A DNA stretch of 64,000 nt from a virus: the IMG/VR virus record IMGVR_UViG_3300030106_005394, positions 1-64,000 of that record. One strand, written 5' to 3'. The notes under the pieces were generated by a model, which saw nothing but the letters and a program-made list of their open reading frames with translations, did not search any database and had not been told where the DNA came from. Both the position numbers and the translations under genes were made by a program. Shown piece after piece: positions 1 to 64,000 of the stretch. How positions within the stretch are numbered: the first letter of the stretch is position 1; each line of letters starts with the position of its first letter.

Positions 1-22
1 GTAGGTTTTGATGCTACTGCTG

Positions 23-667
23 TCATTTAGTCCTCAAGCTGAATGTTCTAGCTCCAAGTTTCTCTTCCAGAAGTGCTTGCTGTTCTGGCGTCAGATGACT
101 GGACGGCCCTGCAGGAACCTGACCAACCATATTCATATGAGGCTTAGGAACATAAGTTTTCTTAGGCGCAATACCTAGATCAGCTAGGAAAGCACGAAGC
201 TTCTGTCTATGCTTATCGGGTATAGCATCTAAGGAAAACTCAAACGACTCCTTGGTGATGTAGCACTTATCTACATTGTTCCCCATAATGGCAACAAGTG
301 TGCCAGCACGAGGATTAGGAGAGCCATCAGGCTTAGCCAAAGGTATTGACTTGACCGAACCTGTGGCAACGAACTTGATCTCCGTACCTGTATCATCACA
401 CACAGGTATTGAGGTCTTCAGCTTTGTGGCGCCAATATTTTGACGCATCCAATCAGGCTTAGCCTGACCTATGATACTGTCCTTGAGTCGATCAGCCTCA
501 GTCTTGAGGTCTTTGATCTCTCCTTGGACTTGTACATAACGAGAGCACTTATCGCCCTCAACGAAGACAGCCCCAATCGGGGCCGCCTCCACGGATATCT
601 CCACACCCGACTCACCTGATAGTGCGTCAAGGTCGAAGAATGTTTCTTCTTCTATTGGTAGTTGCAT
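23..667 (-). CDS. Hypothetical early protein
   Basis: 214 aa ORF whose start overlaps the upstream stop; short coiled coil; no recognised motif. Confidence 0.75.
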   Translation of the reverse strand: MQLPIEEETFFDLDALSGESGVEISVEAAPIGAVFVEGDKCSRYVQVQGEIKDLKTEADRLKDSIIGQAKPDWMRQNIGATKLKTSIPVCDDTGTEIKFVATGSVKSIPLAKPDGSPNPRAGTLVAIMGNNVDKCYITKESFEFSLDAIPDKHRQKLRAFLADLGIAPKKTYVPKPHMNMVGQVPAGPSSHLTPEQQALLEEKLGARTFSLRTK

Positions 668-1008
668 TATGCTTTGAACGCCTCCTTGTATGCGGTTGTT
701 AGTGTTTCTTCGCTGTTACCCTCAACACCCTTAACACGGGCGACAGGCAACGGCTTGCCATTATTATCCCTTACCCCCTTGAACACAAGGAGGGTGGGCA
801 CTTCCTTAACGCTGTGCGTGGCTGTAAAGTGGTCAGCCATCACATCCTCATGGTCAATGGGGAGGACATGAAGGCGATCACTGTCACCAGCCAGCTTACG
901 TATTACCTTTTCAGCGATACGGCATGGGCCACACTGATCCCACGTCATCAAGACGTAAGTCACTAGGCCTTTACTGATCCTTGCTTTTGCTTCTCTCAAC
1001 TCAAACAT
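667..1008 (-). CDS. Thioredoxin-family protein
   Basis: WDQCGPC active-site motif and cis-Pro motif VPTLLVFK. Confidence 0.85.
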   Translation of the reverse strand: MFELREAKARISKGLVTYVLMTWDQCGPCRIAEKVIRKLAGDSDRLHVLPIDHEDVMADHFTATHSVKEVPTLLVFKGVRDNNGKPLPVARVKGVEGNSEETLTTAYKEAFKA

Positions 1009-1384
1009 TATTAAGGTGGGCTGAGAGTGGATTGAGATTCACATTCGACTTGCGAACATGAGGCGGTGTGGTGTCTACCTCACGCTGTATAGCACGAAGC
1101 TCACCATCCGTAGGGATGTTGTCGCCACGGTAGCGTTTGCGGTAGATCTTGAGGGCTTCACCCTGCAAGGTGCGCCAGCCAACCTTTGGTAGATTGACGT
1201 ACCCTGTTACTTCGTGGGGGAAGAAGGTGGATACCCCACTGGAGCCGTCGAATACATCAACGACCTCTCGGCCGTTGAGCTTGTACACTTTGGACTGATC
1301 GAACAGTCCATAGCGTTGAGTCGCACCGATTCTTGCCATGCGGCGTACGCCAGTGCTGAAGCGTACTAGTTGAGCTTTACTCAT
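1001..1384 (-). CDS. Hypothetical early protein
   Basis: 127 aa ORF, AT-rich leader, overlaps the next gene. Confidence 0.7.
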   Translation of the reverse strand: MSKAQLVRFSTGVRRMARIGATQRYGLFDQSKVYKLNGREVVDVFDGSSGVSTFFPHEVTGYVNLPKVGWRTLQGEALKIYRKRYRGDNIPTDGELRAIQREVDTTPPHVRKSNVNLNPLSAHLNNV

Positions 1385-1396
1385 TTTATTATGTAT

Positions 1397-1939
1397 TTAT
1401 TTGGTTAGTTTGAGGGGTTCATCCTTGGTGATGGTTCCCTCCTGTTTTAGTGGATTCCACCAAGAAGGAGCAGGCGTTCCCCGCTCCCATTTGGCGAACT
1501 CTTTACTGTGGTAGTATGCCCTGTAGGCATCCACAGGATTGTCTTTTTTGTACTCCTCAGGCATAGCCTGTACTACAGGTCCATACACCTCAGAAGTAAT
1601 GTAATGATCCATGTCAGCCATCTGATCCAGTCCAGCGGCACAGAAGTGCTGATGCCCGTATCTCTCTTCGAACTCGTAACACAACTCCACAGCCAGTACA
1701 CCCAGCCAATTGAAGTTACCCTTATTGTTACCAGCCCATATGGTGCATGGGTGACGGTGATAGCCCCCACGAGCAGGATGGCCACTCTTCGTCAAAGGAA
1801 GTAGGTCAGGTTCTACTCCATGTCTGATGAGTGACGATACCTGCATCTGGAAACTTTCGACGATCATCTTCGGTACATGCTTATCACAATGTGCATGCGC
1901 CGAAGCGATCGGACATTGATCAAGATAGAAGATATTCAT
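1397..1939 (-). CDS. denV: Pyrimidine dimer DNA glycosylase / endonuclease V family protein
   Basis: MNIFYLD...HCDKHVPKMIVE..Q, HPCTIW, QAMP..Y, AYRAYY motifs. Confidence 0.8.
   Translation of the reverse strand: MNIFYLDQCPIASAHAHCDKHVPKMIVESFQMQVSSLIRHGVEPDLLPLTKSGHPARGGYHRHPCTIWAGNNKGNFNWLGVLAVELCYEFEERYGHQHFCAAGLDQMADMDHYITSEVYGPVVQAMPEEYKKDNPVDAYRAYYHSKEFAKWERGTPAPSWWNPLKQEGTITKDEPLKLTK
1422..1443 (-). promoter_or_regulatory. Conserved early motif, copy 1 (AGGAGGGAACC-N5-CAAGGA)
   Basis: 17 invariant positions shared with copies at 3660, 4562 and 4674; 38 nt before the ATG at 1384. Confidence 0.8.
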
Positions 1940-2418
1940 GCCAGCCTTTTGATGCTACTCAATAGATCATGATATGGCTTCATGTCGTACGCGTAGACCT
2001 CATCTGGGTCATGGGTTATGAAACCCACGTTGTCGTCCTCTATCTCGACACTGAGCCGAGTGATAACCACACGAAATGGCAATCGCTCCATCCTGCCTGT
2101 AACGGCTGGAGGCTCGTCTATACCCTTGACGAACTTACCTCGTGCAATCATGCACTCTGTTATGTCGTCAATCCTCCATGGGAGGTCGATCGTATCGACA
2201 TTGGGCGATGGATTCGTAACGCGAACCGCATTATCGGCTCGACACTGAGGTTGGTATGCGTGCGTGCCATCACACACAAATGCACCCAGCAGGTTGATGC
2301 TACCCATCAACTGCCACTTTATGCCATCATCCTCTATGTAACAGGAGACAGTAAGCGGGATGTGATACCCATCCAGCTCGGTCGCCTTTCTTTGGAATAG
2401 TATGCGATCTTCAGCCAT
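1936..2418 (-). CDS. Hypothetical early protein
   Basis: 160 aa ORF overlapping both neighbours. Confidence 0.7.
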   Translation of the reverse strand: MAEDRILFQRKATELDGYHIPLTVSCYIEDDGIKWQLMGSINLLGAFVCDGTHAYQPQCRADNAVRVTNPSPNVDTIDLPWRIDDITECMIARGKFVKGIDEPPAVTGRMERLPFRVVITRLSVEIEDDNVGFITHDPDEVYAYDMKPYHDLLSSIKRLA

Positions 2419-2623
2419 TATTATTCATCCTTTCTACTTCCTTCAGAGCTGCATCGACGCTCTTGTGTGGATTATTCATGCGCTGACCTCGACGAATGAA
2501 CGTCAAGGCATCCTCCGCCTGTTGGCGGTCATTTCTTGACGCCGCCAATATGCACAGAATGGTGATGGCCATAGCTACCACCAATATGCACATCAGTATT
2601 ATGATCGATTGTGGTACATACAT
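2411..2623 (-). CDS. Small membrane protein
   Basis: N-terminal hydrophobic helix; GGAG 9 nt upstream of ATG. Confidence 0.7.
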   Translation of the reverse strand: MYVPQSIIILMCILVVAMAITILCILAASRNDRQQAEDALTFIRRGQRMNNPHKSVDAALKEVERMNNNG

Positions 2624-2636
2624 ATTATGTATCTCC

Positions 2637-2735
2637 TGCAGGACTTAGTTGATTGAGCATACCCTGCCTGCACGGATATGCTTGGTTTTTAAGAAAGGCA
2701 GCCTATCTATCTTTATTCTGCGGATAGGCACGCAG
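2637..2735 (-). ncRNA. Two tandem H-type pseudoknots in an intergenic leader
   Basis: PK1 2701-2735: CUGCG/CGCAG plus GCCUAUC/GAUAGGC; PK2 2637-2682: AGCAUAUCC/GGGUAUGCU plus UGCAGG/CCUGCA. Confidence 0.6.
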
Positions 2736-2748
2736 GTTTAAGTTTACC

Positions 2749-2955
2749 TCACTCTGCATCATGTGTGCAGAAGTCCTCTATAGACGCACCCTCAGGCAAG
2801 ATTGAGTCTATGTACTGAAGCAGGTTCTCTCCTACTTCGTGACTCACAGGCCCTAGCCTGTATGTTAGCAAGTCTTTGGGGCTTCCATACCCAAAGCCCA
2901 CGACTATGTGGCAATCGTCCTCGACTGCCTCTCCACTTATGGGGCAAGTCCTCAT
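2749..2955 (-). CDS. Hypothetical small protein
   Basis: 68 aa, N-terminal CPISG, FGYGS motif, coupled to the upstream stop. Confidence 0.7.
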   Translation of the reverse strand: MRTCPISGEAVEDDCHIVVGFGYGSPKDLLTYRLGPVSHEVGENLLQYIDSILPEGASIEDFCTHDAE

Positions 2956-3275
2956 TACTCAAACTCTGGGTGAGTTACCTCATCCCTTTGTGAAGGTAAG
3001 GTGGTCAGCGGATTTTCATTCCATGAGTAGTTTAAGGGGCAATCCAATGCCCCAGAACCAAATATACTATGGTTCTCACGGAACTCCTGTTGTCTCTTTA
3101 TCTCATCCTGTCTTTTAACAAGATGAGACACGGGCTTCCCCGCCTCAACAGCAGGGAAGAGCTTTGATTGGTTCGCCATAAGCTGACGAACTCTGGCGGG
3201 TGAAAGATGCTCAGTCATGACGTGCGCCTCCTCTTCTTTCAGCCCAGAAGGCCATTGTTTGACCAATACGGTCAA
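2955..3275 (-). CDS. Hypothetical protein (true start may be near 3218)
   Basis: ORF in the early operon with overlapping stop/start. Confidence 0.55.
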   Translation of the reverse strand: MTVLVKQWPSGLKEEEAHVMTEHLSPARVRQLMANQSKLFPAVEAGKPVSHLVKRQDEIKRQQEFRENHSIFGSGALDCPLNYSWNENPLTTLPSQRDEVTHPEFE

Positions 3276-3660
3276 TCAAGCTATTTAGCTTCTGCTCCAA
3301 CTTCGTGTCTGGCATCGTGCTTGCCCTAGCCACCGTCAGCATATCATGGATATGCATAAGCTTTGGCATGGGCCTCTGCTTATTTTCATTGTAGCTATAG
3401 AAGCTACTAACTGCTTTTAGCATAGGAGCAATCACCTCAGGGTTCGATGTGGACGTTATTATGTCCATCACCGAGCAATCGAAGTCCTCCAACCTTATTG
3501 GCCGTGGACGCTTTCCAGCCTCAGCCGCCTTCTTAAAGAAGGAGTCTATTGAGTTGTGTAACTCCCCGAATACTTCGGAGAGTTCCTGTTGTTGCTCATC
3601 ACTGAGCTTGATTCTCGTGCGGTCACCATCGGCTCCGCTGTATGATATTTCGGTCATCAT
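3211..3660 (-). CDS. Hypothetical early protein (start likely ATG 3660/3657 rather than GTG 3747)
   Basis: Open frame; the upstream extension is occupied by the regulatory motif. Confidence 0.65.
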   Translation of the reverse strand: MMTEISYSGADGDRTRIKLSDEQQQELSEVFGELHNSIDSFFKKAAEAGKRPRPIRLEDFDCSVMDIITSTSNPEVIAPMLKAVSSFYSYNENKQRPMPKLMHIHDMLTVARASTMPDTKLEQKLNSLIDRIGQTMAFWAERRGGARHD

Positions 3661-3681
3661 CCTTGGAAATGGTTCCCTCCT
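3660..3681 (-). promoter_or_regulatory. Conserved early motif, copy 2
   Basis: AGGAGGGAACC-ATTTC-CAAGGA abutting ATG 3660, downstream of the terminator at 3882-3910. Confidence 0.8.
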
Positions 3682-3881
3682 ATTTTCCGTAACTCGGCTA
3701 TGAAAATGAAGCCCTGCTGGGATACGTATCTCCAACAGTACAACCACCTAGTACACCTATACAGGAACACCCTACACATACATAACACACCACAGACTCC
3801 TACTCCTCCATCTCGACACTCATCCGAAGGATGAGCCCAAGGGGCGACCTGCTGGATCGCCAACCTGCTGGATACGGGCAC

Positions 3882-3910
3882 AAAAAAAGGCCGATCCCGA
3901 AGGATCGACC
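3882..3910 (-). terminator. Rho-independent terminator
   Basis: GGUCGAUCC-UUCG-GGAUCGGCC followed by U7, just after the stop at 3928. Confidence 0.9.
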
Positions 3911-3927
3911 TCTTTAAGTAGAGTCGC

Positions 3928-4674
3928 CTATTCCTCGGAGGGAATAGGTAATTCCAATTGAGCAACTTTAGCACGACTAGCGAATAGCTCACGCTCAAGC
4001 TTGCGGATTTTTTCCGCTTGCTCTTTTTTCGTGAGGGTCTTTTCGCCATAGCTTAGGCCTACACCGCCGTTGTCAGCGTTGAAGGTTGCGTTCTTCAGCT
4101 CAAACCTAGCTCCATCCTTTTCAGCTTGTCGAACTCGGCAAGCCTCAGCGATTAAGACCGCGGAAACGCTGATCTTCTTCGCAACCTTCTTACGTGCAAG
4201 GTTTCCAGCACGTAAGGCAGCTTTGTTCTTTTCGGATGTATCCGAGAATTCACCTAGTGAGGTATCAGTTCCCGTGTCCGCTTTTGAAAAGCGGTTGCCG
4301 TTTAGACCAGATACGATTTGATCGGCAACCGTACCCACACCAGCGATATGCTCACCTTTATGGTTTGTCGATCCATTGCGTATTCCATCTACTCGAGCAT
4401 CGTTTAACTTATCGGCAACTGATATAATATCGTTACCAATAACGGTTTTAGCAAGCTCGAGCATGCGTTCTGTTTTTAGTTCTTCTTTTGCAGTCACCGT
4501 AGGCTCTGCGTTATTGTTCTGTTCAGTCATGTGACTAGTGGAAAAGTCTTGTGTCTTGTTGTCCTTGTGAGGGGTTCCCTCCTGATCTTGTGAGTTAATC
4601 CTGTTTGCATCTTGCATGGTCTGTGTCCTTGGGTTTGGGTTTGGTTTGGATCGGGCAAGGGTTGCCGTCCTCAT
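3928..4674 (-). CDS. Hypothetical first early protein (start probably ATG 4530)
   Basis: Long ORF with C-terminal coiled coil, closed by a terminator; the N-terminal 48 codons overlap regulatory motifs. Confidence 0.75.
   Translation of the reverse strand: MRTATLARSKPNPNPRTQTMQDANRINSQDQEGTPHKDNKTQDFSTSHMTEQNNNAEPTVTAKEELKTERMLELAKTVIGNDIISVADKLNDARVDGIRNGSTNHKGEHIAGVGTVADQIVSGLNGNRFSKADTGTDTSLGEFSDTSEKNKAALRAGNLARKKVAKKISVSAVLIAEACRVRQAEKDGARFELKNATFNADNGGVGLSYGEKTLTKKEQAEKIRKLERELFASRAKVAQLELPIPSEE
4562..4583 (-). promoter_or_regulatory. Conserved early motif, copy 3
   Basis: AGGAGGGAACC-CCTCA-CAAGGA, 32 nt before ATG 4530. Confidence 0.8.
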
Positions 4675-4695
4675 CCTTGTAATCGGTTCCCTCCT
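4674..4695 (-). promoter_or_regulatory. Conserved early motif, copy 4
   Basis: AGGAGGGAACC-GATTA-CAAGGA. Confidence 0.8.
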
Positions 4696-4941
4696 ACTGT
4701 ATCGCTAGGTATATCGTGCCGATGTACACAATACCCATTGTGTAAGGGGGGTGGGGAGGGGGGAACGCCATAACGCGTCGCCGTATTAATATAACCCCTT
4801 TCGGAAGTTTCCAGAAATCTGAAACTCACCCAAACACGCCCCAGAATGGGCGTAAACAGCCCCACAAGCCCCTTTAGGGGCTAAAGGCATACATAGATAC
4901 CAGAAAACAGCCCAAGAGGCTCCTACGGGCGCATATATAAG

Positions 4942-4969
4942 TTGACAAATCGGCTGACGGGTAGAAAAT
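4942..4969 (+). promoter_or_regulatory. Putative sigma70 promoter
   Basis: TTGACA-N16-GAAAAT directly before ATG 4976. Confidence 0.5.
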
Positions 4970-4975
4970 ACAACA

Positions 4976-5713
4976 ATGCATGAGAATATAGGCCCCGTAG
5001 ACGTACAAGTACCCCAAGCAACTTACTTGAGTAGATTGCCTGACGGATCAATTGCACAGGAGACGCTGATGCTAGATACGACAGGGCCACTAGAGGATCA
5101 GATACAGCGTGAAGTATCTATGAATCCACAGCTTTATGACAATACTGTGTTTGAGTTACCTAATGGATTGCTACATATGCAGGATGGTCAAGGCGTCTTG
5201 ATGGATGGAAATATGCTGGATGCTATGGCGAATCCGTCGATAATGGCAATGTTGGGACAGCCTACGAGTCTTCCTGTTCAGGCTGTGATGCCTCAAGAAG
5301 AGCTTCCTGCTGATTTTGATAGTGCTCCTATGGTAGATATGCCAGTAATGCCTGAGATGATGGCTCCTGAGGCTCCTGCAATGGGCGGTGAGTCGGGAGT
5401 CAGTAGCTTATATCAGGCACAAAGAATGGGGCCAGATTCAGAAGCTGAGTTTTTGATGCGTTATGGCTCTATGGGGCCGAAGACGGGTATGGTGTCTGAT
5501 TTTGATCCAGAAGGCTCTGGTTATGATTATGCATCTGCTGAGGCTTTTGGAATGGAGCCAGATGCTGATGGACATTTCTACAGTAGAGTACCACAGACAG
5601 GTTTACTGCTAAAAGGTGCTGGTCATCCTACGTTTGATAAGACTTTATCCGCTGAAGCAGCAGTAGGTAATACTGTTACTCAGGGGCCAGACGGCAGATA
5701 CTACTCTAATTAA
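4976..5713 (+). CDS. Hypothetical protein (Met/Pro-rich linker, globular-looking C-terminal domain)
   Basis: 245 aa ORF with its own promoter. Confidence 0.8.
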   Translation: MHENIGPVDVQVPQATYLSRLPDGSIAQETLMLDTTGPLEDQIQREVSMNPQLYDNTVFELPNGLLHMQDGQGVLMDGNMLDAMANPSIMAMLGQPTSLPVQAVMPQEELPADFDSAPMVDMPVMPEMMAPEAPAMGGESGVSSLYQAQRMGPDSEAEFLMRYGSMGPKTGMVSDFDPEGSGYDYASAEAFGMEPDADGHFYSRVPQTGLLLKGAGHPTFDKTLSAEAAVGNTVTQGPDGRYYSN

Positions 5714-5732
5714 AAGGGCTAAAAAAAGAGCC

Positions 5733-5765
5733 AAAAAAAGGGCCACCCTTTTGAGGTGACCCTTT
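5733..5765 (-). terminator. Rho-independent terminator (possibly bidirectional)
   Basis: GGGUCACC-N7-GGUGGCCC plus U7; the G-U pair works only on the minus-strand RNA. Confidence 0.8.
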
Positions 5766-5878
5766 GCGAGACAGGTTCTCCGCCAGTCAGAAACGGATTA
5801 TCCCTTGTGGAGGTAACACGGGAAAGAAGCTATCCGAAAACCCTCCAATCTCTATGATTACTGAATACCAAACTGTAT
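5733..5878 (-). ncRNA. Candidate structured small RNA (about 140 nt)
   Basis: Bounded by TTGACA-N16-TACGGT and a terminator; no ATG-initiated ORF; nested stems. Confidence 0.55.
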
Positions 5879-5881
5879 CCA

Positions 5882-5909
5882 ACCGTATGGGTGATAGTTT
5901 GACTGTCAA
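5882..5909 (-). promoter_or_regulatory. Putative sigma70 promoter for the ncRNA
   Basis: TTGACA-N16-TACGGT. Confidence 0.55.
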
Positions 5910-5957
5910 GTGGTTTTAGAAAAAAAAACTTATGCTACGCATTGGTTTTATATATGT

Positions 5958-5985
5958 TTGACAGGGGCTGGGTCGAGAATAGGAT
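5958..5985 (+). promoter_or_regulatory. Putative sigma70 promoter
   Basis: TTGACA-N16-TAGGAT, back to back with the minus-strand promoter. Confidence 0.7.
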
Positions 5986-6053
5986 ATAAACGCATGACAC
6001 TTCTTTCTATATTTACCAAGCCGTTCCAATCACATCACGAATTACATAAGCTC

Positions 6054-6710
6054 ATGTCGATGGGCTTTCTGCCTTTTCTGGCTCCTTTGGTGGGGGCTAT
6101 AGGTAGCGGACTGGGAGCTGCGGCTGGTGGCCTTGGGAGTGCGCTTGGCGGGCTAGGAGGAGCTGCTGGTGGACTAATGAAAGCTGGCGGTGGATTATTG
6201 GGTAAGGGACTTGGGGGAATAGGTAAGACTCTATTTGGTGGTGGACTAAAGAGCGGAAGCTCAGGTTTATTTGGAAGTTTACTTAAAGGAGGAAAGCAGT
6301 TGTATGGTGGGCTTGACACCATGTCAGGTGGACTTCTACCCGGCGGGCAGTCTCCTTTTCAACAGGGTGGACTCTTTGGTGCCTTCAGTAAATCTCCTAC
6401 TGTTGCCGATACTAGACCTTTTGTGTCTCCGTCAAAACCAAACATAGGTAATATGGGTGTTGATTTTTATGGCAAAGAGATGGTTGGTTCTCCAGTGCCT
6501 AGGCAAAATAATATTTCAGGTCTACTAGGTGGACCACTTGGAAAGGCATCTATGAATACTGCCTTGGATGTACTTAAACAAAGATATAGACCTCAGCCAG
6601 CTCCTCCCCCTAGCTCGTATGACCCTAGGAGGGTTGGTTATAGCTCCGCACCTCCAGCGGCTGGACCCGAAAGTGGTCGAGGTGCACTATTTAATAACTT
6701 CTCAGCATAA
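6054..6710 (+). CDS. Glycine-rich putative virion/ejection (pilot-like) protein; start 5994, 6054 or 6060
   Basis: GFLPFLAPLVGAIGSGLG...GG-rich amphipathic N-terminus; the ORF-track start 5910 lies upstream of the promoter. Confidence 0.65.
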   Translation: MSMGFLPFLAPLVGAIGSGLGAAAGGLGSALGGLGGAAGGLMKAGGGLLGKGLGGIGKTLFGGGLKSGSSGLFGSLLKGGKQLYGGLDTMSGGLLPGGQSPFQQGGLFGAFSKSPTVADTRPFVSPSKPNIGNMGVDFYGKEMVGSPVPRQNNISGLLGGPLGKASMNTALDVLKQRYRPQPAPPPSSYDPRRVGYSSAPPAAGPESGRGALFNNFSA

Positions 6711-6715
6711 ATAAA

Positions 6716-8518
6716 ATGGCTACAGGAAACCCTATACTATCCTACCTCGGAAACATTGGTGGGAACATAATGGATGTCGGTAAGAGCGTTATTGGTATGC
6801 CTACTGCACAGAGTACACAAAGTGATCTTGTTGCTGGAGCACCTAGAGTTGGGTTGCTTGGCACTATTAAGACCGCAATGCCAGCAGTAAGGGGTATTGT
6901 TAATGTCGGTAGTGATATAGGTGACGCAATTGAAGATGTCTATGGCAAACACGTAGACCATAACATGAAGGACTTTCAGCTAGGGAAAAGGATTATGCCA
7001 GCCCTAGGTAAGGGATATGGTATTATACACGAAAACATACTAGGGCCTTTATTTGGGTATTCTGGAGCGAATGAGGTGCCAAACGCAAACAAGCCATACG
7101 TAGACGCCGCGTCACCAAGAACAGACCTAACACTTGAGGAGCTAGGGTTTTTAAATGAAGCAAAAGAAAACCCAGAGAAATACTCACTTGAGGAGCTAGG
7201 GTCCATGGGACTCGCAGGTGATGGAGTTGGCCCTCAGGTGGATAGCCCCTTGGCAGAAGATAATCCTTTAACGCCAAATCAATTTGATAACCTAGAGCGA
7301 GAAGGTAAATTTAGTGGGTCTGAGGGTGTACAATTTGATGACTTAGGCTTACCTGTTGAGGGTGAAAATGAAAATGAGGCAGATAAACCTACTGCCACCC
7401 CTAAGCCTAGCACACCTATATTTGATGATTACTTAAGCATGCCAGAAACCGTAAAGTTGGGCGGCGCAGGAAGGCCTGTTGAGGCATCTTATGCAAAAAA
7501 CCAACAAAGACTGAGAGAGCTATTAAAGAACCCAGCTTTTGTTGAGCATATGAATAAATTAGGCGCTCAAGTAACAGATAGCGTTAGAGGGCCTAGAGTA
7601 TCTTGGACACAAAAAGAGCAAGTAAGGCTTGGGGGTAGTAATAGGACAGCCCTCAGAGATGTTCCTAAGCGTTTATTAATGGAGGACTTCCTTGACAATA
7701 TGGAGGTTAGGTTTGCTCCATCTAACCCTGTTGCTCCTCAGACTTCGATTATCCCTACTGCTACTCCAGAAACAGGAAGCTTGCTTGAGGCTAAGAGGAA
7801 AGGCCCAGAAGCCGAAAGTGAGTTTATGGCAAACCAATACGGAAGCCTAGGCGGCGTAACTCCTTCAGTATCGGCGGCAGAAGAAATAAAGAATGCGGGC
7901 AGGAAGGCATTTGATAACTTACTGCAATTCCTTGAGGAGGATAATATTGAGCAACTAATCCTAGAGGCAAGGAACACACCAGAAGGGCAAGCGATACTGG
8001 AAGACCTCGCTAAGACTGATTACGGCAAGAGAATTATAGATAGAGTTACTGGTAGTGCGGTATCAAATCCAGTTACAGCAGACACCACACCTACTGAAGG
8101 TTCAGCCATGTCTCCGCCGATGTTAAGGGCAGATACTACACCTACAACAGGTTCCGCTATGTCCCAACCAATGGTAAGTGCAAGTACAATGCCTCCTCGG
8201 ACGCAACCAATTGCAACCGATTACACGCCAGACGTTCAATCTACTTTGATAGACACCGATTCCCTACCCTTAGTAGGCCCAGATAATCCGTTTATAGAGA
8301 GAGCTGTTTCTGGTGTAATGCCATCCGAGCCAATAGATGCTAACCCTGTGAGTAGGGAAACATCACCATCTATCGCAGATGCAGTTATACAGAGGGTAGC
8401 AAACGGAGAAGATCCTGCGGGAATAGAAGATCAATTAAGTAAAATGGTTGATGCTGATATAATTACACAAGACGAATACGATATGGGTGTTCAAGCCCTA
8501 TTAAATGCTGTCGAGTAA
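6716..8518 (+). CDS. Acidic low-complexity protein, possible internal virion protein
   Basis: 600 aa; internal repeats ADTTPTxGSAMSxPM (x2) and LEELG (x2). Confidence 0.75.
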   Translation: MATGNPILSYLGNIGGNIMDVGKSVIGMPTAQSTQSDLVAGAPRVGLLGTIKTAMPAVRGIVNVGSDIGDAIEDVYGKHVDHNMKDFQLGKRIMPALGKGYGIIHENILGPLFGYSGANEVPNANKPYVDAASPRTDLTLEELGFLNEAKENPEKYSLEELGSMGLAGDGVGPQVDSPLAEDNPLTPNQFDNLEREGKFSGSEGVQFDDLGLPVEGENENEADKPTATPKPSTPIFDDYLSMPETVKLGGAGRPVEASYAKNQQRLRELLKNPAFVEHMNKLGAQVTDSVRGPRVSWTQKEQVRLGGSNRTALRDVPKRLLMEDFLDNMEVRFAPSNPVAPQTSIIPTATPETGSLLEAKRKGPEAESEFMANQYGSLGGVTPSVSAAEEIKNAGRKAFDNLLQFLEEDNIEQLILEARNTPEGQAILEDLAKTDYGKRIIDRVTGSAVSNPVTADTTPTEGSAMSPPMLRADTTPTTGSAMSQPMVSASTMPPRTQPIATDYTPDVQSTLIDTDSLPLVGPDNPFIERAVSGVMPSEPIDANPVSRETSPSIADAVIQRVANGEDPAGIEDQLSKMVDADIITQDEYDMGVQALLNAVE

Positions 8519-8841
8519 TGTTTAGTAAGAGACGATTAAAGGAGTGGTTTAACGTAGTTAAGGTATCAAAGCCTTCTATTTTGGGCTGGATAAAAATGAT
8601 ATTCGGGCTATTGTCATTATTATTCGGTAAGAGGATTTCGCCAATTACATGGCGTAAAAGAATGAATGCTTGCTACATGTGTCCAGTTTATGATCCAGTA
8701 TGGAAGCGTTGTCGTCCATATAACAACAGCGAGCTTGGTTGTGGATGCTATGCTCCATACAGTAATATGTTAGGCAAGGAATGCTGGGGGAGAAAAACCC
8801 AAGGCGCTCCATTTGGATGGGGAGAAGAACATGGAAACTAA
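8518..8841 (+). CDS. Small Cys-rich metal-binding protein with a hydrophobic segment
   Basis: CYMC...RC...CGC...C pattern. Confidence 0.7.
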   Translation: MFSKRRLKEWFNVVKVSKPSILGWIKMIFGLLSLLFGKRISPITWRKRMNACYMCPVYDPVWKRCRPYNNSELGCGCYAPYSNMLGKECWGRKTQGAPFGWGEEHGN

Positions 8842-9202
8842 TCCAATAGATGCTTATCTCAAAGACTACATGCAGCACCTTATATGGGTAGGTCTGTCCC
8901 TAGTGGTATGGATGCTTATAAAGGACATGCTGGCCAAGTTAGCCGCAGGTATTACTTTCTATGCAAGCCCCAACTGGAGTGTAGGAGACGAGTGTTTAAT
9001 CGACAACAAGCGCGCAATTATCAGCAGCATAGGAATAAGGACCACAGTTTTTCAAATAAGGCAAAATGGTGAAGTTCGGTGGAGATTTGTCCCAAATGAC
9101 AAGATTACGGAACTTACACTAGAGAAGGTTGTGGACATGCACAACATTGAGAACCACTTAAAAAGAGATGTGGGATCTGGACACAATAAAAAAACTGAAT
9201 GA
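8813..9202 (+). CDS. MscS-like mechanosensitive channel domain protein (start perhaps 8831)
   Basis: TM helix then KDMLAKLAAGITF...WSVGDECLID...ISSIGIRTT...VPN, matching the MscS TM3 and middle beta domain. Confidence 0.75.
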   Translation: MDGEKNMETNPIDAYLKDYMQHLIWVGLSLVVWMLIKDMLAKLAAGITFYASPNWSVGDECLIDNKRAIISSIGIRTTVFQIRQNGEVRWRFVPNDKITELTLEKVVDMHNIENHLKRDVGSGHNKKTE

Positions 9203-9399
9203 CAAGGAAGTCGAGCGCCGCAGGGAAAAGGTGCAAGAGGTGGTATCACCATTCACGCCCAAGCCCTTCACTCTTGATAAGGATGGAAAGAAGAAGGTTA
9301 AGGAGGACAAGAAGGATGGAGGGAGTTAGTTCAGTAATTTTAATTGGCTGGGTAGGGGTTATATGCTTTCTAGCAGCCGCATACATTATACATTCATGA

Positions 9400-9696
9400 A
9401 TGAAGAGGACACCACTCAAGCGCAAGACACCACTGAAGAGAACGGGTCGTCTGAGGCCAATGTCGAAGAAACGTCAGGAGGAGAGCAAGACGTACTCCCA
9501 GAGACGCCAGACCTTCCTACAGAAATACCCCCAATGCCAAGTGTGTCGCCGCCGAAAGGCAACAGATATACACCACGTGGCGGGCCGAGGTAAGAACTAT
9601 CTTAACGAAGATACGTGGCTTGCTACATGCAGAGAGTGCCACGAAAGGATTCACAGGAATCCGAAATGGGCTAGAGAGAAGGGTCTACTTCTTTAA
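9400..9696 (+). CDS. HNH endonuclease
   Basis: MKRTPLKR leader, CQVC...DIHH...CRECHERIH. Confidence 0.85.
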   Translation: MKRTPLKRKTPLKRTGRLRPMSKKRQEESKTYSQRRQTFLQKYPQCQVCRRRKATDIHHVAGRGKNYLNEDTWLATCRECHERIHRNPKWAREKGLLL

Positions 9697-10117
9697 ACTC
9701 GTTTCTGTGTATATGACCAACAGGTTCCTCGTCTTGGTCATCCCTAGGCTTAGCGTTACCACCTATAAATCTTCCACCCCATCCGAAGTATTCGATGCCT
9801 GATGGGTTATATCTCCACCACCAAAGTCCGTCTGCATTCTTGAGTAAAAGAGTTACTGGTATATTCATGTTGGAGTAAGTCTGCATGTGCATCAGCTTTG
9901 CCATGCTCATAATCAATGTACTGTACTTATTCCAAGAGAAAGTCCTGCATCTTACCTCTACAAGCCCTAGCATTCTTTTGTCTCTGAACACAGCAAAGTC
10001 CATACGATACTGTATGGGTATCTTCTTGAAGCTGTAACCATAACGCTTCGCGAATGTCTGCATGACTTGTAATTCCTCATCTAGATTCGCCTTAGTTTCG
10101 TATAGGGGTCTACTCAC
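9671..10117 (-). CDS. PD-(D/E)XK nuclease-family protein
   Basis: YRMDF...VEVRCR (K replaced by R), DQDEEP tail. Confidence 0.65.
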   Translation of the reverse strand: MSRPLYETKANLDEELQVMQTFAKRYGYSFKKIPIQYRMDFAVFRDKRMLGLVEVRCRTFSWNKYSTLIMSMAKLMHMQTYSNMNIPVTLLLKNADGLWWWRYNPSGIEYFGWGGRFIGGNAKPRDDQDEEPVGHIHRNEFKEVDPSL

Positions 10118-10299
10118 TTACACTCCACCATTCTATATACTGGTACAGCCGTGTACGTCTCGCCCTCATGTGAATACTCTACTACATCCTCCCCAAAGAT
10201 GTCCTCTGACATATTTATCACATTGACATCGCTTAATCGCAACCACTCCCCGTGCAGATTAACAAATGCAACAGACTCAAGCTTCTTCACTTCGTGCAT
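10114..10299 (-). CDS. Hypothetical protein
   Basis: Small overlapping ORF in the operon. Confidence 0.55.
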   Translation of the reverse strand: MHEVKKLESVAFVNLHGEWLRLSDVNVINMSEDIFGEDVVEYSHEGETYTAVPVYRMVECK

Positions 10300-10609
10300 T
10301 TGGTCTATTATCTATAAAGGTTCCGTGTTTTGCTGAATCCAGTAGTATGGCACAGCTTGCCGCAATGTGAGCCAAGTGACATTCGCCCGTTTCCTTATCA
10401 AGGTCTTCTCCGTCAATCCAAGCGTCTATGTGTCTTCTCATTGCACCCACATAAGTCATTGCTGATATTCTTGATCCTCTTCGCCAGTTCCAAGCACCAT
10501 ACTTCTTTGCGCCAGAGGCAAGGGCAAATGCCATTGCCTCATTAAGTGCTGGAGGTATCAAGTGTAAGGGGGGCTTTTTGGATGCAGCGTGCTGCTTAGG
10601 GTCGCTCAC
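10277..10609 (-). CDS. dATP/dGTP diphosphohydrolase domain protein (DUF5664-like)
   Basis: KPPLHLIP...GAKKYGAWNWR...AMRRH...GED.D.ETG..HLAH. Confidence 0.85.
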   Translation of the reverse strand: MSDPKQHAASKKPPLHLIPPALNEAMAFALASGAKKYGAWNWRRGSRISAMTYVGAMRRHIDAWIDGEDLDKETGECHLAHIAASCAILLDSAKHGTFIDNRPNARSEEA

Positions 10610-10869
10610 TTCTTCTTGGCCTTTCTTGCTGCCTTCTTTAGTCTATTGTCTCTTTTGTCGATGAACTCCTGCCACTTATCCCTTGCAGATAATGCATCCT
10701 CTAGGGTCATGCCAGCATGTTCGGCAGGAAAACTAGGTTCCCCCTTTAGGTGTCTCTCTCCGACTGCACCCCATTTCGCAGACATAATCCTTAAGTCCCA
10801 AGTGCTTGGGTCCTTATAGTTGGGCACAAGAAGGACGTCCGTCAGTTTATAATCACTGGAACTTTGCAT
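10606..10869 (-). CDS. Hypothetical protein
   Basis: 87 aa overlapping ORF in the operon. Confidence 0.6.
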   Translation of the reverse strand: MQSSSDYKLTDVLLVPNYKDPSTWDLRIMSAKWGAVGERHLKGEPSFPAEHAGMTLEDALSARDKWQEFIDKRDNRLKKAARKAKKK

Positions 10870-11062
10870 GCAATGTGCTGATTAGCTCAACCTGCATTTG
10901 CAAGGCTGCCTCAGTCATATCTTGCTTCTCAATCCACAGAGCATAGGCATCAATGTGCGATGCTATATTCCTGTAAACGTCTCCTATTGCTTTGAATCCG
11001 TCGATGACTTGTTCTTTAGTAGCCACTCCAGATGTTGTTTTACTATCCTCAGATGCCGACAT
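10853..11062 (-). CDS. Hypothetical protein
   Basis: 69 aa ORF in the operon. Confidence 0.5.
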   Translation of the reverse strand: MSASEDSKTTSGVATKEQVIDGFKAIGDVYRNIASHIDAYALWIEKQDMTEAALQMQVELISTLHAKFQ

Positions 11063-11289
11063 TGCTTTTTGGGTTTGATGTTATTATTCAGCTTGGGTCG
11101 TATGTTAAAGCTGAAATACTCACAAGAGCACTCTCCGTAACCATCGTACTCTTCTAAATCTACTAGGTGGACGTTTTCGTTTCGGGTTAAGCTTTTAACT
11201 AGGAATCGGTATGGTGGATCAAGAACTTCTACTTTCATCCTCTTCATCATCTCGATTCTTTTCGCTTTTGCCAAATTCGAAATCACCAC
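10984..11289 (-). CDS. SWIM-type zinc finger protein
   Basis: ECSCEYF...CRH (CxC-xn-CxH). Confidence 0.7.
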   Translation of the reverse strand: MVISNLAKAKRIEMMKRMKVEVLDPPYRFLVKSLTRNENVHLVDLEEYDGYGECSCEYFSFNIRPKLNNNIKPKKQCRHLRIVKQHLEWLLKNKSSTDSKQ

Positions 11290-11407
11290 GCATTGGCTTA
11301 CCTCCCCTTTTGGCCCAAAACTTTTCGTATCCCTCGTCTATCATTTTAGCGGTCTCTGACCACCATGACTCAGGGAGAGAATATAAATCTATCTCATCCC
11401 TGTTCAT
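11219..11407 (-). CDS. Hypothetical protein
   Basis: 62 aa ORF directly after ssb. Confidence 0.5.
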   Translation of the reverse strand: MNRDEIDLYSLPESWWSETAKMIDEGYEKFWAKRGGKPMRGDFEFGKSEKNRDDEEDESRSS

Positions 11408-11421
11408 GGCAGCCCTAAATG

Positions 11422-11745
11422 CTATTCTTCCTTTTTCCCGCCTAAGAACCGAAACTCTCTTGCGCGAAACTTGGTTATAGTCCTGTTGTTTCCCTCCTTG
11501 TCCTGATAGGTCTGTTGATCGACGTTTCCCTCAATAAACACAGGCTCACCTTTGGAGGCCATGCAGATGATGTCTGCCAGCTTTCCCCACGCCTCACAGC
11601 GAAGGAACTGAACCTCATCTTCTCTTTCGTTCACCGCAATAGTGAACTCCACTTTTGTGATTTCTCCATTTTCAGAGTTAATCGCTCGCTTTTCTGGGTC
11701 AGCCGTAAGGTTGCCCATGATTACTACTTTAGCGTATCCTTTCAT
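11422..11745 (-). CDS. ssb: Single-stranded DNA-binding protein (OB fold only)
   Basis: MGNLTADPE, F.IAVN, CEAWGKLA, KG.PVFIEG, YQDKEG. Confidence 0.93.
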   Translation of the reverse strand: MKGYAKVVIMGNLTADPEKRAINSENGEITKVEFTIAVNEREDEVQFLRCEAWGKLADIICMASKGEPVFIEGNVDQQTYQDKEGNNRTITKFRAREFRFLGGKKEE

Positions 11746-13088
11746 AGTCCGAATCTAGTTTGGGTTGTTGTTTTTGGGATGTCTTGTTCTTCTGAACCAT
11801 CATCATATGGTACGAATCTTTGGACTTCCCTTTGAAAGTTTAAGTCTGCAAATCCTTGTTGTCCGTTTCTGTTTTTAGCAACAGAGCACCTGACCAAGTT
11901 TGGGCTGCTTTGCTCCTCTGGTCTCCAGAGCATAAGGCAAACATCGCAATCTTGTTCAAGCTGTCCACTTTCTCTTAGGTCTGATAATTTAGGTCCTCTC
12001 TGAGCAATCTCGCTCTGTCGATTTAACTGACATAGCAAAAGGATTGGAATGTCAAGCTCCTTGCATAAGTTTTTAATAGAATTGGACATTTCTGCTACTT
12101 GTTGCTCTCTAGGGATGCGAGGATCTCTTGGTCTCACTAGCTGGAGGTAGTCAATTATTAGGAACCCAAGCCCACTACTCTTCAGTCGCCGTGCTCGCGC
12201 TCTAATCTGAGCAACTGAGGGAGAAGGTGTTTCATCAATCCAGAAGGTAGAGTTCTCTAAATCTTTCTCAGCTTGATCTACTGCTTTCTCTTGGTTTTCA
12301 GTAAGCAAACCATCAACCATAATATCTGCTTTCACGTTCGCCAAGGAACAGACCATTCTCTGCATTAGCGAATCTGCCGACATCTCAATGGATTGATACA
12401 GCGTAGGGATATTATCCTTTAGTACCGCTTGCAGGAAGCAATGAAGTGAGAATGCAGTCTTTCCTACGCTTGGCCTTGCAGCCAGTAGAGTCAGCTCATT
12501 CCTCTTAAATCCTTTTAGCCTCACATCCAAGTCACGTATTCCAGAAGGGATGCCGCTTTTCCCTTGCGCTTCCTTCAGCCTAGCAATGGATGACTTTGCT
12601 ATCTTAACAGCCTCAGAGCTATCGTGGAAGTATTCATTCCTGCATCTCTCCTTGGAGATTTGCATTACCTCGTTATCTACTGTATCCAAGATTGTTTCTA
12701 TCTGGATTCGTTGCTGTGATATGGAATCCAGAGTCTGATTACATAAAGCTCTCAGCTTTCTTGATGCAGAGTCATTCTCTATGATCTCGGCCCACATATC
12801 GAAGTGTAAGCTCGTCTCAACTGATCCACTTATTGAATTTAGTGTGGCAAAGTCTATTTCATCTGCCCAACCAAGTTCCTTGATTCTCTCAAGTAGACTT
12901 AATTCATCAATCTCAGGGGAGGTATCCCAGAGGGATAATAGAGCCTTGAAGATCATTTGGTACTTTAGGTCATGGAAGGATGTGTGATCTATCCTCCTGT
13001 CTAGTGCCCTGCCTATGCAGTCTGGGTCAATTATGCAACAGGCGAGTACGCCTCTTTCTGCGTTTTGGTTGTATGTTGGTTCTGTCAT
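11742..13088 (-). CDS. dnaB: Replicative DNA helicase
   Basis: AARPSVGKT, IIDYLQL, LCQLNR, LSDLRESGQLEQD.D, KNRNG. Confidence 0.97.
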   Translation of the reverse strand: MTEPTYNQNAERGVLACCIIDPDCIGRALDRRIDHTSFHDLKYQMIFKALLSLWDTSPEIDELSLLERIKELGWADEIDFATLNSISGSVETSLHFDMWAEIIENDSASRKLRALCNQTLDSISQQRIQIETILDTVDNEVMQISKERCRNEYFHDSSEAVKIAKSSIARLKEAQGKSGIPSGIRDLDVRLKGFKRNELTLLAARPSVGKTAFSLHCFLQAVLKDNIPTLYQSIEMSADSLMQRMVCSLANVKADIMVDGLLTENQEKAVDQAEKDLENSTFWIDETPSPSVAQIRARARRLKSSGLGFLIIDYLQLVRPRDPRIPREQQVAEMSNSIKNLCKELDIPILLLCQLNRQSEIAQRGPKLSDLRESGQLEQDCDVCLMLWRPEEQSSPNLVRCSVAKNRNGQQGFADLNFQREVQRFVPYDDGSEEQDIPKTTTQTRFGL

Positions 13089-13768
13089 GATAGTCCTTTC
13101 TCTTCTAGGTATTCGATTCTGTAAACGTCTAGGTTTGTAGCTTTCTCAAGCCACCCCTTTTCTTTCATCCACTTAATGAAGTCTTTCTCTGGGAATTCAA
13201 CGGAAGGCGCAGGTATTCCCTTTCCCTGCAACCAAGTTCTGCAAGCATTTCTCCAAGTTGCATTCCAGTCGGCATAAGCCTTACCGCTTCCAATTGCCCA
13301 ATTCTTGAAGAACTCAATTGCTCCTTCTGGGTCAAGGTTATTTTCGGAAGCATACTTAGGGTCACTGGGCTTCCAGTTTTCCTTCATTTTTGATCTTCTG
13401 CCTTTGATGGTTCCTTTTGATGGTTCTTTATAAAGAGAGGGGGTGTCCTGTGGGACACTACCCCCCCTGTCCTGTGGGACACCCCTGTCCTGTGGGACAC
13501 CCCCCTCGCCCAATGGAGAAACTTGGTAGACGGAAGTCTCTAATCCGCCTCCAACAGATAGCCTCTCTAGAAGTCCCTTTGATTCCAGCTTCTCAATTAG
13601 CTTAGTCACTGATCTCCTCTGGACACGAACCTTTTGAGATAGGGTCTTAATTGAGGGCCAGCAAACTCCCTCGTCATTGGCATGGTCGCAGAGCGCCAGA
13701 AGCAGAAGTAGTTCTGATCCAGCCACATCCTCGTTACTCCAAGCCTGAGTCATTAGTCTTATGCTCAC
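13085..13768 (-). CDS. Replication initiator with N-terminal winged HTH
   Basis: LLLLALCDHANDEG.CWPS..TL motif, C-terminal DW.ATWRN motif, internal iterons, directly upstream of dnaB. Confidence 0.85.
   Translation of the reverse strand: MSIRLMTQAWSNEDVAGSELLLLLALCDHANDEGVCWPSIKTLSQKVRVQRRSVTKLIEKLESKGLLERLSVGGGLETSVYQVSPLGEGGVPQDRGVPQDRGGSVPQDTPSLYKEPSKGTIKGRRSKMKENWKPSDPKYASENNLDPEGAIEFFKNWAIGSGKAYADWNATWRNACRTWLQGKGIPAPSVEFPEKDFIKWMKEKGWLEKATNLDVYRIEYLEEKGLS
13444..13500. repeat. Three iterons TGTCCTGTGGGACAC (putative replication origin)
   Basis: Exact 15-mers at 13444, 13468 and 13486 inside the initiator gene, as in lambda O. Confidence 0.85.
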
Positions 13769-14216
13769 CTTTCTGTATCCTTTCTTTTACTTTTTTTACA
13801 ATTTCATCCCAGTCATCATCTAGGGTTATATGAACTCCAGTTCTGTCGCCCCAGCCCTTCATCAAGGTCATCTTCCAAATGATCTGGTCAGATACTAACC
13901 ATCCGCAAGTAACCATTGAGTCAACAAAAATCTTACTCAAGTTATCTAGGTCAGGTTTTGTATACATTGGTAGCCACCCAAGGGTCTTGTTTTTTTGTGG
14001 CTCTGATTTCCTCCAAGGCCAAGTAAATGCAACCTTCAGAGTACACGGCTTAGAGAATGGTTCCTCTGGCGCATTAGGGGCAAGCAGGGATACCCAAGTA
14101 TCCCTGCAAGCCACTCCACGCTTATCCTTAAACATCTTACCATCTTTGGTAAAGCGCAAGGAGCTTTGTGCTGTAGTCTTTGGAGCTACGCACGATATGA
14201 AAACGTCATGCTGCAT
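13734..14216 (-). CDS. rusA: RusA-family Holliday junction resolvase
   Basis: TKPDLDNL.K...D.....W..SD..I. Confidence 0.88.
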   Translation of the reverse strand: MQHDVFISCVAPKTTAQSSLRFTKDGKMFKDKRGVACRDTWVSLLAPNAPEEPFSKPCTLKVAFTWPWRKSEPQKNKTLGWLPMYTKPDLDNLSKIFVDSMVTCGWLVSDQIIWKMTLMKGWGDRTGVHITLDDDWDEIVKKVKERIQKGEHKTNDSGLE

Positions 14217-14970
14217 CGGCTAAAACCATTTTGTCCATTACTTTGGTTAGTAGATGCGTCCTGTCCTGCATTGTCGGGTATGACCATTTTTTGGCTACTT
14301 CCGTGAATGCATTGTACAGGCTCCAACAATCTCTATTTTTGAACGCATCATGCGTTGGATTATAGAAGGTGTTGACCCAAGGCTTCAGCATTGATGGAGG
14401 GATTGCTCCAGCACGCATAGCAACCATTATGATGTCGTGCGCTGTCAATCTATCCAAGGAGTGAGCCTTGTAGGCCTCAACTCGCTTTTCATTTTCCTCG
14501 AACTGCTTATTGAGTTCAGTTATTGCACCACTTAACATCTTAGGCAAGTCCTTGAAGATATTCTTGGTGTGCCTTCGGCCCACTACGATGTTAGCAGAGA
14601 AGCTCAGGTTGTCGCACACGAATACACGATTACCACATCCCATATTCGCCCTAAACTGCATAGTGCTGGAGTTCCTTAAGCCTACAAGCTTAGCCATATC
14701 CTCATGGTTATTGCAGTTACGCAATTCCATAAGGCCAAACATATTATCCTGAGTAAGCTTACCATCTTTCTTTGAAAGAAAGCGTTGTAGGCTAAACTCC
14801 TCATGGACAATTTTGTATCCAGCATTCTCTAGAGCATTCTGCACTTCGTTTAAGAAGTAGTCATGCCGAATGGGATAGTGAGTTTCCGTCATAGGTACTG
14901 GGTTTGTTAGTTTACCGAGTTCCTCTCTTGTGATATGGCGACCGCCACAATGGTTCATGAAACCTTTCAT
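14206..14970 (-). CDS. DUF932-family protein
   Basis: PIRH, LRNS, G.RVFVCDNL.F, RRHT, WSLYNAFTE. Confidence 0.85.
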   Translation of the reverse strand: MKGFMNHCGGRHITREELGKLTNPVPMTETHYPIRHDYFLNEVQNALENAGYKIVHEEFSLQRFLSKKDGKLTQDNMFGLMELRNCNNHEDMAKLVGLRNSSTMQFRANMGCGNRVFVCDNLSFSANIVVGRRHTKNIFKDLPKMLSGAITELNKQFEENEKRVEAYKAHSLDRLTAHDIIMVAMRAGAIPPSMLKPWVNTFYNPTHDAFKNRDCWSLYNAFTEVAKKWSYPTMQDRTHLLTKVMDKMVLADAA

Positions 14971-16103
14971 GATTCGTCTTCCTTCTTTTTAGTATTCTTG
15001 ATTATACGGGCGGTAGATTCCTTAACCTGAACGGCACTAGCCGATTTCATTATATCCCGTAGTTCTTTTTTAGCTTTAGCTGTAGACTGGCCTGTTTTTT
15101 CAGCCCATATCTTAATTAGGTTCCTTTCTTGTAGTTTTACCAGCTTGTCCATCTCTTCGATGTCAAAGCCTCTTTCTCTGAGGATAGGCAGAGCCTTCTC
15201 CGTGTCGTAGGTGGCAATTTTCATGCCCCTACCCAGTTTGTAGCCCTCTACGGACTCAGGGTCGCTTTTAAGCTTATCCCTTACAGTTGACTTCACGCTC
15301 GCTGCGAACTTTTCGTACATTCCAGCCAGCGCATATGCCTTGCCCAGTTCTTCAGGGTCTTTGGATATCTCCTCAATGGTCTTACCCATTATTTCTTCTA
15401 GTAGTTGTCGAGCCTCTGGGCAGAATGGTAAGGCTCTGCAGTATTTGCATTGCTTCGCTCCAGCCACCCTAGGGGCATCGGGGTTTTTGATTGCCTTGGA
15501 CAGCTTATACAATTTACCCGCCCAAGCTTTGACTGTAGCCCTATCGAGCATTGACACCGTATACATCGGATCAAGCAAAGGAGTTACTAGGGCCACAAAG
15601 CACTCCTGTATATTTTTATTCTCCTGCATTACGAGAGCCGCCAGCGTAAACAGCTGAGGGTTTACGTGAGCAGGAGAGTGCTCTCCGTACAGCATCTTGT
15701 AATCTACAATAAGCGCACGTTTATATTGAGGTATTATTTCAACATAGTCAGGTTTACCGCTAAGGAATGGAACGTCATTACTGTCACGTAACCACATCCG
15801 TTGTTCCTTAATCTGATAACCTTCACCCTTTATTGTGCGTTGACGTAGCTCATGTACTGCCAACTTTGAATTTGTGATGGCCCTAGCACGCTCAGGATCA
15901 TCAATCTCGTCAATGGGCATATCCATTTCAGCAAGTGCATGGCGAATTGTGCCTTCACTAGATTCAGAATACTGAATATCTGGCAGTCCCTTCTCCGCAA
16001 GAAACTTACCCTTGCAGAGGAATAGGGACTCTACTCCCGACGCAGAGGGCATACCTCCACGCTCGTCAGCTAGATCATCAGAATGGGAGCTCATCTCCGT
16101 CAT
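14967..16103 (-). CDS. DUF2800/Cas4-like PD-(D/E)XK exonuclease
   Basis: EGT..H, GKPD...IVDYK, NPQL, CKYC...C; adjacent to erf. Confidence 0.82.
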   Translation of the reverse strand: MTEMSSHSDDLADERGGMPSASGVESLFLCKGKFLAEKGLPDIQYSESSEGTIRHALAEMDMPIDEIDDPERARAITNSKLAVHELRQRTIKGEGYQIKEQRMWLRDSNDVPFLSGKPDYVEIIPQYKRALIVDYKMLYGEHSPAHVNPQLFTLAALVMQENKNIQECFVALVTPLLDPMYTVSMLDRATVKAWAGKLYKLSKAIKNPDAPRVAGAKQCKYCRALPFCPEARQLLEEIMGKTIEEISKDPEELGKAYALAGMYEKFAASVKSTVRDKLKSDPESVEGYKLGRGMKIATYDTEKALPILRERGFDIEEMDKLVKLQERNLIKIWAEKTGQSTAKAKKELRDIMKSASAVQVKESTARIIKNTKKKEDES

Positions 16104-16800
16104 CTCCTTCTAGATCAAATGGAAGCTCATCTACCTTCTTTGGTGTTTTAGCTTCCTCTATTTGCTTCTTACCTTCACTTGACGCCGCATCAAGTGCCGC
16201 ACGGAATTGTGGGTTCTTGTTGTCAATGTTATCAATATACCATTGGAGTGACTGTTCTGGCAGGGAACTCAGGGGCTTACCCTTGTTTTTGCCAAACGGA
16301 ACCACGAAGTCGCCCCAGTCGCCAGTTTTATTTAACTCAACAGCTTTTGGTTTTTCAAACCTAGTCTCTTGTTTTTTGGGCTTAGGTTTGCTTGCTGGCT
16401 TTTCGTCTTTTCCGTGAGTATTGACCGCATCAGCATCCTTGCTGTCATCTATTGCGAATAGGCCATTTAAGGCATACTTGCGAGCGTAGGAGCTTGCTGC
16501 TCCCGTACACTGACTAGGTGACATTCCCTTGAGACTGCCTTCTTGCGCCCAGCCTACGCTTGAAACGCTCTCGCCGTTTGCGTGTAAGCTGGCTATGGCC
16601 TTAACGTAGGTGTTTCCGTTTATATCATAAACCTCATCACTTAATGTGACTGCAGCTTTATGCGTTTCCAGTAGGGGCTTGAGTGCCTCAAGTATGTCCT
16701 CACAGCTCCTGTAGTTGTACCCGCCAAACTTATTTGTCTGTCCTTTGGGCGCGTTTAGCTGGCTCTGTATAAAGCCAAGCGTTTCTAGTGCTTCATTCAT
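16078..16800 (-). CDS. erf: ERF-family ssDNA annealing protein with a C-terminal PFGK-type domain
   Basis: APK.Q.NKFGGYNYRSCEDI, GAASSYARKYALNGLFAIDD.KDAD. Confidence 0.93.
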   Translation of the reverse strand: MNEALETLGFIQSQLNAPKGQTNKFGGYNYRSCEDILEALKPLLETHKAAVTLSDEVYDINGNTYVKAIASLHANGESVSSVGWAQEGSLKGMSPSQCTGAASSYARKYALNGLFAIDDSKDADAVNTHGKDEKPASKPKPKKQETRFEKPKAVELNKTGDWGDFVVPFGKNKGKPLSSLPEQSLQWYIDNIDNKNPQFRAALDAASSEGKKQIEEAKTPKKVDELPFDLEGDDGDELPF

Positions 16801-16852
16801 TTTTACCTTCCTTTTGAGATTATCGGCTAAATCGGTTCGCCGAATAAACTGC

Positions 16853-16880
16853 AGTTTTGTGAATTAATCCTCGACTGCAA
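16853..16880 (-). promoter_or_regulatory. Putative promoter of the replication operon
   Basis: TTGCAG-N16-AAAACT upstream of erf. Confidence 0.4.
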
Positions 16881-16934
16881 GTTTTTTCTGAAAAAAAATT
16901 AATTGACAGGATATGTGCGTATACCTGACACTCC

Positions 16935-16997
16935 ACGCACATCTTCCACGTGCCCCTCGGTAGGTTCTTATCCTTTCTTCCTGCCGAGGGGTTTTTT
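16935..16997 (+). ncRNA. Candidate antisense sRNA / terminator hairpin with a 15-nt pyrimidine loop
   Basis: 12-bp stem 16953-16964/16980-16991 plus U6; TTGACA at 16903; loop complementary to the initiator RBS at 13771-13786. Confidence 0.6.
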
Positions 16998-17039
16998 ATA
17001 GTTGACTGACTAGTGTCTTTTGGTTTTGGGTTTTAATCT

Positions 17040-17306
17040 ATGGACAGCGATACTGCGGACTTGATACAAAAAACAGTAAACCCACTTTTATCCGAGTTTC
17101 TTGACGGATTCATAATAGCAGGAGTTAAGGCTGGCACAGACAAGAAGGTGATATGCATTAAAATGCCACCTCCTCGTCCTGCTAGAGGGTATGAAGACCC
17201 AGACTTCTATCACAATGACGAGCCTTACGTAAGAGCCGAGGATAACTTTTTGCCCCTATTATCATGTATAGAGGAGTGGGCTGAAATAAATATAGATTTA
17301 GAATGA
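17040..17306 (+). CDS. Hypothetical protein
   Basis: First ORF of the plus-strand operon. Confidence 0.65.
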   Translation: MDSDTADLIQKTVNPLLSEFLDGFIIAGVKAGTDKKVICIKMPPPRPARGYEDPDFYHNDEPYVRAEDNFLPLLSCIEEWAEINIDLE

Positions 17307-17659
17307 GCTGGAAATGGTTTGATAAGTACCCACCACCTCTCGTTAGGTGCTTGGCTAGACGTAAGCTATCAGGTAGCCACGTTGTTGCGATGTCTGATGA
17401 AGAGGTAGCCCTGCGGGCAGATATACCCTTACTAAGGATAAAGGAGATATCAACAAAGAATGATTGGAGTGACGTGCCTATAGATGAGGCGAGAAGTTTC
17501 TGCAGTGCATGCAACTTCGATATATTCAATTCTGCAGACAGGAACAGAGCAGGAGCCTACCTTCGAAAAGGCGCTAAGTTTCAGTATTTAAAAGTATCTC
17601 CACACTGGAAGACAACATTCCTCCCATTGATACAAGCCATGAGAAGTAATGCCCAATAG
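17303..17659 (+). CDS. Hypothetical protein, possible HTH
   Basis: SDEEVALRADIPLLRIKEIS resembles an HTH. Confidence 0.6.
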   Translation: MSWKWFDKYPPPLVRCLARRKLSGSHVVAMSDEEVALRADIPLLRIKEISTKNDWSDVPIDEARSFCSACNFDIFNSADRNRAGAYLRKGAKFQYLKVSPHWKTTFLPLIQAMRSNAQ

Positions 17660-18323
17660 GCAATCCATACCGATAGCAGAGCTATCAGAGGCTCTCCGCA
17701 GGAACGAGGGAGATAGGGATGCTACAGCAAAGGAGCTAGGCATTACAAAGAACTATCTTAGTGTCAGAATCAACAAGACACCAGCCCTTAAAGCTCTTTG
17801 GTCTAACACCGAGCCTATTGACCCATCTAGTGCAGAAGCTGAAATTCGAAAGGCTCCACACAAGCCTACGGCTGATCCAATATCGGATAAGCGAAGTCTG
17901 GAGGTTTGGCAGAAGAACGGAAAAGATGTCTTCATGGAAGAAATCTCTTCTATGCTACATAACAAGGATAACATTGCGAAGCTGGACATATTTAAGGGCT
18001 TTGAGGGCAATGTTGGACTACATATGGCCAGAGCCTTGGAGATGACCCAGAATGTGAATATGCGTCAGAACGTAACACTTTTTGAGGTAGCAGAGAACCT
18101 GAGAGATCAAATACTGAGCGGAGCCTTAGATGAAGAGTCCGAGATTATGAAAACCAGACTTTATGTATCATGCTGCGAACAGCAGGGTAAGTTCTACGAC
18201 AGGCTACTTAGGGGACTGGAGGCCATGCTCAAGATGACCGAGAAGGAGGCTGGCAAGAAAAAGAAGAAGGCTGGGTTCCAGCCACTGTCAGAATTACAAA
18301 AGGCTGAAGATGCAGAAGAATAA
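17649..18323 (+). CDS. Putative terminase small subunit (Fis-like HTH)
   Basis: EALRRNEGDRDATAKELGIT HTH; helical; upstream of terL. Confidence 0.55.
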   Translation: MPNRQSIPIAELSEALRRNEGDRDATAKELGITKNYLSVRINKTPALKALWSNTEPIDPSSAEAEIRKAPHKPTADPISDKRSLEVWQKNGKDVFMEEISSMLHNKDNIAKLDIFKGFEGNVGLHMARALEMTQNVNMRQNVTLFEVAENLRDQILSGALDEESEIMKTRLYVSCCEQQGKFYDRLLRGLEAMLKMTEKEAGKKKKKAGFQPLSELQKAEDAEE

Positions 18324-18501
18324 GCAGATACAGCAGTTCTTAACTCAGTCAGATATAATTAATGGATTCTGGGAGGAGTTTGAGGCTAAGCATGAAACCC
18401 AGAAAGAGGAGCACCCTTGGAAACTTAAATACTTTGTTGCTCTTGCATTCGCAGAGGGAGTAGCGATGGGTATGAAGAATGCCAAAGCAGAAGAAAATTG
18501 A
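18310..18501 (+). CDS. Hypothetical protein
   Basis: 63 aa ORF overlapping both neighbours. Confidence 0.55.
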   Translation: MQKNKQIQQFLTQSDIINGFWEEFEAKHETQKEEHPWKLKYFVALAFAEGVAMGMKNAKAEEN

Positions 18502-20017
18502 TACAGCCGCAATTCTTAATCGCTTAGGCGACTTACAGGATGACGAGAAGAAGGAGACAGAGCCATGGCTCCCATCACTTTCTAAGACCCAAAGGGAGAT
18601 ATTTGACGACTCCTCAAGGTACATACTTGCTTATGGCGAGAGAGGTACTGGAAAGACTTATGTACTGGGTGGACACAAGCTCGTACGCCATTGCTATGAG
18701 AACTTTAATGCTCTAGCTCTTTGTGTAGTTGGCGTTAAGTCACAGGCCACCATGGGTGGGGTCTGGCATAAGCTTCAGACTGAGATACTGCCCCTGTGGG
18801 CAGAGGGCCTAGGTATAAACATTACCGAGGAAAGAAGGGACGAGCAAAAGAACTTATATGTTGATGTAGAGAATAGGTATGGTGGATACTCTAGGGTTGT
18901 AGTAATATCTGTTCCATATGGAGCTTTTATACGAGATAGGATAAAAGGGTTTGAGCCATCTTATGTATTTATTGATGAGCTTACTAACTTGGATACCGAT
19001 GATTACTTTAATGCGGTAGTACAGCAGATAGGTAGACGTCCGGGTATTCGTGGGCCACAGCAATATACTGCCGCATGCAACCCTGACGGCCCATCACATT
19101 GGGTATACAAGAGGTTCTTTGAGATACCTTATAATGACGAGGGGGAGTGGAATGACGATTATTCCGTGTACCACCTCAAGATAGAAGAGAATAAGGACAA
19201 CCTACCCAAGGGATACTACGATAATGTCATGGAGGCTGTGGCCGATGATCCTATCGAAGAGGCCCGAATGATTCGCGGTGAATGGATAGATAGACCGCTG
19301 GGAGATGCTATATTTAGACCCTACTTCCTAGAAAACATACATATGAAGGGGGATGCCAAGCATGACATACTCCCTAACCCAAAGTACCCGATAATATGCG
19401 GATGGGATCCGGGTGCCGTAAATAACGCCATCATATTCCTTCAGTGCTTAGTTGGTTCAGACAAGACTATATGGTTATGTTTCGACGAGATGATATGGAT
19501 AAATGAGAAGATGCCTTACACTGCCATGATACCAAAGGTCATGAGACAGATGAGGTATTGGAATAATAAAATGGACACCAAGTTTACCTTTGAGCACATA
19601 AGTGATAACTCGGCATTCAATCAGTTTAGGGCTAGGAGCGGAAGTTACGATGTGAGGGATATTCAGCAAATATCAGCCGAAAAGGCCGAATCCTTTGACA
19701 TGGAGTCCATAAGAATGAAGGCCGCCCCAAAGTTTTCTGGTTCCGTCGAGGCTAGAGTTAGGCTTATGATCTCAAAACTACAGCAAGAGGAGTTTATGCT
19801 TTCACATAGGTGCTCAAATATTAAGAAGATGTTTTATAGTCTTGTGGCCGAAAAGGGCAGGTCTGGCAAGTATGACCCATCATTGCCATTTAAGCCAAGA
19901 AGGAGTGTGTACATACATGGATTTGATGCCCTTACATATCCTATGCTTTATTATAACGCAGGCGCAATGATGCCTACCGAAAGAGCAGCATCTGAAATAA
20001 TTGAAGTCGGTGCTTGA
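18479..20017 (+). CDS. terL: Terminase large subunit
   Basis: Walker A GERGTGKT, Walker B VFIDE, CNP...HW, nuclease GWDPG and HGFDALTY. Confidence 0.95.
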   Translation: MPKQKKIDTAAILNRLGDLQDDEKKETEPWLPSLSKTQREIFDDSSRYILAYGERGTGKTYVLGGHKLVRHCYENFNALALCVVGVKSQATMGGVWHKLQTEILPLWAEGLGINITEERRDEQKNLYVDVENRYGGYSRVVVISVPYGAFIRDRIKGFEPSYVFIDELTNLDTDDYFNAVVQQIGRRPGIRGPQQYTAACNPDGPSHWVYKRFFEIPYNDEGEWNDDYSVYHLKIEENKDNLPKGYYDNVMEAVADDPIEEARMIRGEWIDRPLGDAIFRPYFLENIHMKGDAKHDILPNPKYPIICGWDPGAVNNAIIFLQCLVGSDKTIWLCFDEMIWINEKMPYTAMIPKVMRQMRYWNNKMDTKFTFEHISDNSAFNQFRARSGSYDVRDIQQISAEKAESFDMESIRMKAAPKFSGSVEARVRLMISKLQQEEFMLSHRCSNIKKMFYSLVAEKGRSGKYDPSLPFKPRRSVYIHGFDALTYPMLYYNAGAMMPTERAASEIIEVGA

Positions 20018-20042
20018 CCCTACTTAAATTTAGTAACACAAT
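20014..20042 (+). promoter_or_regulatory. Putative sigma70 promoter
   Basis: TTGACC-N17-CACAAT; the -35 box contains the terL stop. Confidence 0.55.
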
Positions 20043-20051
20043 TCTAAAACC

Positions 20052-20309
20052 ATGCAAAATCTAGACAGCGTACATATTGACATTGAGGATAACGAAGACG
20101 TGGCCGAGCTATTTGAGGGATGCAAGGCTGGCCATGTAGTAAGAATTACTATGGAGGCTACCATTACCGAGCGAACCGAGGATCGAGTTGCGGCAAGCGT
20201 TGATGGCATTGAGCAGGTAGATAAAATTGGCGGGTACGATGAGGACGAAGAGGACGAGGATATGGAAGATGCCGAAGAGGATGAAGAAGGGGCCGACGAG
20301 GAGTATTAA
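20052..20309 (+). CDS. Small acidic protein
   Basis: 85 aa with D/E-rich tail. Confidence 0.75.
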   Translation: MQNLDSVHIDIEDNEDVAELFEGCKAGHVVRITMEATITERTEDRVAASVDGIEQVDKIGGYDEDEEDEDMEDAEEDEEGADEEY

Positions 20310-20646
20310 TGGAGCCAGATCTTCCACGACGGCTTCAAGAATCATCGACGCGCATTATGAAGAAAAAAGCATTAGACGCTTGTGGAATCTTGGCAGAGCT
20401 GAAAGGCTTGCTAGGGCGCTCAACCTCACTCTTCCTGAGATTGCTAGCATTATTGCTTACCCGCATCCGGACTTTCTTAGGCAAATTGAAAAAGGGAAGT
20501 TAAACGGACCAGCTTGCGTACTACTTACACTTATAGAGCACGCATACCTAAACGACCTAGTACACGATACAGTAGACTTATTTAACTTCCATGGTAGACC
20601 TGAAGATATTAAAGGAGATGGGGTGCACATCGGCGCGCCTGCGTGA
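20269..20646 (+). CDS. Hypothetical protein, possible HTH (start uncertain)
   Basis: RLARALNLTLPEIASII; fills the gap before portal. Confidence 0.6.
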   Translation: MPKRMKKGPTRSINGARSSTTASRIIDAHYEEKSIRRLWNLGRAERLARALNLTLPEIASIIAYPHPDFLRQIEKGKLNGPACVLLTLIEHAYLNDLVHDTVDLFNFHGRPEDIKGDGVHIGAPA

Positions 20647-22849
20647 GATTTTCACATCAGAAGAAGGCGGTGAAGATCATAAGATAAAGGAGAGGCTCAC
20701 CGAAAAGATAGAGTCTAGAATACATGATGGAGTCATGTTTAGCTCTAGGCACGCGAATTTATATATGTCCGTTGACCTTGCTTGGGATAGTCTGCCAATT
20801 AATAAGGCAACTATACCTTTGCTTCAATATGCTCAGGGCAAAATAGACATAGAGTCATGCCATAGGGACTTAGAGGGACTTGATTGTGCTGACCAGTTCT
20901 GTGAGTACGACGAGGAGAATGCTCTGAAGTCAATTAACATAATGAGACTGTACGAGGTTTCTGTTAATTTAATTAGGTCTTACGTAACACGAAGAGTTGC
21001 CGCTCAGGTATCAAGATTTAACAATCTATTTCCTTTCTTTAAGTACGAGCCGAGAGGCACAGGTACCATAGATAAGGTCAGAGGGGATGTTTTGTCTCAA
21101 AGAATAGAGATTATGGCAGACCAGTTTGGTTACCGACATCACTTCTCTCAGGCCATACGTGACATGTTCCTGTATGGGAAAACAGTAAACTTTCCGACCC
21201 AAGGGTGGACTAGGGATGTCTCTTGGAGGAATGTATCAGACCCAGTTACTGGGGAGACCGAAAAAGAATCCTATGTTGAGCGTGAGGGCGTAGCATTTGT
21301 TAAGCCCCACCCAACTAGGGTTTTCTGGGATCAGTCCAGTCCATTGCCTCAGATTAACGACAATATTGGCCCTGACTGGATCGGGTACTGGGATATCGTT
21401 AAGTATTCAGATATGCACAAGAACCCTGCATATTGGAATACCGATAAGATCGAATTTAACAATAGTCTTATCGGCGTGTATGACCAGAACAAGCAGTTCT
21501 TTAAGTATTACTTCGACTCAAGTAGCCTTACGTTTCCTCGCACCAAAGATAACTTTTCCTTCCAGAATGAGCGCACAGCCAATATAGGGATATACTCTGC
21601 TGAAGAGCAGGACAAGGGAATGTTCCTAACTAATCTATTTATGAAGGTAAATCCCAAAGCCGAGGGCATTGGTGATTATCCTTTTGATGTATGGATGAAG
21701 CTTGTTGTGGCATCGGACTCGACAGTTCTTTATGCGGAATTCCTTCCATCTATTCCTGCAATATATGGAGGAATTAACGAGAATGACGACAGGTTGGCAA
21801 ATATCTCAATAGCCCATGAGATTATGCCTTTTCAGGATCAGATGAATAACATTATGACATCAATGCTTCACCTCATGAAGGTCGGCATGATGAAAATAAT
21901 TGCAATTGATCAAGATGCTATAGACCCAGAAATTAGAGAGTACATAAAAGATGCACTTGCCGAGGACACGTTCTACGCCAAACCAAAAGCTATATTTTAT
22001 TCAGGAACTAAAGCAGCGGACCTTGGAATTAACGCAAATAACTTTGTTAATGTCGTTGATGTTCATACTGAGCTTGCGGGCAGTATCAATCAAAGCATTC
22101 AAGGTATTTTGCAGTTACTTAACTTGGTTGAGAGACTGCTTATCCTGTCTCCGCAGGAGCTAGGGCAACCATCACCTCGTGAGATCTCGGCAACAGAAGT
22201 AACCGAGATAGCCAATACCACGAATGCCTTATATACATTTATATCAGACGGAATTGATGACCTCCGATCTGCTGCAAAAAAGATGCTTTACGAGCACCTT
22301 GTTGGATGCTCAACAGAGCCATTTAATGTTCCAGTTAAGGGTAGATATACTGTAAAGGCTATTCAGAATGCAGGATTTGAGGCAGAGGATACTGGGGATT
22401 TGCCAGAAATTCCTCGCCGAAGAAATGTAGTCGGGCTACCCATGGATTTACAGCACGAATATATGTTTTCTTCTAGGGATGGAGCCGAGAGAGCTAGGGA
22501 TGTTCAGTCTGCTCAGGTGCTGGGTCAGTTGCTACAGCAGTTACTACAGGTTCCAGAGTTAGCTCAGTCGGTTGGTAAGGAAAGAATTTTTGATATGCTA
22601 AATGAGGTCTTTAGAATGAGCGGGGCAGGATACGATCTGCTTCTAGAGACAGACGAGATGGAGGATCTGCAATTGACTCAAAGTATGCAACAGGAGCAGT
22701 TCTTGCAGCAACTTCAAGAGCAGATGCCTCAATTAATGCAGGCATTACAGAATCTCAATGAACGTGTTGGCGGGATTGAGCAAATGGCTGGGGTTGAGCC
22801 TCCTGCAGAAGGCGGTGCACCCCAACAGGAGCAACCTCCCCCACAGTAA
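20591..22849 (+). CDS. Portal protein
   Basis: 752 aa between terL and scaffold; QDQMN, SATEV motifs, Q-rich C-terminus typical of podoviral portals. Confidence 0.85.
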   Translation: MVDLKILKEMGCTSARLREIFTSEEGGEDHKIKERLTEKIESRIHDGVMFSSRHANLYMSVDLAWDSLPINKATIPLLQYAQGKIDIESCHRDLEGLDCADQFCEYDEENALKSINIMRLYEVSVNLIRSYVTRRVAAQVSRFNNLFPFFKYEPRGTGTIDKVRGDVLSQRIEIMADQFGYRHHFSQAIRDMFLYGKTVNFPTQGWTRDVSWRNVSDPVTGETEKESYVEREGVAFVKPHPTRVFWDQSSPLPQINDNIGPDWIGYWDIVKYSDMHKNPAYWNTDKIEFNNSLIGVYDQNKQFFKYYFDSSSLTFPRTKDNFSFQNERTANIGIYSAEEQDKGMFLTNLFMKVNPKAEGIGDYPFDVWMKLVVASDSTVLYAEFLPSIPAIYGGINENDDRLANISIAHEIMPFQDQMNNIMTSMLHLMKVGMMKIIAIDQDAIDPEIREYIKDALAEDTFYAKPKAIFYSGTKAADLGINANNFVNVVDVHTELAGSINQSIQGILQLLNLVERLLILSPQELGQPSPREISATEVTEIANTTNALYTFISDGIDDLRSAAKKMLYEHLVGCSTEPFNVPVKGRYTVKAIQNAGFEAEDTGDLPEIPRRRNVVGLPMDLQHEYMFSSRDGAERARDVQSAQVLGQLLQQLLQVPELAQSVGKERIFDMLNEVFRMSGAGYDLLLETDEMEDLQLTQSMQQEQFLQQLQEQMPQLMQALQNLNERVGGIEQMAGVEPPAEGGAPQQEQPPPQ

Positions 22850-22866
22850 CATAAACAAAAAGAACT

Positions 22867-24162
22867 ATGGACGAGACACAAGTTACGGAGGACCCTAACC
22901 TGCAAGAGGAGGTACAAACGGGTGAAGAGGAAACAGAGGACGGAGGTCTGGTAGGTGCTACCCTATTCGACTCGCTTTATGCCGCCGCCGAGGGCGAAGA
23001 GGCTGAGGTAAGTGATGGGGGGCAAGCTGTAACAGACAGCTTATCGGGCGAAGCTCAGCAGCAACCTCAGGCCGAAGAAGAGCCACAGGCAGAAGCTGAA
23101 CCCAAGAAAAAGGTTAAGCGGATACACAAGAAGGAGGTCATTGATCCCGATCTTCCAGAAGAAGAGTCTAGTGAGGGCCATGAGCCAGTATCTGAATCCG
23201 ATGACGACGAGGAGTTTTTACTTCCAGAGGAGAGGGAGCAACTTAAGGTAGTTAAGCACATCTCTAATAAGAATAATACAAATCAAGATAAGGAGCTTAA
23301 GGAGTATTTTAGGAAGCAGAAGGAATACATCGAAAAGCGACTGGAGGAGAATCCAGACTTAAACCTTAGCGATGACCACGACTTTGAGCAATTTGTAGCA
23401 AGAAACCGACCTCAGTTAGATATGGCCGAGGTGCGTGCTGCAGAAAGGGAAATGTTGCTGGACGAGGCAGAAGAGAGGGCATTAAAACGCCTCAGGCCAG
23501 AAGTCGAAAAGACTAATATTGAAACTAGACGCTTGCAAATCAAGCCCAAGGTCGAAGAGGAGAAGCAAAAGGCAGAACAGAAGGCTATGTCTATGGTTCC
23601 AGAGTTTCTTGCAGATGACCTAAAGAATAGAAGTCCAGAGGATGTCCAGAAGGATAACCCTTATGAATTTAATATTGTAAATACTGCGGTAACAAACGCC
23701 TCAAGATTTGCATCTACCTTTCTTGATATATCAAAAGGCATGGTAGATTATGACCCACACAATCCAGAGCATGACCAGTTGAGGGATTGGCTGGTTAAGG
23801 AGCAGGATGCCTTCATTAATGGTGGTCAAACGAAGGATCAACAAGGAAGGCCATTCATGCGAAGGGAAAGATATCTGAGGCTTTCTTCTGCGGATCAGCA
23901 GAAATATTGGACTTGGACTGACGACCAGTGCGTAGATATTATGTACGCAAGGGCAAAGACCACAATGGAATCCGAGCTAGAGCAGCACAATAAGGCAATG
24001 CAAGCCTACTTAAGTAGGAATGGCCAGCAGCGACCTCAGGCCGCTCCAGCACAGGCTGCACCAACTCCACCAGCACCTAAGCCCACTCCTAGAGCTGGAG
24101 GAACTCCTCAGGCTCAAACCCAAGACCAAGTGCCCTCTCCATTATCAGTGTTAGGTATGTAG
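22867..24162 (+). CDS. Putative capsid scaffolding protein
   Basis: Acidic, helical, Pro-rich tail, between portal and capsid. Confidence 0.7.
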   Translation: MDETQVTEDPNLQEEVQTGEEETEDGGLVGATLFDSLYAAAEGEEAEVSDGGQAVTDSLSGEAQQQPQAEEEPQAEAEPKKKVKRIHKKEVIDPDLPEEESSEGHEPVSESDDDEEFLLPEEREQLKVVKHISNKNNTNQDKELKEYFRKQKEYIEKRLEENPDLNLSDDHDFEQFVARNRPQLDMAEVRAAEREMLLDEAEERALKRLRPEVEKTNIETRRLQIKPKVEEEKQKAEQKAMSMVPEFLADDLKNRSPEDVQKDNPYEFNIVNTAVTNASRFASTFLDISKGMVDYDPHNPEHDQLRDWLVKEQDAFINGGQTKDQQGRPFMRRERYLRLSSADQQKYWTWTDDQCVDIMYARAKTTMESELEQHNKAMQAYLSRNGQQRPQAAPAQAAPTPPAPKPTPRAGGTPQAQTQDQVPSPLSVLGM

Positions 24163-24197
24163 TTCTTAGTATTTAAAACCCAGTTTTGAGGTTTCAG

Positions 24198-24232
24198 CCC
24201 CAAGCCTGTTTTATCGGGTTTGGGGTTTTTTT
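24198..24232 (+). terminator. Rho-independent terminator upstream of the capsid gene
   Basis: CCCCAAGCCUG-N6-CGGGUUUGGGG plus U7. Confidence 0.8.
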
Positions 24233-24318
24233 GCACTTTTTTCACTTTTTTCTAGGGGTTAGCACATAACATCGGTTATGTTCCTGACGTTTTAAACCAT
24301 TCAACCCACATATATAAA

Positions 24319-26325
24319 ATGGCACTAACAGACATCACGGGCGCACAAACAAGCGCCAACACCACAGACGGTGGTCTGGTAAAAGGTGGCAGTTTACCTC
24401 GCATTGTGAAGGTGGACTCCAGTACCGGATGCACCTTAACGCGAGCACAGGTCAAGGGCTTAACCCCTAATGACTTTGCGGCATTAGCCAATAAGGAGAC
24501 CGATCTCGCACGAGTAATCGCAAATGCAGCCGAAGCTAAGGCTCTCGGCGTTGAGGAACGTGGGCTTACTACTTTGCTTACTTCCTCAGTAACCAATATT
24601 AAGCCTCTGATTAATAAGGTCAATGTAGCCGAGCAGTCACTTATACTGCCTTACATTCAGCGCCGTCAGAAGAGCGTAATCAATGCCAACTACTTCATTG
24701 TTACTGGCGGCGGCTATGCTTCATCTGAAACGCTATCGACCTATAAGGCAATGTCCGCCCCCAGCTCAACTGGTCAAGGCGAGCATGGTCAAGCTGCAAG
24801 TTCACTCCGTAATGGAGATTGGCGAGTAGACGTTAGCTTGGGTAACTCCGACTGGAAATCCCCAATCACTAACATCGAACGCTATTTCCTTCCGGGTTCT
24901 TATGTAGTAATCTCAGGCTGGCGCACAGACGCTGAAGGAACAACCACTGGTGGTTCTGACGCTTTCGACTCACAGTTTGAAGTTATTGGCGCAAAACAAA
25001 AATCTGGCACAACTGACGAAGCTCAATTGCTTTTACGTCCAGTTGGTCGTGACGTTGACCATGATGGCTCCACCTTTAGTGGATCTACTCACAACCTATC
25101 ACACTACCAGCCAGAGTTTGGCGTACTGCAGACTGTTGCAAATAACGTAAACGACTACGAGGCATGGTGCTACAACCAGCCAACCGACCTGTCGATGCGT
25201 CTTATTGTCAACTGGTTGCAAACCACACGTGAGTCCCGCATTGTAAACCAAGAGTACAAGGAAACCCTAGCCAAGATTATGGATGGCAAGGTTAATCCTT
25301 TCCTTAATAGTATGGTCTACAATCCTCTTGCAGAGCAGAACCGCATTGCGGCTCAAGTCTCACAAGATCAGTGGACACGTGCAACTTGGTACAATCAGCC
25401 TATCAGCTCTGAGCAGACCCCAGAAGGTTATATGAACCTGCCTGCGGTTACTGACCCAGAGGATAGCTCCTGTACTCTTGAGTATAAGGCTCAGGCATTG
25501 GGTATTAAAACCCTTCTGTATGAGGGCAACAGAATCAAAGATAATCTCGGTAATCCTCTCAACTTGGATTCCGTGTTTGGCGATCTGTACTACCTCAAGC
25601 GCAATCGTGAGCAGGATGGTGATCGCGTAAGCGTCATCGACTGTATGACAGACCGCATTACGGCAAACCTCATCTTTGAGGCCATGAACAACTACTACAA
25701 AACTAAGTATAGTTGGGACGTTACCCGTAATGTTGATATTAACCAGAAAATTACTCATGACGGCATCGTTCTGTTTAATTACAATCTGTATGATATCCCT
25801 GAGGTCGGCGTTCAGTTAGCTGTATTCCATGACCCATTCTTCGATGACCTCGTCAACGTAACGAGTGGATACAATGGAACTGGCTATGACAGTGACCGCC
25901 CAGAAAGCCGCTCACGTGCGTTATGGTTCCTTGATTGGTCCGATATTAAGATCGGTGTCGCTGGAACCAATTCAGTTACTCGCAAGAGCCCTAACCCTGA
26001 TATTGATCGCTTATACCGCTGTCGTATGGATTCGGTTGAGCGCGAATACAGCCTACGTTCAACGAAATGGACAACTATGGTAGATCGCCCTCACCGTCAC
26101 CTCATCATCGAAAACTTCGCTGAGGATATCCGTGTGACCGCTAAAGGTCCTAACCAATACAGCGCCATGACTGGAACTACCGATAGCACTACTGCTGGTA
26201 TCTATAGTTCCGCTGGTAGCCTTACCTACACAGCTCCTGTTCTGGACAGCTTCTCTGCTGACTCCACAGATGCTGATGAAGGTGGTACCGCTCAAGGTGG
26301 TGGATCACAGGATACGACCGCATAA
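24319..26325 (+). CDS. Major capsid protein (putative)
   Basis: Position after scaffold, own AT-rich leader, codon style of a highly expressed gene, 3' hairpin; LAVFHDPFF and WFLDW segments fit an HK97-type A domain. Confidence 0.75.
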   Translation: MALTDITGAQTSANTTDGGLVKGGSLPRIVKVDSSTGCTLTRAQVKGLTPNDFAALANKETDLARVIANAAEAKALGVEERGLTTLLTSSVTNIKPLINKVNVAEQSLILPYIQRRQKSVINANYFIVTGGGYASSETLSTYKAMSAPSSTGQGEHGQAASSLRNGDWRVDVSLGNSDWKSPITNIERYFLPGSYVVISGWRTDAEGTTTGGSDAFDSQFEVIGAKQKSGTTDEAQLLLRPVGRDVDHDGSTFSGSTHNLSHYQPEFGVLQTVANNVNDYEAWCYNQPTDLSMRLIVNWLQTTRESRIVNQEYKETLAKIMDGKVNPFLNSMVYNPLAEQNRIAAQVSQDQWTRATWYNQPISSEQTPEGYMNLPAVTDPEDSSCTLEYKAQALGIKTLLYEGNRIKDNLGNPLNLDSVFGDLYYLKRNREQDGDRVSVIDCMTDRITANLIFEAMNNYYKTKYSWDVTRNVDINQKITHDGIVLFNYNLYDIPEVGVQLAVFHDPFFDDLVNVTSGYNGTGYDSDRPESRSRALWFLDWSDIKIGVAGTNSVTRKSPNPDIDRLYRCRMDSVEREYSLRSTKWTTMVDRPHRHLIIENFAEDIRVTAKGPNQYSAMTGTTDSTTAGIYSSAGSLTYTAPVLDSFSADSTDADEGGTAQGGGSQDTTA

Positions 26326-26342
26326 TAATTCATCCCGTAACA

Positions 26343-26395
26343 TAGTCCGCCTGCTGGAGGGGTTCTTCGGAGCCCCGCCAGCGGGTCTTGGGCTA
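26343..26395 (+). other. Long UUCG-capped stem-loop after the capsid gene
   Basis: CCUGCUGG-A-GGGGUUC-UUCG-GAGCCCC-G-CCAGCGGG plus outer stem; no U tail. Confidence 0.75.
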
Positions 26396-26405
26396 AGATT
26401 ATGTT

Positions 26406-26711
26406 ATGCCTTATTTATATACGGAACGAGCAAATGCGAACTTCGGGATTAAAGGCCTGAAGTTTGAGTCGCATCTACAGGGGAGGACTTGGATTGGTTT
26501 TGCAAAGGCAAATCAAGCAGTCGCAGATCAAGCTAAGAACTATCCCCAGATCAAAGAGATAACCGAAGAAGAGTACGAGAGATTAAAAAAAAACGCAAAG
26601 CTTCGGTCTCCGGAATTCGTAACATCAATGGTGGATCCAAGCAAACCAATACATGCTCAGTCTGTGGTGGCTGAACAACAGACGGCAGAGGAGCTGTTGA
26701 TGGTAGAATGA
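26406..26711 (+). CDS. Hypothetical protein
   Basis: 101 aa ORF after the capsid gene. Confidence 0.7.
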   Translation: MPYLYTERANANFGIKGLKFESHLQGRTWIGFAKANQAVADQAKNYPQIKEITEEEYERLKKNAKLRSPEFVTSMVDPSKPIHAQSVVAEQQTAEELLMVE

Positions 26712-26932
26712 ATGATACAGCAGTGTTAGGCGTACAAATATTGACAGGAGTTTTAGTTGGAGCACTTGGCTTTACTATTAAGCTTGGATTTGAGGCCATA
26801 CAGAAAAACGAAGATAGGATTAACGAATTAGAGAAGGATGTGTCTGGTTTAAGGGAAAGGAGTAAGAGTATTTTCCAGAGGCTAGACAGCATTGAACAGA
26901 AGTTGGACAAACTACTAGATAGGGAGGTATGA
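26708..26932 (+). CDS. Single-TM coiled-coil protein (holin-like)
   Basis: N-terminal TM plus RLDSIEQKLDKL heptads. Confidence 0.65.
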   Translation: MNDTAVLGVQILTGVLVGALGFTIKLGFEAIQKNEDRINELEKDVSGLRERSKSIFQRLDSIEQKLDKLLDREV

Positions 26933-26933
26933 T

Positions 26934-27374
26934 ATGTTATCGGGACCGATACTTAACACAATGATTGGCGCTGGCATTAAGTTGGGCGCTAATGTTGTAA
27001 ATGGATGGCTCGCCGCAAGGGAAGAGCAGCAGCGAATAATAGCCGCACGGGACAAGCAGATGTTTGATGCGGCAGTGCAACAGCAAAAGGACAACGCTAA
27101 AGATCCATTCGTAAAAGTCACAAGGCGCATGCTATTCATGAGCCTAACAATGACATATTGCTTTCTATTAATATACTACGCAATGAACCCGAACATTGAG
27201 TATGACGTCATCATGCCCAAGACAGGAGCAGACGGCGGCATATTCTCATTCATATTTGGCCCAGCCAAGGAATTCCATGTAGTCAAACTAACTGGAGGCT
27301 TGCTCCTTATGTCATTTATTGATTTGATGTTTATGGTAGTAGGGTTCTACGCAATACCTTCAAAAAAACGATGA
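26934..27374 (+). CDS. Putative holin (multi-TM)
   Basis: GGAGG RBS; DPFV..TRR then TM; C-terminal TM ending GFY and a basic tail. Confidence 0.6.
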   Translation: MLSGPILNTMIGAGIKLGANVVNGWLAAREEQQRIIAARDKQMFDAAVQQQKDNAKDPFVKVTRRMLFMSLTMTYCFLLIYYAMNPNIEYDVIMPKTGADGGIFSFIFGPAKEFHVVKLTGGLLLMSFIDLMFMVVGFYAIPSKKR

Positions 27375-28282
27375 ACTGGGGACAATTCAAAGAAGCTGTA
27401 AGAACTTACCTTTTGGTGGATGCCCAAAGGAAAGGAAGAGGTGTACAGAAGTACATTAACCAACTGATGCGCTCTGCGATCATAGACCTACAGCGTTATG
27501 TACCAGAGCTGCGAGCCACGACAATTGAAAGCTATAGGTCTAATGATATAGTAACTGACTGGAGTTCAACAAAGCAGTACGCCTTTGGTGATATAGTCAC
27601 AAAAAGAAACCTTTCCGTAAACTCAAAGTATGGAGCACAATCTTATCAAGCCATCAGAGGAAGTGATGACGCAATCACCCAGCCGCCATTAGGCTCTGAC
27701 CCAGAGACATCTTCTTACTGGGCTAAAGCAAATGTGCTGGCCCCAACAGAAGAAGGCGCCCATGAGGGAAGCTTTGACAAACAGTTCTCAATGGTTGATA
27801 GGGTTTACATAAGACAGTTCCCTATGGAGGGAGTAAATACCTTAGATAAAAGCGCATATCATCCAGTCAGGCAGATAGATTGGGACGACAGAGCTTTACT
27901 TTTGGATGGAAAGACTCCTCACAGAACAATATCATTTGGAGATGATGGGTTTATTTATGCTCCCCAGTTAGCCAAGGACGAGAAGTTACTTATTGAGTGG
28001 AGGGGCGAGAAGCATTTCGATACACCTGATTACTTTGAAACTACTAGGGATACCGAGGAGGTAGTATTTGATGAGCGTGAGGCTAAGGCCGTTGCGGAGT
28101 ACATTAAGGCGCATCTACAGCGTGAGGTCGATAAAGATTTAAATATGTACAAGTCTCACTCCACGCAATACCAGAAGGAGCGTCAGGAGATTTACAGAGA
28201 GCGAAGGGAGTACAAGCCAACCAGCCTAACTAATCCATACCCCGTATCTACCGCAACAGTTGGGCCATACCAAGTGAATTAA
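27371..28282 (+). CDS. Putative head-tail adaptor
   Basis: N- and C-terminal helical segments typical of adaptors, with an inserted W.STKQY..GDIV carbohydrate-binding-like module. Confidence 0.55.
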   Translation: MNWGQFKEAVRTYLLVDAQRKGRGVQKYINQLMRSAIIDLQRYVPELRATTIESYRSNDIVTDWSSTKQYAFGDIVTKRNLSVNSKYGAQSYQAIRGSDDAITQPPLGSDPETSSYWAKANVLAPTEEGAHEGSFDKQFSMVDRVYIRQFPMEGVNTLDKSAYHPVRQIDWDDRALLLDGKTPHRTISFGDDGFIYAPQLAKDEKLLIEWRGEKHFDTPDYFETTRDTEEVVFDEREAKAVAEYIKAHLQREVDKDLNMYKSHSTQYQKERQEIYRERREYKPTSLTNPYPVSTATVGPYQVN

Positions 28283-28283
28283 G

Positions 28284-29144
28284 ATGACCACAGATACAAC
28301 AACTAGGGATTTATTGAAGTCATACTTTCAGTATGGCGACACTCCAACGGAGGCACAGTTTGCCGATTTAATTAATAAGCTAGCTACAGTAGTTGAACTA
28401 CAAGCAGAAGAGGATGCAAGGATTGCAGCCGATACCGCAGAAACAAGCGCTAGGGTAGCAGCAGATAATGCACTTGATGCAAAGATAACATCAAATGACG
28501 CTGAGTTTTCAGCAATACACGCTCTACTTGGAACACTTTCCCTAGCGCAAAACCTAGGCACATTTACTGGCGGAACCATACCCGACTCTTCTACTGTAAA
28601 GTCTGCACTGCAGTCCATAGAGACATATATAGAGACCCTAGCAACAAGTGCTACAGTTTCTGGACATAACAGTAGGATAGCAAGCCTAGAGGCCAATATA
28701 GGGCTAGACAGCTTTACATTCGCGTGCTCAGCGGAGATAGGAAACGTCTCAACGGGAACTGTCTGTACATTTAGGATGCCTTATGACTATAGCCTAGTTG
28801 ATGTACGTGGAGCACTTACCTCAGCATCATCAAGTGGCAATACATCATTTACTGTTGCGGTAAATGGATCAAACGTCACAAACCAGATAGACCTAGGCGT
28901 TGGATCAAAGACTACATATTCAGCAGGAGCAGCAAGCTCACTTGTAGGCATAAATAGCTCACCCATTGGAATTACGATGGACTCAGAGATTACAGTTAGT
29001 GTTTCATCTGCTGGAACAGGAGCCTCTGGCCTCAAGGTAACTCTTGTCGGCTCCCTAGGCACGACAACAATAACATCCTCTGACGGGAACATAACATTCC
29101 CGATAACATTCCCATACGGAACCACTTTAACCACTATATCTTAA
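28284..29144 (+). CDS. Tail fibre / virion structural protein
   Basis: LKSYFQYGDTPTEAQFADLI anchor, EEDARIAAD coiled coil, C-terminal beta domain GLKVTL.G. Confidence 0.75.
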   Translation: MTTDTTTRDLLKSYFQYGDTPTEAQFADLINKLATVVELQAEEDARIAADTAETSARVAADNALDAKITSNDAEFSAIHALLGTLSLAQNLGTFTGGTIPDSSTVKSALQSIETYIETLATSATVSGHNSRIASLEANIGLDSFTFACSAEIGNVSTGTVCTFRMPYDYSLVDVRGALTSASSSGNTSFTVAVNGSNVTNQIDLGVGSKTTYSAGAASSLVGINSSPIGITMDSEITVSVSSAGTGASGLKVTLVGSLGTTTITSSDGNITFPITFPYGTTLTTIS

Positions 29145-29416
29145 TGCCACGGAAGAAGTCCAAGAGGAAGCCCGCTAAGGGCAAAAGATTCACTAAGGTA
29201 GTAAAAAACCCAAAGACGGGTCGCTCCCGAAAAGTATCTTATGGACAGGCAGGCAAAGCCAAGGGCGGAGGGGATAGAATCCGTCCGGGCACCAAGAAGG
29301 GTGATGCATACTGTGCACGCTCCGCAAAGATAAAGAAATGCAAGAACCCACCTTGCCCCAATGACCTTTCTCGTAAGAAGTGGAAATGCAGGGGTAAGAA
29401 ATCCATGAGGAAGTAG
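29144..29416 (+). CDS. Small basic protein (DUF6321-like)
   Basis: KVSYGQAG...GTKKGDAYCARS...KWKC. Confidence 0.75.
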   Translation: MPRKKSKRKPAKGKRFTKVVKNPKTGRSRKVSYGQAGKAKGGGDRIRPGTKKGDAYCARSAKIKKCKNPPCPNDLSRKKWKCRGKKSMRK

Positions 29417-29420
29417 GTCG

Positions 29421-30932
29421 ATGCCTATAAACCTCATAAACTCATACCGAATTCAAGTAGTCGGTTTGATTTCTGCCACAGCGGCAGGAGGTATTGCAGT
29501 TGGCGGTAGTGCTACGGCAAGCGCAATAGCCCCAGCTGTAGCATCGGCAAATATTTCACTTTCAGGATCAGCAACTGCATCAGTAGCAGTATCTGCACCA
29601 GCATCAGCAACAGGCAATGTAGTTTTAACTGGAGCGTCTTCCGCTACAGCCCAAGGCATAACATTAAGCCCATCGGCATCTGGTGGTATCGTTATGTCTG
29701 GATCAGCGACATCATCATCAAATACGAATGTCTTGGGAAGTGCAGCAGGGGGCATAATATTTACTGGCACTGGGTCCGCAACGGCAACTACTTCAATATC
29801 AGCAACTGCATCTGGTGGCATAGTCATAGGAGCATCAGCCACAGGAATTGCAAATATTCCAGTATCTGCAGTAGCGGCAGGAGGTATAGTTTTAACAGGA
29901 TCAACCGAATCTCCTACAGTAGAGTGCTGGCCACTAACATTCCCCATTACATTCCCAATCCCGTGTGGCGCTGGGAACATAACAGAATCCGCATCCGCAA
30001 GCGGGGGTATAGTATTAACAGGATCGGCTACAGCGAGCACATCATCGACAGCTTCAGCGGTAGCGGCAGGAGGTATTGTATTAACAGGATCGGCAGACGG
30101 AGCCGCACAGATGTCATCAACCGAAAACCCAGTAGCTACAGGCAATATAGTATTTGGTGGCAGTGCTACATCAACAACAAGCACAAACACTCCAGTATCT
30201 GCAGCGGCAACAGGTAACATAGTCATAGGAGGCTCCGCTACTGCAACAGCAATAACACAAGAAGGCCAAGTTGAAGCCTTAACTGATAAACTGCTCTGGC
30301 TGGACGCTGAAAGCATAACAGGCAAAACCGATGGTGATAGTGTATCAAGCTGGACATCAAGGCACAGTAGTAGCGTAAGCGCGAGCAATAGCACATCTAG
30401 CACCCAGCCAGTATACAGTACAAACGAAATCAACAGTCTGCCAGCAATTGACTTTAATGCTGATTATTTAGAGGTAGACTACGGCAGCAACACATCACAA
30501 CCATTGACCGCCTTTATCGTTTGCAAATACGATGTTACGAGTGGCGGCGGTAGTAATAACGCAATAGACGGACGCGACGACCCTAGCGGATACCGAGGTG
30601 TAAACTTCTCGATGCGTTCGACGGGCTGGGGTACATACGCAGGTAGTTCATGGGTCGCGCCAGCATCAGGTTCACCAGATACCAACTGGCACATATTTAC
30701 GATCCACCTCAATGGTGCCTCCTCAACAATTCGCAAGGATTCAAGCGCACACGCAAGTGGAAATCCGGGTTCGCAAGGTACTAACGGACAGATTCTTGGA
30801 ATGTGGAAAGGCAAAAACACCTCCTACTATATGAACGGAAAAATCGCTGAACTACTGATATTTGAAGGCACACTAAGCGACTCAAATCGTGATCTGTGTG
30901 AAGGCTACCTTGCGGGCAAATACAACCTCTAA
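29421..30932 (+). CDS. Virion protein with Ala/Ser/Gly repeats and a C-terminal LamG/concanavalin-like domain
   Basis: About 10 repeats of A.G(G/N)IV(L/I/F).GSA; LWLDA...VSSW...G.IAELLIF...LS. Confidence 0.8.
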   Translation: MPINLINSYRIQVVGLISATAAGGIAVGGSATASAIAPAVASANISLSGSATASVAVSAPASATGNVVLTGASSATAQGITLSPSASGGIVMSGSATSSSNTNVLGSAAGGIIFTGTGSATATTSISATASGGIVIGASATGIANIPVSAVAAGGIVLTGSTESPTVECWPLTFPITFPIPCGAGNITESASASGGIVLTGSATASTSSTASAVAAGGIVLTGSADGAAQMSSTENPVATGNIVFGGSATSTTSTNTPVSAAATGNIVIGGSATATAITQEGQVEALTDKLLWLDAESITGKTDGDSVSSWTSRHSSSVSASNSTSSTQPVYSTNEINSLPAIDFNADYLEVDYGSNTSQPLTAFIVCKYDVTSGGGSNNAIDGRDDPSGYRGVNFSMRSTGWGTYAGSSWVAPASGSPDTNWHIFTIHLNGASSTIRKDSSAHASGNPGSQGTNGQILGMWKGKNTSYYMNGKIAELLIFEGTLSDSNRDLCEGYLAGKYNL

Positions 30933-31186
30933 TGGCAAAGCAATACATACTGATCGACACTGTTTCTGAATGGGACGCTGCCAATCAACAGGCTGAAGAT
31001 GCACTAGGTATACCCAACGCCAATGCTGCTCAGTACGCAGAACGTCACACCATAGATAACCCTGACCACGCTGACTACGGCAAACACATACTGCCCGTAA
31101 TGGAGGAAGTAGCGCATCTATTCAACGGGCAAACACTTTTAAACAATCCAGATGGAGGGTGGTACACCGAAGAAGAAGGCCCTTGA
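30932..31186 (+). CDS. Hypothetical protein
   Basis: 84 aa, coupled to the upstream stop. Confidence 0.7.
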   Translation: MAKQYILIDTVSEWDAANQQAEDALGIPNANAAQYAERHTIDNPDHADYGKHILPVMEEVAHLFNGQTLLNNPDGGWYTEEEGP

Positions 31187-31211
31187 CACTATTAGCCAGA
31201 AGACATATTTT
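31183..31211 (+). promoter_or_regulatory. Putative sigma70 promoter
   Basis: TTGACA-N17-TATTTT; the -35 box contains the upstream TGA. Confidence 0.6.
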
Positions 31212-31242
31212 TTCCACATACTAACCGCAACCTTATTTTATC

Positions 31243-31875
31243 ATGGCCCACGCATCCGCACAACTTGAAGACCTACTAGGCGACTACCTTATGACCTCAA
31301 ACTCTGGCGGAAGTAGTCAGAGTACATATAGTAATACTAGTTATAGCACAAGCACTCTATCTAGTGTCTATACCTACTCAGACCTACAGGGCAACCTGAC
31401 CAGCCAGAACAGCAATAGCGCATACTACTTTCAGCTTGCACTAGCAACGGATTCCAGTCTGGCCGCAAGATTTGACACATTTACCGAGGTAAGTGGAAAT
31501 GGCTACACCAGAGTTCCTCTTGTTAGTACAACGCTAAATGGAGGTTCTGGAACAGGCATCGTATTTGCCCAAGGCACCTGTGATACCGCTGGATACGACC
31601 AAGGTAATTGTTCTGGCACATGGACAGCCAATACCGCTGGTGAATACAAGAATATTCAAGCTGTTTCATTCCCTCAGTCTTCTGGGGCTTGGAATAGTAG
31701 TAGTGCAATTCCTTATGCTGTCATTGTTTACAGTGAGGATGATGTGTCGCTAAGCAATAGCGCCGCATGGATTCCGCTCTTGGCAATGCCGATTGCAAGT
31801 GGAGGAGTTACGGTGTCTGGAACAAATACTACTGTCACGTTTGGCGTAGGCGACCTCAAGTACACAATAGCTTAA
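31243..31875 (+). CDS. Virion structural protein
   Basis: EVSGNGYTRV...FP..SGAW...F..GDL motifs common in phage tail/decoration proteins. Confidence 0.75.
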   Translation: MAHASAQLEDLLGDYLMTSNSGGSSQSTYSNTSYSTSTLSSVYTYSDLQGNLTSQNSNSAYYFQLALATDSSLAARFDTFTEVSGNGYTRVPLVSTTLNGGSGTGIVFAQGTCDTAGYDQGNCSGTWTANTAGEYKNIQAVSFPQSSGAWNSSSAIPYAVIVYSEDDVSLSNSAAWIPLLAMPIASGGVTVSGTNTTVTFGVGDLKYTIA

Positions 31876-31896
31876 CCTTGATACCCACAGCATCCC

Positions 31897-33891
31897 ATGG
31901 CTAACATAAACTTCGACACCTCCGTTACGGGGTGGACTGCTGCTAGTGGTAGTGCCACAGCAGTTCCAAGCTCCATCAGTAAGACTATGTTTGAGTCCAT
32001 GCTGACTGGGCTAACTCCACAATCAGACTTCTTCGACCGATCCATCGTAGTCAACGAGTCAGGCACAAGTACATATGACTTCCGAGTAGAGTCAGACAGT
32101 CAAACCCACGCTCTATTCGTTGACTCAAGTGCGGATACAGTTTTCATCAATACAGACGCAACAGTAGGCTTCCCAAGTGGAATGTCTGCATCTGACTTCC
32201 ATTTAGTTGGCAAGGGTAGTGCATTGTTTGTAGAGGATGGCACAGGTTCCCCAACGGAGTTACGAGTTCTGGACGCAACTGACAGTGGGGAGGCAAATAT
32301 CTTTGCACAAGCTACAGGCACTAGCAGTTATGGTAGATTGATCCTAAGGGGCACTGAAGGTGCGAGTATCGACCTTCAAGATACGGCCGAGACCAATGAT
32401 AGGCTTACTATAACAAATGAAGCAGGTAAGATTGATTTCGACATATACAACACATCCAATACTAAGGTTGCCGACCCCCTCCAGATCGACACCGCAACAG
32501 GTAACGTAGGTATCGGTGGAGCTGCTGCTACTTCTACGTATGAGCTAAAGGTGTATGGCAATACACAGATAGTCGGAGATAATTCTGCCAGTTCGACTGA
32601 ATTGATAATAACAGAATCTTCTGATACTGCAGCCATAATACTTGAAGGCACTACTGGCTCATCTCAGCACATAAGAACGCTAACAAGTGGACAGGCTGAG
32701 ATATTCCTTACTACCACAGCAGGAACTGTAGGGTCAGCCAACAACTCCCTCAATATCAGGGTTGATGGAACAAGCACGGACTTTCTTATATATGACTATG
32801 ACACCTCAGGTGGACATAGTAACGGCCAAGCATTCTTGGATGTAGACAACGCCACAACCAGCGTAGGTATCGGCGGAAATGCAGACACCAACTATCAACT
32901 AAAGGTAGTAGGTGACACATGGGCTTATGGTAAGCTTAGTATTGGAACTTCCAGTACGATAGCCGACAACCCATACCTGTTAGTGTTTTCTGCTTCTGAC
33001 ACTGACATTATAAGCGCAACTTCATCTGGGTCTACACTTACTGCTTCCGAATTTGGACTGGTAGTATCGGGAGATCCTGCTGGCCATATTGTTGCTGCTG
33101 TACGAGCCAATGACGCAAATGATGCTTTTATTGTAGCCGTACCAGATACAGTCGCAAGCGGAACAACTAGCCCCAACTGCGATAAGAGCGTATTTAGGGC
33201 CACCTACAATTCGGTTATAATCAACGAAGATAGCCGTGACGTAGACTTCCGAGTAGAGTCTGACGCCAACGCCAATATGCTAATTGTTGATGGCGGTCTT
33301 AACGCAGTAGGCATCGGCAATACTCCCCTAACAGGGTATGAGTTGACAGTTGACGGGCAGGTACTCATAGGTGCGAATGCACTTACGGGTACTGGTGCAA
33401 CTGCATCTACTTTTGCAAGCACATATGGGCCAAGCGGAACGAACCCTGCCGAGGTCATTATAACACAAGGCGCAGATTCCACAGGAACTACACTTTTAGT
33501 ACAAAGTAGTGCAGCCAACAATGACTCTACTTCTATAGATAACGCCACTATTTCCATCCAAGGCAACGGGGAACCATTGTTGCAACTTTATGACACCAAC
33601 GGGACTGGCAATATAACCCACATATATCACAAAGAGGATGCGTTTAATGTGGATTGGTCGATGACCAATGGGAGTACCGCATCTGGAGATACCCATAAGA
33701 TACTTAGGGCGACCTCAAGCCACGATCTCGCATTAACTGTTAATACTTCAGCAATGGGAGTTGGTACTGGGACAGCCCAGATGGGGGGACAGATGATAAA
33801 CTTTTACATAGATGGCAGTAACCTGAAGGTGCAATACGTTGCGGCTGACGGAACTACCACGACAACGGGAACGGTAGCTACACTAAGTTAA
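31897..33891 (+). CDS. Tail fibre protein
   Basis: Repeated NE....DFRVESD...LFVD and GNVGIG units; S/T/G-rich. Confidence 0.85.
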   Translation: MANINFDTSVTGWTAASGSATAVPSSISKTMFESMLTGLTPQSDFFDRSIVVNESGTSTYDFRVESDSQTHALFVDSSADTVFINTDATVGFPSGMSASDFHLVGKGSALFVEDGTGSPTELRVLDATDSGEANIFAQATGTSSYGRLILRGTEGASIDLQDTAETNDRLTITNEAGKIDFDIYNTSNTKVADPLQIDTATGNVGIGGAAATSTYELKVYGNTQIVGDNSASSTELIITESSDTAAIILEGTTGSSQHIRTLTSGQAEIFLTTTAGTVGSANNSLNIRVDGTSTDFLIYDYDTSGGHSNGQAFLDVDNATTSVGIGGNADTNYQLKVVGDTWAYGKLSIGTSSTIADNPYLLVFSASDTDIISATSSGSTLTASEFGLVVSGDPAGHIVAAVRANDANDAFIVAVPDTVASGTTSPNCDKSVFRATYNSVIINEDSRDVDFRVESDANANMLIVDGGLNAVGIGNTPLTGYELTVDGQVLIGANALTGTGATASTFASTYGPSGTNPAEVIITQGADSTGTTLLVQSSAANNDSTSIDNATISIQGNGEPLLQLYDTNGTGNITHIYHKEDAFNVDWSMTNGSTASGDTHKILRATSSHDLALTVNTSAMGVGTGTAQMGGQMINFYIDGSNLKVQYVAADGTTTTTGTVATLS

Positions 33892-34070
33892 TGAATAAGG
33901 ACGAAGTTGCGGAAAAAAAACAAGAACTGGAGGGACTACTCCGCCAAACACAGGATCAGCTCAAAGCACTAAGCACTCAAGAACAGAGAGTAATCGGCGC
34001 TTTGGCACTCCTGCAAGACATAGAGTCTGGCGCAGAGGAGAAACCACCAGTGAAGAGAGCTAAGAAGTAA
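33891..34070 (+). CDS. Small coiled-coil protein, possible fibre chaperone (not in ORF track)
   Basis: MNKDEVAEKKQELEGLLRQTQDQLKALSTQEQRVIGALALLQDIESGAEEKPPVKRAKK; TAATG overlap. Confidence 0.75.
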   Translation: MNKDEVAEKKQELEGLLRQTQDQLKALSTQEQRVIGALALLQDIESGAEEKPPVKRAKK

Positions 34071-34077
34071 TGCTTCA

Positions 34078-37000
34078 ATGGCAAAAAAGAGATATGTCCA
34101 CAAGACCGTAAGGCCCTCTGATGGCGGTCGGCTACTGACCGCTACATCCGAGGAGACTGTGGGTATATCCAATTATGTCGAGAAGCTAAACTTCCGAAGA
34201 GAGCTAGACGGCGAAATTCGCCGCGAAGGCTGGAAGCTATTAGATGGCCATCAAAACATAAAGGATGGCGATATGGATGTGTCTGGATCGGTAAGACTTC
34301 TTCATGAGTTTACCGACCACCTAGGCAATCCTAGGCTATTAGCTGAAAGAAACGGGAATATATTTGCATTTGTTCCAACCACGGGAACCGAGTACTGCAC
34401 GCACACTCCAAGTAGGGCGGCTGTATTGGTGGTAACCAAGGTTTCGGGCGGAGCAATTACTGAGGTTATACCCAGAGATAAGGGGTATGGATATCCTGCT
34501 GGATACGTTACCCTCACGGCTGGCTCTGGCGGGGCAAGCCTTACAGCTAATGTAGTTGGTACATATATAGATACAGTATCTGTAGTAAGTGGAGGATCTG
34601 GTTATTCTGTAGGGGATTTAGTTACTGCAACTATAGATAGATATGATGCCATAGAAAGCTCACAGGCCTACTGGAATGAAGCAGAGGGAGTGTCTGGATG
34701 GAAGCTTATTGCTAGTGGTCTTCACCATTTAGATGACGGGACTTCTGGAGTTCGCAGATGGGAATGCGTGGAGGTTGATGGGCATGCGATACTTAATAAT
34801 GGCTTTGATCTTCCATTGATCTATAAGTCAGATTGGGATTCAGCTAAACCACTTTATGGTCTTCGAGAAAATAAGGTGGCTAGCGTTGGGACGATACAAA
34901 GCTTCGACGGCCGATTGGTGTGTGGCGATATAGTAGAAATAGATAAGGGATTCGATTTAGTAAGGGGAAGCTCATCTGGTGCTTACTCATGCGTATATGA
35001 TCTATCTGGATACGGGTCAGACATAACAACAAGGAGGAATCAGTACAGCCTGTTGTGGTCTGCCTACGGAGAGCCTTGGCTTTTCAATCAATCTCTGGAC
35101 GTATCAATTGAAAGAAACTCAGTTATATGTGCGTCGACCCACTCAGACTTTGCTGCAAATAAAACCAACGCAACATTCAGCGTAGGTGATCCAGTATACG
35201 TAACGGGCGCAGGCCAGCATGGTGGCAGACTTTCCCTGAAGCACGGAGGAAATGCAACCATAACTGGAATCACAGGTCAGAGTGCAAACGATGTATTTAC
35301 CAAGACCAAGCATGGCCTTGATGACGGAGAGCGTATTCGGGTCATACAGCATGATGGCGGTGGCCCTATTGAGGGAGATGATTATTATGTAGTCTACCTA
35401 ACCGAGGATACATTTAAGCTTTCTATTACCCAAACCAGACAAGCCAAGGCAACCCCGACACTTAACGGATCGACTCTATCCATAAAAATAGATGACCATG
35501 GTGCAGGATATCAGAGCGCACCAGCGGTAACAGTTACTGGATTTACCCAGAGTTCTGGCACTGCTCCAGTAGCTGTAATAAGCTCAATAGGCCAAGTCGT
35601 AAAGGTAGCCGACACATTAAACTGGTCAACGACTACAGCCACGGCTCCAGCAGTAGAGATAGCAAGGCCAGCATCTACACCAGTAGACATAACAACATCA
35701 ATGACGTCCATGATAATAACCAAGCCAGACTTGGTTGATTCATATCGTGCCATCCTTGATGAAGCAATAGCCCAAGTCAGTAAGGTGGGGATAACAAGGA
35801 CTGTACCATCAAGTGCCCCGACAGTGGCATTCGCATATCAGATTTCCATAAATAACGAAGTTTATTTACTAACCAATGACCCGACAGCTAGCCCAGCAGT
35901 TGAGGACTTTGCTTGGGATTCAACGGCAGAAACTATAGCCAAACAGTTTGCGGACAAGATAAACTCTGATTCTACCGAGGTTACTGCCACATCCGATAAG
36001 GATGGATTGACGCTAACTGCCAAGATGGCAGGTTCTGGTTTTAGTTTGGGCGTATCAGACTCAGACACAGATGGTGATATTACTAGCTCAACAACCACAC
36101 TTAATTCCGCCGAGGGTGCATCCGATTCAGATTTAGATGAGGCATATATAGAGCTGTATGGAACACAGAGGGGATTTGAGGATGAAGCCTTGTCCTTTAA
36201 TAATGCAATTACCATAACCGACATAGAGGGTCCGTTTGGTATGATAGTTGCAAATGGCGCATTAGTCCCAACGCCAACATCATCATATCTGCCACAGTAT
36301 GATATAACTTTTGTAATAGATGCTGGATTGCCATCTGAAATAACCGAAACGATTCGGTATGACTTTGCGACTTGGTATAATTCTGGAGGATACTCCTCTT
36401 ACTCCACTTCTAGTTACCCAGATATAGTAGGCTCTGCATTTGTGGCTGGCCTTGCTAGGACAGTATACGACCACCCAGTATTAGGTAATAAAGTAAAGGT
36501 ATCAGCCTACGGCTTTGATACCAAGCAACCTTATATGTGGTACTGGCCAGAAGAGGTAGGAGGTACAGTAGACATAACAGCAATACAGCGTGTAGGATCT
36601 ACATCATATACTGGACAAGATGACCCTTGGGAGAACATAGCAACATGGGCCACAGAAATAAGTGGAGGCTACTATTACCATGCCTCAGCAGGATACTTTT
36701 ATTGGGATGGATCAAGCGAGTGGGTATATGTTGCGTATGATGCCTCTGGAGCAAACACAACCCCAGCATGGGTTTACGTAGGCAGGTATGACGATTCCTT
36801 TTATTTCACGGATGGGCTGGCGACATACAAGCCTAAGCCCGAGTGGCAAAGACGCATATATCTTGATGCCTATGCCGAAACTACAAACACCACGGCAGAA
36901 CTTCATAGAAGCGTAAGCATAGCTGGCGGTATAGTATTTGATATTAGTCTTGGGTCTGGCTACCAAGACTGGCAGGAGGATGGTTCCACGATAATGAAGA

Positions 37001-38022
37001 TGGAGCCAATAGGAGATCACCTCGCTTGCTACAGAGAGAACGGATACTTCATTACTAGCCAAACAGGTGACGTAAAGAACCCCTTCTCATTTAAAACCAG
37101 ATACGTAGGCAGAAACGTACCTTCATTCCGACACACAGTTATGCTCGTTGGTGGCAAGAAGCATGTGTACGCTGGATATGAGGGCATATATGAACTTTCA
37201 TTAGCTCAACCCCAGCCTATACCATCAGTTGAGTTGGCCGCTGCAACAGACTTCTGGGAGGAGATAAGCGAAGCGGAATCAGAATATGTATTTGCGATTG
37301 ATAATGTCGTAACAAGTGAGCACTTTATACATTTACCCAAGGGATATAAGACTGGCTCCAGTATCCATACTATAGCCTTTGACTATAAGTATGGATCTGT
37401 ATCGGAGATGGATGCGGAGATAACTGCTTCAGCTTCATGCAGACAGCCATCTACTGATGTAAATCCTGCACCAAATGACTATAGCGATTACATTTTCCTG
37501 ATGTCGATAGACGATGCCTCTGGCAATGGTCATTATGTAGCCAAGTACGGACTGGAGGCGGCATCTGGAAATCAGCCTAGGAGTGCAATTTACTATAGGC
37601 ATGATATATTCAAGAATCAGATAGCTTACGACTCAAAGCTGAGATTCGGACTTATTGCTTTTGGGGACACATTTAACGAGAAGGATATGCGGTCATATAT
37701 CCTACATACAGCTGATGTTAATGCATCTGTAGGTGTTGAGGTCTACACTGCATATACTACTGCGGCAACAGCATCTGAAAAGTTTCTATTCGGTGAAGAG
37801 AATGACCCGAATACAGCAATTATATTGAGCGATTTAAAAAACGAGAATGCTATACCTCTATACCTGCGAGCACCTTTATTCCAAGATCAACTAGTCGTTA
37901 CAGGTACTACTGCAGGAAATTCAATTAAGTTTCTAGGGAGAACCTTTGAGGTCGGAGGCGTGTATGATCGGGCTGCAATGCAGATGATAGGCATAGGAGG
38001 TTCAGTAGATGTCTCTAGTTAA
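34078..38022 (+). CDS. Tail nozzle / tubular protein B-like protein with inserted domains
   Basis: NFRRELDGEIRREGW start, beta-rich, position before the ejection genes. Confidence 0.65.
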   Translation: MAKKRYVHKTVRPSDGGRLLTATSEETVGISNYVEKLNFRRELDGEIRREGWKLLDGHQNIKDGDMDVSGSVRLLHEFTDHLGNPRLLAERNGNIFAFVPTTGTEYCTHTPSRAAVLVVTKVSGGAITEVIPRDKGYGYPAGYVTLTAGSGGASLTANVVGTYIDTVSVVSGGSGYSVGDLVTATIDRYDAIESSQAYWNEAEGVSGWKLIASGLHHLDDGTSGVRRWECVEVDGHAILNNGFDLPLIYKSDWDSAKPLYGLRENKVASVGTIQSFDGRLVCGDIVEIDKGFDLVRGSSSGAYSCVYDLSGYGSDITTRRNQYSLLWSAYGEPWLFNQSLDVSIERNSVICASTHSDFAANKTNATFSVGDPVYVTGAGQHGGRLSLKHGGNATITGITGQSANDVFTKTKHGLDDGERIRVIQHDGGGPIEGDDYYVVYLTEDTFKLSITQTRQAKATPTLNGSTLSIKIDDHGAGYQSAPAVTVTGFTQSSGTAPVAVISSIGQVVKVADTLNWSTTTATAPAVEIARPASTPVDITTSMTSMIITKPDLVDSYRAILDEAIAQVSKVGITRTVPSSAPTVAFAYQISINNEVYLLTNDPTASPAVEDFAWDSTAETIAKQFADKINSDSTEVTATSDKDGLTLTAKMAGSGFSLGVSDSDTDGDITSSTTTLNSAEGASDSDLDEAYIELYGTQRGFEDEALSFNNAITITDIEGPFGMIVANGALVPTPTSSYLPQYDITFVIDAGLPSEITETIRYDFATWYNSGGYSSYSTSSYPDIVGSAFVAGLARTVYDHPVLGNKVKVSAYGFDTKQPYMWYWPEEVGGTVDITAIQRVGSTSYTGQDDPWENIATWATEISGGYYYHASAGYFYWDGSSEWVYVAYDASGANTTPAWVYVGRYDDSFYFTDGLATYKPKPEWQRRIYLDAYAETTNTTAELHRSVSIAGGIVFDISLGSGYQDWQEDGSTIMKMEPIGDHLACYRENGYFITSQTGDVKNPFSFKTRYVGRNVPSFRHTVMLVGGKKHVYAGYEGIYELSLAQPQPIPSVELAAATDFWEEISEAESEYVFAIDNVVTSEHFIHLPKGYKTGSSIHTIAFDYKYGSVSEMDAEITASASCRQPSTDVNPAPNDYSDYIFLMSIDDASGNGHYVAKYGLEAASGNQPRSAIYYRHDIFKNQIAYDSKLRFGLIAFGDTFNEKDMRSYILHTADVNASVGVEVYTAYTTAATASEKFLFGEENDPNTAIILSDLKNENAIPLYLRAPLFQDQLVVTGTTAGNSIKFLGRTFEVGGVYDRAAMQMIGIGGSVDVSS

Positions 38023-38203
38023 GACAATGCCGAAGGCAACGCCTCAGTACATAACGGTTGATATTGATACGATGCCTAAGGTTCCAGATGCAATTCGTGA
38101 GCTAGACCCAGATGGTGTTAATGCATACGAAGATAAGATGAGGATATTTTGGATTAGTCTAGCAGACTCAATCAACAGCATCATAGAAAAGGTCGAGTCT
38201 TGA
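38009..38203 (+). CDS. Hypothetical protein
   Basis: GGAGG upstream; 64 aa. Confidence 0.7.
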   Translation: MSLVKTMPKATPQYITVDIDTMPKVPDAIRELDPDGVNAYEDKMRIFWISLADSINSIIEKVES

Positions 38204-38227
38204 CTATGAAAACTCAAACAGTAATAT
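38200..38227 (+). promoter_or_regulatory. Putative sigma70 promoter
   Basis: TTGACT-N16-TAATAT; the -35 box contains the upstream TGA. Confidence 0.55.
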
Positions 38228-38237
38228 AGTACGCGAA

Positions 38238-39095
38238 ATGGCAACTAACTTTCAGACGCCTACAGACCTTTCAGGCCACACAATAGATACTGGTCAGAGC
38301 ATAACCACAAGGACGGGATCAAGTGCTCCAATATCACATGCAAATATAGACGCAAACTGGAATCGACTCACCACAAAGGTAAATGGAATCCATGCTGGCC
38401 TAGGCGCAATTCATACTGCTGTAAACGCACTGGAGAACAGTAGTCTTTTCTCTTCTGGACTTCCAACTGCCACTGCTACTGTAAAAGGGGGAGTTAAAAT
38501 TGGAAGTGGACTATCCATGAATGGTGAAGTCCTTAGCACCGATTCTGCTGTTCTCAATAGCGCAATAGACACTAGGATCGCCACACAGGTACAAGCAGAT
38601 AACTCAATCAGCAGAAACTCTATAGAGTCTGAATGGACATGGCTTACAACTCCATATGTTGCTTCTGTTTCTGGATCAGGTACCGCCAGCCAAGGCGGCA
38701 GTAGCGTAAGTGACCCAACAAGTATTGGGTGGAAGTTTGTTCAGGTAATAGGACTAGGCGGAGTTCCTTCCACCGCAAGGCAAGTGCTTGTTAATGTCAG
38801 CGTGAATGAGCTTGATATGTGGGCATACAACCCAGATACGGGAGTGCTGGCGCCTTATGCCGCAAATGCTTGGGATAATTCTGGCGATGTCTACGCTAAT
38901 GTAGTTCTTCATGCTGGCTCGGCTCCTTGGCCAATACTCATGGGCTCCACCAACTATAAAGCATCAAACAATGCAGTAAGCTCTCCTTCTAATACTGGAG
39001 GAATAACCCCCTCAACCCATGTCGTTGTGTACTTCGCTAGGCAGGACGGCAATGGAGGATCACATGGTAATTTTGAAATCTTAGCATACCGATGA
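38238..39095 (+). CDS. Short tail fibre / spike protein
   Basis: IDANW anchor motif; LPTATATVKGGVKIGSGLS fibre motif. Confidence 0.75.
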   Translation: MATNFQTPTDLSGHTIDTGQSITTRTGSSAPISHANIDANWNRLTTKVNGIHAGLGAIHTAVNALENSSLFSSGLPTATATVKGGVKIGSGLSMNGEVLSTDSAVLNSAIDTRIATQVQADNSISRNSIESEWTWLTTPYVASVSGSGTASQGGSSVSDPTSIGWKFVQVIGLGGVPSTARQVLVNVSVNELDMWAYNPDTGVLAPYAANAWDNSGDVYANVVLHAGSAPWPILMGSTNYKASNNAVSSPSNTGGITPSTHVVVYFARQDGNGGSHGNFEILAYR

Positions 39096-39883
39096 AACCA
39101 ATAATATTCCCATTCAATATCTTAGCAAATCCTTGGAATGCCATTGGAGAACTCCTTAAGGCTATACCAATCTGTTTTTTTCTTGGTAAATTATTTGGCG
39201 TAAAGAAGCCACCTTCGCCGTACCAGCAAGCTCTTCAAAGCATGAAGGCTAAGCGTACTGCCGACCAATGGGCATACGACGACTGGATGAAGAGGAACCC
39301 TTGGTATAGCAACTGGAGGAATTACGCATCAGATGCAGCCAGCTCTCTTGGTGATTACGGGGATAGGTTTGCTCAAGCTCAGGCCATTAATGATATGTAC
39401 CAAAGGGATGTAGATAGCCTTTACGATCAAAACGTAAGGCCACTTTTGGGATCAGGGATAGGCTCATACGAGTCAGACCAGCAGGGATTATTTGGTGACA
39501 GAGCAAGAGCTGCAACGGCTGGCGCAAGGGCATTTGGTGAAAGTAACCAAAAGATATTTTCCGATGGCTTAGCTCAGATGGCCAAAAAGTTTGGAACAGA
39601 GCAGGGCGGGTTTGGCTCTGGTTTTGCTTCTTCGTTTGGAGAAGCTGCACAACAGGGAGCGCAATCTGCGGCCGACATGTTTGCATCCGCACAGCAGGGC
39701 ATTGCAGCAGATAAGACCGATACATATGATAAGGTTTTCTCTGCACAATCCAAGGCTCCAGCTAGAGTAGATGAATTTAGAAAAACCGCACTTGATAGCT
39801 TGGTTGCTCCTACTGAGTCTGCGCTTGCAGGATGGGATAGCATAACCAGCAGAGAGCGACAAAACGCACCTCAAATGGCATAA
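39092..39883 (+). CDS. Putative ejection / internal virion protein
   Basis: A/Q/G-rich, helical; first of three increasingly large genes after the tail. Confidence 0.6.
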   Translation: MKPIIFPFNILANPWNAIGELLKAIPICFFLGKLFGVKKPPSPYQQALQSMKAKRTADQWAYDDWMKRNPWYSNWRNYASDAASSLGDYGDRFAQAQAINDMYQRDVDSLYDQNVRPLLGSGIGSYESDQQGLFGDRARAATAGARAFGESNQKIFSDGLAQMAKKFGTEQGGFGSGFASSFGEAAQQGAQSAADMFASAQQGIAADKTDTYDKVFSAQSKAPARVDEFRKTALDSLVAPTESALAGWDSITSRERQNAPQMA

Positions 39884-39885
39884 CA

Positions 39886-41382
39886 ATGGCAACCCTACTA
39901 GAGCAGATTTCCAATAGGGCAGCTTCTGCGCCGCAGCAAAAAATACAGACCATCGACCCCAACAGGTTGATGCAAAATGTAATGAGCATGGAGCAGGACT
40001 ACCGCATGGCACAACTCAACAGCCAATACGAGAGTGACCGCATGCGTGCCAAGGCTCACATGGATCAACTCATGACCCTACAAAGGGATAAGAAAAACTT
40101 CAAAAGGGAAAGAAAGCTAGCACGTGAATCCGACAGAAATAAGGCCATAAGTGGTTCAATTGGGTTGGCCGAGCAAGGCTATGGATCAGCCCCCTTGGGC
40201 ATGTCCCCAGAGCAGTCTACTCTATACTCACAAGCTTCGTTAAAAGGAGCAGAGGCAAAGAGCCAGAGAGAGGGTCAGGGAATGTTTGCCGCAAATCTAT
40301 ATAAGGAGATGGAGGCCTACAATCCAGCCTTATACCGAGAGCAGGTCACAGATAGTATTTACAGCGAAATGGCCACCCCAGAAAAGGTGGACGAGTGGCT
40401 GACATCCAAAGAGGGCAGAGCATATCAGAGGACTCCAGAGTATGCTAACCTGAGGATGCAAGGAGGCGCAGACGGAGGAGAGGTCCCAATGGGAGTGCCA
40501 CTTCACCCAAGCTCTCCAGCCTTTAAGATGCTTCAGCGCAGATATATAGCGAGCGACCCAATGATTCAAGCCCAAGCGGATCAAGCAATACTTAGTATTG
40601 CAGGGGCTAGGGAAGCGAAGCACATGTCCCAGACCAATCAATTTAATACCCTTACAAATGCTGGGGTAAATTGGTATCCATATTATAATGCTCAACCTCA
40701 AGCTGGTCAGGATAACCCACTCTTGCCTCAAGGTAAAAATGAGGACAGCGAATCTAAAACCGAAGGCTCAGGAGGAGGCTCTGAGGAAGAGGAAGAAATG
40801 AACCCGATACTGGGAGGAGCACTTAGGGCTGCTGGTACTGGAGGATTAGCTTATGGTGCTGGAAGAATGACCACAACTCCATATAGGGCCGCTACATCAA
40901 CCTTATACGGAAGACAGCTTAGCACGGAATTAAAGAGAGCCACCAATAATTTAGCCAGAACACCATCATTGCAATGGAATACTCCACGATCAGCTGCTGG
41001 GCCAAACCCAGCCTTGGCGAAAGCACAAAGCGAGATTGACTCTGTAATGAAGTCCCAGAGAAGCCTACTCAAGGCAAATGGGGTTCAGGACGTTGCCCAG
41101 TTAAGCAACCAAGAGGTAACCGAACAACTCAAGCAGATGGTTGAGGACGGCAAGATAAAGAAGATACCTAAAGCTGATAAGGCACTTGCTAAGAAGCTTG
41201 GGAAAGGGGTATTGAGTTCCGTATGGAAAAAAGCTTTAGCCGCCGTAGGTGGCGCCACAGCAACTGGTGCATCTGGCGCGAACCCTTGGACAACAGCAGC
41301 AGGATTTATAGCAGGACTAGGCATGGCCGCATGGACAGTCCATGACGTTTACGGGATAGCAAAAGACTTAATGAGTGAATAA
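39886..41382 (+). CDS. Putative ejection / internal virion protein
   Basis: Helical with Gly/Ala hydrophobic C-terminal segments. Confidence 0.6.
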   Translation: MATLLEQISNRAASAPQQKIQTIDPNRLMQNVMSMEQDYRMAQLNSQYESDRMRAKAHMDQLMTLQRDKKNFKRERKLARESDRNKAISGSIGLAEQGYGSAPLGMSPEQSTLYSQASLKGAEAKSQREGQGMFAANLYKEMEAYNPALYREQVTDSIYSEMATPEKVDEWLTSKEGRAYQRTPEYANLRMQGGADGGEVPMGVPLHPSSPAFKMLQRRYIASDPMIQAQADQAILSIAGAREAKHMSQTNQFNTLTNAGVNWYPYYNAQPQAGQDNPLLPQGKNEDSESKTEGSGGGSEEEEEMNPILGGALRAAGTGGLAYGAGRMTTTPYRAATSTLYGRQLSTELKRATNNLARTPSLQWNTPRSAAGPNPALAKAQSEIDSVMKSQRSLLKANGVQDVAQLSNQEVTEQLKQMVEDGKIKKIPKADKALAKKLGKGVLSSVWKKALAAVGGATATGASGANPWTTAAGFIAGLGMAAWTVHDVYGIAKDLMSE

Positions 41383-44300
41383 TGTCAGATACATATGGAC
41401 AAACCAATCCCTACACGCAGAGGTACAGGGTACAGCTCAAAGCGCAAGGGGTGGATACATCCCAGCTATCTGATGACACACTTACGTTTAGGTTAGGCAA
41501 GCGCCTAGAGTCTGAGGGCAAATCGCTCTCTAAAGTCGGCGGTGATGCTTTCCAGAAGCAATATCTCGACATAAAGAATCGACCAGCTCCTGACATGCAG
41601 GGGCCATTAGCTCTGCCTAAAGAGCTATATCGTGCTGGCAGGATGTCTACGATAGGTATGGCTGGTAGTGGCTTAAGTGCATTAGGTCTAGTAGCAGATC
41701 AGATACCTGTTGTTGGTGACGATTTGAATGCTTGGATGCAGGAGAAAGCTAATGCCCTCAGGGCCGAATCAAGTAGATATACTCCTACAATTACAAGACC
41801 TACCGATATTAGGTGGAACAAGCCTGACGAGGCTATGCGTGGTGCAGCGTCTATTGCAGGACAGGCATTTCCTTCATTGGTGCAAGGTCTGGTTGCCGCA
41901 AGAACTGGAGCTGTCGGCTCAAAGGCACTAGCAAAGACACTAAGTAAGAGAATACCAGAGGGAAAGAAGGTCACTAAGAGAGTAAAGGGAACCTACGTTC
42001 AAAGGGACGCAAGAGAAGACTTTATTGAGAAGATGGAGATGGGCGGCATGTATGCGGCTACAGCTCTAAATAGTATTGGGATGAATGCGGGAGAGATTTA
42101 CAGCTCCCTATACGACAGCACTTTACTACCTGAGAGCGACCCAGAGTATGTTGATCCAGTAGATGCACGTAATGCGTCTATGGTCGGAGGAGTTATTTCT
42201 GGCTCTGCGGACTTCGTATTGCCTTCGATGATAATGAGCAAGTTCCTGAGGAATACAGGTCCAAAGGGTAAGCATTATTGGTCTAGATTTGTACAGTCAC
42301 TACCTAGGAACATAACACTTGAGGGTGGAACTGAAGGCTTCCAAGAGCTCGTCAATATGATGAGCGAGAAGTACGCCAAGGGTGAGCCTATGGACTGGAA
42401 GCACATGACCAGCTCGGAGCGAATGAGGCTTGTAGATGCTGGTATTCTAGGTGCAGCAGGCGGTGCACAGGCAACACTTATAGAGGCTTTAGCCCAGCCA
42501 GAGGAAAGGCCCCTTAGCTCCGTTATGGCGAAGGAGCTTGAGGCTAGAGTGAAGCAGGGGAAAATAGATCAGCAACGCAGACTTGAACTCGCAGACGCAA
42601 GGGAGACTTCTCGTATAGGCAGAATCTTTAAGAAAGGGGAAGCCATACTTGACACAAGCACTGGCAAGATAGGCACATATAATCGGAGACTATCGGAAGA
42701 CTTTATAGAGATAGAAGCAGACGGGCAAAGCCAGACAGTACCTATATATAGGGCGGTAAAGGCAGTACCCGAAAATCAGCAATCACAATTTGAGACAGGT
42801 GATTATGTAACCTTCTCTGATATAGACGTCCCTGAGCAGGGCGGAATCATAACTAGCATCAGTGGCAATAGGGCCAGCATAGACGGAATAGACTTTGATG
42901 TAGAGCTAAGTAAGCTAAACAAGGTTGCCAGTAAGAGAGAGAACGAGCAAGATCGTGCGCTCCAGAATCTATCTAAACGCACAAGGAGCGGAAATATTGC
43001 GGCAGCAACAGTAAATAAGATACTTAACTCTGGGCTTACAATCGACCAGCTAAAGGGAACGACCGCAGAGGGAAAGGATTTTGAGGTCGTTGAGCAAGGC
43101 GGTAAGTATAAGTACAATCTATCATCCAAGAAAGCCAAGCCAGTAGATGTCAAAGTTGATCCGCCAACAGCCGAGGTTCAGGTACCCCAGAGCGATATAA
43201 ACGCCTATGTAACATACGCTACGGATTTCATTAACAAACTAAAGGAGAAGCCGAATGCCGATCTTACTGGAGATTACATATATAACATAACCCGAAAATC
43301 CTTCATGAATAAGTACATGAAGGATAAGGGTGTTGATGCTCAAGTTGCCAATAATATCTGGCAGCAGTCGAACAGTAACGGGATCGCATGGAACCTTAGG
43401 GAGCGTGGAATACTTAAGGGGATCAGGGTCAGTGGAGAGACTGCTGGAGAGCGATTAATTGCAGACACCAAGGAGAAGCTTGGTGACATAAGGAAGGAGT
43501 ACAACCTAAAGAAGGGTGTTATTGCGTACAATGGCAACCTTGGTGTTACTGGGAGGCTCAATGAATCTAACGGGAGAGTTGAGGTACATTACATTTCCGA
43601 TGCAATAATACAGACTAGACAGGTAGACGTTGGTGATATTGAGAAAATTAAATCAACAGGGGATAAGGCATCAATCAAGAGGCTAGGTTTTGCCCTGCAG
43701 CAGCAAGGCATTGAATCCTACAGGGAGCACATGGATGAAATCCTCAGGCTTCAAGGCAGGACTGATAAGGATATAGAGTCTAAAAAAGAAGACGTTACTC
43801 GCAGTATTGAAGAGGAAGGGAATAGGCAGGCTTGGTTGAGTTATGTTTCATCGCTTGAGTCAAAGATAAGTGAGGATGAAACCAAGCAGAGGAACGGGAA
43901 GGGATTTACGGACCCAGCAGGAAATCCTAATGATTTTGGAAGGCATTATTTTGCCAAACAAAACATATCTGATCTTGAAGATTTATATAACGGAACGCTA
44001 CTCAATCTTGGTATATATGGAGATGGGTCCAATAAGGAGTACATAGATGCCTTGGCCTACTACAATATCCCAGCAAGATTTAATGCAAGCGACATAAAGA
44101 AAGTCGCAGATGTAAAGCCATACTACAATATGGCGAGAAGAAGGTTCAAGTACCACCTTAGCAAAACGCAGAAGGAGTGGGAGAGTTTCTTGATTGACCA
44201 ATACAAGGCTGACAAGAGCGACAAGGAGAGGCGGGCAAGGGAGAGTGAAGCCAAGAATGAGAAAGAGAATGAAAGGCGAAAGAAACTTAGTCAGGCCACA

Positions 44301-47300
44301 AAGAATAACACACCCCTGCCTCCTGACTTTGAATACTCAAATGAAATAGTAGGTCGCATTGAGCGTGAGCATTTTTCGGGAGTGAGAGAAGGTCAGGAGG
44401 ATGCTTTGGCCATCATTGATTCAATAAGATCGTTTTTATATAATGATGGTCGCTTTAGTTTCAGTGAAGAGCAACCTGCTCTCACGGGAGACAAAATGAG
44501 ACTTTATCAGGCATTCGATGCCCACATAAGGAAAAATCGCGGAGTCTGGACTCCTCTCGTAGAGGGGCATTGGTACAAAGAGCCTCACTGGGAGAAGTTT
44601 ATAAATTACGCAAGGCAAGAGCCATCCATGAGGGTAAAGGGGCTAGTGTGGGAGGATGGAGATCAAGCATTTCCAAGAAAGCAGAATGCTTCATTAAGGG
44701 CTGAGATTAATCGATGGGGTAGTTTTTATGCATCTTGGGAAGGAACTTACAGGGATGCGGTAAGCACCGCCTTAGGGGAAACTCTTCCAAAGAAGTTAAA
44801 CGTAGAGCAAGCCTTGCTTCATATGGATGAGGATTTCAGTAATTATATTGGAGAAAATACAGACTCTGCTTTAATTCAAGATATCTTAACTGGTGGTGAG
44901 GTAGAGGGAGTATTTACAGGCTTATTCGATAAGCTCATATCTGTTTCATCTGACGCAAAAACGGATTGGGACACAATCGCTAATTTAAGCGGCGGACAGC
45001 AGTACCCAAAGCTTAGGTTTCTTAAAAGGCCAACGAAATACGGCAGCCATAAGGTTGCAAGCATTAACGAAGATGAATTTGCCGAATTGCTGGCCGCAAC
45101 CCAGTTCGATGGCGCAAACACCATGGTGAATGCTTGGGGTAACGCAATAGACATAACGGTAACAAAACAGTACAAGCAGAATACCTCCTTTAAGAATTAT
45201 GTAGTTACAGATAAGGCTTGGGGCAGTGAGGACAGATACTGGCTTGAGGTTCGCAGAGATGGGGGATACTATTATGTTCTTCTTGACTCTGGCAGTAATG
45301 ATCTGCGCAACTCTAAGCGAGGTATAGATTTTACTGAAGAGCAACATAGTACATCCGTACAGCCCGAGACAGATACCATCGAGGAGAGCTTCGATGAGTT
45401 TAAGAGTTACATAGGGACCCTAATAGAAAGTAGTATAGAAGGTCTGGATGATTATGATATCCTCAATCTTGCGGCAGAGGACATAATCAAAAATCACAAG
45501 GATAAGATTCCTAGTATATTAAAGAGAGCTAAGGCCCCTAAGGTATATGATGATTCTGACGGATATGAGGTACTTCCTTACTTTGTAAAACTCCTTGAGC
45601 AAGCCGAGCAGCAGGGCAATCTTCTGGAGTTAGCTAAGGAGCAGGCCAAGAATGTGACCGAGGAACAGCGACAGGACGCATTATTTAGCGAGTTCTATAA
45701 AGAAGCTGGGGATAGGATATCCGAACTAGAAGACGAGCAGGCTGGTGATATCCCGCCCGATATTGGGCTGGCTATTATGGGTGAGGAAAGGCGGGGCATA
45801 CGGGAGCTTTCTAAGGAGTGGGCTGAGTGGTTTGGGCGTTCTGCCTACAGGTATTTACAGATGTCCGTACTTCGGGCCGCTAGGTCAGGAATAAGCCTTA
45901 CTCGAGTATTTGAGGAGTGGTATACGTCCTTGATTAAGTACATATCGACCTTGACCAATACAAACGGGCCTGTGCCTACAGATACCAAGGCAAGGCTCAT
46001 GAAGGTCACAAACTCCGAGCTGTTCTCCGAACTACTAGATGAATTATCCAAGGATAAGGATTTCCTTAGTGAATTAACCCCGCAGCAGCAGCGCAACCTG
46101 AAGGACATAATAAAGTACGGAGATAGCTTTGGATACATGACCAAGGATTCTGTAGTCGATTACTTTGATGTCATAGAGGATCATATGCTTACTCGGATTA
46201 GGGTTGAAGCACTTATATCTGATGGCGATATTAATAATGATCTTATTTCTCAACTACAGGATCAGATTGGCCCCGTAAGTCTTGCTGAAAAAATCAGGCA
46301 ATTACAGGTGGCTGAGGGAACGGGCACAGAGGAGATAGCTTTGCATACAGCCCTAGTGGGAGCAGAGAATATTTACAGCAAGTACAATGAGGCAATAAGC
46401 AAATACGACTCAGTGGAAGATTGGACTGGTACGGAAGACTACAGGAAGCTAAGAGCCGAGCTTCAGGATTCCCTTTACGATAAATATAAGTCAGGTAAAG
46501 GTGTAAATCCTATTGCTGAGCTAAAGGACATTAAGATCCCATTTGGTCAGGCCGATATGTTTGGTGCAAATGAGTTTGATCCTATTAATGCATTCCAGTA
46601 TGAAGACATTGATTGGTTCAATCGACTAGACAATATGGATACCCCAGAGTTTGACTGGGCCTCAATCTTGGGTGCTACATCCTATAACAGGTATCGCATT
46701 GAGAGGGGAGACACGCTTAAGGGTATCGTTAATATGATAGCTGAACAGAGCGGGGGAGATAGGGATAAGATTCGTGATGCGATAATAGAGAGTACCAATG
46801 ATGACTTAAATTGGATACCAGACCCATTAAGGTCACTTAATGATGCAGAGCGAATGACCTATAATGCCCTCAAGGCGCATAGGACTTTTCTTGAGAGCAA
46901 AGTAAGAGATCTTGGCTCCAGTCTCGAACTAGATGAGGCACTAAAGAAGGTCAACAAGCAGATGGATGACCTGACCATAAATGCGGAGAAGCATAACCCC
47001 CAAACTAGGGTAGAGGATTTCGACGGAAAAGCTTGGCACGAGCAGGACATTATCGGCAGTGGTGATAATATAGGTAGATTTATAATAATTCCATCAAGAG
47101 GGGGTTTCGGACAGGCTCTTCTTGATGACATTAAGGCCGCTGAAGACGCAAGGCGTATCGCCATTGAATTTAGTGGCAACGAACAAAAGGCCTTTGAGGC
47201 TCTGATAGCGGAAGAAAAGGCCAAGGAAGCAAAGGCGAATCTTCCGTCCCCAGAGGTACAGAAGTCTGTGGCCATAACAGTAAGGTCTCTTTCTGACGAA

Positions 47301-50300
47301 AACGGACAGCTCAGTATTAGCGATGAGGATAAGTATGTAAACGCAGAGGCTACCGCTCAGAAGATTGACTCTGTGTATGCTCAGAGCCAAATGCAGGCTG
47401 CCATGCAGAAGTCAACTGGTGCGGGCAAGCGGGCCAAGGGTCCATATAAGAAGTTTTTTGGATTCTACTCAAAGAGTACAGCAAGTGGACTTGGTAGCTA
47501 CTTTATGGTTGGTACTTATCAAGGAAAAAACAAGAGAGTAAGTATTGGTTCAGATAATTTACCTATTGTAAAGAAGAGGCCTGATGGGGAGCCAGTTATT
47601 AACCTGACTGGAAAAACATTCAAGGAAGTTCGAATTCAGAATAAGTCTACGCAACAAAGGAGCGCAGGAACGTATGTGATCTATAGGGACAACAAGGGTA
47701 ACGCTCACTTTTATAATAGTAATCTTTTCGAGTCATATGCACCAATAATGATAAGGCCTGATGCCTTTGGACTTGATCGACGTGAGGGCATGACACTAGG
47801 CCAATTCCTTGTGGAGCATGGAGATAAGTTCAGCCTTGATGGTGAGACAATAACATTTAGGAATCCTCCGATGCTGGCCGATAATCAGCCTAGGGTATCT
47901 TTTAAGTTTTCCAGCTATGAAGACTTCTTAAACGCAAAGAATCTTGCGTATGGTAACGTAGCTAGCGTTGCAGCAAGCACTGGAGAGAAAACACTTACTG
48001 GCGACAGGAAGACAATAAAGGTACTTCGATCAGAGAGGAACAGGCTGGCGGAAAAGATAGAATCATTTGATGTAGGCGATCCTGATAAGCTAGTAAATCA
48101 ATATAAGTTTAGCCACAAGGCGAAGTCTGATGAGCTACATAAAATAGAGGCCAGAAGTAACCCATTGATGACAGGCCCAGAGCAAGACCTAGACAGCTTT
48201 AATGAAAACCAAAGGAAGAACTACACCGATGATACTGTGGCTACAGTGGGCCAGCATGCCAGTAAGATTATAAAGATAGGAGAAAGGTCTTTCCAAGTTA
48301 CCGATACTGGGGTAATTGATGCCACCACAGGACTCGGCGTTGATTCCAGCAAGAACTTCATCGTAGAGACCCTCAGGCCCTCAAGGGATATAATGATTGA
48401 GCTAGTGGAGCTATCTGCCGAACTGAGCTATGCGGGTGACCCAACTAATTTATACGAGCTTAAGCCTGACGAGATACAGAATAAGTTCGACAGGATTGTG
48501 GAGCTGGAACAGAAGTGGAAGGACCTGTACAGTAAGAACGAGAACCTTCGCTACATAATAGAGCAGATTGGTGTACCAAAGGACCTAGGCTACTCATTTG
48601 GCTCTAGGCTTTATTCGGTAAGCCAGAAGATGACTGGAGAATCTCAGATGGAGAACACTCGGGCGCTAGAGCCTGAGGTGGCAAGATACATAATTGAATC
48701 ACTATTCGGCAGGACTCGGCTTCTTGTTCCAAGTAAGTATGAGCTTTCCATTGAGATGACCAGAGATATCCACAAGAGGCTCATTAAGGATAATCCCCTG
48801 TTGAGCTTTCTAGATAGGTACATCGTTGACTTAAGCCTCAAGCAATCAATAAGAAATGTAAAGAGGGGCGATGGTAAGGCTGATGAATTTATAATGGACT
48901 CGGGCGTTACTCCCGTCGAGAACGCCATCATGAATGACCAGCGAGTTGTTGAGGTTCGGGAGGGCACTACACTTGCGGATATAGCAAAGGCCGAGGGCAT
49001 TGAGACTTGGGACCTAGTTAGACTCAATGGACTAATAGAGTCTGAGGCACTTACGCTAAGGGGTGAGTTCTCCCAACAGCAAAAGAAGATTGATGTTGAA
49101 AATGCTGAGGCTAAGTTTGCCGAGAAGCTCAGCAGGATAAAGGGAACATACCCAGATTATGAAGTTATAATCCTTCCAAATATAGAAGACTCTACTGTTG
49201 AGGTATCCAGAACTTCCGATCGGGAAGACACAGGATACTCTGACGAGGATGTGGATATTTCAGATCCCGATATATCTGGCGATAGGCTTGGCTATAGTAA
49301 TACCGAACGGATGCGAGAGTATCTTAAGGAAGAAGATACTGGTCGTGAGTCCGAGGTAATAGAGGTAGAGAGAAGGCAGATCAAGGATAGGAGTGTTGAG
49401 CTTAGCAGGTCTTTACAGGGGGAGTATATTGACCTTGGCGAGGAACTTAGTGAGCTGGAGAGGCAAGGATTTACTACAGGCTCAATAGCTGGGAAAAACC
49501 AAACACGCTCTAATAATATCAGAGCAAGGATGCGAGAAATCCTTGTCACAATCGACAGGGCTAGAAGAAAATCATACTGGTACACTATAAGGCAAAATAT
49601 ATACGGAAGTCGGATTGCAGGATCTAGTATAGAATTGGTAACTCCCGAGTCTCAAGCCCTGCAAGAAGCTAGGGCAGAGCAGGGTATCGTTCAGTCGCAA
49701 ATAAAGCTTGAGAGGATTGAGCAGGGAATATCTCAACAGAGTAGTGACCTTCAGGAATTGCGAGAAAATATAAAGAAGTTGGGTGAGGAGACTATAACTG
49801 TTAATACCGCTGACTTTGACAGATACGCCAATGAACCTGCGGACGCAACATTTGTAATCAAAAGGGATAAGCATGTAACATTTACCCTAGAGCAAGGAAA
49901 GGCTCTTTCAGAGTTAAAGGGGAAGTTATTTAACGACCTATCAAAGCTAGGCCATTACTATAAGCAGATTGAGATATTTGTTGAAGCCGAGATAGAGGCT
50001 AGCGGATTAAGTGCCGCAAGAGCCAAAAGAAGTGCCACCATAAGCAAGCTAAGGAATCTCATGGTCGAGAAAGAGGCGGCCATGATGGAGTCAAAGGCAT
50101 GGACGCAGGTAGTTAATATAACTAAGGACCCCGAGGACGCGGCCAATAGAGTATCTGATCTAGGCTCCACCAAGCAGGCTTTACTGGATTATGTAGATGA
50201 AGAGATAAGCACCATAGAGGAGCAGTACACAAGCCCAATAGACGGAACTTCAATAAAGGTGGATATGGGGTCCCTGTCTCCATCTGCGGCCAGCGAGATA

Positions 50301-53300
50301 ATAACTTCCTTAGGGAATGTAGTTTTGGCTGGCTCTAGTGAAGGGCAACTTTCCGAGATTAAGAACAATGCGGAGGTTATCGGGGAGGTTTCAATTAAGA
50401 TTGATGACATGCCAGAAAGCCTGCAGGTTGAGCTAAAGTCGGCACTTGAGGCATACGGAACAAATGATCCACGCATTGCTGAAAAGCTAATGTCAATATC
50501 GAAGAACCCTGTTGTTCTTGAGTATGCCTTGGGGCTATTTCGGGGAAACAGGTGGCAGCGCAGTGATGACTCCTCAACCTATTCTGTCAGCTCAAGAAAC
50601 CCTTGGACATCGGCAGCGGGCACAACTCAGGTTTTTGACTCCAGAAAGAATTTCAATACCCAGTCCCTTCGGAACTTTATACATAACGGAATGGGACCCA
50701 TGGGAGGCAGGAAGGGATACAGCCAGCAGTTTCTTCAATATGTATTCAGGCAGTTCTTTACTGACATCAACTACATCTCAAGCGAGGGGGACACAACTGT
50801 GTTCTCCCAAGCTACGGCGGATACTATAATAAAAGAAGCTCCACTTAGGGGGTCAACAAAAGAGCAGCTGCTTGAGATTAAGAGGCGCAACGAACAGCAG
50901 TGGGCGCAGGTCGTGGGAAGACTTATGGCTGGTGGCCTTGGGCCAACATACCTATGGGACCCATCGTCTATACCCTCCTATGTACCTGACAGGCCAAGCA
51001 TAAATAGAGAAGACATAGACAGGGGTGAATTTGGATTCCTTGGGCTTGATCCCAATAGGCTTAATGCGGCGATAAGTAATAATGAAGACATAAGCAAGCT
51101 AAAGCCAGATGCTGAACTTATATATGAGCAATACCAAAAGGCGTTAGAAAGCCGAAAGATAACCTACCGAGAAATTGACGAGGCAGACCTAGCTGGGCTA
51201 ACCCCAACCCAGAGGGAAGAGTTTATTAATGCCGAAAGGGTTAGTGCCATTGAGGCCATACTGGATATAGGCAAGAACGAGCCATCAAATAGAACCATAG
51301 GCAGCTTGGCTATGGTCTTGGATAATGCCGTACTTGCATCAAAGACTCCTGAGATGCTTGAGGCATACATACAGGACGTATTGGATAAGGGTGGAGATAT
51401 CCACCAGCATTGGTCTCGTTTGATACTTCAAGACCCAGACGGGGTTGTTAGCGATCAGGAGGGATATAGGGTTGGTGGCTCTCAGGGGACTAGGGAATAC
51501 TCAACACCAAGAGAGTTTGTTGATGCTCTATACCAGAAGGCTGCCGATATAGTTTCGGACATTACTGAAGCTGTTGGCGGTGTTGGCGTAAATAGAAATT
51601 TGGTAGCGGAAGCCCTGCGGGGACAAACCGACCACTCTCCCACCAATGAATACAAATCAGCAACAGAGCCAGACGAAAAGATAGACCCAGACGCTCACAT
51701 ATTCCATTCAGCGGAACCCCTAGAAGGCCAACTTGACTTTGACGGCCAACCAATGACAGGTCCTGTCCTTACTTCATCAGATAAGGCAGAGAGACATAAC
51801 GCATCAGTATACGCAAAGACTCCATCCAGAATACCAGTAGCTCCTCCAATACAGGAAACCATGGTAGAGGACAACAATAGGGCGGTAGACATCCTATTGG
51901 ATAACAACCTCAACTCCGAGTACGCGGGTAAGCTATTGCACAGAGTGGCCGCGAGGGGAAATGTGGACGAGTTCACAAAGGAGATAGCAGATAGGCTAAG
52001 GAATGCCCCTGCCTTACGTAGTCTACCTATCAACTTTGAACAGTGGGCCACCTTTAAGCATAAGGCGTACACGAAGTCGGGTGCCTTCGGGAAGGCATAC
52101 TACAACGCCACCACGAAGTCGGTACACATCTCAAAGGATGCCTTCCGAATCAGGGGCGCGGATGTAGATGCCCAGCTTGACTACATAATAGTTCACGAGA
52201 TATTCCACAATGTACTCCGAGATGCCCTAACGCAGAAGGCCCAGATAAGAATAAACGATATCACCGAGTACAGGGTTGCTTACCTAGAGGATGAGGCAAA
52301 TGAGCTTTTCAATGAGATAAAGAAGATAGATATACCAGCGGAGTTTGCGCATCAGGTATCCAGTATGGAGGAGTTCCTTAATGCGTCATGGAGCGACAAG
52401 AGGTTTTCCGAATGGCTTAGCAGCCAATCCCCAAAAAGCGCCAGCGGTAGCAAGTTCAAGAACTTCTTAGACTGGTTGCTTGACATATTCTCAAGGGTCA
52501 TAAGCAAAATAACCCAGCGGCAAGACAAGAGGGAGGACAGGAAGTCCCTGAGCAGAATCCACGAAAGGGTTAAGGCCTTGACCGAGGCCCTAGTGCCCTT
52601 CCAGCCCCCAGAAGGCCTTGCGGGCAAGGTGTTCCGTAGCAGGGGGAGGCATGACCAGATAGCAAGATCCATTTCTTTTTCTGGGTATGAATTAGATGGC
52701 AATAATATCCGCGCGCTTCGGAGCAGCCTAATCTCTGATTACGTAAGCGATTTCAAGGCCGCCGAGGTCGAGAACCCATTTGAGGACTATGAAAAAGAAC
52801 TCGATAGATTAAAAAAAGAAGTCATCGAGGAGGAGGGGGGCTTGAACGATGATTACCTGTTGACCCTAAAAGAAAGAGCTGCCAAGGCGGTCGGGCAGTC
52901 CCTCCGGAGGGGACAACCTGTGCGGCACTTATACGAAACCCACTCTTTTGGGAGATACAAAACAGTTGGGGTGCTGTTTGACGAGATATATAAGTCCGCT
53001 AAATCTAGACTGCCTGCCGACTCTGCAAATATCAAGCTACTGAAGGCGCTAGACAAGGCCCTTAATTGGGACGTGTCAAATGCCCAGCCGATAAGGGAGG
53101 CCAAGCTTGTCCCCATTGAAGATCGCATGGGCTCCTCCAGAAGAGGGCGGGTTGGTCTAAAAAGTGACGCTAGCGTTGGCACCTTTATTCATGAGTTAAT
53201 TCATCAATTTACTCAGCCAGAAATCAGAGCCCTTGAGCGGGCGCATCTCAATGAGCACGCCAACTACATTGAGTTCGCAAGGGCTATAGCAGAATCCGAT

Positions 53301-56300
53301 AGTGGAAGCTCCGCATCAAAGGTGGCCCAGATGTACATTAAAGTGATAGATTCTCTTCCTAGAGATATGCGTCATACGCTCGTTGCTGGCGAAACGTACA
53401 ACCTTGGGAAACCTATGAGGAGATTGAACTGGAGGGGGCTGATTGGAAAAGATGTGTCTTCGGGTATTGCATATGGGTTAAGTAGCCTGCATGAGTTTTA
53501 CACCCAAAGCCTAACTGACAGTGATTTCCAGAGTCTTTTAGCTGATATTTTTGTAGACAGAAGCTCCACTGTCCTGACCGAGCTTCAGGATGCATTCGCC
53601 AATCGGTTTAATACTATTGCCGATACAATGCTGGATCTCGTACTCGCCTCCGAGGCTTACGCTCCGTCATACGCGCTACCAGAGGAAGGAAAAGCAATGG
53701 ACCTCAGCGATCGGCGAGACATCACCGAGCAATATCTAGACTCTCTGCCTGTTGAAAGAGACTCGGACGATGATGTTTTACTATTTAGCTCAGAACCCAA
53801 CCCAGATGTAACAATCACCCCAGATGAAAATGTTGCCCACCAGATGCTGCAAGAGCTTGGTGGAGCAAATACTGTACTCAAGGAGATGGAGGTTGTTCTG
53901 TCCGAGCTTGCTGAAGAAGGTTATGTACCAAGCACGAAGGAGGGAGAGGAGCCGCTTGCTGCATTCGTAAGGGAGTACGGCATAGTTGAGGGCAAGCCAA
54001 TAACCTACCACATTAATAAGCTATCAAAGTACGCCGAGGCTATAGGTGAAGACCCGAAAAATGTTGGTCTAGGCTGGGGAGGCAACGATGTAAACTTTAA
54101 GATGCAGTCAGCCCAGCTGGCAATTAAGTACCTTGAGATAATAAGAAAGAAAGCAAGAGATCAGGCAGAGTCTTCAGCTACATCCATAGATAACCTAGAG
54201 ACCGAGATCGAGGAGCTAAAGAAGCTACTTGACCCCAAGCAAGCATTTGAAACCTCAAGGAATGGACGCACACTAAAAGGCAAGTTTACCACCACAATCA
54301 ATGGTAAAATCAAGAAACTCAAGGCAACAAATACAGACCAATCCCTTGCCTTGGCAGAAGAGCTAGAGTCTATAAAGGGCGCAACAAGCACCCAAAGGGT
54401 TGTGGACACGTTGATACATGTAGTAGACAGGGATGTAGACATAAAAGGACCTGTCGAAGATATATCCAGCGCAATATACGACCTAACTAATGATCGTAAT
54501 TACTCAGATGTAATGGCTGAAGTAATACAATCCTCTCCAACCTCATTTGCATTCATGCAGATATCAAGAGGAACGCTACCTAATCAGCAGGAGCTAGTGG
54601 ATGAAATATCAAATTACGCCAACTACTCAAGGATCAAGCTTGAGATGGAGGTACCCAAGCTAACAGGCGATGACTTCGAAACTAAGATCAAGCGACAATT
54701 CGCTGAAAGGTGGAGAGACCTTAGGCTCAAGGAGGCGGATATTGAGTACGAGCGTTCAGTTAATTCAGTTGGTAGGGAGATTAACAACAGACTATTTCCA
54801 TTAAGACAAAAGCTCGGAGTTATACTTGGAGACATGGAGCCATTCTCGTTAAGCGATGGCGTGACCATGATCCACATGAAGCAGACTGGCGAAGGCAATT
54901 GGACGTCTGGTACTTATGTAATCAGACTAGGCAATGACATGTCCCCTGCTGACTTGGATGAATATAATCAAGTAGTAGGAGATAACCTTAAGTTCCTCAG
55001 AGACAAGAGTAACGACAGGTACAAGGATGAGCCATTCTATGATATAGTAAAGACCCAGACCAATGAAGCCGCCAAGGCTCCAACTATGAAGGAGTGGCAT
55101 GAATCAAGGCGTGCATCATACTTCTCGGTAGTACAGAGCCTTAGTCAGCAGTTTGCAAACATGGGACTGCTAGGCAAGACCATGAGCCAAATGCTCAATC
55201 AAGTGGTTACGCTACATAAGGCTCACGACTCTTATTTTAAAAATCAATCCTTCAAATGGAACCGCAAGCTTAAAGACGCTGCCAAAGCACTAGGATACAA
55301 TGACTGGCAAAAGCTTATTGAGGGGCCATACACAGACGCCCTCAACTGGCTGGACAACCACCCAGAGCTTATAGGCAAGGGTGATGTTGCGTATGAGCGC
55401 ATGTGGGAATACCTAAAAACATCTGGTACTTTTGCAAACCCAGAGAAGGCTACCCTGCTGGGCAAGAAAGCATTCATAGCCTTCATGAAGGAAACGAACA
55501 CATCCAGAGAGATGCTTCGTGACTTATCCCTATCCATAGGTAATAAGGTTAAGGCTGTACATAAGGGAGATAACATTATGGTTCAGTCTCCAGTTACAGG
55601 AGAAATGGTTCCATTGTACAGAGACCCAATTGACGTAGGTCCAGTTACTGTAGCTAGGAGGATAAACAAATCTCTTATTGCCACAGTAGAGGTTCTAAGT
55701 AGAGCAGGGTGGGGCGATATTAAGCCACCAGAAGAAGGCGAGGATATCGGATTGTACCTATCTAGGTACTTCACCCCTCAGGTTGTTGAGCGATTTGTTG
55801 CTCCCTATGCAACAATGAACACAATGACTGAGGCATTCAAGCTCAAGGGTCAGATGATTCCTCAGTCTGTAATCAGATCAGCTTGGATGAAGACAAGCGG
55901 AGAGGGTACGGATAGATTCATAGAGTGGGCTCAAAACTTATCTACCACACTTGGTATGGAGCTTGAGGATACAACCAAGCAGTTGTTTAGCCAACTCCAA
56001 GGATTCCATAGCGAGATGGTTAGGGTGAAGGATTCTGCCGACAATAAGGAGACCTTCCGAATAACAGACTCAGTAGCTCACAAGATCATGGATGGCCGAG
56101 ACATCAGGACTGTCATGCCCAAGGAGTTCTGGCAGTACGACACATTTGATGAGATGGGCTTCAATATTCAGCTTGCCAATGTTATAACCAATGCGGTTAT
56201 GGGCCGAGGTGGAGAGCGCAGGCGAGGAGTACATAACGGGCTGATGGATCAGCTTAGGATTAAAAAGAAAGCTTTTGCTGAGCTTATAAGTCAGGCTGGA

Positions 56301-58481
56301 GGCAGGATGAATATGGTGTCCGAGAAGCCTCAAATGAGGATTAGCGGAAAGGTTCGTAGACGTGCAGAAGCTATACTCAAGGGTCAGGGTATAACAAACC
56401 CGAAGCAAAAGTTTGAGGAACTAAGGTCTGCCGCAGTCCAAGAGGGTCAAGCGAGAAAAGCTTTCGAGATGATGGAGCTTTACTTTGGCGGCAAAGATGG
56501 CCCTTACCAAGATGTTAGGTTCCTTACAGAAATGCTTGGCTTCCATGCGTTCATGCTATTGTCGCAACCAAAGTCCTCAATGCTTAACTTCCTGTCCATA
56601 CCTGATATATTTGTTTTCTCTAGGGGACTCAATAAGATGGGACTAAAGGGAACCGCAAAGGCATTAGGCAATGTGCTGGATCAAGGCTTTGGTGGAATGC
56701 TTGAGTCAATGGGTATACAGTATAAAAGGGCTCATGACTACGCAAAGGATACTGGAGAGATGTTCTTTCACTTTAAGGAACACGAAGCTCCATTTAGGGA
56801 TCAAATTAACCTAGTTGGGCTAAGAGGAACAGGTAAGGCATCCTTTACGGATAGGAGTATATCTGGGGGGCTAGGGCCGATTCCGGGTGTCAAAGGATTA
56901 TCTGCTATAGGCAGGGCACAGGCCGCTGGAGTGCGAGACCCAAGTAGACAGCCTCTATCGCTTAGGACGATGATTCCGGGCATAGGAGATCCATTTGGCT
57001 ATACAGCTAGAGTTTCCAACCACAGTATTGCTTTCGGGCTATCGTCGGTATACCACGATCTAGTCCTTGAGGCGTCTAAGTACATAAAAGCCAACAACCT
57101 AAAGCATGGTGATGAGATAACTGCCGAGGATCTAGGTTACGGAAAGGGCGTTGGAGGGATAGGATTCGGTAAGGCGACCCTAGATAACCTTGTTTTTGGA
57201 GGAGTAGAGGGCTGGAATAATTACAACGTAAAGCTAATTGACTCTGGCATTGGAAGTATAGCAGACCTTGCTCACGACTATTTGGCTAGAAAGAAGAACG
57301 GAGATAATCGGGTATTATCTAAGGATGCTGTTTTAGGTATAGGAACAATTGGCCTGAATGAGGTATCTCTTGATGGGTTCCTTGCTCGAGCACCTTGGCT
57401 ATACACGTCCCTGCCGGGCCGTGTAGCCGCTCCATTATTGGGTTGGTCACTTGGCAGGATCAATCAAGTTAATGAGTTTATGCGCACGAAGGACGGGAAG
57501 CTTTCGGGAATGCTACTCATTAAGTACATGGCCCTCATGTCTGGAAGCATGATCCCAGCAGGCCTATTCCTGTCCTTGACGCAGGATATCTGGGATGAAG
57601 ACATAACAGGTAAGCCATCTGCCTTAGGTTCCATAGCGCCTACTCAGGCCATACCATTCGTAGGTATGTTCATAAACAAAGACGATCCTAAGTATAGCAT
57701 CATGGCCGCAATCGAAAGGGCTGGAAGAACCTCCTCCCCTTATGGGTTGGTGTATGATGCTATCGCTCAAACCATATCATTTGCAGATCCACACTCTCCA
57801 GCTAGAGGATTCTCCCTAGATAGTAGAATACTTATATTCTCTCAATTGAGTGGATTTATGAACATACTCAGAAATGTTGCGTCTACAGGCCTAGAAGGAT
57901 TAACGGATTATGGGACATTCACTAGACCGCTACTTTACAACATGGGAGGCAATGCCTACTTCCATTACCATCAAGCGTTTACAAATCTCATGGGCTCTGA
58001 CTCTCAGGAGCGCAGGATGGCAGACATAATAGGTATTAAGAATACCTTACGTAAAGGGGCTAAGGCTACTGGTCTTCCGCTACGCACAGCCATGAAGTTT
58101 GGTGCTGCACCCACTCGACTCTCCATGTACATAAAGCAGATGGAGAGAGCGGCTATTGCAAATGACACAGACGCATTTAGGAATTCATATATTAGTGCGG
58201 TGGCCGTTGCCCGAGCCGATGGCAAACCTAACCCAGAGAAGTATGTTATTTCATCATTTAAGGACAGGGACTTACGCAGGTCTGTTACGGCTAGAAAAAT
58301 ACAAGATGAGGACTGGTCGAGACTACTCAATGAAATAGACCCTGAGATGAGAAGGAAGATATTGCAGTTTGAGGCTTCCAAGCAGAGGTATATTGAGCTA
58401 CTAAGTCCACAAGTAGAAGCCTACAAGCAACCTAGAAGAAAGAGCTTAGCGCAACTCAGGAGAGAAGCATTAGGCTTATAA
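41382..58481 (+). CDS. Giant (5699 aa) internal virion / polyvalent protein
   Basis: Uninterrupted 17.1 kb ORF; EGGTEGFQE N-terminal motif, LysM-like segments, two HExxH motifs. Confidence 0.85.
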   Translation: MSDTYGQTNPYTQRYRVQLKAQGVDTSQLSDDTLTFRLGKRLESEGKSLSKVGGDAFQKQYLDIKNRPAPDMQGPLALPKELYRAGRMSTIGMAGSGLSALGLVADQIPVVGDDLNAWMQEKANALRAESSRYTPTITRPTDIRWNKPDEAMRGAASIAGQAFPSLVQGLVAARTGAVGSKALAKTLSKRIPEGKKVTKRVKGTYVQRDAREDFIEKMEMGGMYAATALNSIGMNAGEIYSSLYDSTLLPESDPEYVDPVDARNASMVGGVISGSADFVLPSMIMSKFLRNTGPKGKHYWSRFVQSLPRNITLEGGTEGFQELVNMMSEKYAKGEPMDWKHMTSSERMRLVDAGILGAAGGAQATLIEALAQPEERPLSSVMAKELEARVKQGKIDQQRRLELADARETSRIGRIFKKGEAILDTSTGKIGTYNRRLSEDFIEIEADGQSQTVPIYRAVKAVPENQQSQFETGDYVTFSDIDVPEQGGIITSISGNRASIDGIDFDVELSKLNKVASKRENEQDRALQNLSKRTRSGNIAAATVNKILNSGLTIDQLKGTTAEGKDFEVVEQGGKYKYNLSSKKAKPVDVKVDPPTAEVQVPQSDINAYVTYATDFINKLKEKPNADLTGDYIYNITRKSFMNKYMKDKGVDAQVANNIWQQSNSNGIAWNLRERGILKGIRVSGETAGERLIADTKEKLGDIRKEYNLKKGVIAYNGNLGVTGRLNESNGRVEVHYISDAIIQTRQVDVGDIEKIKSTGDKASIKRLGFALQQQGIESYREHMDEILRLQGRTDKDIESKKEDVTRSIEEEGNRQAWLSYVSSLESKISEDETKQRNGKGFTDPAGNPNDFGRHYFAKQNISDLEDLYNGTLLNLGIYGDGSNKEYIDALAYYNIPARFNASDIKKVADVKPYYNMARRRFKYHLSKTQKEWESFLIDQYKADKSDKERRARESEAKNEKENERRKKLSQATKNNTPLPPDFEYSNEIVGRIEREHFSGVREGQEDALAIIDSIRSFLYNDGRFSFSEEQPALTGDKMRLYQAFDAHIRKNRGVWTPLVEGHWYKEPHWEKFINYARQEPSMRVKGLVWEDGDQAFPRKQNASLRAEINRWGSFYASWEGTYRDAVSTALGETLPKKLNVEQALLHMDEDFSNYIGENTDSALIQDILTGGEVEGVFTGLFDKLISVSSDAKTDWDTIANLSGGQQYPKLRFLKRPTKYGSHKVASINEDEFAELLAATQFDGANTMVNAWGNAIDITVTKQYKQNTSFKNYVVTDKAWGSEDRYWLEVRRDGGYYYVLLDSGSNDLRNSKRGIDFTEEQHSTSVQPETDTIEESFDEFKSYIGTLIESSIEGLDDYDILNLAAEDIIKNHKDKIPSILKRAKAPKVYDDSDGYEVLPYFVKLLEQAEQQGNLLELAKEQAKNVTEEQRQDALFSEFYKEAGDRISELEDEQAGDIPPDIGLAIMGEERRGIRELSKEWAEWFGRSAYRYLQMSVLRAARSGISLTRVFEEWYTSLIKYISTLTNTNGPVPTDTKARLMKVTNSELFSELLDELSKDKDFLSELTPQQQRNLKDIIKYGDSFGYMTKDSVVDYFDVIEDHMLTRIRVEALISDGDINNDLISQLQDQIGPVSLAEKIRQLQVAEGTGTEEIALHTALVGAENIYSKYNEAISKYDSVEDWTGTEDYRKLRAELQDSLYDKYKSGKGVNPIAELKDIKIPFGQADMFGANEFDPINAFQYEDIDWFNRLDNMDTPEFDWASILGATSYNRYRIERGDTLKGIVNMIAEQSGGDRDKIRDAIIESTNDDLNWIPDPLRSLNDAERMTYNALKAHRTFLESKVRDLGSSLELDEALKKVNKQMDDLTINAEKHNPQTRVEDFDGKAWHEQDIIGSGDNIGRFIIIPSRGGFGQALLDDIKAAEDARRIAIEFSGNEQKAFEALIAEEKAKEAKANLPSPEVQKSVAITVRSLSDENGQLSISDEDKYVNAEATAQKIDSVYAQSQMQAAMQKSTGAGKRAKGPYKKFFGFYSKSTASGLGSYFMVGTYQGKNKRVSIGSDNLPIVKKRPDGEPVINLTGKTFKEVRIQNKSTQQRSAGTYVIYRDNKGNAHFYNSNLFESYAPIMIRPDAFGLDRREGMTLGQFLVEHGDKFSLDGETITFRNPPMLADNQPRVSFKFSSYEDFLNAKNLAYGNVASVAASTGEKTLTGDRKTIKVLRSERNRLAEKIESFDVGDPDKLVNQYKFSHKAKSDELHKIEARSNPLMTGPEQDLDSFNENQRKNYTDDTVATVGQHASKIIKIGERSFQVTDTGVIDATTGLGVDSSKNFIVETLRPSRDIMIELVELSAELSYAGDPTNLYELKPDEIQNKFDRIVELEQKWKDLYSKNENLRYIIEQIGVPKDLGYSFGSRLYSVSQKMTGESQMENTRALEPEVARYIIESLFGRTRLLVPSKYELSIEMTRDIHKRLIKDNPLLSFLDRYIVDLSLKQSIRNVKRGDGKADEFIMDSGVTPVENAIMNDQRVVEVREGTTLADIAKAEGIETWDLVRLNGLIESEALTLRGEFSQQQKKIDVENAEAKFAEKLSRIKGTYPDYEVIILPNIEDSTVEVSRTSDREDTGYSDEDVDISDPDISGDRLGYSNTERMREYLKEEDTGRESEVIEVERRQIKDRSVELSRSLQGEYIDLGEELSELERQGFTTGSIAGKNQTRSNNIRARMREILVTIDRARRKSYWYTIRQNIYGSRIAGSSIELVTPESQALQEARAEQGIVQSQIKLERIEQGISQQSSDLQELRENIKKLGEETITVNTADFDRYANEPADATFVIKRDKHVTFTLEQGKALSELKGKLFNDLSKLGHYYKQIEIFVEAEIEASGLSAARAKRSATISKLRNLMVEKEAAMMESKAWTQVVNITKDPEDAANRVSDLGSTKQALLDYVDEEISTIEEQYTSPIDGTSIKVDMGSLSPSAASEIITSLGNVVLAGSSEGQLSEIKNNAEVIGEVSIKIDDMPESLQVELKSALEAYGTNDPRIAEKLMSISKNPVVLEYALGLFRGNRWQRSDDSSTYSVSSRNPWTSAAGTTQVFDSRKNFNTQSLRNFIHNGMGPMGGRKGYSQQFLQYVFRQFFTDINYISSEGDTTVFSQATADTIIKEAPLRGSTKEQLLEIKRRNEQQWAQVVGRLMAGGLGPTYLWDPSSIPSYVPDRPSINREDIDRGEFGFLGLDPNRLNAAISNNEDISKLKPDAELIYEQYQKALESRKITYREIDEADLAGLTPTQREEFINAERVSAIEAILDIGKNEPSNRTIGSLAMVLDNAVLASKTPEMLEAYIQDVLDKGGDIHQHWSRLILQDPDGVVSDQEGYRVGGSQGTREYSTPREFVDALYQKAADIVSDITEAVGGVGVNRNLVAEALRGQTDHSPTNEYKSATEPDEKIDPDAHIFHSAEPLEGQLDFDGQPMTGPVLTSSDKAERHNASVYAKTPSRIPVAPPIQETMVEDNNRAVDILLDNNLNSEYAGKLLHRVAARGNVDEFTKEIADRLRNAPALRSLPINFEQWATFKHKAYTKSGAFGKAYYNATTKSVHISKDAFRIRGADVDAQLDYIIVHEIFHNVLRDALTQKAQIRINDITEYRVAYLEDEANELFNEIKKIDIPAEFAHQVSSMEEFLNASWSDKRFSEWLSSQSPKSASGSKFKNFLDWLLDIFSRVISKITQRQDKREDRKSLSRIHERVKALTEALVPFQPPEGLAGKVFRSRGRHDQIARSISFSGYELDGNNIRALRSSLISDYVSDFKAAEVENPFEDYEKELDRLKKEVIEEEGGLNDDYLLTLKERAAKAVGQSLRRGQPVRHLYETHSFGRYKTVGVLFDEIYKSAKSRLPADSANIKLLKALDKALNWDVSNAQPIREAKLVPIEDRMGSSRRGRVGLKSDASVGTFIHELIHQFTQPEIRALERAHLNEHANYIEFARAIAESDSGSSASKVAQMYIKVIDSLPRDMRHTLVAGETYNLGKPMRRLNWRGLIGKDVSSGIAYGLSSLHEFYTQSLTDSDFQSLLADIFVDRSSTVLTELQDAFANRFNTIADTMLDLVLASEAYAPSYALPEEGKAMDLSDRRDITEQYLDSLPVERDSDDDVLLFSSEPNPDVTITPDENVAHQMLQELGGANTVLKEMEVVLSELAEEGYVPSTKEGEEPLAAFVREYGIVEGKPITYHINKLSKYAEAIGEDPKNVGLGWGGNDVNFKMQSAQLAIKYLEIIRKKARDQAESSATSIDNLETEIEELKKLLDPKQAFETSRNGRTLKGKFTTTINGKIKKLKATNTDQSLALAEELESIKGATSTQRVVDTLIHVVDRDVDIKGPVEDISSAIYDLTNDRNYSDVMAEVIQSSPTSFAFMQISRGTLPNQQELVDEISNYANYSRIKLEMEVPKLTGDDFETKIKRQFAERWRDLRLKEADIEYERSVNSVGREINNRLFPLRQKLGVILGDMEPFSLSDGVTMIHMKQTGEGNWTSGTYVIRLGNDMSPADLDEYNQVVGDNLKFLRDKSNDRYKDEPFYDIVKTQTNEAAKAPTMKEWHESRRASYFSVVQSLSQQFANMGLLGKTMSQMLNQVVTLHKAHDSYFKNQSFKWNRKLKDAAKALGYNDWQKLIEGPYTDALNWLDNHPELIGKGDVAYERMWEYLKTSGTFANPEKATLLGKKAFIAFMKETNTSREMLRDLSLSIGNKVKAVHKGDNIMVQSPVTGEMVPLYRDPIDVGPVTVARRINKSLIATVEVLSRAGWGDIKPPEEGEDIGLYLSRYFTPQVVERFVAPYATMNTMTEAFKLKGQMIPQSVIRSAWMKTSGEGTDRFIEWAQNLSTTLGMELEDTTKQLFSQLQGFHSEMVRVKDSADNKETFRITDSVAHKIMDGRDIRTVMPKEFWQYDTFDEMGFNIQLANVITNAVMGRGGERRRGVHNGLMDQLRIKKKAFAELISQAGGRMNMVSEKPQMRISGKVRRRAEAILKGQGITNPKQKFEELRSAAVQEGQARKAFEMMELYFGGKDGPYQDVRFLTEMLGFHAFMLLSQPKSSMLNFLSIPDIFVFSRGLNKMGLKGTAKALGNVLDQGFGGMLESMGIQYKRAHDYAKDTGEMFFHFKEHEAPFRDQINLVGLRGTGKASFTDRSISGGLGPIPGVKGLSAIGRAQAAGVRDPSRQPLSLRTMIPGIGDPFGYTARVSNHSIAFGLSSVYHDLVLEASKYIKANNLKHGDEITAEDLGYGKGVGGIGFGKATLDNLVFGGVEGWNNYNVKLIDSGIGSIADLAHDYLARKKNGDNRVLSKDAVLGIGTIGLNEVSLDGFLARAPWLYTSLPGRVAAPLLGWSLGRINQVNEFMRTKDGKLSGMLLIKYMALMSGSMIPAGLFLSLTQDIWDEDITGKPSALGSIAPTQAIPFVGMFINKDDPKYSIMAAIERAGRTSSPYGLVYDAIAQTISFADPHSPARGFSLDSRILIFSQLSGFMNILRNVASTGLEGLTDYGTFTRPLLYNMGGNAYFHYHQAFTNLMGSDSQERRMADIIGIKNTLRKGAKATGLPLRTAMKFGAAPTRLSMYIKQMERAAIANDTDAFRNSYISAVAVARADGKPNPEKYVISSFKDRDLRRSVTARKIQDEDWSRLLNEIDPEMRRKILQFEASKQRYIELLSPQVEAYKQPRRKSLAQLRREALGL

Positions 58482-58484
58482 GGT

Positions 58485-58907
58485 GTGGACTCAAAAAGAT
58501 TCGGCACCACATGCGAGGTTGCCTTCAAGCTTCATGCATTAAAGAGGAACCTAGAGGTCTTTCCTTCCGAGGGAGACTTTAGTGTTGTTGACTGCATTAT
58601 AATGAACCCAGCAGGTAAGTGCTATAGGGTTCAGATAAAAGGGACAAGCACTATCACTAGCGATGGGATAGATAGACCAAAGCCCAAAAATAAGTATCGA
58701 GTAGTCTGTGGTAGAGGTACGGCAAAAGAATCCTTGAAGGCAACTGAGGTTGATGTGCTTGCATGCTACATAGAGCCTAGGGACGTGTGGTATCTTATTC
58801 CCATGACCAAAGCCCACGGCAAGAAGTCATTTGCGTTTTTTGTCAAAGAAGATAGTAAGTCTCAATGGTCTCCATTTAGAGACAACTGGGATATTTTCTT
58901 GAAGTAG
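58485..58907 (+). CDS. PD-(D/E)XK endonuclease of the group I intron-associated family (free-standing)
   Basis: G...E..F, VDCI, YRVQIK, DVLACY, WYLIP. Confidence 0.85.
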   Translation: MDSKRFGTTCEVAFKLHALKRNLEVFPSEGDFSVVDCIIMNPAGKCYRVQIKGTSTITSDGIDRPKPKNKYRVVCGRGTAKESLKATEVDVLACYIEPRDVWYLIPMTKAHGKKSFAFFVKEDSKSQWSPFRDNWDIFLK

Positions 58908-58932
58908 ATTGATCGAAGTATATATTTATAAT
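58899..58932 (+). promoter_or_regulatory. Putative sigma70 promoter
   Basis: TTGAAG-N16-TATATT with adjacent TATAAT before ATG 58934. Confidence 0.45.
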
Positions 58933-58933
58933 T

Positions 58934-59230
58934 ATGCCAGCCAAGAAGAAGAGTAGGAGAAATACCTTAGCCAAGGGTGCATCGTCAGCAAAGAAGCTGG
59001 CCTATCAGCGTAAGTACAATAAGAGTACAAAGGAGAAGCGTAGGCGGGCAAAGCTCAACAAGGCAAACCGAAAAGCAGGTACATACGGAAATAAGGACAA
59101 GAAGGACGTATCGCACACCAAGGGAGGCGGGTATGTCATGGAGTCCGAGAAGAAGAACAGAGGTCGGCGTGGCAAGAAGTCCGTCAAGAGGTCACGCAAG
59201 CTACCAACTATCAAGCACAAGAAGAAGTGA
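58934..59230 (+). CDS. Highly basic small protein (degenerate HNH-like)
   Basis: K/R-rich; KDVSH...NR motif. Confidence 0.75.
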   Translation: MPAKKKSRRNTLAKGASSAKKLAYQRKYNKSTKEKRRRAKLNKANRKAGTYGNKDKKDVSHTKGGGYVMESEKKNRGRRGKKSVKRSRKLPTIKHKKK

Positions 59231-59541
59231 GATACCTACTCCTATTGATACTGCTCTGCGGCTGCAGGACAGGCCAGCAGAACATAGAGAAGAGCACGTT
59301 TTATAACCCAATAGGTGAGGCTCGCCACCATGTATCTAGGGCAGAGCGACATATTGATCGTGCAATTAAAAAGACTCCCTCAGTAGAGCAATTAAATAGG
59401 TCCGAACCATTGAAGTGGTTCGTAATATTAACGAGCATAACTTTAGTCCTCACCTTCGGCGTAACTACCTGCGTGGTTGCTGCGAAGAAGATAATAAGCC
59501 ACATTAAGCTCAAGAAAAATGACAATACCAGAACAGACTGA
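59227..59541 (+). CDS. Lipoprotein with C-terminal TM (u-spanin-like)
   Basis: MRYLLLLILLCGC signal and lipobox; TM WFVILTSITLVLTFGVTTCVVAA; basic tail. Confidence 0.6.
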   Translation: MRYLLLLILLCGCRTGQQNIEKSTFYNPIGEARHHVSRAERHIDRAIKKTPSVEQLNRSEPLKWFVILTSITLVLTFGVTTCVVAAKKIISHIKLKKNDNTRTD

Positions 59542-59704
59542 CGCATTTTACACCGACCTGTATCAGCTGATCTCTAGGTATAGTAATGAGTTTGACTTGC
59601 CACTTGAGACCCTAATTGGTGCAATAGAGATGGTTAAGGCAGACTTAGTGTCGGGTGTAGCTTTCCAAGTGGATTTCGAAATTGATACAGAAGAAGATGA
59701 ATGA
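59519..59704 (+). CDS. Small acidic hypothetical protein
   Basis: 61 aa overlapping ORF. Confidence 0.7.
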   Translation: MTIPEQTDAFYTDLYQLISRYSNEFDLPLETLIGAIEMVKADLVSGVAFQVDFEIDTEEDE

Positions 59705-60020
59705 GGAGCTTTCAGAGAACACACAAGTAAAGGCCAACATGGCCTTCGCAATCAAGGTCATCATGGCCGTTGGTACTGCTGTGTGGGGGTATAGTGTCAT
59801 TGAGCATCGCATAAGCGACACAGAGAATGAGATCGTACGCATGAAGTCGGACGTAGAACAGAACTCAGAGTTCAGGGTCAAATGGCCAAGAGGAGAGCTT
59901 GGAGCATTGCCCGATGATGCAGAACAGAATTTAAGGCTGGGCTATATAGAAGCTCAGATTAAAGTTCACTCAGAGCATATTGATAACCTCAGACATAAAG
60001 ACGATGCCCAAATTAGGTAA
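59697..60020 (+). CDS. Membrane-anchored coiled-coil protein
   Basis: TM AFAIKVIMAVGTAVWGY then coiled coil; WPRGELGALPDDAEQ. Confidence 0.7.
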   Translation: MNEELSENTQVKANMAFAIKVIMAVGTAVWGYSVIEHRISDTENEIVRMKSDVEQNSEFRVKWPRGELGALPDDAEQNLRLGYIEAQIKVHSEHIDNLRHKDDAQIR

Positions 60021-60120
60021 AAAGAAATTCCCATACACAAAAGCAGGTATGAAAGCATACTCAAAAGCTAAGGCTAAAAAAGCCCCAGCCAAAAAGGCTA
60101 AAGCCAAAAAACGCTACTAA
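60004..60120 (+). CDS. 38-aa Lys/Ala-rich miniprotein (not in ORF track)
   Basis: MPKLGKKKFPYTKAGMKAYSKAKAKKAPAKKAKAKKRY. Confidence 0.75.
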   Translation: MPKLGKKKFPYTKAGMKAYSKAKAKKAPAKKAKAKKRY

Positions 60121-60254
60121 TGCCCAAGAAGTCCAAAACCAAAAAGGACTCTTGCTACAAGAAGGTGAAGGCCAGCTACAAGGTGTTCCCTTCTGCATAT
60201 GCAAGTGGTGCCATAGCTAAGTGCCGAAAGCGCAAGGCTAGGAAGAAAAAGTAA
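60120..60254 (+). CDS. 44-aa basic miniprotein (not in ORF track)
   Basis: MPKKSKTKKDSCYKKVKASYKVFPSAYASGAIAKCRKRKARKKK; TAATG coupling at both ends. Confidence 0.8.
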   Translation: MPKKSKTKKDSCYKKVKASYKVFPSAYASGAIAKCRKRKARKKK

Positions 60255-60493
60255 TGGCTGTCCGCAAGACAAAGAAGGGAGCCTCCCTCAGGCGATGGTT
60301 CAAGGAGAAATGGACTGATCAGCATGGGCGGCCCTGCGGGAATAAAAAGACCAAGGGAGTCAAGAAGTGCCGACCCACAAAGAGGGTATCAAAGAAGACT
60401 CCTAAAACATGGAAGCAGGTAGGAAAGAAGAAGAAGGCTTTAGTTGCAGCAAAACGCAAAGTAGGGATGGGTAAGAGAACCAAGAAGGCATGA
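60254..60493 (+). CDS. Basic protein (DUF5872-like)
   Basis: LRRWFKEKWTD...PCG...CRP.KRVS.KTPKT. Confidence 0.8.
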   Translation: MAVRKTKKGASLRRWFKEKWTDQHGRPCGNKKTKGVKKCRPTKRVSKKTPKTWKQVGKKKKALVAAKRKVGMGKRTKKA

Positions 60494-60558
60494 AGCGCAC
60501 CAACAACTACAAGCGCAAGATGAAGCCTTGCTGTCGCAAGTGCGCCAAAAAGAAATGA
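60490..60558 (+). CDS. Possible 22-aa basic Cys-containing peptide
   Basis: MKRTNNYKRKMKPCCRKCAKKK; ATGA overlap; ends before the terminator. Confidence 0.5.
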   Translation: MKRTNNYKRKMKPCCRKCAKKK

Positions 60559-60566
60559 CACTCATC

Positions 60567-60595
60567 AAGGGCGACCCCCGAAGGAGCCGCCCTTT
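60567..60595. terminator. Hairpin terminator between convergent late and early units
   Basis: Minus strand AGGGCGGCUCC-UUCG-GGGGUCGCCCU; short U tails. Confidence 0.75.
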
Positions 60596-60599
60596 ATGA

Positions 60600-60827
60600 T
60601 TAGCTTAGTGCTTTATGTTCGTCAATGTCAGGCAGGATCACATCCAGCCATATCTGAAGACAGGCTTCATTGTCCTCAGGAGCCAGCCTCTGCTTCCATT
60701 CGTTAGTTGTATCCGAGATGGATACCGTATCTTCCTGTAGGTCAGGCAAGCCATTCTCCGCAAGAGGACCAACTTGGCCATCGTTGCGAATGTAGCTACC
60801 TACGGATTTTAGTATTATTAAGTCCAT
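60600..60827 (-). CDS. Hypothetical early protein
   Basis: 75 aa, last gene of the minus-strand operon. Confidence 0.65.
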   Translation of the reverse strand: MDLIILKSVGSYIRNDGQVGPLAENGLPDLQEDTVSISDTTNEWKQRLAPEDNEACLQIWLDVILPDIDEHKALS

Positions 60828-61011
60828 GCTTAACCCAACAGTTTCCTAATGTGTAACCGTACTTACCCTTTCTTATTGGATACTTGGACGGATCTTTGTA
60901 TGTCCAAGTATTATTGTTACCCTTGTGCTGCTCATAGGCAGCAACCAGTGCTTGTTTTGGAGGTAGTGAGTAGCTCAGCTCCTCCATACTATGCCTAACT
61001 ATTGTCGTCAT
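60796..61011 (-). CDS. Hypothetical early protein
   Basis: 71 aa overlapping ORF. Confidence 0.6.
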   Translation of the reverse strand: MTTIVRHSMEELSYSLPPKQALVAAYEQHKGNNNTWTYKDPSKYPIRKGKYGYTLGNCWVKHGLNNTKIRR

Positions 61012-61159
61012 CGTAGTCGATTATGTCATTATCTCGCATCATATCTGCGACTTGATCTTCCGACATATACTTGAGGCATGCCATGATTACGTAGTCTTTG
61101 GTTACTAGTCCTTGATCTAGCATTTCAAGGAGCTTGTTCGTTTGCTTTCTTACGCTCAT
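60995..61159 (-). CDS. 54-aa hypothetical protein (not in ORF track)
   Basis: MSVRKQTNKLLEMLDQGLVTKDYVIMACLKYMSEDQVADMMRDNDIIDYDDDNS; TAATG coupling. Confidence 0.8.
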   Translation of the reverse strand: MSVRKQTNKLLEMLDQGLVTKDYVIMACLKYMSEDQVADMMRDNDIIDYDDDNS

Positions 61160-61491
61160 TAGTTGATCTTGGTAAAGCCTAGGTTATCAATAACGTAGAC
61201 TGATTTATTTCCTTCTTCCTTATCGAGAACTATTATGTCTCCGACTGAAGCGGAGTGCGATAGGTTATCTTCAAATACAATTAAGCCAGCATTCTCAGTC
61301 CAGCTCTCCTCGTATTCATCTGGACAATTGCACCTTGCAAAAACATTGTGCAATTGCTTCTCGTCCTCGTCGCCATCGACATATGGAACTCTAACAGCTC
61401 TCTTGTATTCATCGAAGTGACCCTTCTTTTGCCACAACTCAGCATACTGAGAATGATGCTTAATAAACGCCTCTAACTGGGGTATGTTCAT
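61159..61491 (-). CDS. YodL-like domain protein
   Basis: LHNVFARCN...HSASVGDIIVL...YVIDNLGF. Confidence 0.7.
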   Translation of the reverse strand: MNIPQLEAFIKHHSQYAELWQKKGHFDEYKRAVRVPYVDGDEDEKQLHNVFARCNCPDEYEESWTENAGLIVFEDNLSHSASVGDIIVLDKEEGNKSVYVIDNLGFTKIN

Positions 61492-62186
61492 TCGAATACA
61501 TCCTCCGTTGGGTTTACCTTTGTTGTTCCCTTGCCGTAGCACTCGATCCAGAATCCAACGTGTGCAATGAACTCTCTATTTCGCTGTTCGTGTCGAAGCT
61601 GCCTGAGCTTATCCTTGACATCGTAGCGATCTGAATCGGACTCGGCATCATCAAGTGCCAGCCCTAGATCCTCCCGCTCCTTCTTTATGTCGCTCATACT
61701 TTTGCCTGACACAAACTCACCCCTGTCACTCCATAGCTGATACATAGGCTCATCACTTTCGCCATTGTAGTGTTTCATTAGGGCATGCAGAGGGTAGTCT
61801 GTGTACTCGTGCCTAGTGCCGTTGAGCTTGAAGGGAACATGAACCTTTCGCAGTTGATCTGGGACGCAACAGCCAAGTGCATCTCTGTACTCTCGGAGCG
61901 GATCTATTATGTACTGTTCAATCCACTCCTCGGCGAACTCGCGTGACCATCCATAGTGATGGTGACCATACTCCCCCTCATAGGGGAAGTAATGGTCGTC
62001 TTGCAAAAAGGTTACGGCCGCATCATAGCCAATCCTTCTTGCTTTTTTATCGCCCCACAGATTTAGCATCTGTATTACGACTGATATTAGGTTTAGTTTT
62101 GGTTTTATAACCATTTGTCTTCCTTTGCTTTCTTTTCGATTTCGAGTGTTTCGACACTGTAGTACCTTGCGTTGCACTTGGGGCAA
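61488..62186 (-). CDS. Hypothetical early protein (start probably nearer 62114)
   Basis: Long ORF in the operon. Confidence 0.65.
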   Translation of the reverse strand: MPQVQRKVLQCRNTRNRKESKGRQMVIKPKLNLISVVIQMLNLWGDKKARRIGYDAAVTFLQDDHYFPYEGEYGHHHYGWSREFAEEWIEQYIIDPLREYRDALGCCVPDQLRKVHVPFKLNGTRHEYTDYPLHALMKHYNGESDEPMYQLWSDRGEFVSGKSMSDIKKEREDLGLALDDAESDSDRYDVKDKLRQLRHEQRNREFIAHVGFWIECYGKGTTKVNPTEDVFE

Positions 62187-62317
62187 TGCCTCACTCTGCC
62201 TACGGCATTGTCGCCACCTATATCTAGGGCGATGCTACCGCAGACAGACTTACCTAGGTACATAGAGTGCCTACTGTCGATTATTTTGAGTTTATTCTTA
62301 CACTTGGGGCAGTACAT
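62105..62317 (-). CDS. NrdR-N-like zinc-ribbon protein
   Basis: MYCPKC...IIDSR...RVRHCPKCNARYYSVE. Confidence 0.78.
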   Translation of the reverse strand: MYCPKCKNKLKIIDSRHSMYLGKSVCGSIALDIGGDNAVGRVRHCPKCNARYYSVETLEIEKKAKEDKWL

Positions 62318-62320
62318 AAC

Positions 62321-62767
62321 TTAGTCTTCAAACACGAACCTGAGTATCTTCATGCAGTTCTCTTCGTCCTGCAGTTTATTATACAGGTCGTCGTTTTCCT
62401 TTAGGTAGTCATCAACCCCCTTGTCAACCCTTTCAATGATCTTATACATTTCCTCCTCTTCGAATGGAAACGATATGAGCATTGGGCCAACTTCGTAGTC
62501 GTGACCTTCAATGATTGAGCCAACAAGAAGCCCAATACACTTTGATGGGCGAACGCCATTCCATACTTGCTTGACCCATTGTACCCAAGGCCATCTACAA
62601 GTATGAGGCGCCCTAGCTAGTGGGTCTTCGTAGCATAACTCCTTTCCGTTTTGGAAACGGAAGGCGACCCAAGGGCCGCAATCCGTGTATTTGTATATAG
62701 CTCTACCGAAGTGAGCCATAGAGTGGAAGTCTCCACTTATTAGTTGTGGTAGGTTATGTATTATCAT
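62321..62767 (-). CDS. Hypothetical early protein
   Basis: 148 aa ORF. Confidence 0.7.
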   Translation of the reverse strand: MIIHNLPQLISGDFHSMAHFGRAIYKYTDCGPWVAFRFQNGKELCYEDPLARAPHTCRWPWVQWVKQVWNGVRPSKCIGLLVGSIIEGHDYEVGPMLISFPFEEEEMYKIIERVDKGVDDYLKENDDLYNKLQDEENCMKILRFVFED

Positions 62768-63036
62768 CGTAGTGATATTTGCCTCTCTATCATTAGTATA
62801 TGTTTTTTACGTATGTTTGTTACCATCTTGCACTTGCTGAACCATTCAGGGTCTGCGGCTATGCCTGTCTCCCTGAACTTCTTCATTGCTCCATTTAGCT
62901 TATCCTGAGCACCATCATGTATGTACTTGATCTCGCTCAGCAACTCCCTTAGGTCCTCGATGTCAAGGCTCCTGATTTCGTAGAGGAATTCACCATCGGA
63001 ATACTTTCCTTTCGATATTTCCTTTACTCGGTCCAT
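62764..63036 (-). CDS. Hypothetical early protein
   Basis: 90 aa helical ORF. Confidence 0.65.
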   Translation of the reverse strand: MDRVKEISKGKYSDGEFLYEIRSLDIEDLRELLSEIKYIHDGAQDKLNGAMKKFRETGIAADPEWFSKCKMVTNIRKKHILMIERQISLR

Positions 63037-63254
63037 GACCAGTCCTTACTGCTTACTATCATTGATAGGTTAGTGCCCTTTAGTTCTGCAATTAAGTCCC
63101 CATCTTTATGGTGCTTATATGTAACTACTGGCTTCATATCTATGTGAGGATTTAGCTGGTGGTACAGGATTTGGAGCTTTGACCACTTATCCAATACCTC
63201 CTTCGATACTTGTATTTGTGGTTCTTCGTCTTCTGAGTGATTAACTATGTACAT
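63024..63254 (-). CDS. Hypothetical early protein
   Basis: 76 aa ORF overlapping the recombinase stop. Confidence 0.65.
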   Translation of the reverse strand: MYIVNHSEDEEPQIQVSKEVLDKWSKLQILYHQLNPHIDMKPVVTYKHHKDGDLIAELKGTNLSMIVSSKDWSWTE

Positions 63255-64000
63255 GATTGTAACCTTCTGTGGTCGATGTGTCTGAGTGGCCTACATATCG
63301 GCCTATGTCTGTGATTGATAAGCCCATGCCAGCCAGCCTAGTCACAAAGCTGTGACGTAGGCTATGGAATGAGCGGCCTTCTATGCCGTACTCCTTGAGT
63401 AGCTTGCTGAATTTGGATGACAGTCTAGCTCTAGCTTTTGGGTACTCAACGGTAGCCCTTTGCCTAGGGAAGCAGAACACATCGTCCTCCTTCTCTATCT
63501 CCTCTAGATACTGACATAGCTTGCCAAGTCCAGTTGCTATATGGCCCAGTGGGAGAGACACACGCTTATCCCTCTTCTGTGTCCACACGACCATATGCGT
63601 ATCGGATATGGAGTTCCACTCCAAACAGCATATATCGCTCAACCTTAAGCCAGTATACCAGCTTATAGCGGTCGCCTGTCTATAGAAGTAAGGCGCGTGA
63701 TCTATGACATACTGTACCTCCGTTTCAGTGAAGGGCCTCACATTGCGACCCTCGCGCTGACTGTGGTTTAGTATGCGCTTGTTCACCTTAACTATATCGG
63801 CTGGATTTGTACTACAGTAACCCTTACCCTTTGCGTAAGCAAAGAACGCCTTGATTGCTGCAAGGGTGAAGTTCTTCGTAGAAACGGACTTGCCGTCATC
63901 CGCATTAACCCAAGCATTGATAATCTCTGGCGTTACAGCCGTTATCGACTTAAGCTTGCGCTCCTTGATGAACTTCTCCACGTACTTGCCTTGGGAGTAT
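63241..64000 (-). CDS. Tyrosine recombinase / integrase (N-terminus probably beyond the window edge)
   Basis: TGLRLSD (R), TQK (K), FHSLRH (HxxR), VGHS, EGY catalytic set. Confidence 0.95.
   Translation of the reverse strand, partial: YSQGKYVEKFIKERKLKSITAVTPEIINAWVNADDGKSVSTKNFTLAAIKAFFAYAKGKGYCSTNPADIVKVNKRILNHSQREGRNVRPFTETEVQYVIDHAPYFYRQATAISWYTGLRLSDICCLEWNSISDTHMVVWTQKRDKRVSLPLGHIATGLGKLCQYLEEIEKEDDVFCFPRQRATVEYPKARARLSSKFSKLLKEYGIEGRSFHSLRHSFVTRLAGMGLSITDIGRYVGHSDTSTTEGYNHVHS

Follow-up and report, generated by a model that had tools for sequence, protein, structure and literature searches.

A 26-nt two-part box, YAGGAGGGAACC-N5-CAAGGAYRA, occurs as four full matches at the head of a long leftward operon of this phage, all on the minus strand and all oriented with the operon's sense strand. 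Judged from the sequence, the box is real, is kept in the nearest relatives and is constrained at the nucleotide level; as an element it is well supported, and its role is putative. The role that we tentatively favour is that of a lineage-specific, start-associated element acting in the transcript of the leftward operon.

The first-pass annotation of the window (the whole 64,000-nt stretch of DNA that was analysed) had described four co-oriented minus-strand copies, and exactly four were found, versus no match to the full 26-nt pattern in any of 100 dinucleotide-preserving shuffles. The positions it gave (1422, 3660, 4562 and 4674) are the low ends of a 22-nt core, and its 17 invariant bases with a variable 5-nt spacer of fixed length were confirmed as 11 + 6; in the alignment, A is also invariant at -5 and -3 before the Y. 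Across the copies the blocks are identical, while the flanks and the spacer differ. A search tolerating three mismatches returned the same four copies and added nothing. The annotation had also seen no copy elsewhere, which proved correct as far as this genome goes: at up to two mismatches, no further box turned up in the 72,704-bp virus record as a whole. The genome is circular, 72.7 kb in length, and belongs to an uncultured marine phage. When up to five mismatches were allowed in the virus record, the next-best sites carried four or five, and their number (21, versus 4-19 across 20 shuffles) indicates that there is no degenerate box family. The box is the sole dyad of two 6-mers with at least four copies in the genome, and all four boxes are confined to 3.3 kb, or 4.5% of it. 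In each, AGGAGG forms a perfect Shine-Dalgarno core, and AAGGA, 13 nt beyond it, supplies a second GGA site.

Table 1. Positions of the four boxes and of the neighbouring genes, terminator and linkers in the window.
Feature	Positions	Strand	Description
Copy 1	4671..4696	-	TAGGAGGGAACC-GATTA-CAAGGATGA; in the gene A leader, 53 nt ahead of ATG 4617
Copy 2	4559..4584	-	CAGGAGGGAACC-CCTCA-CAAGGACAA; spans codons 12-20 of gene A as called (QEGTPHKDN)
Copy 3	3657..3682	-	TAGGAGGGAACC-ATTTC-CAAGGATGA; includes ATG 3660, the first in the gene B frame
Copy 4	1419..1444	-	CAGGAGGGAACC-ATCAC-CAAGGATGA; non-conserved C-terminal tail of the denV-like ORF
Gene A	3928..4617	-	ORFan, 229 aa from MQDA; first gene of the leftward operon
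Terminator	3878..3918	-	strong, intrinsic; after gene A
Gene B	3211..3747	-	ORFan; 149 aa (start at ATG 3660) or 178 aa (start at GTG 3747)
denV-like gene	1397..1939	-	PF03013 family, phrog_624; conserved domain stops at residue 162 of 180
ORFan gene 3' of copy 4	1001..1384	-	lacks a Shine-Dalgarno site
Linker, copy 1 to ATG 4617	4618..4670	-	A/C-rich, G-poor; A+C 41/53
Linker, copy 2 to ATG 4530	4531..4558	-	A/C-rich; A+C 19/28; no ATG
Linker, copy 4 to ATG 1384	1385..1418	-	A/C-rich; A+C 28/34; G 0

The boxes are spread over non-coding DNA and two distinct reading frames (Table 1), which argues that they are constrained as nucleotides. In the frame in which copies 2 and 4 are coding, copies 1 and 3 open with a TAG stop; copy 3, if translated at all, uses a third frame, in which it would form codons 22-30 (NRREPFPRM) should gene B start at GTG 3747. 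Copies 1 and 2 stand in tandem, 112 nt apart, and flank the start of gene A. This gene has alternative starts at 4674, the ATG of copy 1 itself, which shares a frame with gene A, and at 4530, an invariant in-frame ATG (M49 in the 248-aa numbering) 28 nt beyond copy 2. Copy 2 carries ACA in place of ATG, so the start codon lies outside the box consensus. Copy 3 lies about 200 nt past a strong terminator, which had been claimed at 3882-3910 and proved to be real: its hairpin (about 3884-3915) with the U-run reaches -24.1 kcal/mol (z -5.7), and none of 200 shuffles was equally stable. The copy reported within denV is copy 4, situated in the tail of the denV-like ORF and 34 nt before the ATG of the following gene. 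The distances of 32 and 38 nt that had been given to ATG 4530 and ATG 1384 hold when counted from the low end of the core.

All four boxes lie less than 55 nt from a start codon, a proximity with a chance of 0.28 per site and of about 0.006 for the four together, the threshold having been set after the data were seen. The offset from box to ATG varies (0, 28, 34 and 53 nt); beyond each box the sequence is rich in A and C and poor in G as far as the first ATG, with which the downstream ORF either opens or continues. Pooled over the linkers of copies 1, 2 and 4 (copy 3 contains its own ATG), A and C make up 88 of 115 bases against a background of 51%, and G 12 of 115 against 26%; in none of the three linkers does another ATG precede that of the ORF. 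The sense strand has six AGGAGG sequences at the operon head, four of them within boxes. A 5-mer Shine-Dalgarno core was found at -20 to -4 in 14 of 75 genes, compared with 5.7% of random sites.

As to conservation in related genomes, which the first-pass annotation had named as a check on the motif, the box is kept in the nearest relatives (at the protein level) and missing from more distant relatives that share the terminase. The only homologues of gene A, P0002 (80% identity) and P0003 (57%), both keep D-Q-E-G-T-x-x-K-D as protein sequence, and copy 2 lies inside the called gene A ORF in all three homologues. Six of the eight box-encoded residues of gene A are invariant, the two variable ones being spacer codons, versus 3 of 17 in the surrounding N-terminal stretch (Fisher p = 0.01). 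Gene B has a single homologue, P0051, in which all 10 box-encoded residues are kept versus 12 of 29 just downstream, again at the protein level; by frame translation, the upstream flank of copy 3 keeps 17 of 20 residues in the relative. A contig in run X5 retains CAAGGA with the spacer changed at four of its five bases. Box and gene A are both present in G000 and in the relatives with P0002 and P0003, and both absent from the complete relatives G002-G004, a co-occurrence that is partly trivial since one copy lies inside gene A. ORFs of positions 1-8500 had no homologue in G001-G004. The region of the boxes is hypervariable and mosaic, and in relatives similarity shifts abruptly beside the box.

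If the box acts in the mRNA, the 30S subunit would bind it via the anti-Shine-Dalgarno sequence; alternatively or jointly, a sequence-specific RNA-binding factor needing both blocks would do so. Such binding may either recruit ribosomes to the first AUG downstream or keep them off it, and would thereby co-regulate four leading cistrons (gene A in its long and short forms, gene B and the gene that follows denV); most genes of this genome lack ribosome-binding sites. The candidate reader is the gene A product, which travels with the box; its structure model is poor (pLDDT 55.6). Several observations weaken this mRNA-level reading. The Shine-Dalgarno core of the box stands 15, 47, 53 or 72 nt from the AUG, whereas canonical sites of the same genome stand 5-10 nt from the start, and the 21 fixed bases exceed the usual specificity of a single-strand RNA binder or of the anti-Shine-Dalgarno sequence. 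The four boxes share no RNA fold (z -0.3, -0.8, -0.6 and -2.2), an Rfam search returned nothing, no complementary partner is present elsewhere in the phage, and no RNA-binding protein was recognised among the scanned ORFs. Finally, the reading requires promoters, and none were found.

A host CsrA-type protein would be a weaker candidate reader than the gene A product. The previously suggested resemblance to CsrA sites stood insofar as the box places two GGA on one RNA, 14-18 nt apart, within the 10-63 nt over which one CsrA dimer bridges GGA sites according to a section of a review (PMC7652899); block 2 of copy 1 matches the CsrA consensus RUACARGGAUGU at 10 of 12 positions. It failed in that ACA, a constant of selected CsrA ligands, occurs in just two of the four copies and no hairpin presents the GGA; the invariant GGGAACC of the box is unexplained by CsrA, and the scanned ORFs showed no CsrA gene.

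In the passages devoted to them (Pope et al. 2011, PMC3203893; PMC12699233), the SAS of cluster K mycobacteriophages are one 13-bp block immediately upstream of the start codon, in about 7-19 copies. On that description, SAS and box are both short asymmetric repeats that join a Shine-Dalgarno core (AGGAG in the SAS) to conserved bases unable to pair with 16S rRNA; both lie nearly always in one orientation, beside gene starts and outside the structural module, and the roles of both are putative. The box differs in its two blocks and 5-nt spacer, its four copies and its core 15-72 nt from the ATGs. It was rejected as an SAS proper, as it is not immediately upstream of starts (only copy 3 abuts one); the SAS consensus GGGATAGGAGCCC, at up to two mismatches, had one match in the window, inside the giant gene, versus 1.45 expected. 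PMC3203893 also names the stoperators of mycobacteriophage L5 and cluster A.

A possible, if doubtful, alternative to the mRNA-level element is a phage-specific promoter, where an unrecognised RNA polymerase, or the host polymerase with a factor, would start in or just after block 2 and make leaderless or short-leader mRNAs for gene A (from two promoters in tandem), gene B and the gene that follows denV. The copies are exact and lack degenerate versions, like the promoters of phage-encoded polymerases, and they are co-oriented, with the tandem pair at the operon head and one copy past the strong terminator; the conserved upstream flank of copy 3 also fits. In line with the earlier remark that these genes lack clear sigma-70 boxes, the interval from the terminator to gene B contains no sigma-70-like site that matches at 8 or more of 12 positions, and those upstream of gene A are all weak. 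Elsewhere in the phage, sigma-70-like promoters sit 6-10 nt before ATGs (4942-4969 before ATG 4976, 5958-5985 before ATG 5994, and one before ATG 38238), from which very short leaders appear to be habitual in this phage. Against a promoter, however, stand the unequal distances to the ATG, the position of copy 2 within gene A, 3' of the called start, the overlap of another copy with a start codon, and the perfect Shine-Dalgarno core plus AAGGA, which would be a coincidence. Scans of 81 ORFs with Pfam, and of 57 with PHROGs or NCBIfam, turned up no RNA polymerase, sigma factor or activator; the first-pass annotation had likewise recognised no polymerase, sigma or repressor gene in the window. 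The giant virion-type protein (5,699 aa) matched no polymerase family, PDB sequence or catalytic motif, and its structure model (pLDDT 34) is unusable; at its conserved C-terminus it is similar to hypothetical proteins of viruses, one cluster of which has LPD39 in 28% of its members.

Particular promoter classes did not fit on the features compared. The box has no -35/-10 hexamers 16-18 bp apart and no shared -35, its A-N-A-N-Y hexamer comes without a consistent -35, and the only sigma-70-like match overlapping a box (3669-3642) is specific to that copy. A sigma-54 promoter would have GG and GC doublets 10 bp apart, and here AA stands 12 nt after the GG of GGAACC. The early promoters of phage N4, few in number and close to one end of its genome, carry a conserved hairpin with a short stem and a 3-nt loop, and its giant virion protein has a polymerase domain. 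The boxes have no shared stem of that kind, and the spacer that would form it varies; for a T7-type promoter, the Pfam, PHROGs and NCBIfam scans gave no single-subunit RNA polymerase gene. The box resembles promoters of T7-group and N4 polymerases in being exact, co-oriented and multi-copy, but differs from them in the lack of a detected polymerase gene and of a hairpin and in the free 5-nt spacer in its middle. That the box represents a phage expression signal of an altogether new kind is somewhat unlikely. In a leader form, the two blocks with their Shine-Dalgarno core would act over a distance of 0-53 nt and initiate translation from the first AUG, serving genes without ribosome-binding sites, with the co-inherited gene A product as candidate co-reader; in a promoter form, transcription machinery missed by current family models would be hidden in ORFans or in the 5,699-aa protein.

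Stoperators of the L5 and cluster A type number in the dozens across both genome arms and are bound by a known repressor. The box could similarly be an asymmetric DNA operator, whose duplex a phage protein (the gene A product or a small NrdR-like zinc-ribbon protein) would bind in one orientation so as to repress or roadblock the operon head; we regard this as unlikely. Like stoperators, the box is asymmetric, holds one orientation relative to transcription and lies at gene boundaries; its copies occupy short intergenic stretches or gene ends, two sites flank the start of gene A, and box and gene A come and go together across the genomes compared. But there are just four local sites in 3.3 kb rather than a genome-wide set, the ORF scans found no repressor and the operon no repressor-like helix-turn-helix protein, the block centres are about 15.5 bp apart and so on opposite helix faces, and the co-occurrence is the partly trivial one noted above. 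A site for a strand-specific nickase or other DNA-structural enzyme, akin to the single-strand interruptions of phiKMV-like phages, is very unlikely, although the architecture agrees: as given in parts of PMC3517423 and bioRxiv 10.1101/619015, the phiKMV-group nick consensus CGAC-N5-CCTACTCCGG also has two blocks, a free 5-nt spacer and four strictly conserved copies on one strand. Such nick sites also tolerate coding DNA and hold their places among relatives, and any long invariant sequence would come to rest at the ends of genes, given the weak coding constraint there. Yet the box has another sequence, is tied to start codons and is clustered, with two copies 112 nt apart, unlike the spread nicks of T5, phiKMV and tf; the phiKMV consensus had two matches at three mismatches versus 2.45 expected; no nickase was identified, the one HNH gene lying in the region adjoining the terminase genes; and the A/C-rich linkers and first-ATG pattern would be left unexplained. 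Scarcely credible, lastly, is a functionless repeat spread by duplication or recombination: the mosaic region with its abrupt changes of similarity would suit one, but both blocks are identical in all four copies amid differing flanks and spacers, and the same pattern of blocks and spacer recurs in homologues at 57-80% identity.

Short, exact, strand-specific boxes have opened up new phage biology time and again, as with phage-polymerase promoters, stoperators, SAS and nick sites. This box belongs to a lineage with no cultured relative, in which ribosome-binding sites are missing from most genes and promoters lie right against start codons. If a dedicated reader used it as a signal for translation or transcription, the box would reveal how a swappable accessory gene set is switched on in such phages, and would also be a compact orthogonal control element; as a nick or operator site, it would extend those poorly understood classes to marine phages. 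In the more distant relatives, a different two-part box stands directly before many start codons.

Searching the window for the two-part pattern YAGGAGGGAACC-N5-CAAGGAYRA (hereafter the box: an AGGAGG-containing block 1, a 5-nt spacer, and CAAGGA as block 2) returned four exact matches, all on the minus strand, and none in 100 dinucleotide-preserving shuffles, bearing out the four co-oriented bipartite copies described in the first-pass annotation. A rescan of the window with up to three mismatches yielded the same four copies, and in the whole 72,704-bp record they stood alone at up to two mismatches, so that the earlier statement that no copy lies elsewhere held over this span. With up to five mismatches allowed, the next best sites in the record (n=21, compared to 4-19 in shuffles) each carried four or five, so the four perfect copies are clearly set apart from background. 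Moreover, apart from the box no two 6-mers with constant spacing recurred four times in the genome, and alignment of the 60-nt flanks of the four copies revealed no likeness outside the box except an invariant A at -5 and -3. The exact pattern was also found, one copy each, at 2 loci in viral contigs and at least 119 in metagenome contigs; none of the 82 pattern-matching loci that we fetched resembled the phage, suggesting that matches elsewhere are due to chance.

The ends of the record overlap by 99 bases, indicating a circular or circularly permuted genome. The boxes occupy the first 3.3 kb of a leftward operon of ~17 kb, whose minus-strand genes run from ~4700 to 1 and then through the record junction to ~60600. 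ORFan genes A and B come first, followed by a denV-like gene (matching phrog_624 at E 4.5e-47 and Pfam PF03013 slightly below cut-off), a thioredoxin-like gene, a PRTRC cassette, a SNF2 helicase and, last, a Xer-like tyrosine recombinase. The terminator 3' of gene A, already called strong in the first-pass annotation, proved so upon folding (-24.1 kcal/mol, z -5.7), and directly after it lie two more stable hairpins, one UUCG-looped (-26.2 kcal/mol, z -3.1). The PRTRC cassette, comprising PRTRC proteins E, C and B with ThiF-family (E 2e-68) and RadC/JAB proteins, is a ubiquitin-like system of the plasmid or ICE type, here carried by a phage.

Boxes and other features of the phage genome (window coordinates unless stated)
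Feature	Position	Strand	Remarks
Box copy 1	4671-4696	-	internal ATG 4674 in frame with gene A; ATG 4617 53 nt past box
Box copy 2	4559-4584	-	ATG 4530 28 nt past box
Box copy 3	3657-3682	-	internal ATG 3660
Box copy 4	1419-1444	-	internal ATG starts 5-codon frame; ATG 1384 34 nt past box
Terminator 3' of gene A	3882-3910		
Repeat (CG)TATCC(C)AGCAGG x3	3713-3873	-	spacer between genes A and B; copies at 3873, 3857, 3723
Abrupt similarity changes	3640-3750; 4530-4620	-	beside boxes
Sigma-70-like promoter	4942-4976	+	TTGACA-16-GAAAAT, ends 6 nt before ATG
Sigma-70-like promoter	5958-5996	+	TTGACA-16-TAGGAT, ends 8 nt before ATG
Sigma-70-like promoter	~38200-38240	+	TTGACT-16-TAATAT, ends 10 nt before ATG
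dATP/dGTP diphosphohydrolase N-terminal domain gene	10277-10609	-	PF18909, E 1.6e-29
HTH_36/DnaD-like initiator gene	13085-13768		
Tandem GTCCTGTGGGACAC	13445-13503		three copies, 18-24 nt apart
Single AGTAACA(C/T)	20032; 22845		just 5' of genes 20052 and 22867
Giant protein, 5,699 aa	41382-58481	+	no Pfam, PHROG or PDB match
70-aa zinc-ribbon protein	62105-62317	-	NrdR-like or Ogr/Delta-like, PF22811, E 2e-8
PRTRC cassette, 889-aa SNF2 helicase, Xer-like recombinase	60600-64000 and L286:4074-11129		L286 interval is genome 64074-71129, beyond window

As for relatives, the phage has none in culture, and a nucleotide search with the first 8 kb gave no match. The terminase matched only a Rhodococcus phage among cultured phages (27% identity) and one locus among genome contigs, on a metagenome-bin contig labelled uncultured archaeon; its IMG/VR relatives were 64-84% identical. 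Four of the latter (G001-G004), compared whole, have replication and structural modules in common with the phage, and G002-G004 also its recombinase, SNF2 and ThiF genes; no homologue of the ORFs from 1-8500 was found in the four. A pattern search of these and a fifth relative (G005, included in this search only) did not find the box, giving 3 matches across the five records, each with 3 mismatches; the nearest of the five, G001, a fragment with 62% completeness, stops short of the region corresponding to the boxes. Four DNA sequencing runs examined as contigs were nearly all identical to the window. No tRNAs were found.

The comparative evidence on the box is protein-level throughout. Copies 2 and 4 lie inside ORFs in a single shared frame, QEGTxxKD, in which copies 1 and 3 open with TAG; copy 3, if translated at all, uses a different frame, NRREPFPRM. 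Since 17-21 identical bases extend over non-coding DNA and two reading frames, protein constraint cannot be their source. Gene A has only two homologues among 5.8 billion proteins (two representatives in the 50% library), both of which begin MQDA and retain D-Q-E-G-T-x-x-K-D. Over the box, 6/8 encoded residues of gene A are invariant, the two variable ones being exactly the spacer codons, compared to 3/17 in the remaining N-terminal stretch (Fisher p = 0.01). The one homologue of gene B, called with the same upstream extension, keeps 10/10 residues over the box, 17/20 before it and 12/29 after it. In a variant contig from one of the DNA runs, the alignment runs to the end of block 1, followed by a spacer changed at 4/5 bases and then CAAGGAT; we infer that block 1 is intact there (the mismatch position was seen for 1/7).

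Copy 4, reported earlier to lie inside the denV coding sequence, does so in the non-conserved end of the denV-like ORF: homologues align up to residue 162/180, and most of 80 denV-like homologues end 0-10 residues past a conserved WW, the two closest (72% identity) 2 residues past it. Viral contigs yielded no locus akin to gene A, to gene B or to a 127-aa gene, and the five loci matching a back-translated pattern of the conserved gene A peptide were all unrelated. Conservation in related genomes, on which the first-pass annotation had staked its motif, thus divides: it is seen in the protein sequences of the nearest relatives and not in G001-G005. As a sequence observation, the box is confirmed, and is strengthened by this nearest-relative conservation.

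Of note, similarity to relatives shifts abruptly next to boxes: gene B and its relative are identical at 32/35 residues to just beyond the box and at 12/29 thereafter, and divergence of the variant contig begins at the copy 2 spacer. It is thus possible that the boxes delimit exchangeable modules at points of recombination.

We next consider the position of the boxes relative to gene starts. The called start of gene A, ATG 4617 (MQDA), has AAGGA 8 nt upstream, and all three homologues retain the in-frame ATG at 4530 (M-T-E). The true start is uncertain, given that a low-confidence model (pLDDT 55.6) shows residues 1-43 as disordered and that two of three frames are open there; for gene B the candidates are GTG 3747 and ATG 3660. 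Irrespective of the true starts, no box is more than 55 nt away from a start codon, for which the chance is 0.28 per site and ~0.006 for four, with a threshold set post hoc. In all four copies, the first ATG after the box opens or continues the downstream ORF. The three linkers between box and ATG are rich in A+C (88/115 bases, background 51%), poor in G (12/115, background 26%) and free of internal ATGs. Copy 2 has ACA at the position of the ATG in the other three, which, along with the variable offset, indicates that the start codon is not part of the consensus.

In this phage, only 14/75 genes are preceded by a 5-mer Shine-Dalgarno core between positions -20 and -4, compared to 5.7% of random sites; where present, the core lies 5-10 nt from the start. 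Together with three sigma-70-like promoters that end 6-10 nt upstream of an ATG, this suggests that leaderless or very short-leader mRNAs are usual here, as far as sequence can indicate. A two-part box of another kind, GTAACAC followed after 6-11 nt by a GT(A/T)AC-like part, occurs in the more distant relatives G002 and G003, 11 and 14 times, respectively (<1 in shuffles; loci L152-L161 cover both; examples in G003 at 46358, 36193 and 70841). These boxes are co-oriented with genes, some are preceded by TTGACA, and 8 and 9 of them, respectively, have an ATG no more than 12 nt downstream. No such two-part box was found in the present phage or G001; the phage has two single AGTAACA(C/T) sites. 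It thus seems usual in the family to have lineage-specific boxes close to gene starts.

The nearest described counterpart is the start-associated sequence (SAS) of cluster K mycobacteriophages, an asymmetric repeat around AGGAG that adjoins gene starts, has conserved bases unable to pair with 16S rRNA, and is of putative function (PMC3203893, PMC12699233). Compared to those descriptions, the box is likewise asymmetric, combines a Shine-Dalgarno core with non-pairing conserved bases and sits near gene starts, but differs in sequence, spacing and copy number. By analogy, it would act like a start-associated box; it is best filed under the broad kind of phage-specific repeated cis-elements, in no named family, as a clear-cut, as yet unexplained element of an uncultured phage. 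Neither the SAS consensus nor the phiKMV nick consensus occurred above chance. Searches found no -35/-10 pair or GG-N10-GC arrangement at the boxes, no hairpin or RNA structure common to the four copies, no Rfam family match and, in the rest of the phage, no partner of complementary sequence. Several candidates were rejected on the layout of the copies: A-N-A-N-Y before block 1 as a -10-like element (no consistent -35), a tyrosine-recombinase core site (arms not inverted, spacer varying among copies), iterons or a centromere (too dispersed, not palindromic), a peptide motif (differing frames and non-coding DNA) and TAG read as glutamine (frames close soon after).

What the box does can be stated only tentatively. 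The reading we put forward, as a possibility, is that of a start-associated element acting in the mRNA, suggested by four features: the box contains a perfect AGGAGG together with AAGGA, its linkers are A/C-rich and unstructured, the first ATG after it leads into the downstream ORF, and ribosome sites are scarce in the genome; 4/6 sense-strand AGGAGG in the operon head fall within boxes. Against it, distances from core to AUG are long and variable, and 21 fixed bases exceed the need of ribosome pairing, so that under an mRNA-level role a specific factor would have to read both blocks. A phage-specific promoter, which we consider rather unlikely, would explain why the copies are exact, why two stand in tandem, why one follows the terminator and why other promoters are lacking, but leaves the ribosome-site content to chance and comes without an enzyme. 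Indeed, Pfam, PHROGs and NCBIfam scans (of 81, 32 and 37 ORFs, respectively, all of about 60 residues or more) found no RNA polymerase, sigma factor, repressor or CsrA, in agreement with the first-pass annotation; its proposal of an early promoter, possibly served by a virion-delivered polymerase, is a candidate reading.

The architecture alone would also suit an asymmetric operator, or a nick site such as that of phiKMV, whose consensus likewise includes 5 unconstrained spacer nucleotides and is present in four copies, all on one strand. Both readings agree less well with the clustering and with the tie to ATGs; we consider the operator improbable and the nick site very much so. A neutral repeat is scarcely credible, and the remaining probability goes to readings outside these five.

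Regarding candidate readers, simple patterns revealed no polymerase motif in the giant protein. Its first 350-580 and last ~1,550 residues are common with relatives, while the middle ~3,500 are unique. Similarity of the C-terminus is to hypothetical proteins of viruses, one cluster of which has LPD39 in 28% of members, a likeness that points towards a polyvalent protein (PMC5512222). Judged by sequence, the giant protein is probably an injected protein of the polyvalent type; a model of its C-terminal 1,133 residues (pLDDT 34) was too poor for fold comparison, so that a polymerase fold is conceivable. In the operon, the only small protein noted as a candidate nucleic-acid-binding regulator is the 70-aa zinc-ribbon protein. 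Elsewhere in the window, the tandem GTCCTGTGGGACAC copies within the initiator gene are probably origin iterons, and a further gene encodes the N-terminal domain of a dATP/dGTP diphosphohydrolase, a type of protein that accompanies base-modified genomes.

Follow-up and report, generated by a model that had tools for sequence, protein, structure and literature searches.

A probable terminator-type RNA hairpin with a recurrent pyrimidine loop at the early/late operon border of an uncultured phage

Results

The locus and its genes

The window analysed here comprises the first 64 kb of a 72.7-kb IMG/VR virus record with a G+C content of 46%. The hairpin lies in a 239-bp gap (16801-17039) separating two divergent gene blocks. 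The minus-strand block opens with an Erf-like annealing protein (annealase; 16078-16800), the first gene of its operon, and continues with a PD-(D/E)XK exonuclease, an unknown ORF, RusA (13734-14216), an O-like initiator (13085-13768, with a GTG start at 13768), DnaB (11742-13088) and SSB (11422-11745). The original prediction had named the initiator, DnaB and SSB correctly, and Erf, the exonuclease and RusA lie upstream of them. The plus-strand block consists of ORFs of 88, 118, 224 and 63 aa followed by the large terminase (18479-20017), assigned via relatives that match the query to 84%, and by the structural genes, all of them from 17040 onwards on the plus strand, which places the late (packaging and structural) operon directly downstream of the hairpin. 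The 88-aa ORF that begins this operon (17040-17306) has no family, and a pattern search found no relatives of it; the 224-aa ORF has a weak HTH_8 match.

Several features of the wider record were noted in passing. The structural block contains a single ORF of 5699 aa (41382-58481, plus strand), neither half of which matches Pfam at E <= 0.001. On a rough score against an anti-SD motif, the plus-strand late genes (17040-58907) are mostly without SD-like sequence and have A-rich leaders only, and several of the minus-strand recombination and replication genes (10277-16800) carry SDs of the AGAAAGGA or AAGGAAGG type; this division into SD-poor late and SD-bearing early genes may reflect an SD-poor host or a module of foreign origin. 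No tRNAs were found in the window, and no phage-encoded ribosomal protein S21 was found. No close relative of the region was found among GenBank phages, and short stretches of Erf are ~80% identical to Vibrio phage erf genes. Contigs with DNA near-identical to 15500-18500 come from several runs of marine metagenomes, produced by different studies. One run annotated with an organism, and not as a metagenome, shares 0.67 of words with the same segment, which might point to the host. No RNA run was found to contain this segment.

The intergenic gap and the hairpin

The only promoter-like element in the gap is TTGACA (16903-16908, plus strand), a -35-like hexamer after an A/T-rich run that could belong to the promoter of a putative short plus-strand RNA. 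Support for the original prediction of a promoter here is weak: an acceptable -10 element is absent, both in the window and in its closest relative (the L082 contig, described below), and a promoter scan did not list the site. The hexamer is followed by an inverted repeat (16913-16942, plus strand) with arms ATGTGCGT (16913-16920) and ACGCACAT (16935-16942), which pairs when the whole intergenic region is folded and is not kept in the relative; it may be an operator, or else form a hairpin at the 5' end of the putative RNA. On re-checking, these strings and all others that had been reported for the locus proved correct, as did their coordinates.

The hairpin itself (16953-16991, plus strand) is made up of a 5' arm, CCCCTCGGTAGG (16953-16964), a 15-nt loop, TTCTTATCCTTTCTT (16965-16979), and a 3' arm, CCTGCCGAGGGG (16980-16991), which includes one G.U pair. 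The stem is 12 bp long, or 13 bp if G16952 pairs with T16992, and is followed by the T tract TTTTTT (16992-16997) and then AT. Further on, a block of TTGACT and TGGTTTT(T)GGTTTTAA (17002-17039, plus strand) leads without an SD into the first ORF of the late operon and is conserved in the alignment of the window with its relative. No iterons or terminal repeats were found at the hairpin site in the window.

As RNA, the hairpin folds at -26.7 kcal/mol against a shuffle mean of -12.0 (z = -5.8), none of 200 shuffles being as good, and it is retained when the entire intergenic region is folded. The T tract stands 3' of the stem on the plus strand only, and the G.U pair of the stem becomes an A.C mismatch on the opposite strand. 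The predicted hairpin with its 12-bp stem and U tail is therefore real, and its placement as a plus-strand RNA structure heading the late operon, divergent from the replication and recombination operon, is supported. Its anatomy is that of an intrinsic terminator in having a stable, GC-rich stem and a U tract directly 3' of it (TTTTTT in the window, T8 in the relative). The usual terminator loop is 3-8 nt, and the loop of 15 nt is unusually large, which counts against reading the element as a terminator. A terminator scan found just a shorter sub-hairpin (16972-16991). No Q-type antiterminator was found among the 28 window ORFs scanned against PHROGs or Pfam, a set in which many ORFs are familyless and to which the 8.7 kb of the record outside the window do not contribute.

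Comparison with Rfam 15 gave no match in the window at the gathering score, the best sub-threshold match over the hairpin being PyrR (23.7 bits versus 54). Across 18 hairpin-bearing loci there was likewise no Rfam match on any hairpin, and elsewhere in these loci just two tRNAs and one match to the tmRNA model were found. The tRNAs are both in locus L207 (10703-10776 and 10949-11020, minus strand); the tmRNA-model match is an 83-nt stretch of L161 (1853-1935, plus strand) scoring 51.9 bits against a gathering score of 47. Searched against GenBank phages, the 61-nt window hairpin gave two chance matches only, lineage 1, described below, gave no match and lineage 3 gave one weak match to a Roseobacter phage. 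A full-text literature search with 10-nt pieces of the loop and its complement returned nothing relevant among the matches listed.

The hairpin in the closest relative

Three of the loci recovered (L002, L082 and L261) belong to one viral contig, which is the only close relative of the window locus. It has the same gene order, with a large terminase 84% and an Erf 66% identical to those of the window. At the equivalent place it carries a hairpin with the stem TCCCTCGTCTTGG/CCAAGGCGGGGGA, the loop TCTTATCCTTTCTC and then T8. Nearly every stem position that could change has changed, with pairing kept by compensatory changes, and the two G.U pairs favour the same strand as in the window. The flanks also correspond: a T run and TTGACA (6473-6478, at the equivalent relative place) lie upstream, and TTGACT with a TGGTTTTTGGTTTTAA block lies downstream. 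A small minus-strand ORF starting after the hairpin is not conserved between the two genomes and was rejected.

More distant relatives of the large terminase, at ~65% identity (L085, L092, L105, L110 and L129), have another layout upstream of the terminase block. There, a tRNA or tRNA-like stretch is followed by a tetraloop terminator, direct repeats in tandem (for example TTGTCAACA) and an ORF of ~340 aa without annotation; ARAGORN calls a tRNA-Arg in L092 only among these contigs. By its position the ~340-aa ORF is possibly an integrase, and the whole arrangement, which has no counterpart in the window, could be a module for attachment or integration.

Recurrence of the loop on unrelated stems

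Written with its closing pairs, the loop motif is G-K-TCTTATCCTTTCT-Y-CC. The same 13-18 nt form the loop of hairpins on ~13 unrelated stems in viral and metagenome contigs. A 16-nt pattern was found in at least 119 viral stretches, 26 of which, among the matches listed, are flanked by a 7-10 bp stem. An 18-nt pattern, for which the list is complete, occurs in 33 viral contigs and forms a hairpin loop in 28 of them, in four lineages (18 in lineage 1, one in lineage 2, eight in lineage 3 and the L082 contig). In metagenome contigs the 18-nt pattern was present in at least 120 stretches, with stems of at least 6 bp on 38 among the matches listed; new unrelated stems of 7 to 22 bp were obtained from L354/L384, L311, L375, L339, L331, L358, L268 and L270. 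The stems form 13 clusters, two of them variants of lineage 1, with lineage 3 (6 bp on a strict count) additional, and the lineage counts are lower bounds (at least 13). All of these hairpins were collected with the loop as search key, so conservation of the loop is seen only within that key.

Stems are far more frequent around the loop than expected. The 97 unique contexts include 20, 17 and 7 stems of at least 7, 9 and 12 bp, respectively, compared with 1.9, 0.9 and 0 expected when left and right flanks are taken from different contexts. None of the 19 folds pairs the loop. In two gap-free alignments, A4 and A5 (nine rows with a 15-nt loop, eight rows with a 14-nt loop), the motif is invariant. 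Both have 10 of 12 pairs changing on both sides, with 89.8% and 74.0% of cells pairing, respectively, and none of 500 shuffles reached the covariation score. The rows of these alignments were picked for having stems, so it is the enrichment test over the 97 contexts that provides the independent evidence.

The stems also reveal the strand on which the element works. Their summed contiguous length is 127 with Watson-Crick pairs only, 234 when G.U pairs are allowed on the strand of the pyrimidine loop and 131 when they are allowed on the opposite strand; G.U pairing lengthens 13 of 21 stems on the former and 2 of 21 on the latter. G.U pairs thus fit the pyrimidine-loop strand alone, which argues that the element is RNA.

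A relaxed scan that left the two central letters free matched at least 113 stretches and yielded more long-stem hairpins, with AC, CC, GT, AA, AG or TT in place of AT. The blocks UCUU and CCUUUCU recur while the centre varies, both blocks being held fixed by the search pattern. That matches without a hairpin might mostly be ordinary RBSs on the other strand was not supported, an ATG standing 0-3 nt after the motif in 8 of 85 where 5.3 were expected.

Genomic contexts in other lineages

Wherever the neighbouring genes are clear, the hairpin reads in their sense. In lineage 1, where an M23-peptidase gene closes a block of tail genes, it begins at the stop codon of that gene; 4 bases behind it lies another stem, strong and with a T-rich tail, and then a new block with a RecE-like exonuclease. 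The lineage 3 hairpin follows a phrog_1617 gene, and those of L375 and L268 also come after a gene. In L354/L384 and L331 the hairpin lies between same-strand genes and adjoins exonuclease and Sak4-like genes. L207 resembles the window in having the hairpin between divergent genes, and an operon of ParB-methyltransferase genes follows it. In this lineage only, the opposite strand has a 270-aa ORF that begins immediately behind the hairpin, so that here the strand of the motif is less certain. No gene is common to the hairpin-bearing loci, the neighbouring ORFs being annotated differently or not at all.

By a fixed rule, six of 13 lineages are terminator-like. In four (the window, L082, L311 and L375) this applies to the hairpin itself, and in two (lineage 1 and L268) a stem with a T-rich tail lies within 30 nt behind it; the other seven have neither a T tract on the hairpin nor a terminator-like hairpin close behind. 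L339, L207, L270 and part of lineage 3 look terminator-like by eye only, and L331, L354/L384 and L358 have no terminator-like sign.

Two further observations concern individual lineages. L311 (about 880-1065, in motif orientation) and L339 (about 340-525) are otherwise different contigs that share a block of ~150 nt ending in the motif hairpin; upstream of the hairpin the block contains TTGACA, a second anti-SD-like tract, CACCCTCCTCCTT, and ATTCCACG, which resembles CTTCCACG at 16943-16950 of the window. It may be a larger sRNA gene, and in L311 a 519-aa phrog_850 protein ('RNA-binding protein') is encoded convergent to it. In lineage 3 (L203, L151, L249 and L324) nearly every gene start has an RBS of the form AGAAAGGATAA(N)2-5ATG, and at some starts, for example before a 339-aa ORF, a small hairpin has the SD in its loop and the ATG in its 3' arm.

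Discussion

A conserved-loop RNA hairpin

The hairpin of the window is probably a functional RNA element. We are confident that it is a terminator-type RNA hairpin belonging to a conserved motif, given its fold, its U tract and the recurrence of its loop. The loop has been kept while the stem was replaced in the L082 contig, and it is shared with unrelated phages, which indicates that both loop sequence and structure are under selection. The element is a plus-strand hairpin with intrinsic-terminator anatomy at the border between an early (recombination/replication) and a late (terminase/structural) operon, and it belongs to a motif that recurs in uncultured, mostly marine phages. The stem of this motif varies freely, and a pyrimidine loop of 14-15 nt, (U)UCUUAUCCUUUCU(Y), is kept between GG/CC closing pairs. 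The hairpin may be part of a short RNA of ~60 nt or form the beginning of the late transcript, and would stop part of that transcription; the exposed loop would then contact a partner common to all these phages.

What that partner might be is a matter of weaker preference. As the best overall explanation we tentatively favour a hairpin of terminator anatomy whose recurrent loop meets a common partner, likely an SD-type RNA, while considering this, taken as a whole, somewhat less than probable. The partner would most likely be purine-rich, SD-type RNA segments (AGAAAGG...), making this a general anti-SD or anti-RBS loop; among its several matches in this phage, the initiator start region would be just the best, and not a dedicated, co-evolving target. 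That the loop works by such pairing is a possibility that we put a little lower still. It is our first choice because of the matches to the loop complement and because known sRNAs share its build of hairpin plus terminator. The complement, AGAAAGGATAAGA, reads as an SD with spacer, matches several early genes of the window phage and corresponds to the near-uniform RBS of the lineage 3 phages.

Four results count against anti-SD pairing. The GC-rich lineage 1 has GGAGG-type RBSs that are mostly poor matches, the best duplex being -8 to -9 kcal/mol in two of the four loci tested. In the L082 contig the start regions that rank highest for pairing with the loop are those of late ORFs, not early ones. 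Loops with a variant centre (AC, CC, GT, AA, AG or TT) are not accompanied by matching changes in targets, their own letter pair being the best or tied best in only 5 of 26 loci. Finally, no further copies of the loop or its complement occur in the record beyond chance, with eight sites for complements compared with seven for the reversed control.

Nearly as likely as a general anti-SD loop, if still rather doubtful, is that a conserved host protein binds the loop and modulates termination or 3'-end stability at operon borders. Candidates would be a pyrimidine-binding RNA chaperone, ribosomal protein S1, a cold-shock protein or a termination/antitermination factor. A protein partner would suit a loop that stays the same whatever the RBS type of the phage, as well as a motif in which the two central letters vary between constant flanking blocks, as expected of two contact blocks. 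The frequent position of the hairpin at or near terminators and operon borders and the lack of a co-varying RNA target point the same way. However, no candidate emerged from the loci themselves, which share no gene, nor from the 88-aa ORF without relatives. Possible likeness of the loop to boxA, to cold-shock-protein sites and to T7 primase sites was considered and set aside.

It is also conceivable, if unlikely, that the near-invariant loop mimics the pyrimidine 3' tail of 16S rRNA. Such a mimic might reprogramme translation globally, masking mRNAs that have an SD and leaving late genes without one, like those of this phage, to be translated, or it might serve as a decoy that would draw a host factor or nuclease recognising the 16S tail. 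If this were true, the hairpin would belong to a new class of phage RNAs directed at the translation apparatus and shared by many unrelated marine phages.

The more conservative possibility is that we are dealing with a plain intrinsic terminator or insulator between divergent operons, with a functionless loop whose recurrence is an artefact of the loop-keyed search. The GC-rich stem and T tract would be all that such a reading needs, and the distant large-terminase relatives do have ordinary tetraloop terminators upstream of their terminase region. These lie in another gene context (with the tRNA-like stretch and the ~340-aa ORF) and so are not at the same site. A functionless loop is hard to reconcile with 13-18 identical loop letters on at least 13 unrelated stems, with 17 stems of at least 9 bp where 0.9 were expected, or with a relative that keeps the loop though every changeable stem position has changed. 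We regard a plain terminator as improbable, slightly more so than the 16S mimic.

The match to the initiator start region

The original prediction saw in the hairpin a dedicated trans-acting antisense sRNA, the whole loop of which would pair with the initiator RBS 3.2 kb away and shut off translation of the replication genes as a lysogeny, copy-number or early-to-late switch. The match on which it was founded exists. A plus-strand copy of the loop with one extra G, TTCTGTATCCTTTCTT (13771-13786), corresponds, on the minus-strand mRNA, to the initiator's SD and spacer; it agrees with the loop in 15 of 16 letters and would allow 15 pairs with one bulge. At -15.9 kcal/mol the predicted duplex is the best of 62 start regions, but by a margin of only 2 kcal/mol (the next being -13.9, -13.0 and -13.0). 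The start regions of dnaB, with TCCTTTCT ahead of its ATG (13094-13101), and of ssb, with TATCCTTTC in its first codons (11735-11743), also rank high.

The agreement over the whole loop nevertheless falls within chance by three nulls. With the 8-nt core UCCUUUCU fixed and the seven flanking letters permuted, 3 of 42 sequences equalled or beat the loop; with random flanks around the fixed core, 378 of 1000 did so, and with shuffles of the full loop, 55 of 1000. When both window strands were scanned, two sites away from any gene start reached -16.1 kcal/mol (near 57141-57153, plus strand, and 60876-60888, minus strand). With nulls of 5-38% and two better non-start sites, the match to the initiator does not exceed what chance would give a loop whose core is anti-SD-like. 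Long loop/RBS matches around such a core are to be expected by chance, and evidence of conservation is needed before function is read into them.

Conservation is what the initiator site fails to provide. In contigs of four DNA runs over 13500-17300, no difference in the loop or at 13771-13786 was seen among the matches listed, with cover of the hairpin too thin to weigh on the question. In the L082 contig the loop is kept, but the initiator site on the mRNA strand, GAGAAAGATTAGAAAGGAAAAAAAGTG, forms a best duplex of just 8 contiguous bp at -10.3 kcal/mol and ranks fourth of 15 start regions. A single column does shift in parallel: the final letter of the loop is T in the window and C in L082, and so is the letter aligned with it in the initiator site. 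But that site has also lost a C and acquired a mismatch, and we count this single column as no real covariation. The loop-RBS covariation by which the antisense proposal was to be judged is thus essentially lacking, and target covariation with the loop variants is missing too. Tuning of the loop to this RBS is not supported either, as the loop recurs in ~13 lineages with other gene content and other replication modules. The initiator RBS also lies inside the RusA coding sequence, which constrains the evolution of the site; the RusA ORF overlaps the initiator start by 35 nt (13734-13768). Unlike the hairpin loop, the initiator site is not under selection of the kind described above. The match of the loop to the initiator start site therefore looks incidental, and a dedicated antisense role is very unlikely.

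Least likely of all, by a small step, is a DNA-level element, a single-stranded DNA hairpin for replication, recombination or packaging: five lineages have it beside a recombination module (Erf and exonuclease in the window and L082, a RecE-like exonuclease in lineage 1, exonuclease and Sak4 in L384 and an exonuclease-like gene in L331) and the strand asymmetry would fit single-stranded DNA as well, but T tracts right after the stem and a sense orientation right after stop codons fit RNA 3' ends, and the window site is without iterons or terminal repeats.

If the loop is functional, as our preferred reading of a conserved-loop RNA hairpin would have it, the element is an undescribed structured-RNA motif of uncultured marine phages, without an Rfam family and with an unusual signature, namely a free stem and a fixed 13-nt loop at operon borders. 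It would then offer a handle on early/late timing, or on interference with SD-dependent translation.

Comparison with known systems

The 6S RNA of lambda is a short PR'-tR' transcript. By position, the PR'-tR' transcripts of lambdoid phages are the closest known counterpart of the window hairpin, in that a terminator hairpin heads the late operon. According to PMC7547250, StxS of the Stx phages is a trans-acting sRNA processed from the short PR'-tR' transcript, so that short terminated phage transcripts with sRNA function are known and a terminated RNA of the lambdoid kind can act as a regulator in trans. PMC12197685 likewise describes the trans-acting phage sRNAs VpdS, PreS and DicF. With such RNAs established, action in trans alone is not new, and its use in the original prediction to distinguish the hairpin from known phage RNAs was overstated. 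The window differs from the lambdoid arrangement in having neither a convincing promoter nor an identified Q-type antiterminator gene; furthermore, its loop is a motif common to unrelated phages, and elsewhere the hairpin mostly stands after a gene and not in a leader. No sequence or Rfam relation of the hairpin to the PR'-tR' or StxS RNAs was found.

C/U-rich anti-SD motifs in hairpin loops are known from several bacterial sRNAs, including the alphaproteobacterial CcsR or 'cuckoo' RNAs, the staphylococcal Rsa RNAs and RNAIII, and some sRNAs of this type derive from 3' UTRs. As in these RNAs, the window hairpin has a pyrimidine, SD-complementary motif that is conserved and unpaired in a loop beside a terminator, and that is kept while its surroundings differ. 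The predicted pairing with SD regions is good in early genes of the window and in lineage 3, and mostly poor in lineage 1. The window RNA differs in being a single hairpin with a longer motif (13 nt and more) of another sequence, and in being phage-borne.

P22 sar is a phage antisense RNA, and c4 pairs at or near an RBS. Together with OOP, these are small RNAs that pair with the mRNA of a phage regulator and so block its expression, which is the likeness that an antisense reading of the window hairpin would draw on. They have dedicated targets, whereas the candidate target in the window is not kept in the closest relative and the loop is common to phages with other genes. Lambda OOP and P1/P7 c4 are both mentioned in PMC12197685.

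The hairpins of the window and L082 share with ordinary Rho-independent terminators a GC-rich stem of 12-13 bp followed by T6-T8, and differ from them in a loop of 14-15 nt, where 3-5 nt is usual, and in its conserved sequence. We have not filed the hairpin under the PR'-tR' transcripts or the anti-SD-loop sRNAs because its promoter, antiterminator and targets are not established. Among known systems, then, the hairpin is not supported as a dedicated initiator antisense RNA; it is supported as a terminator-linked hairpin RNA whose loop would meet a conserved partner, which would be either an SD-type RNA or a host protein.
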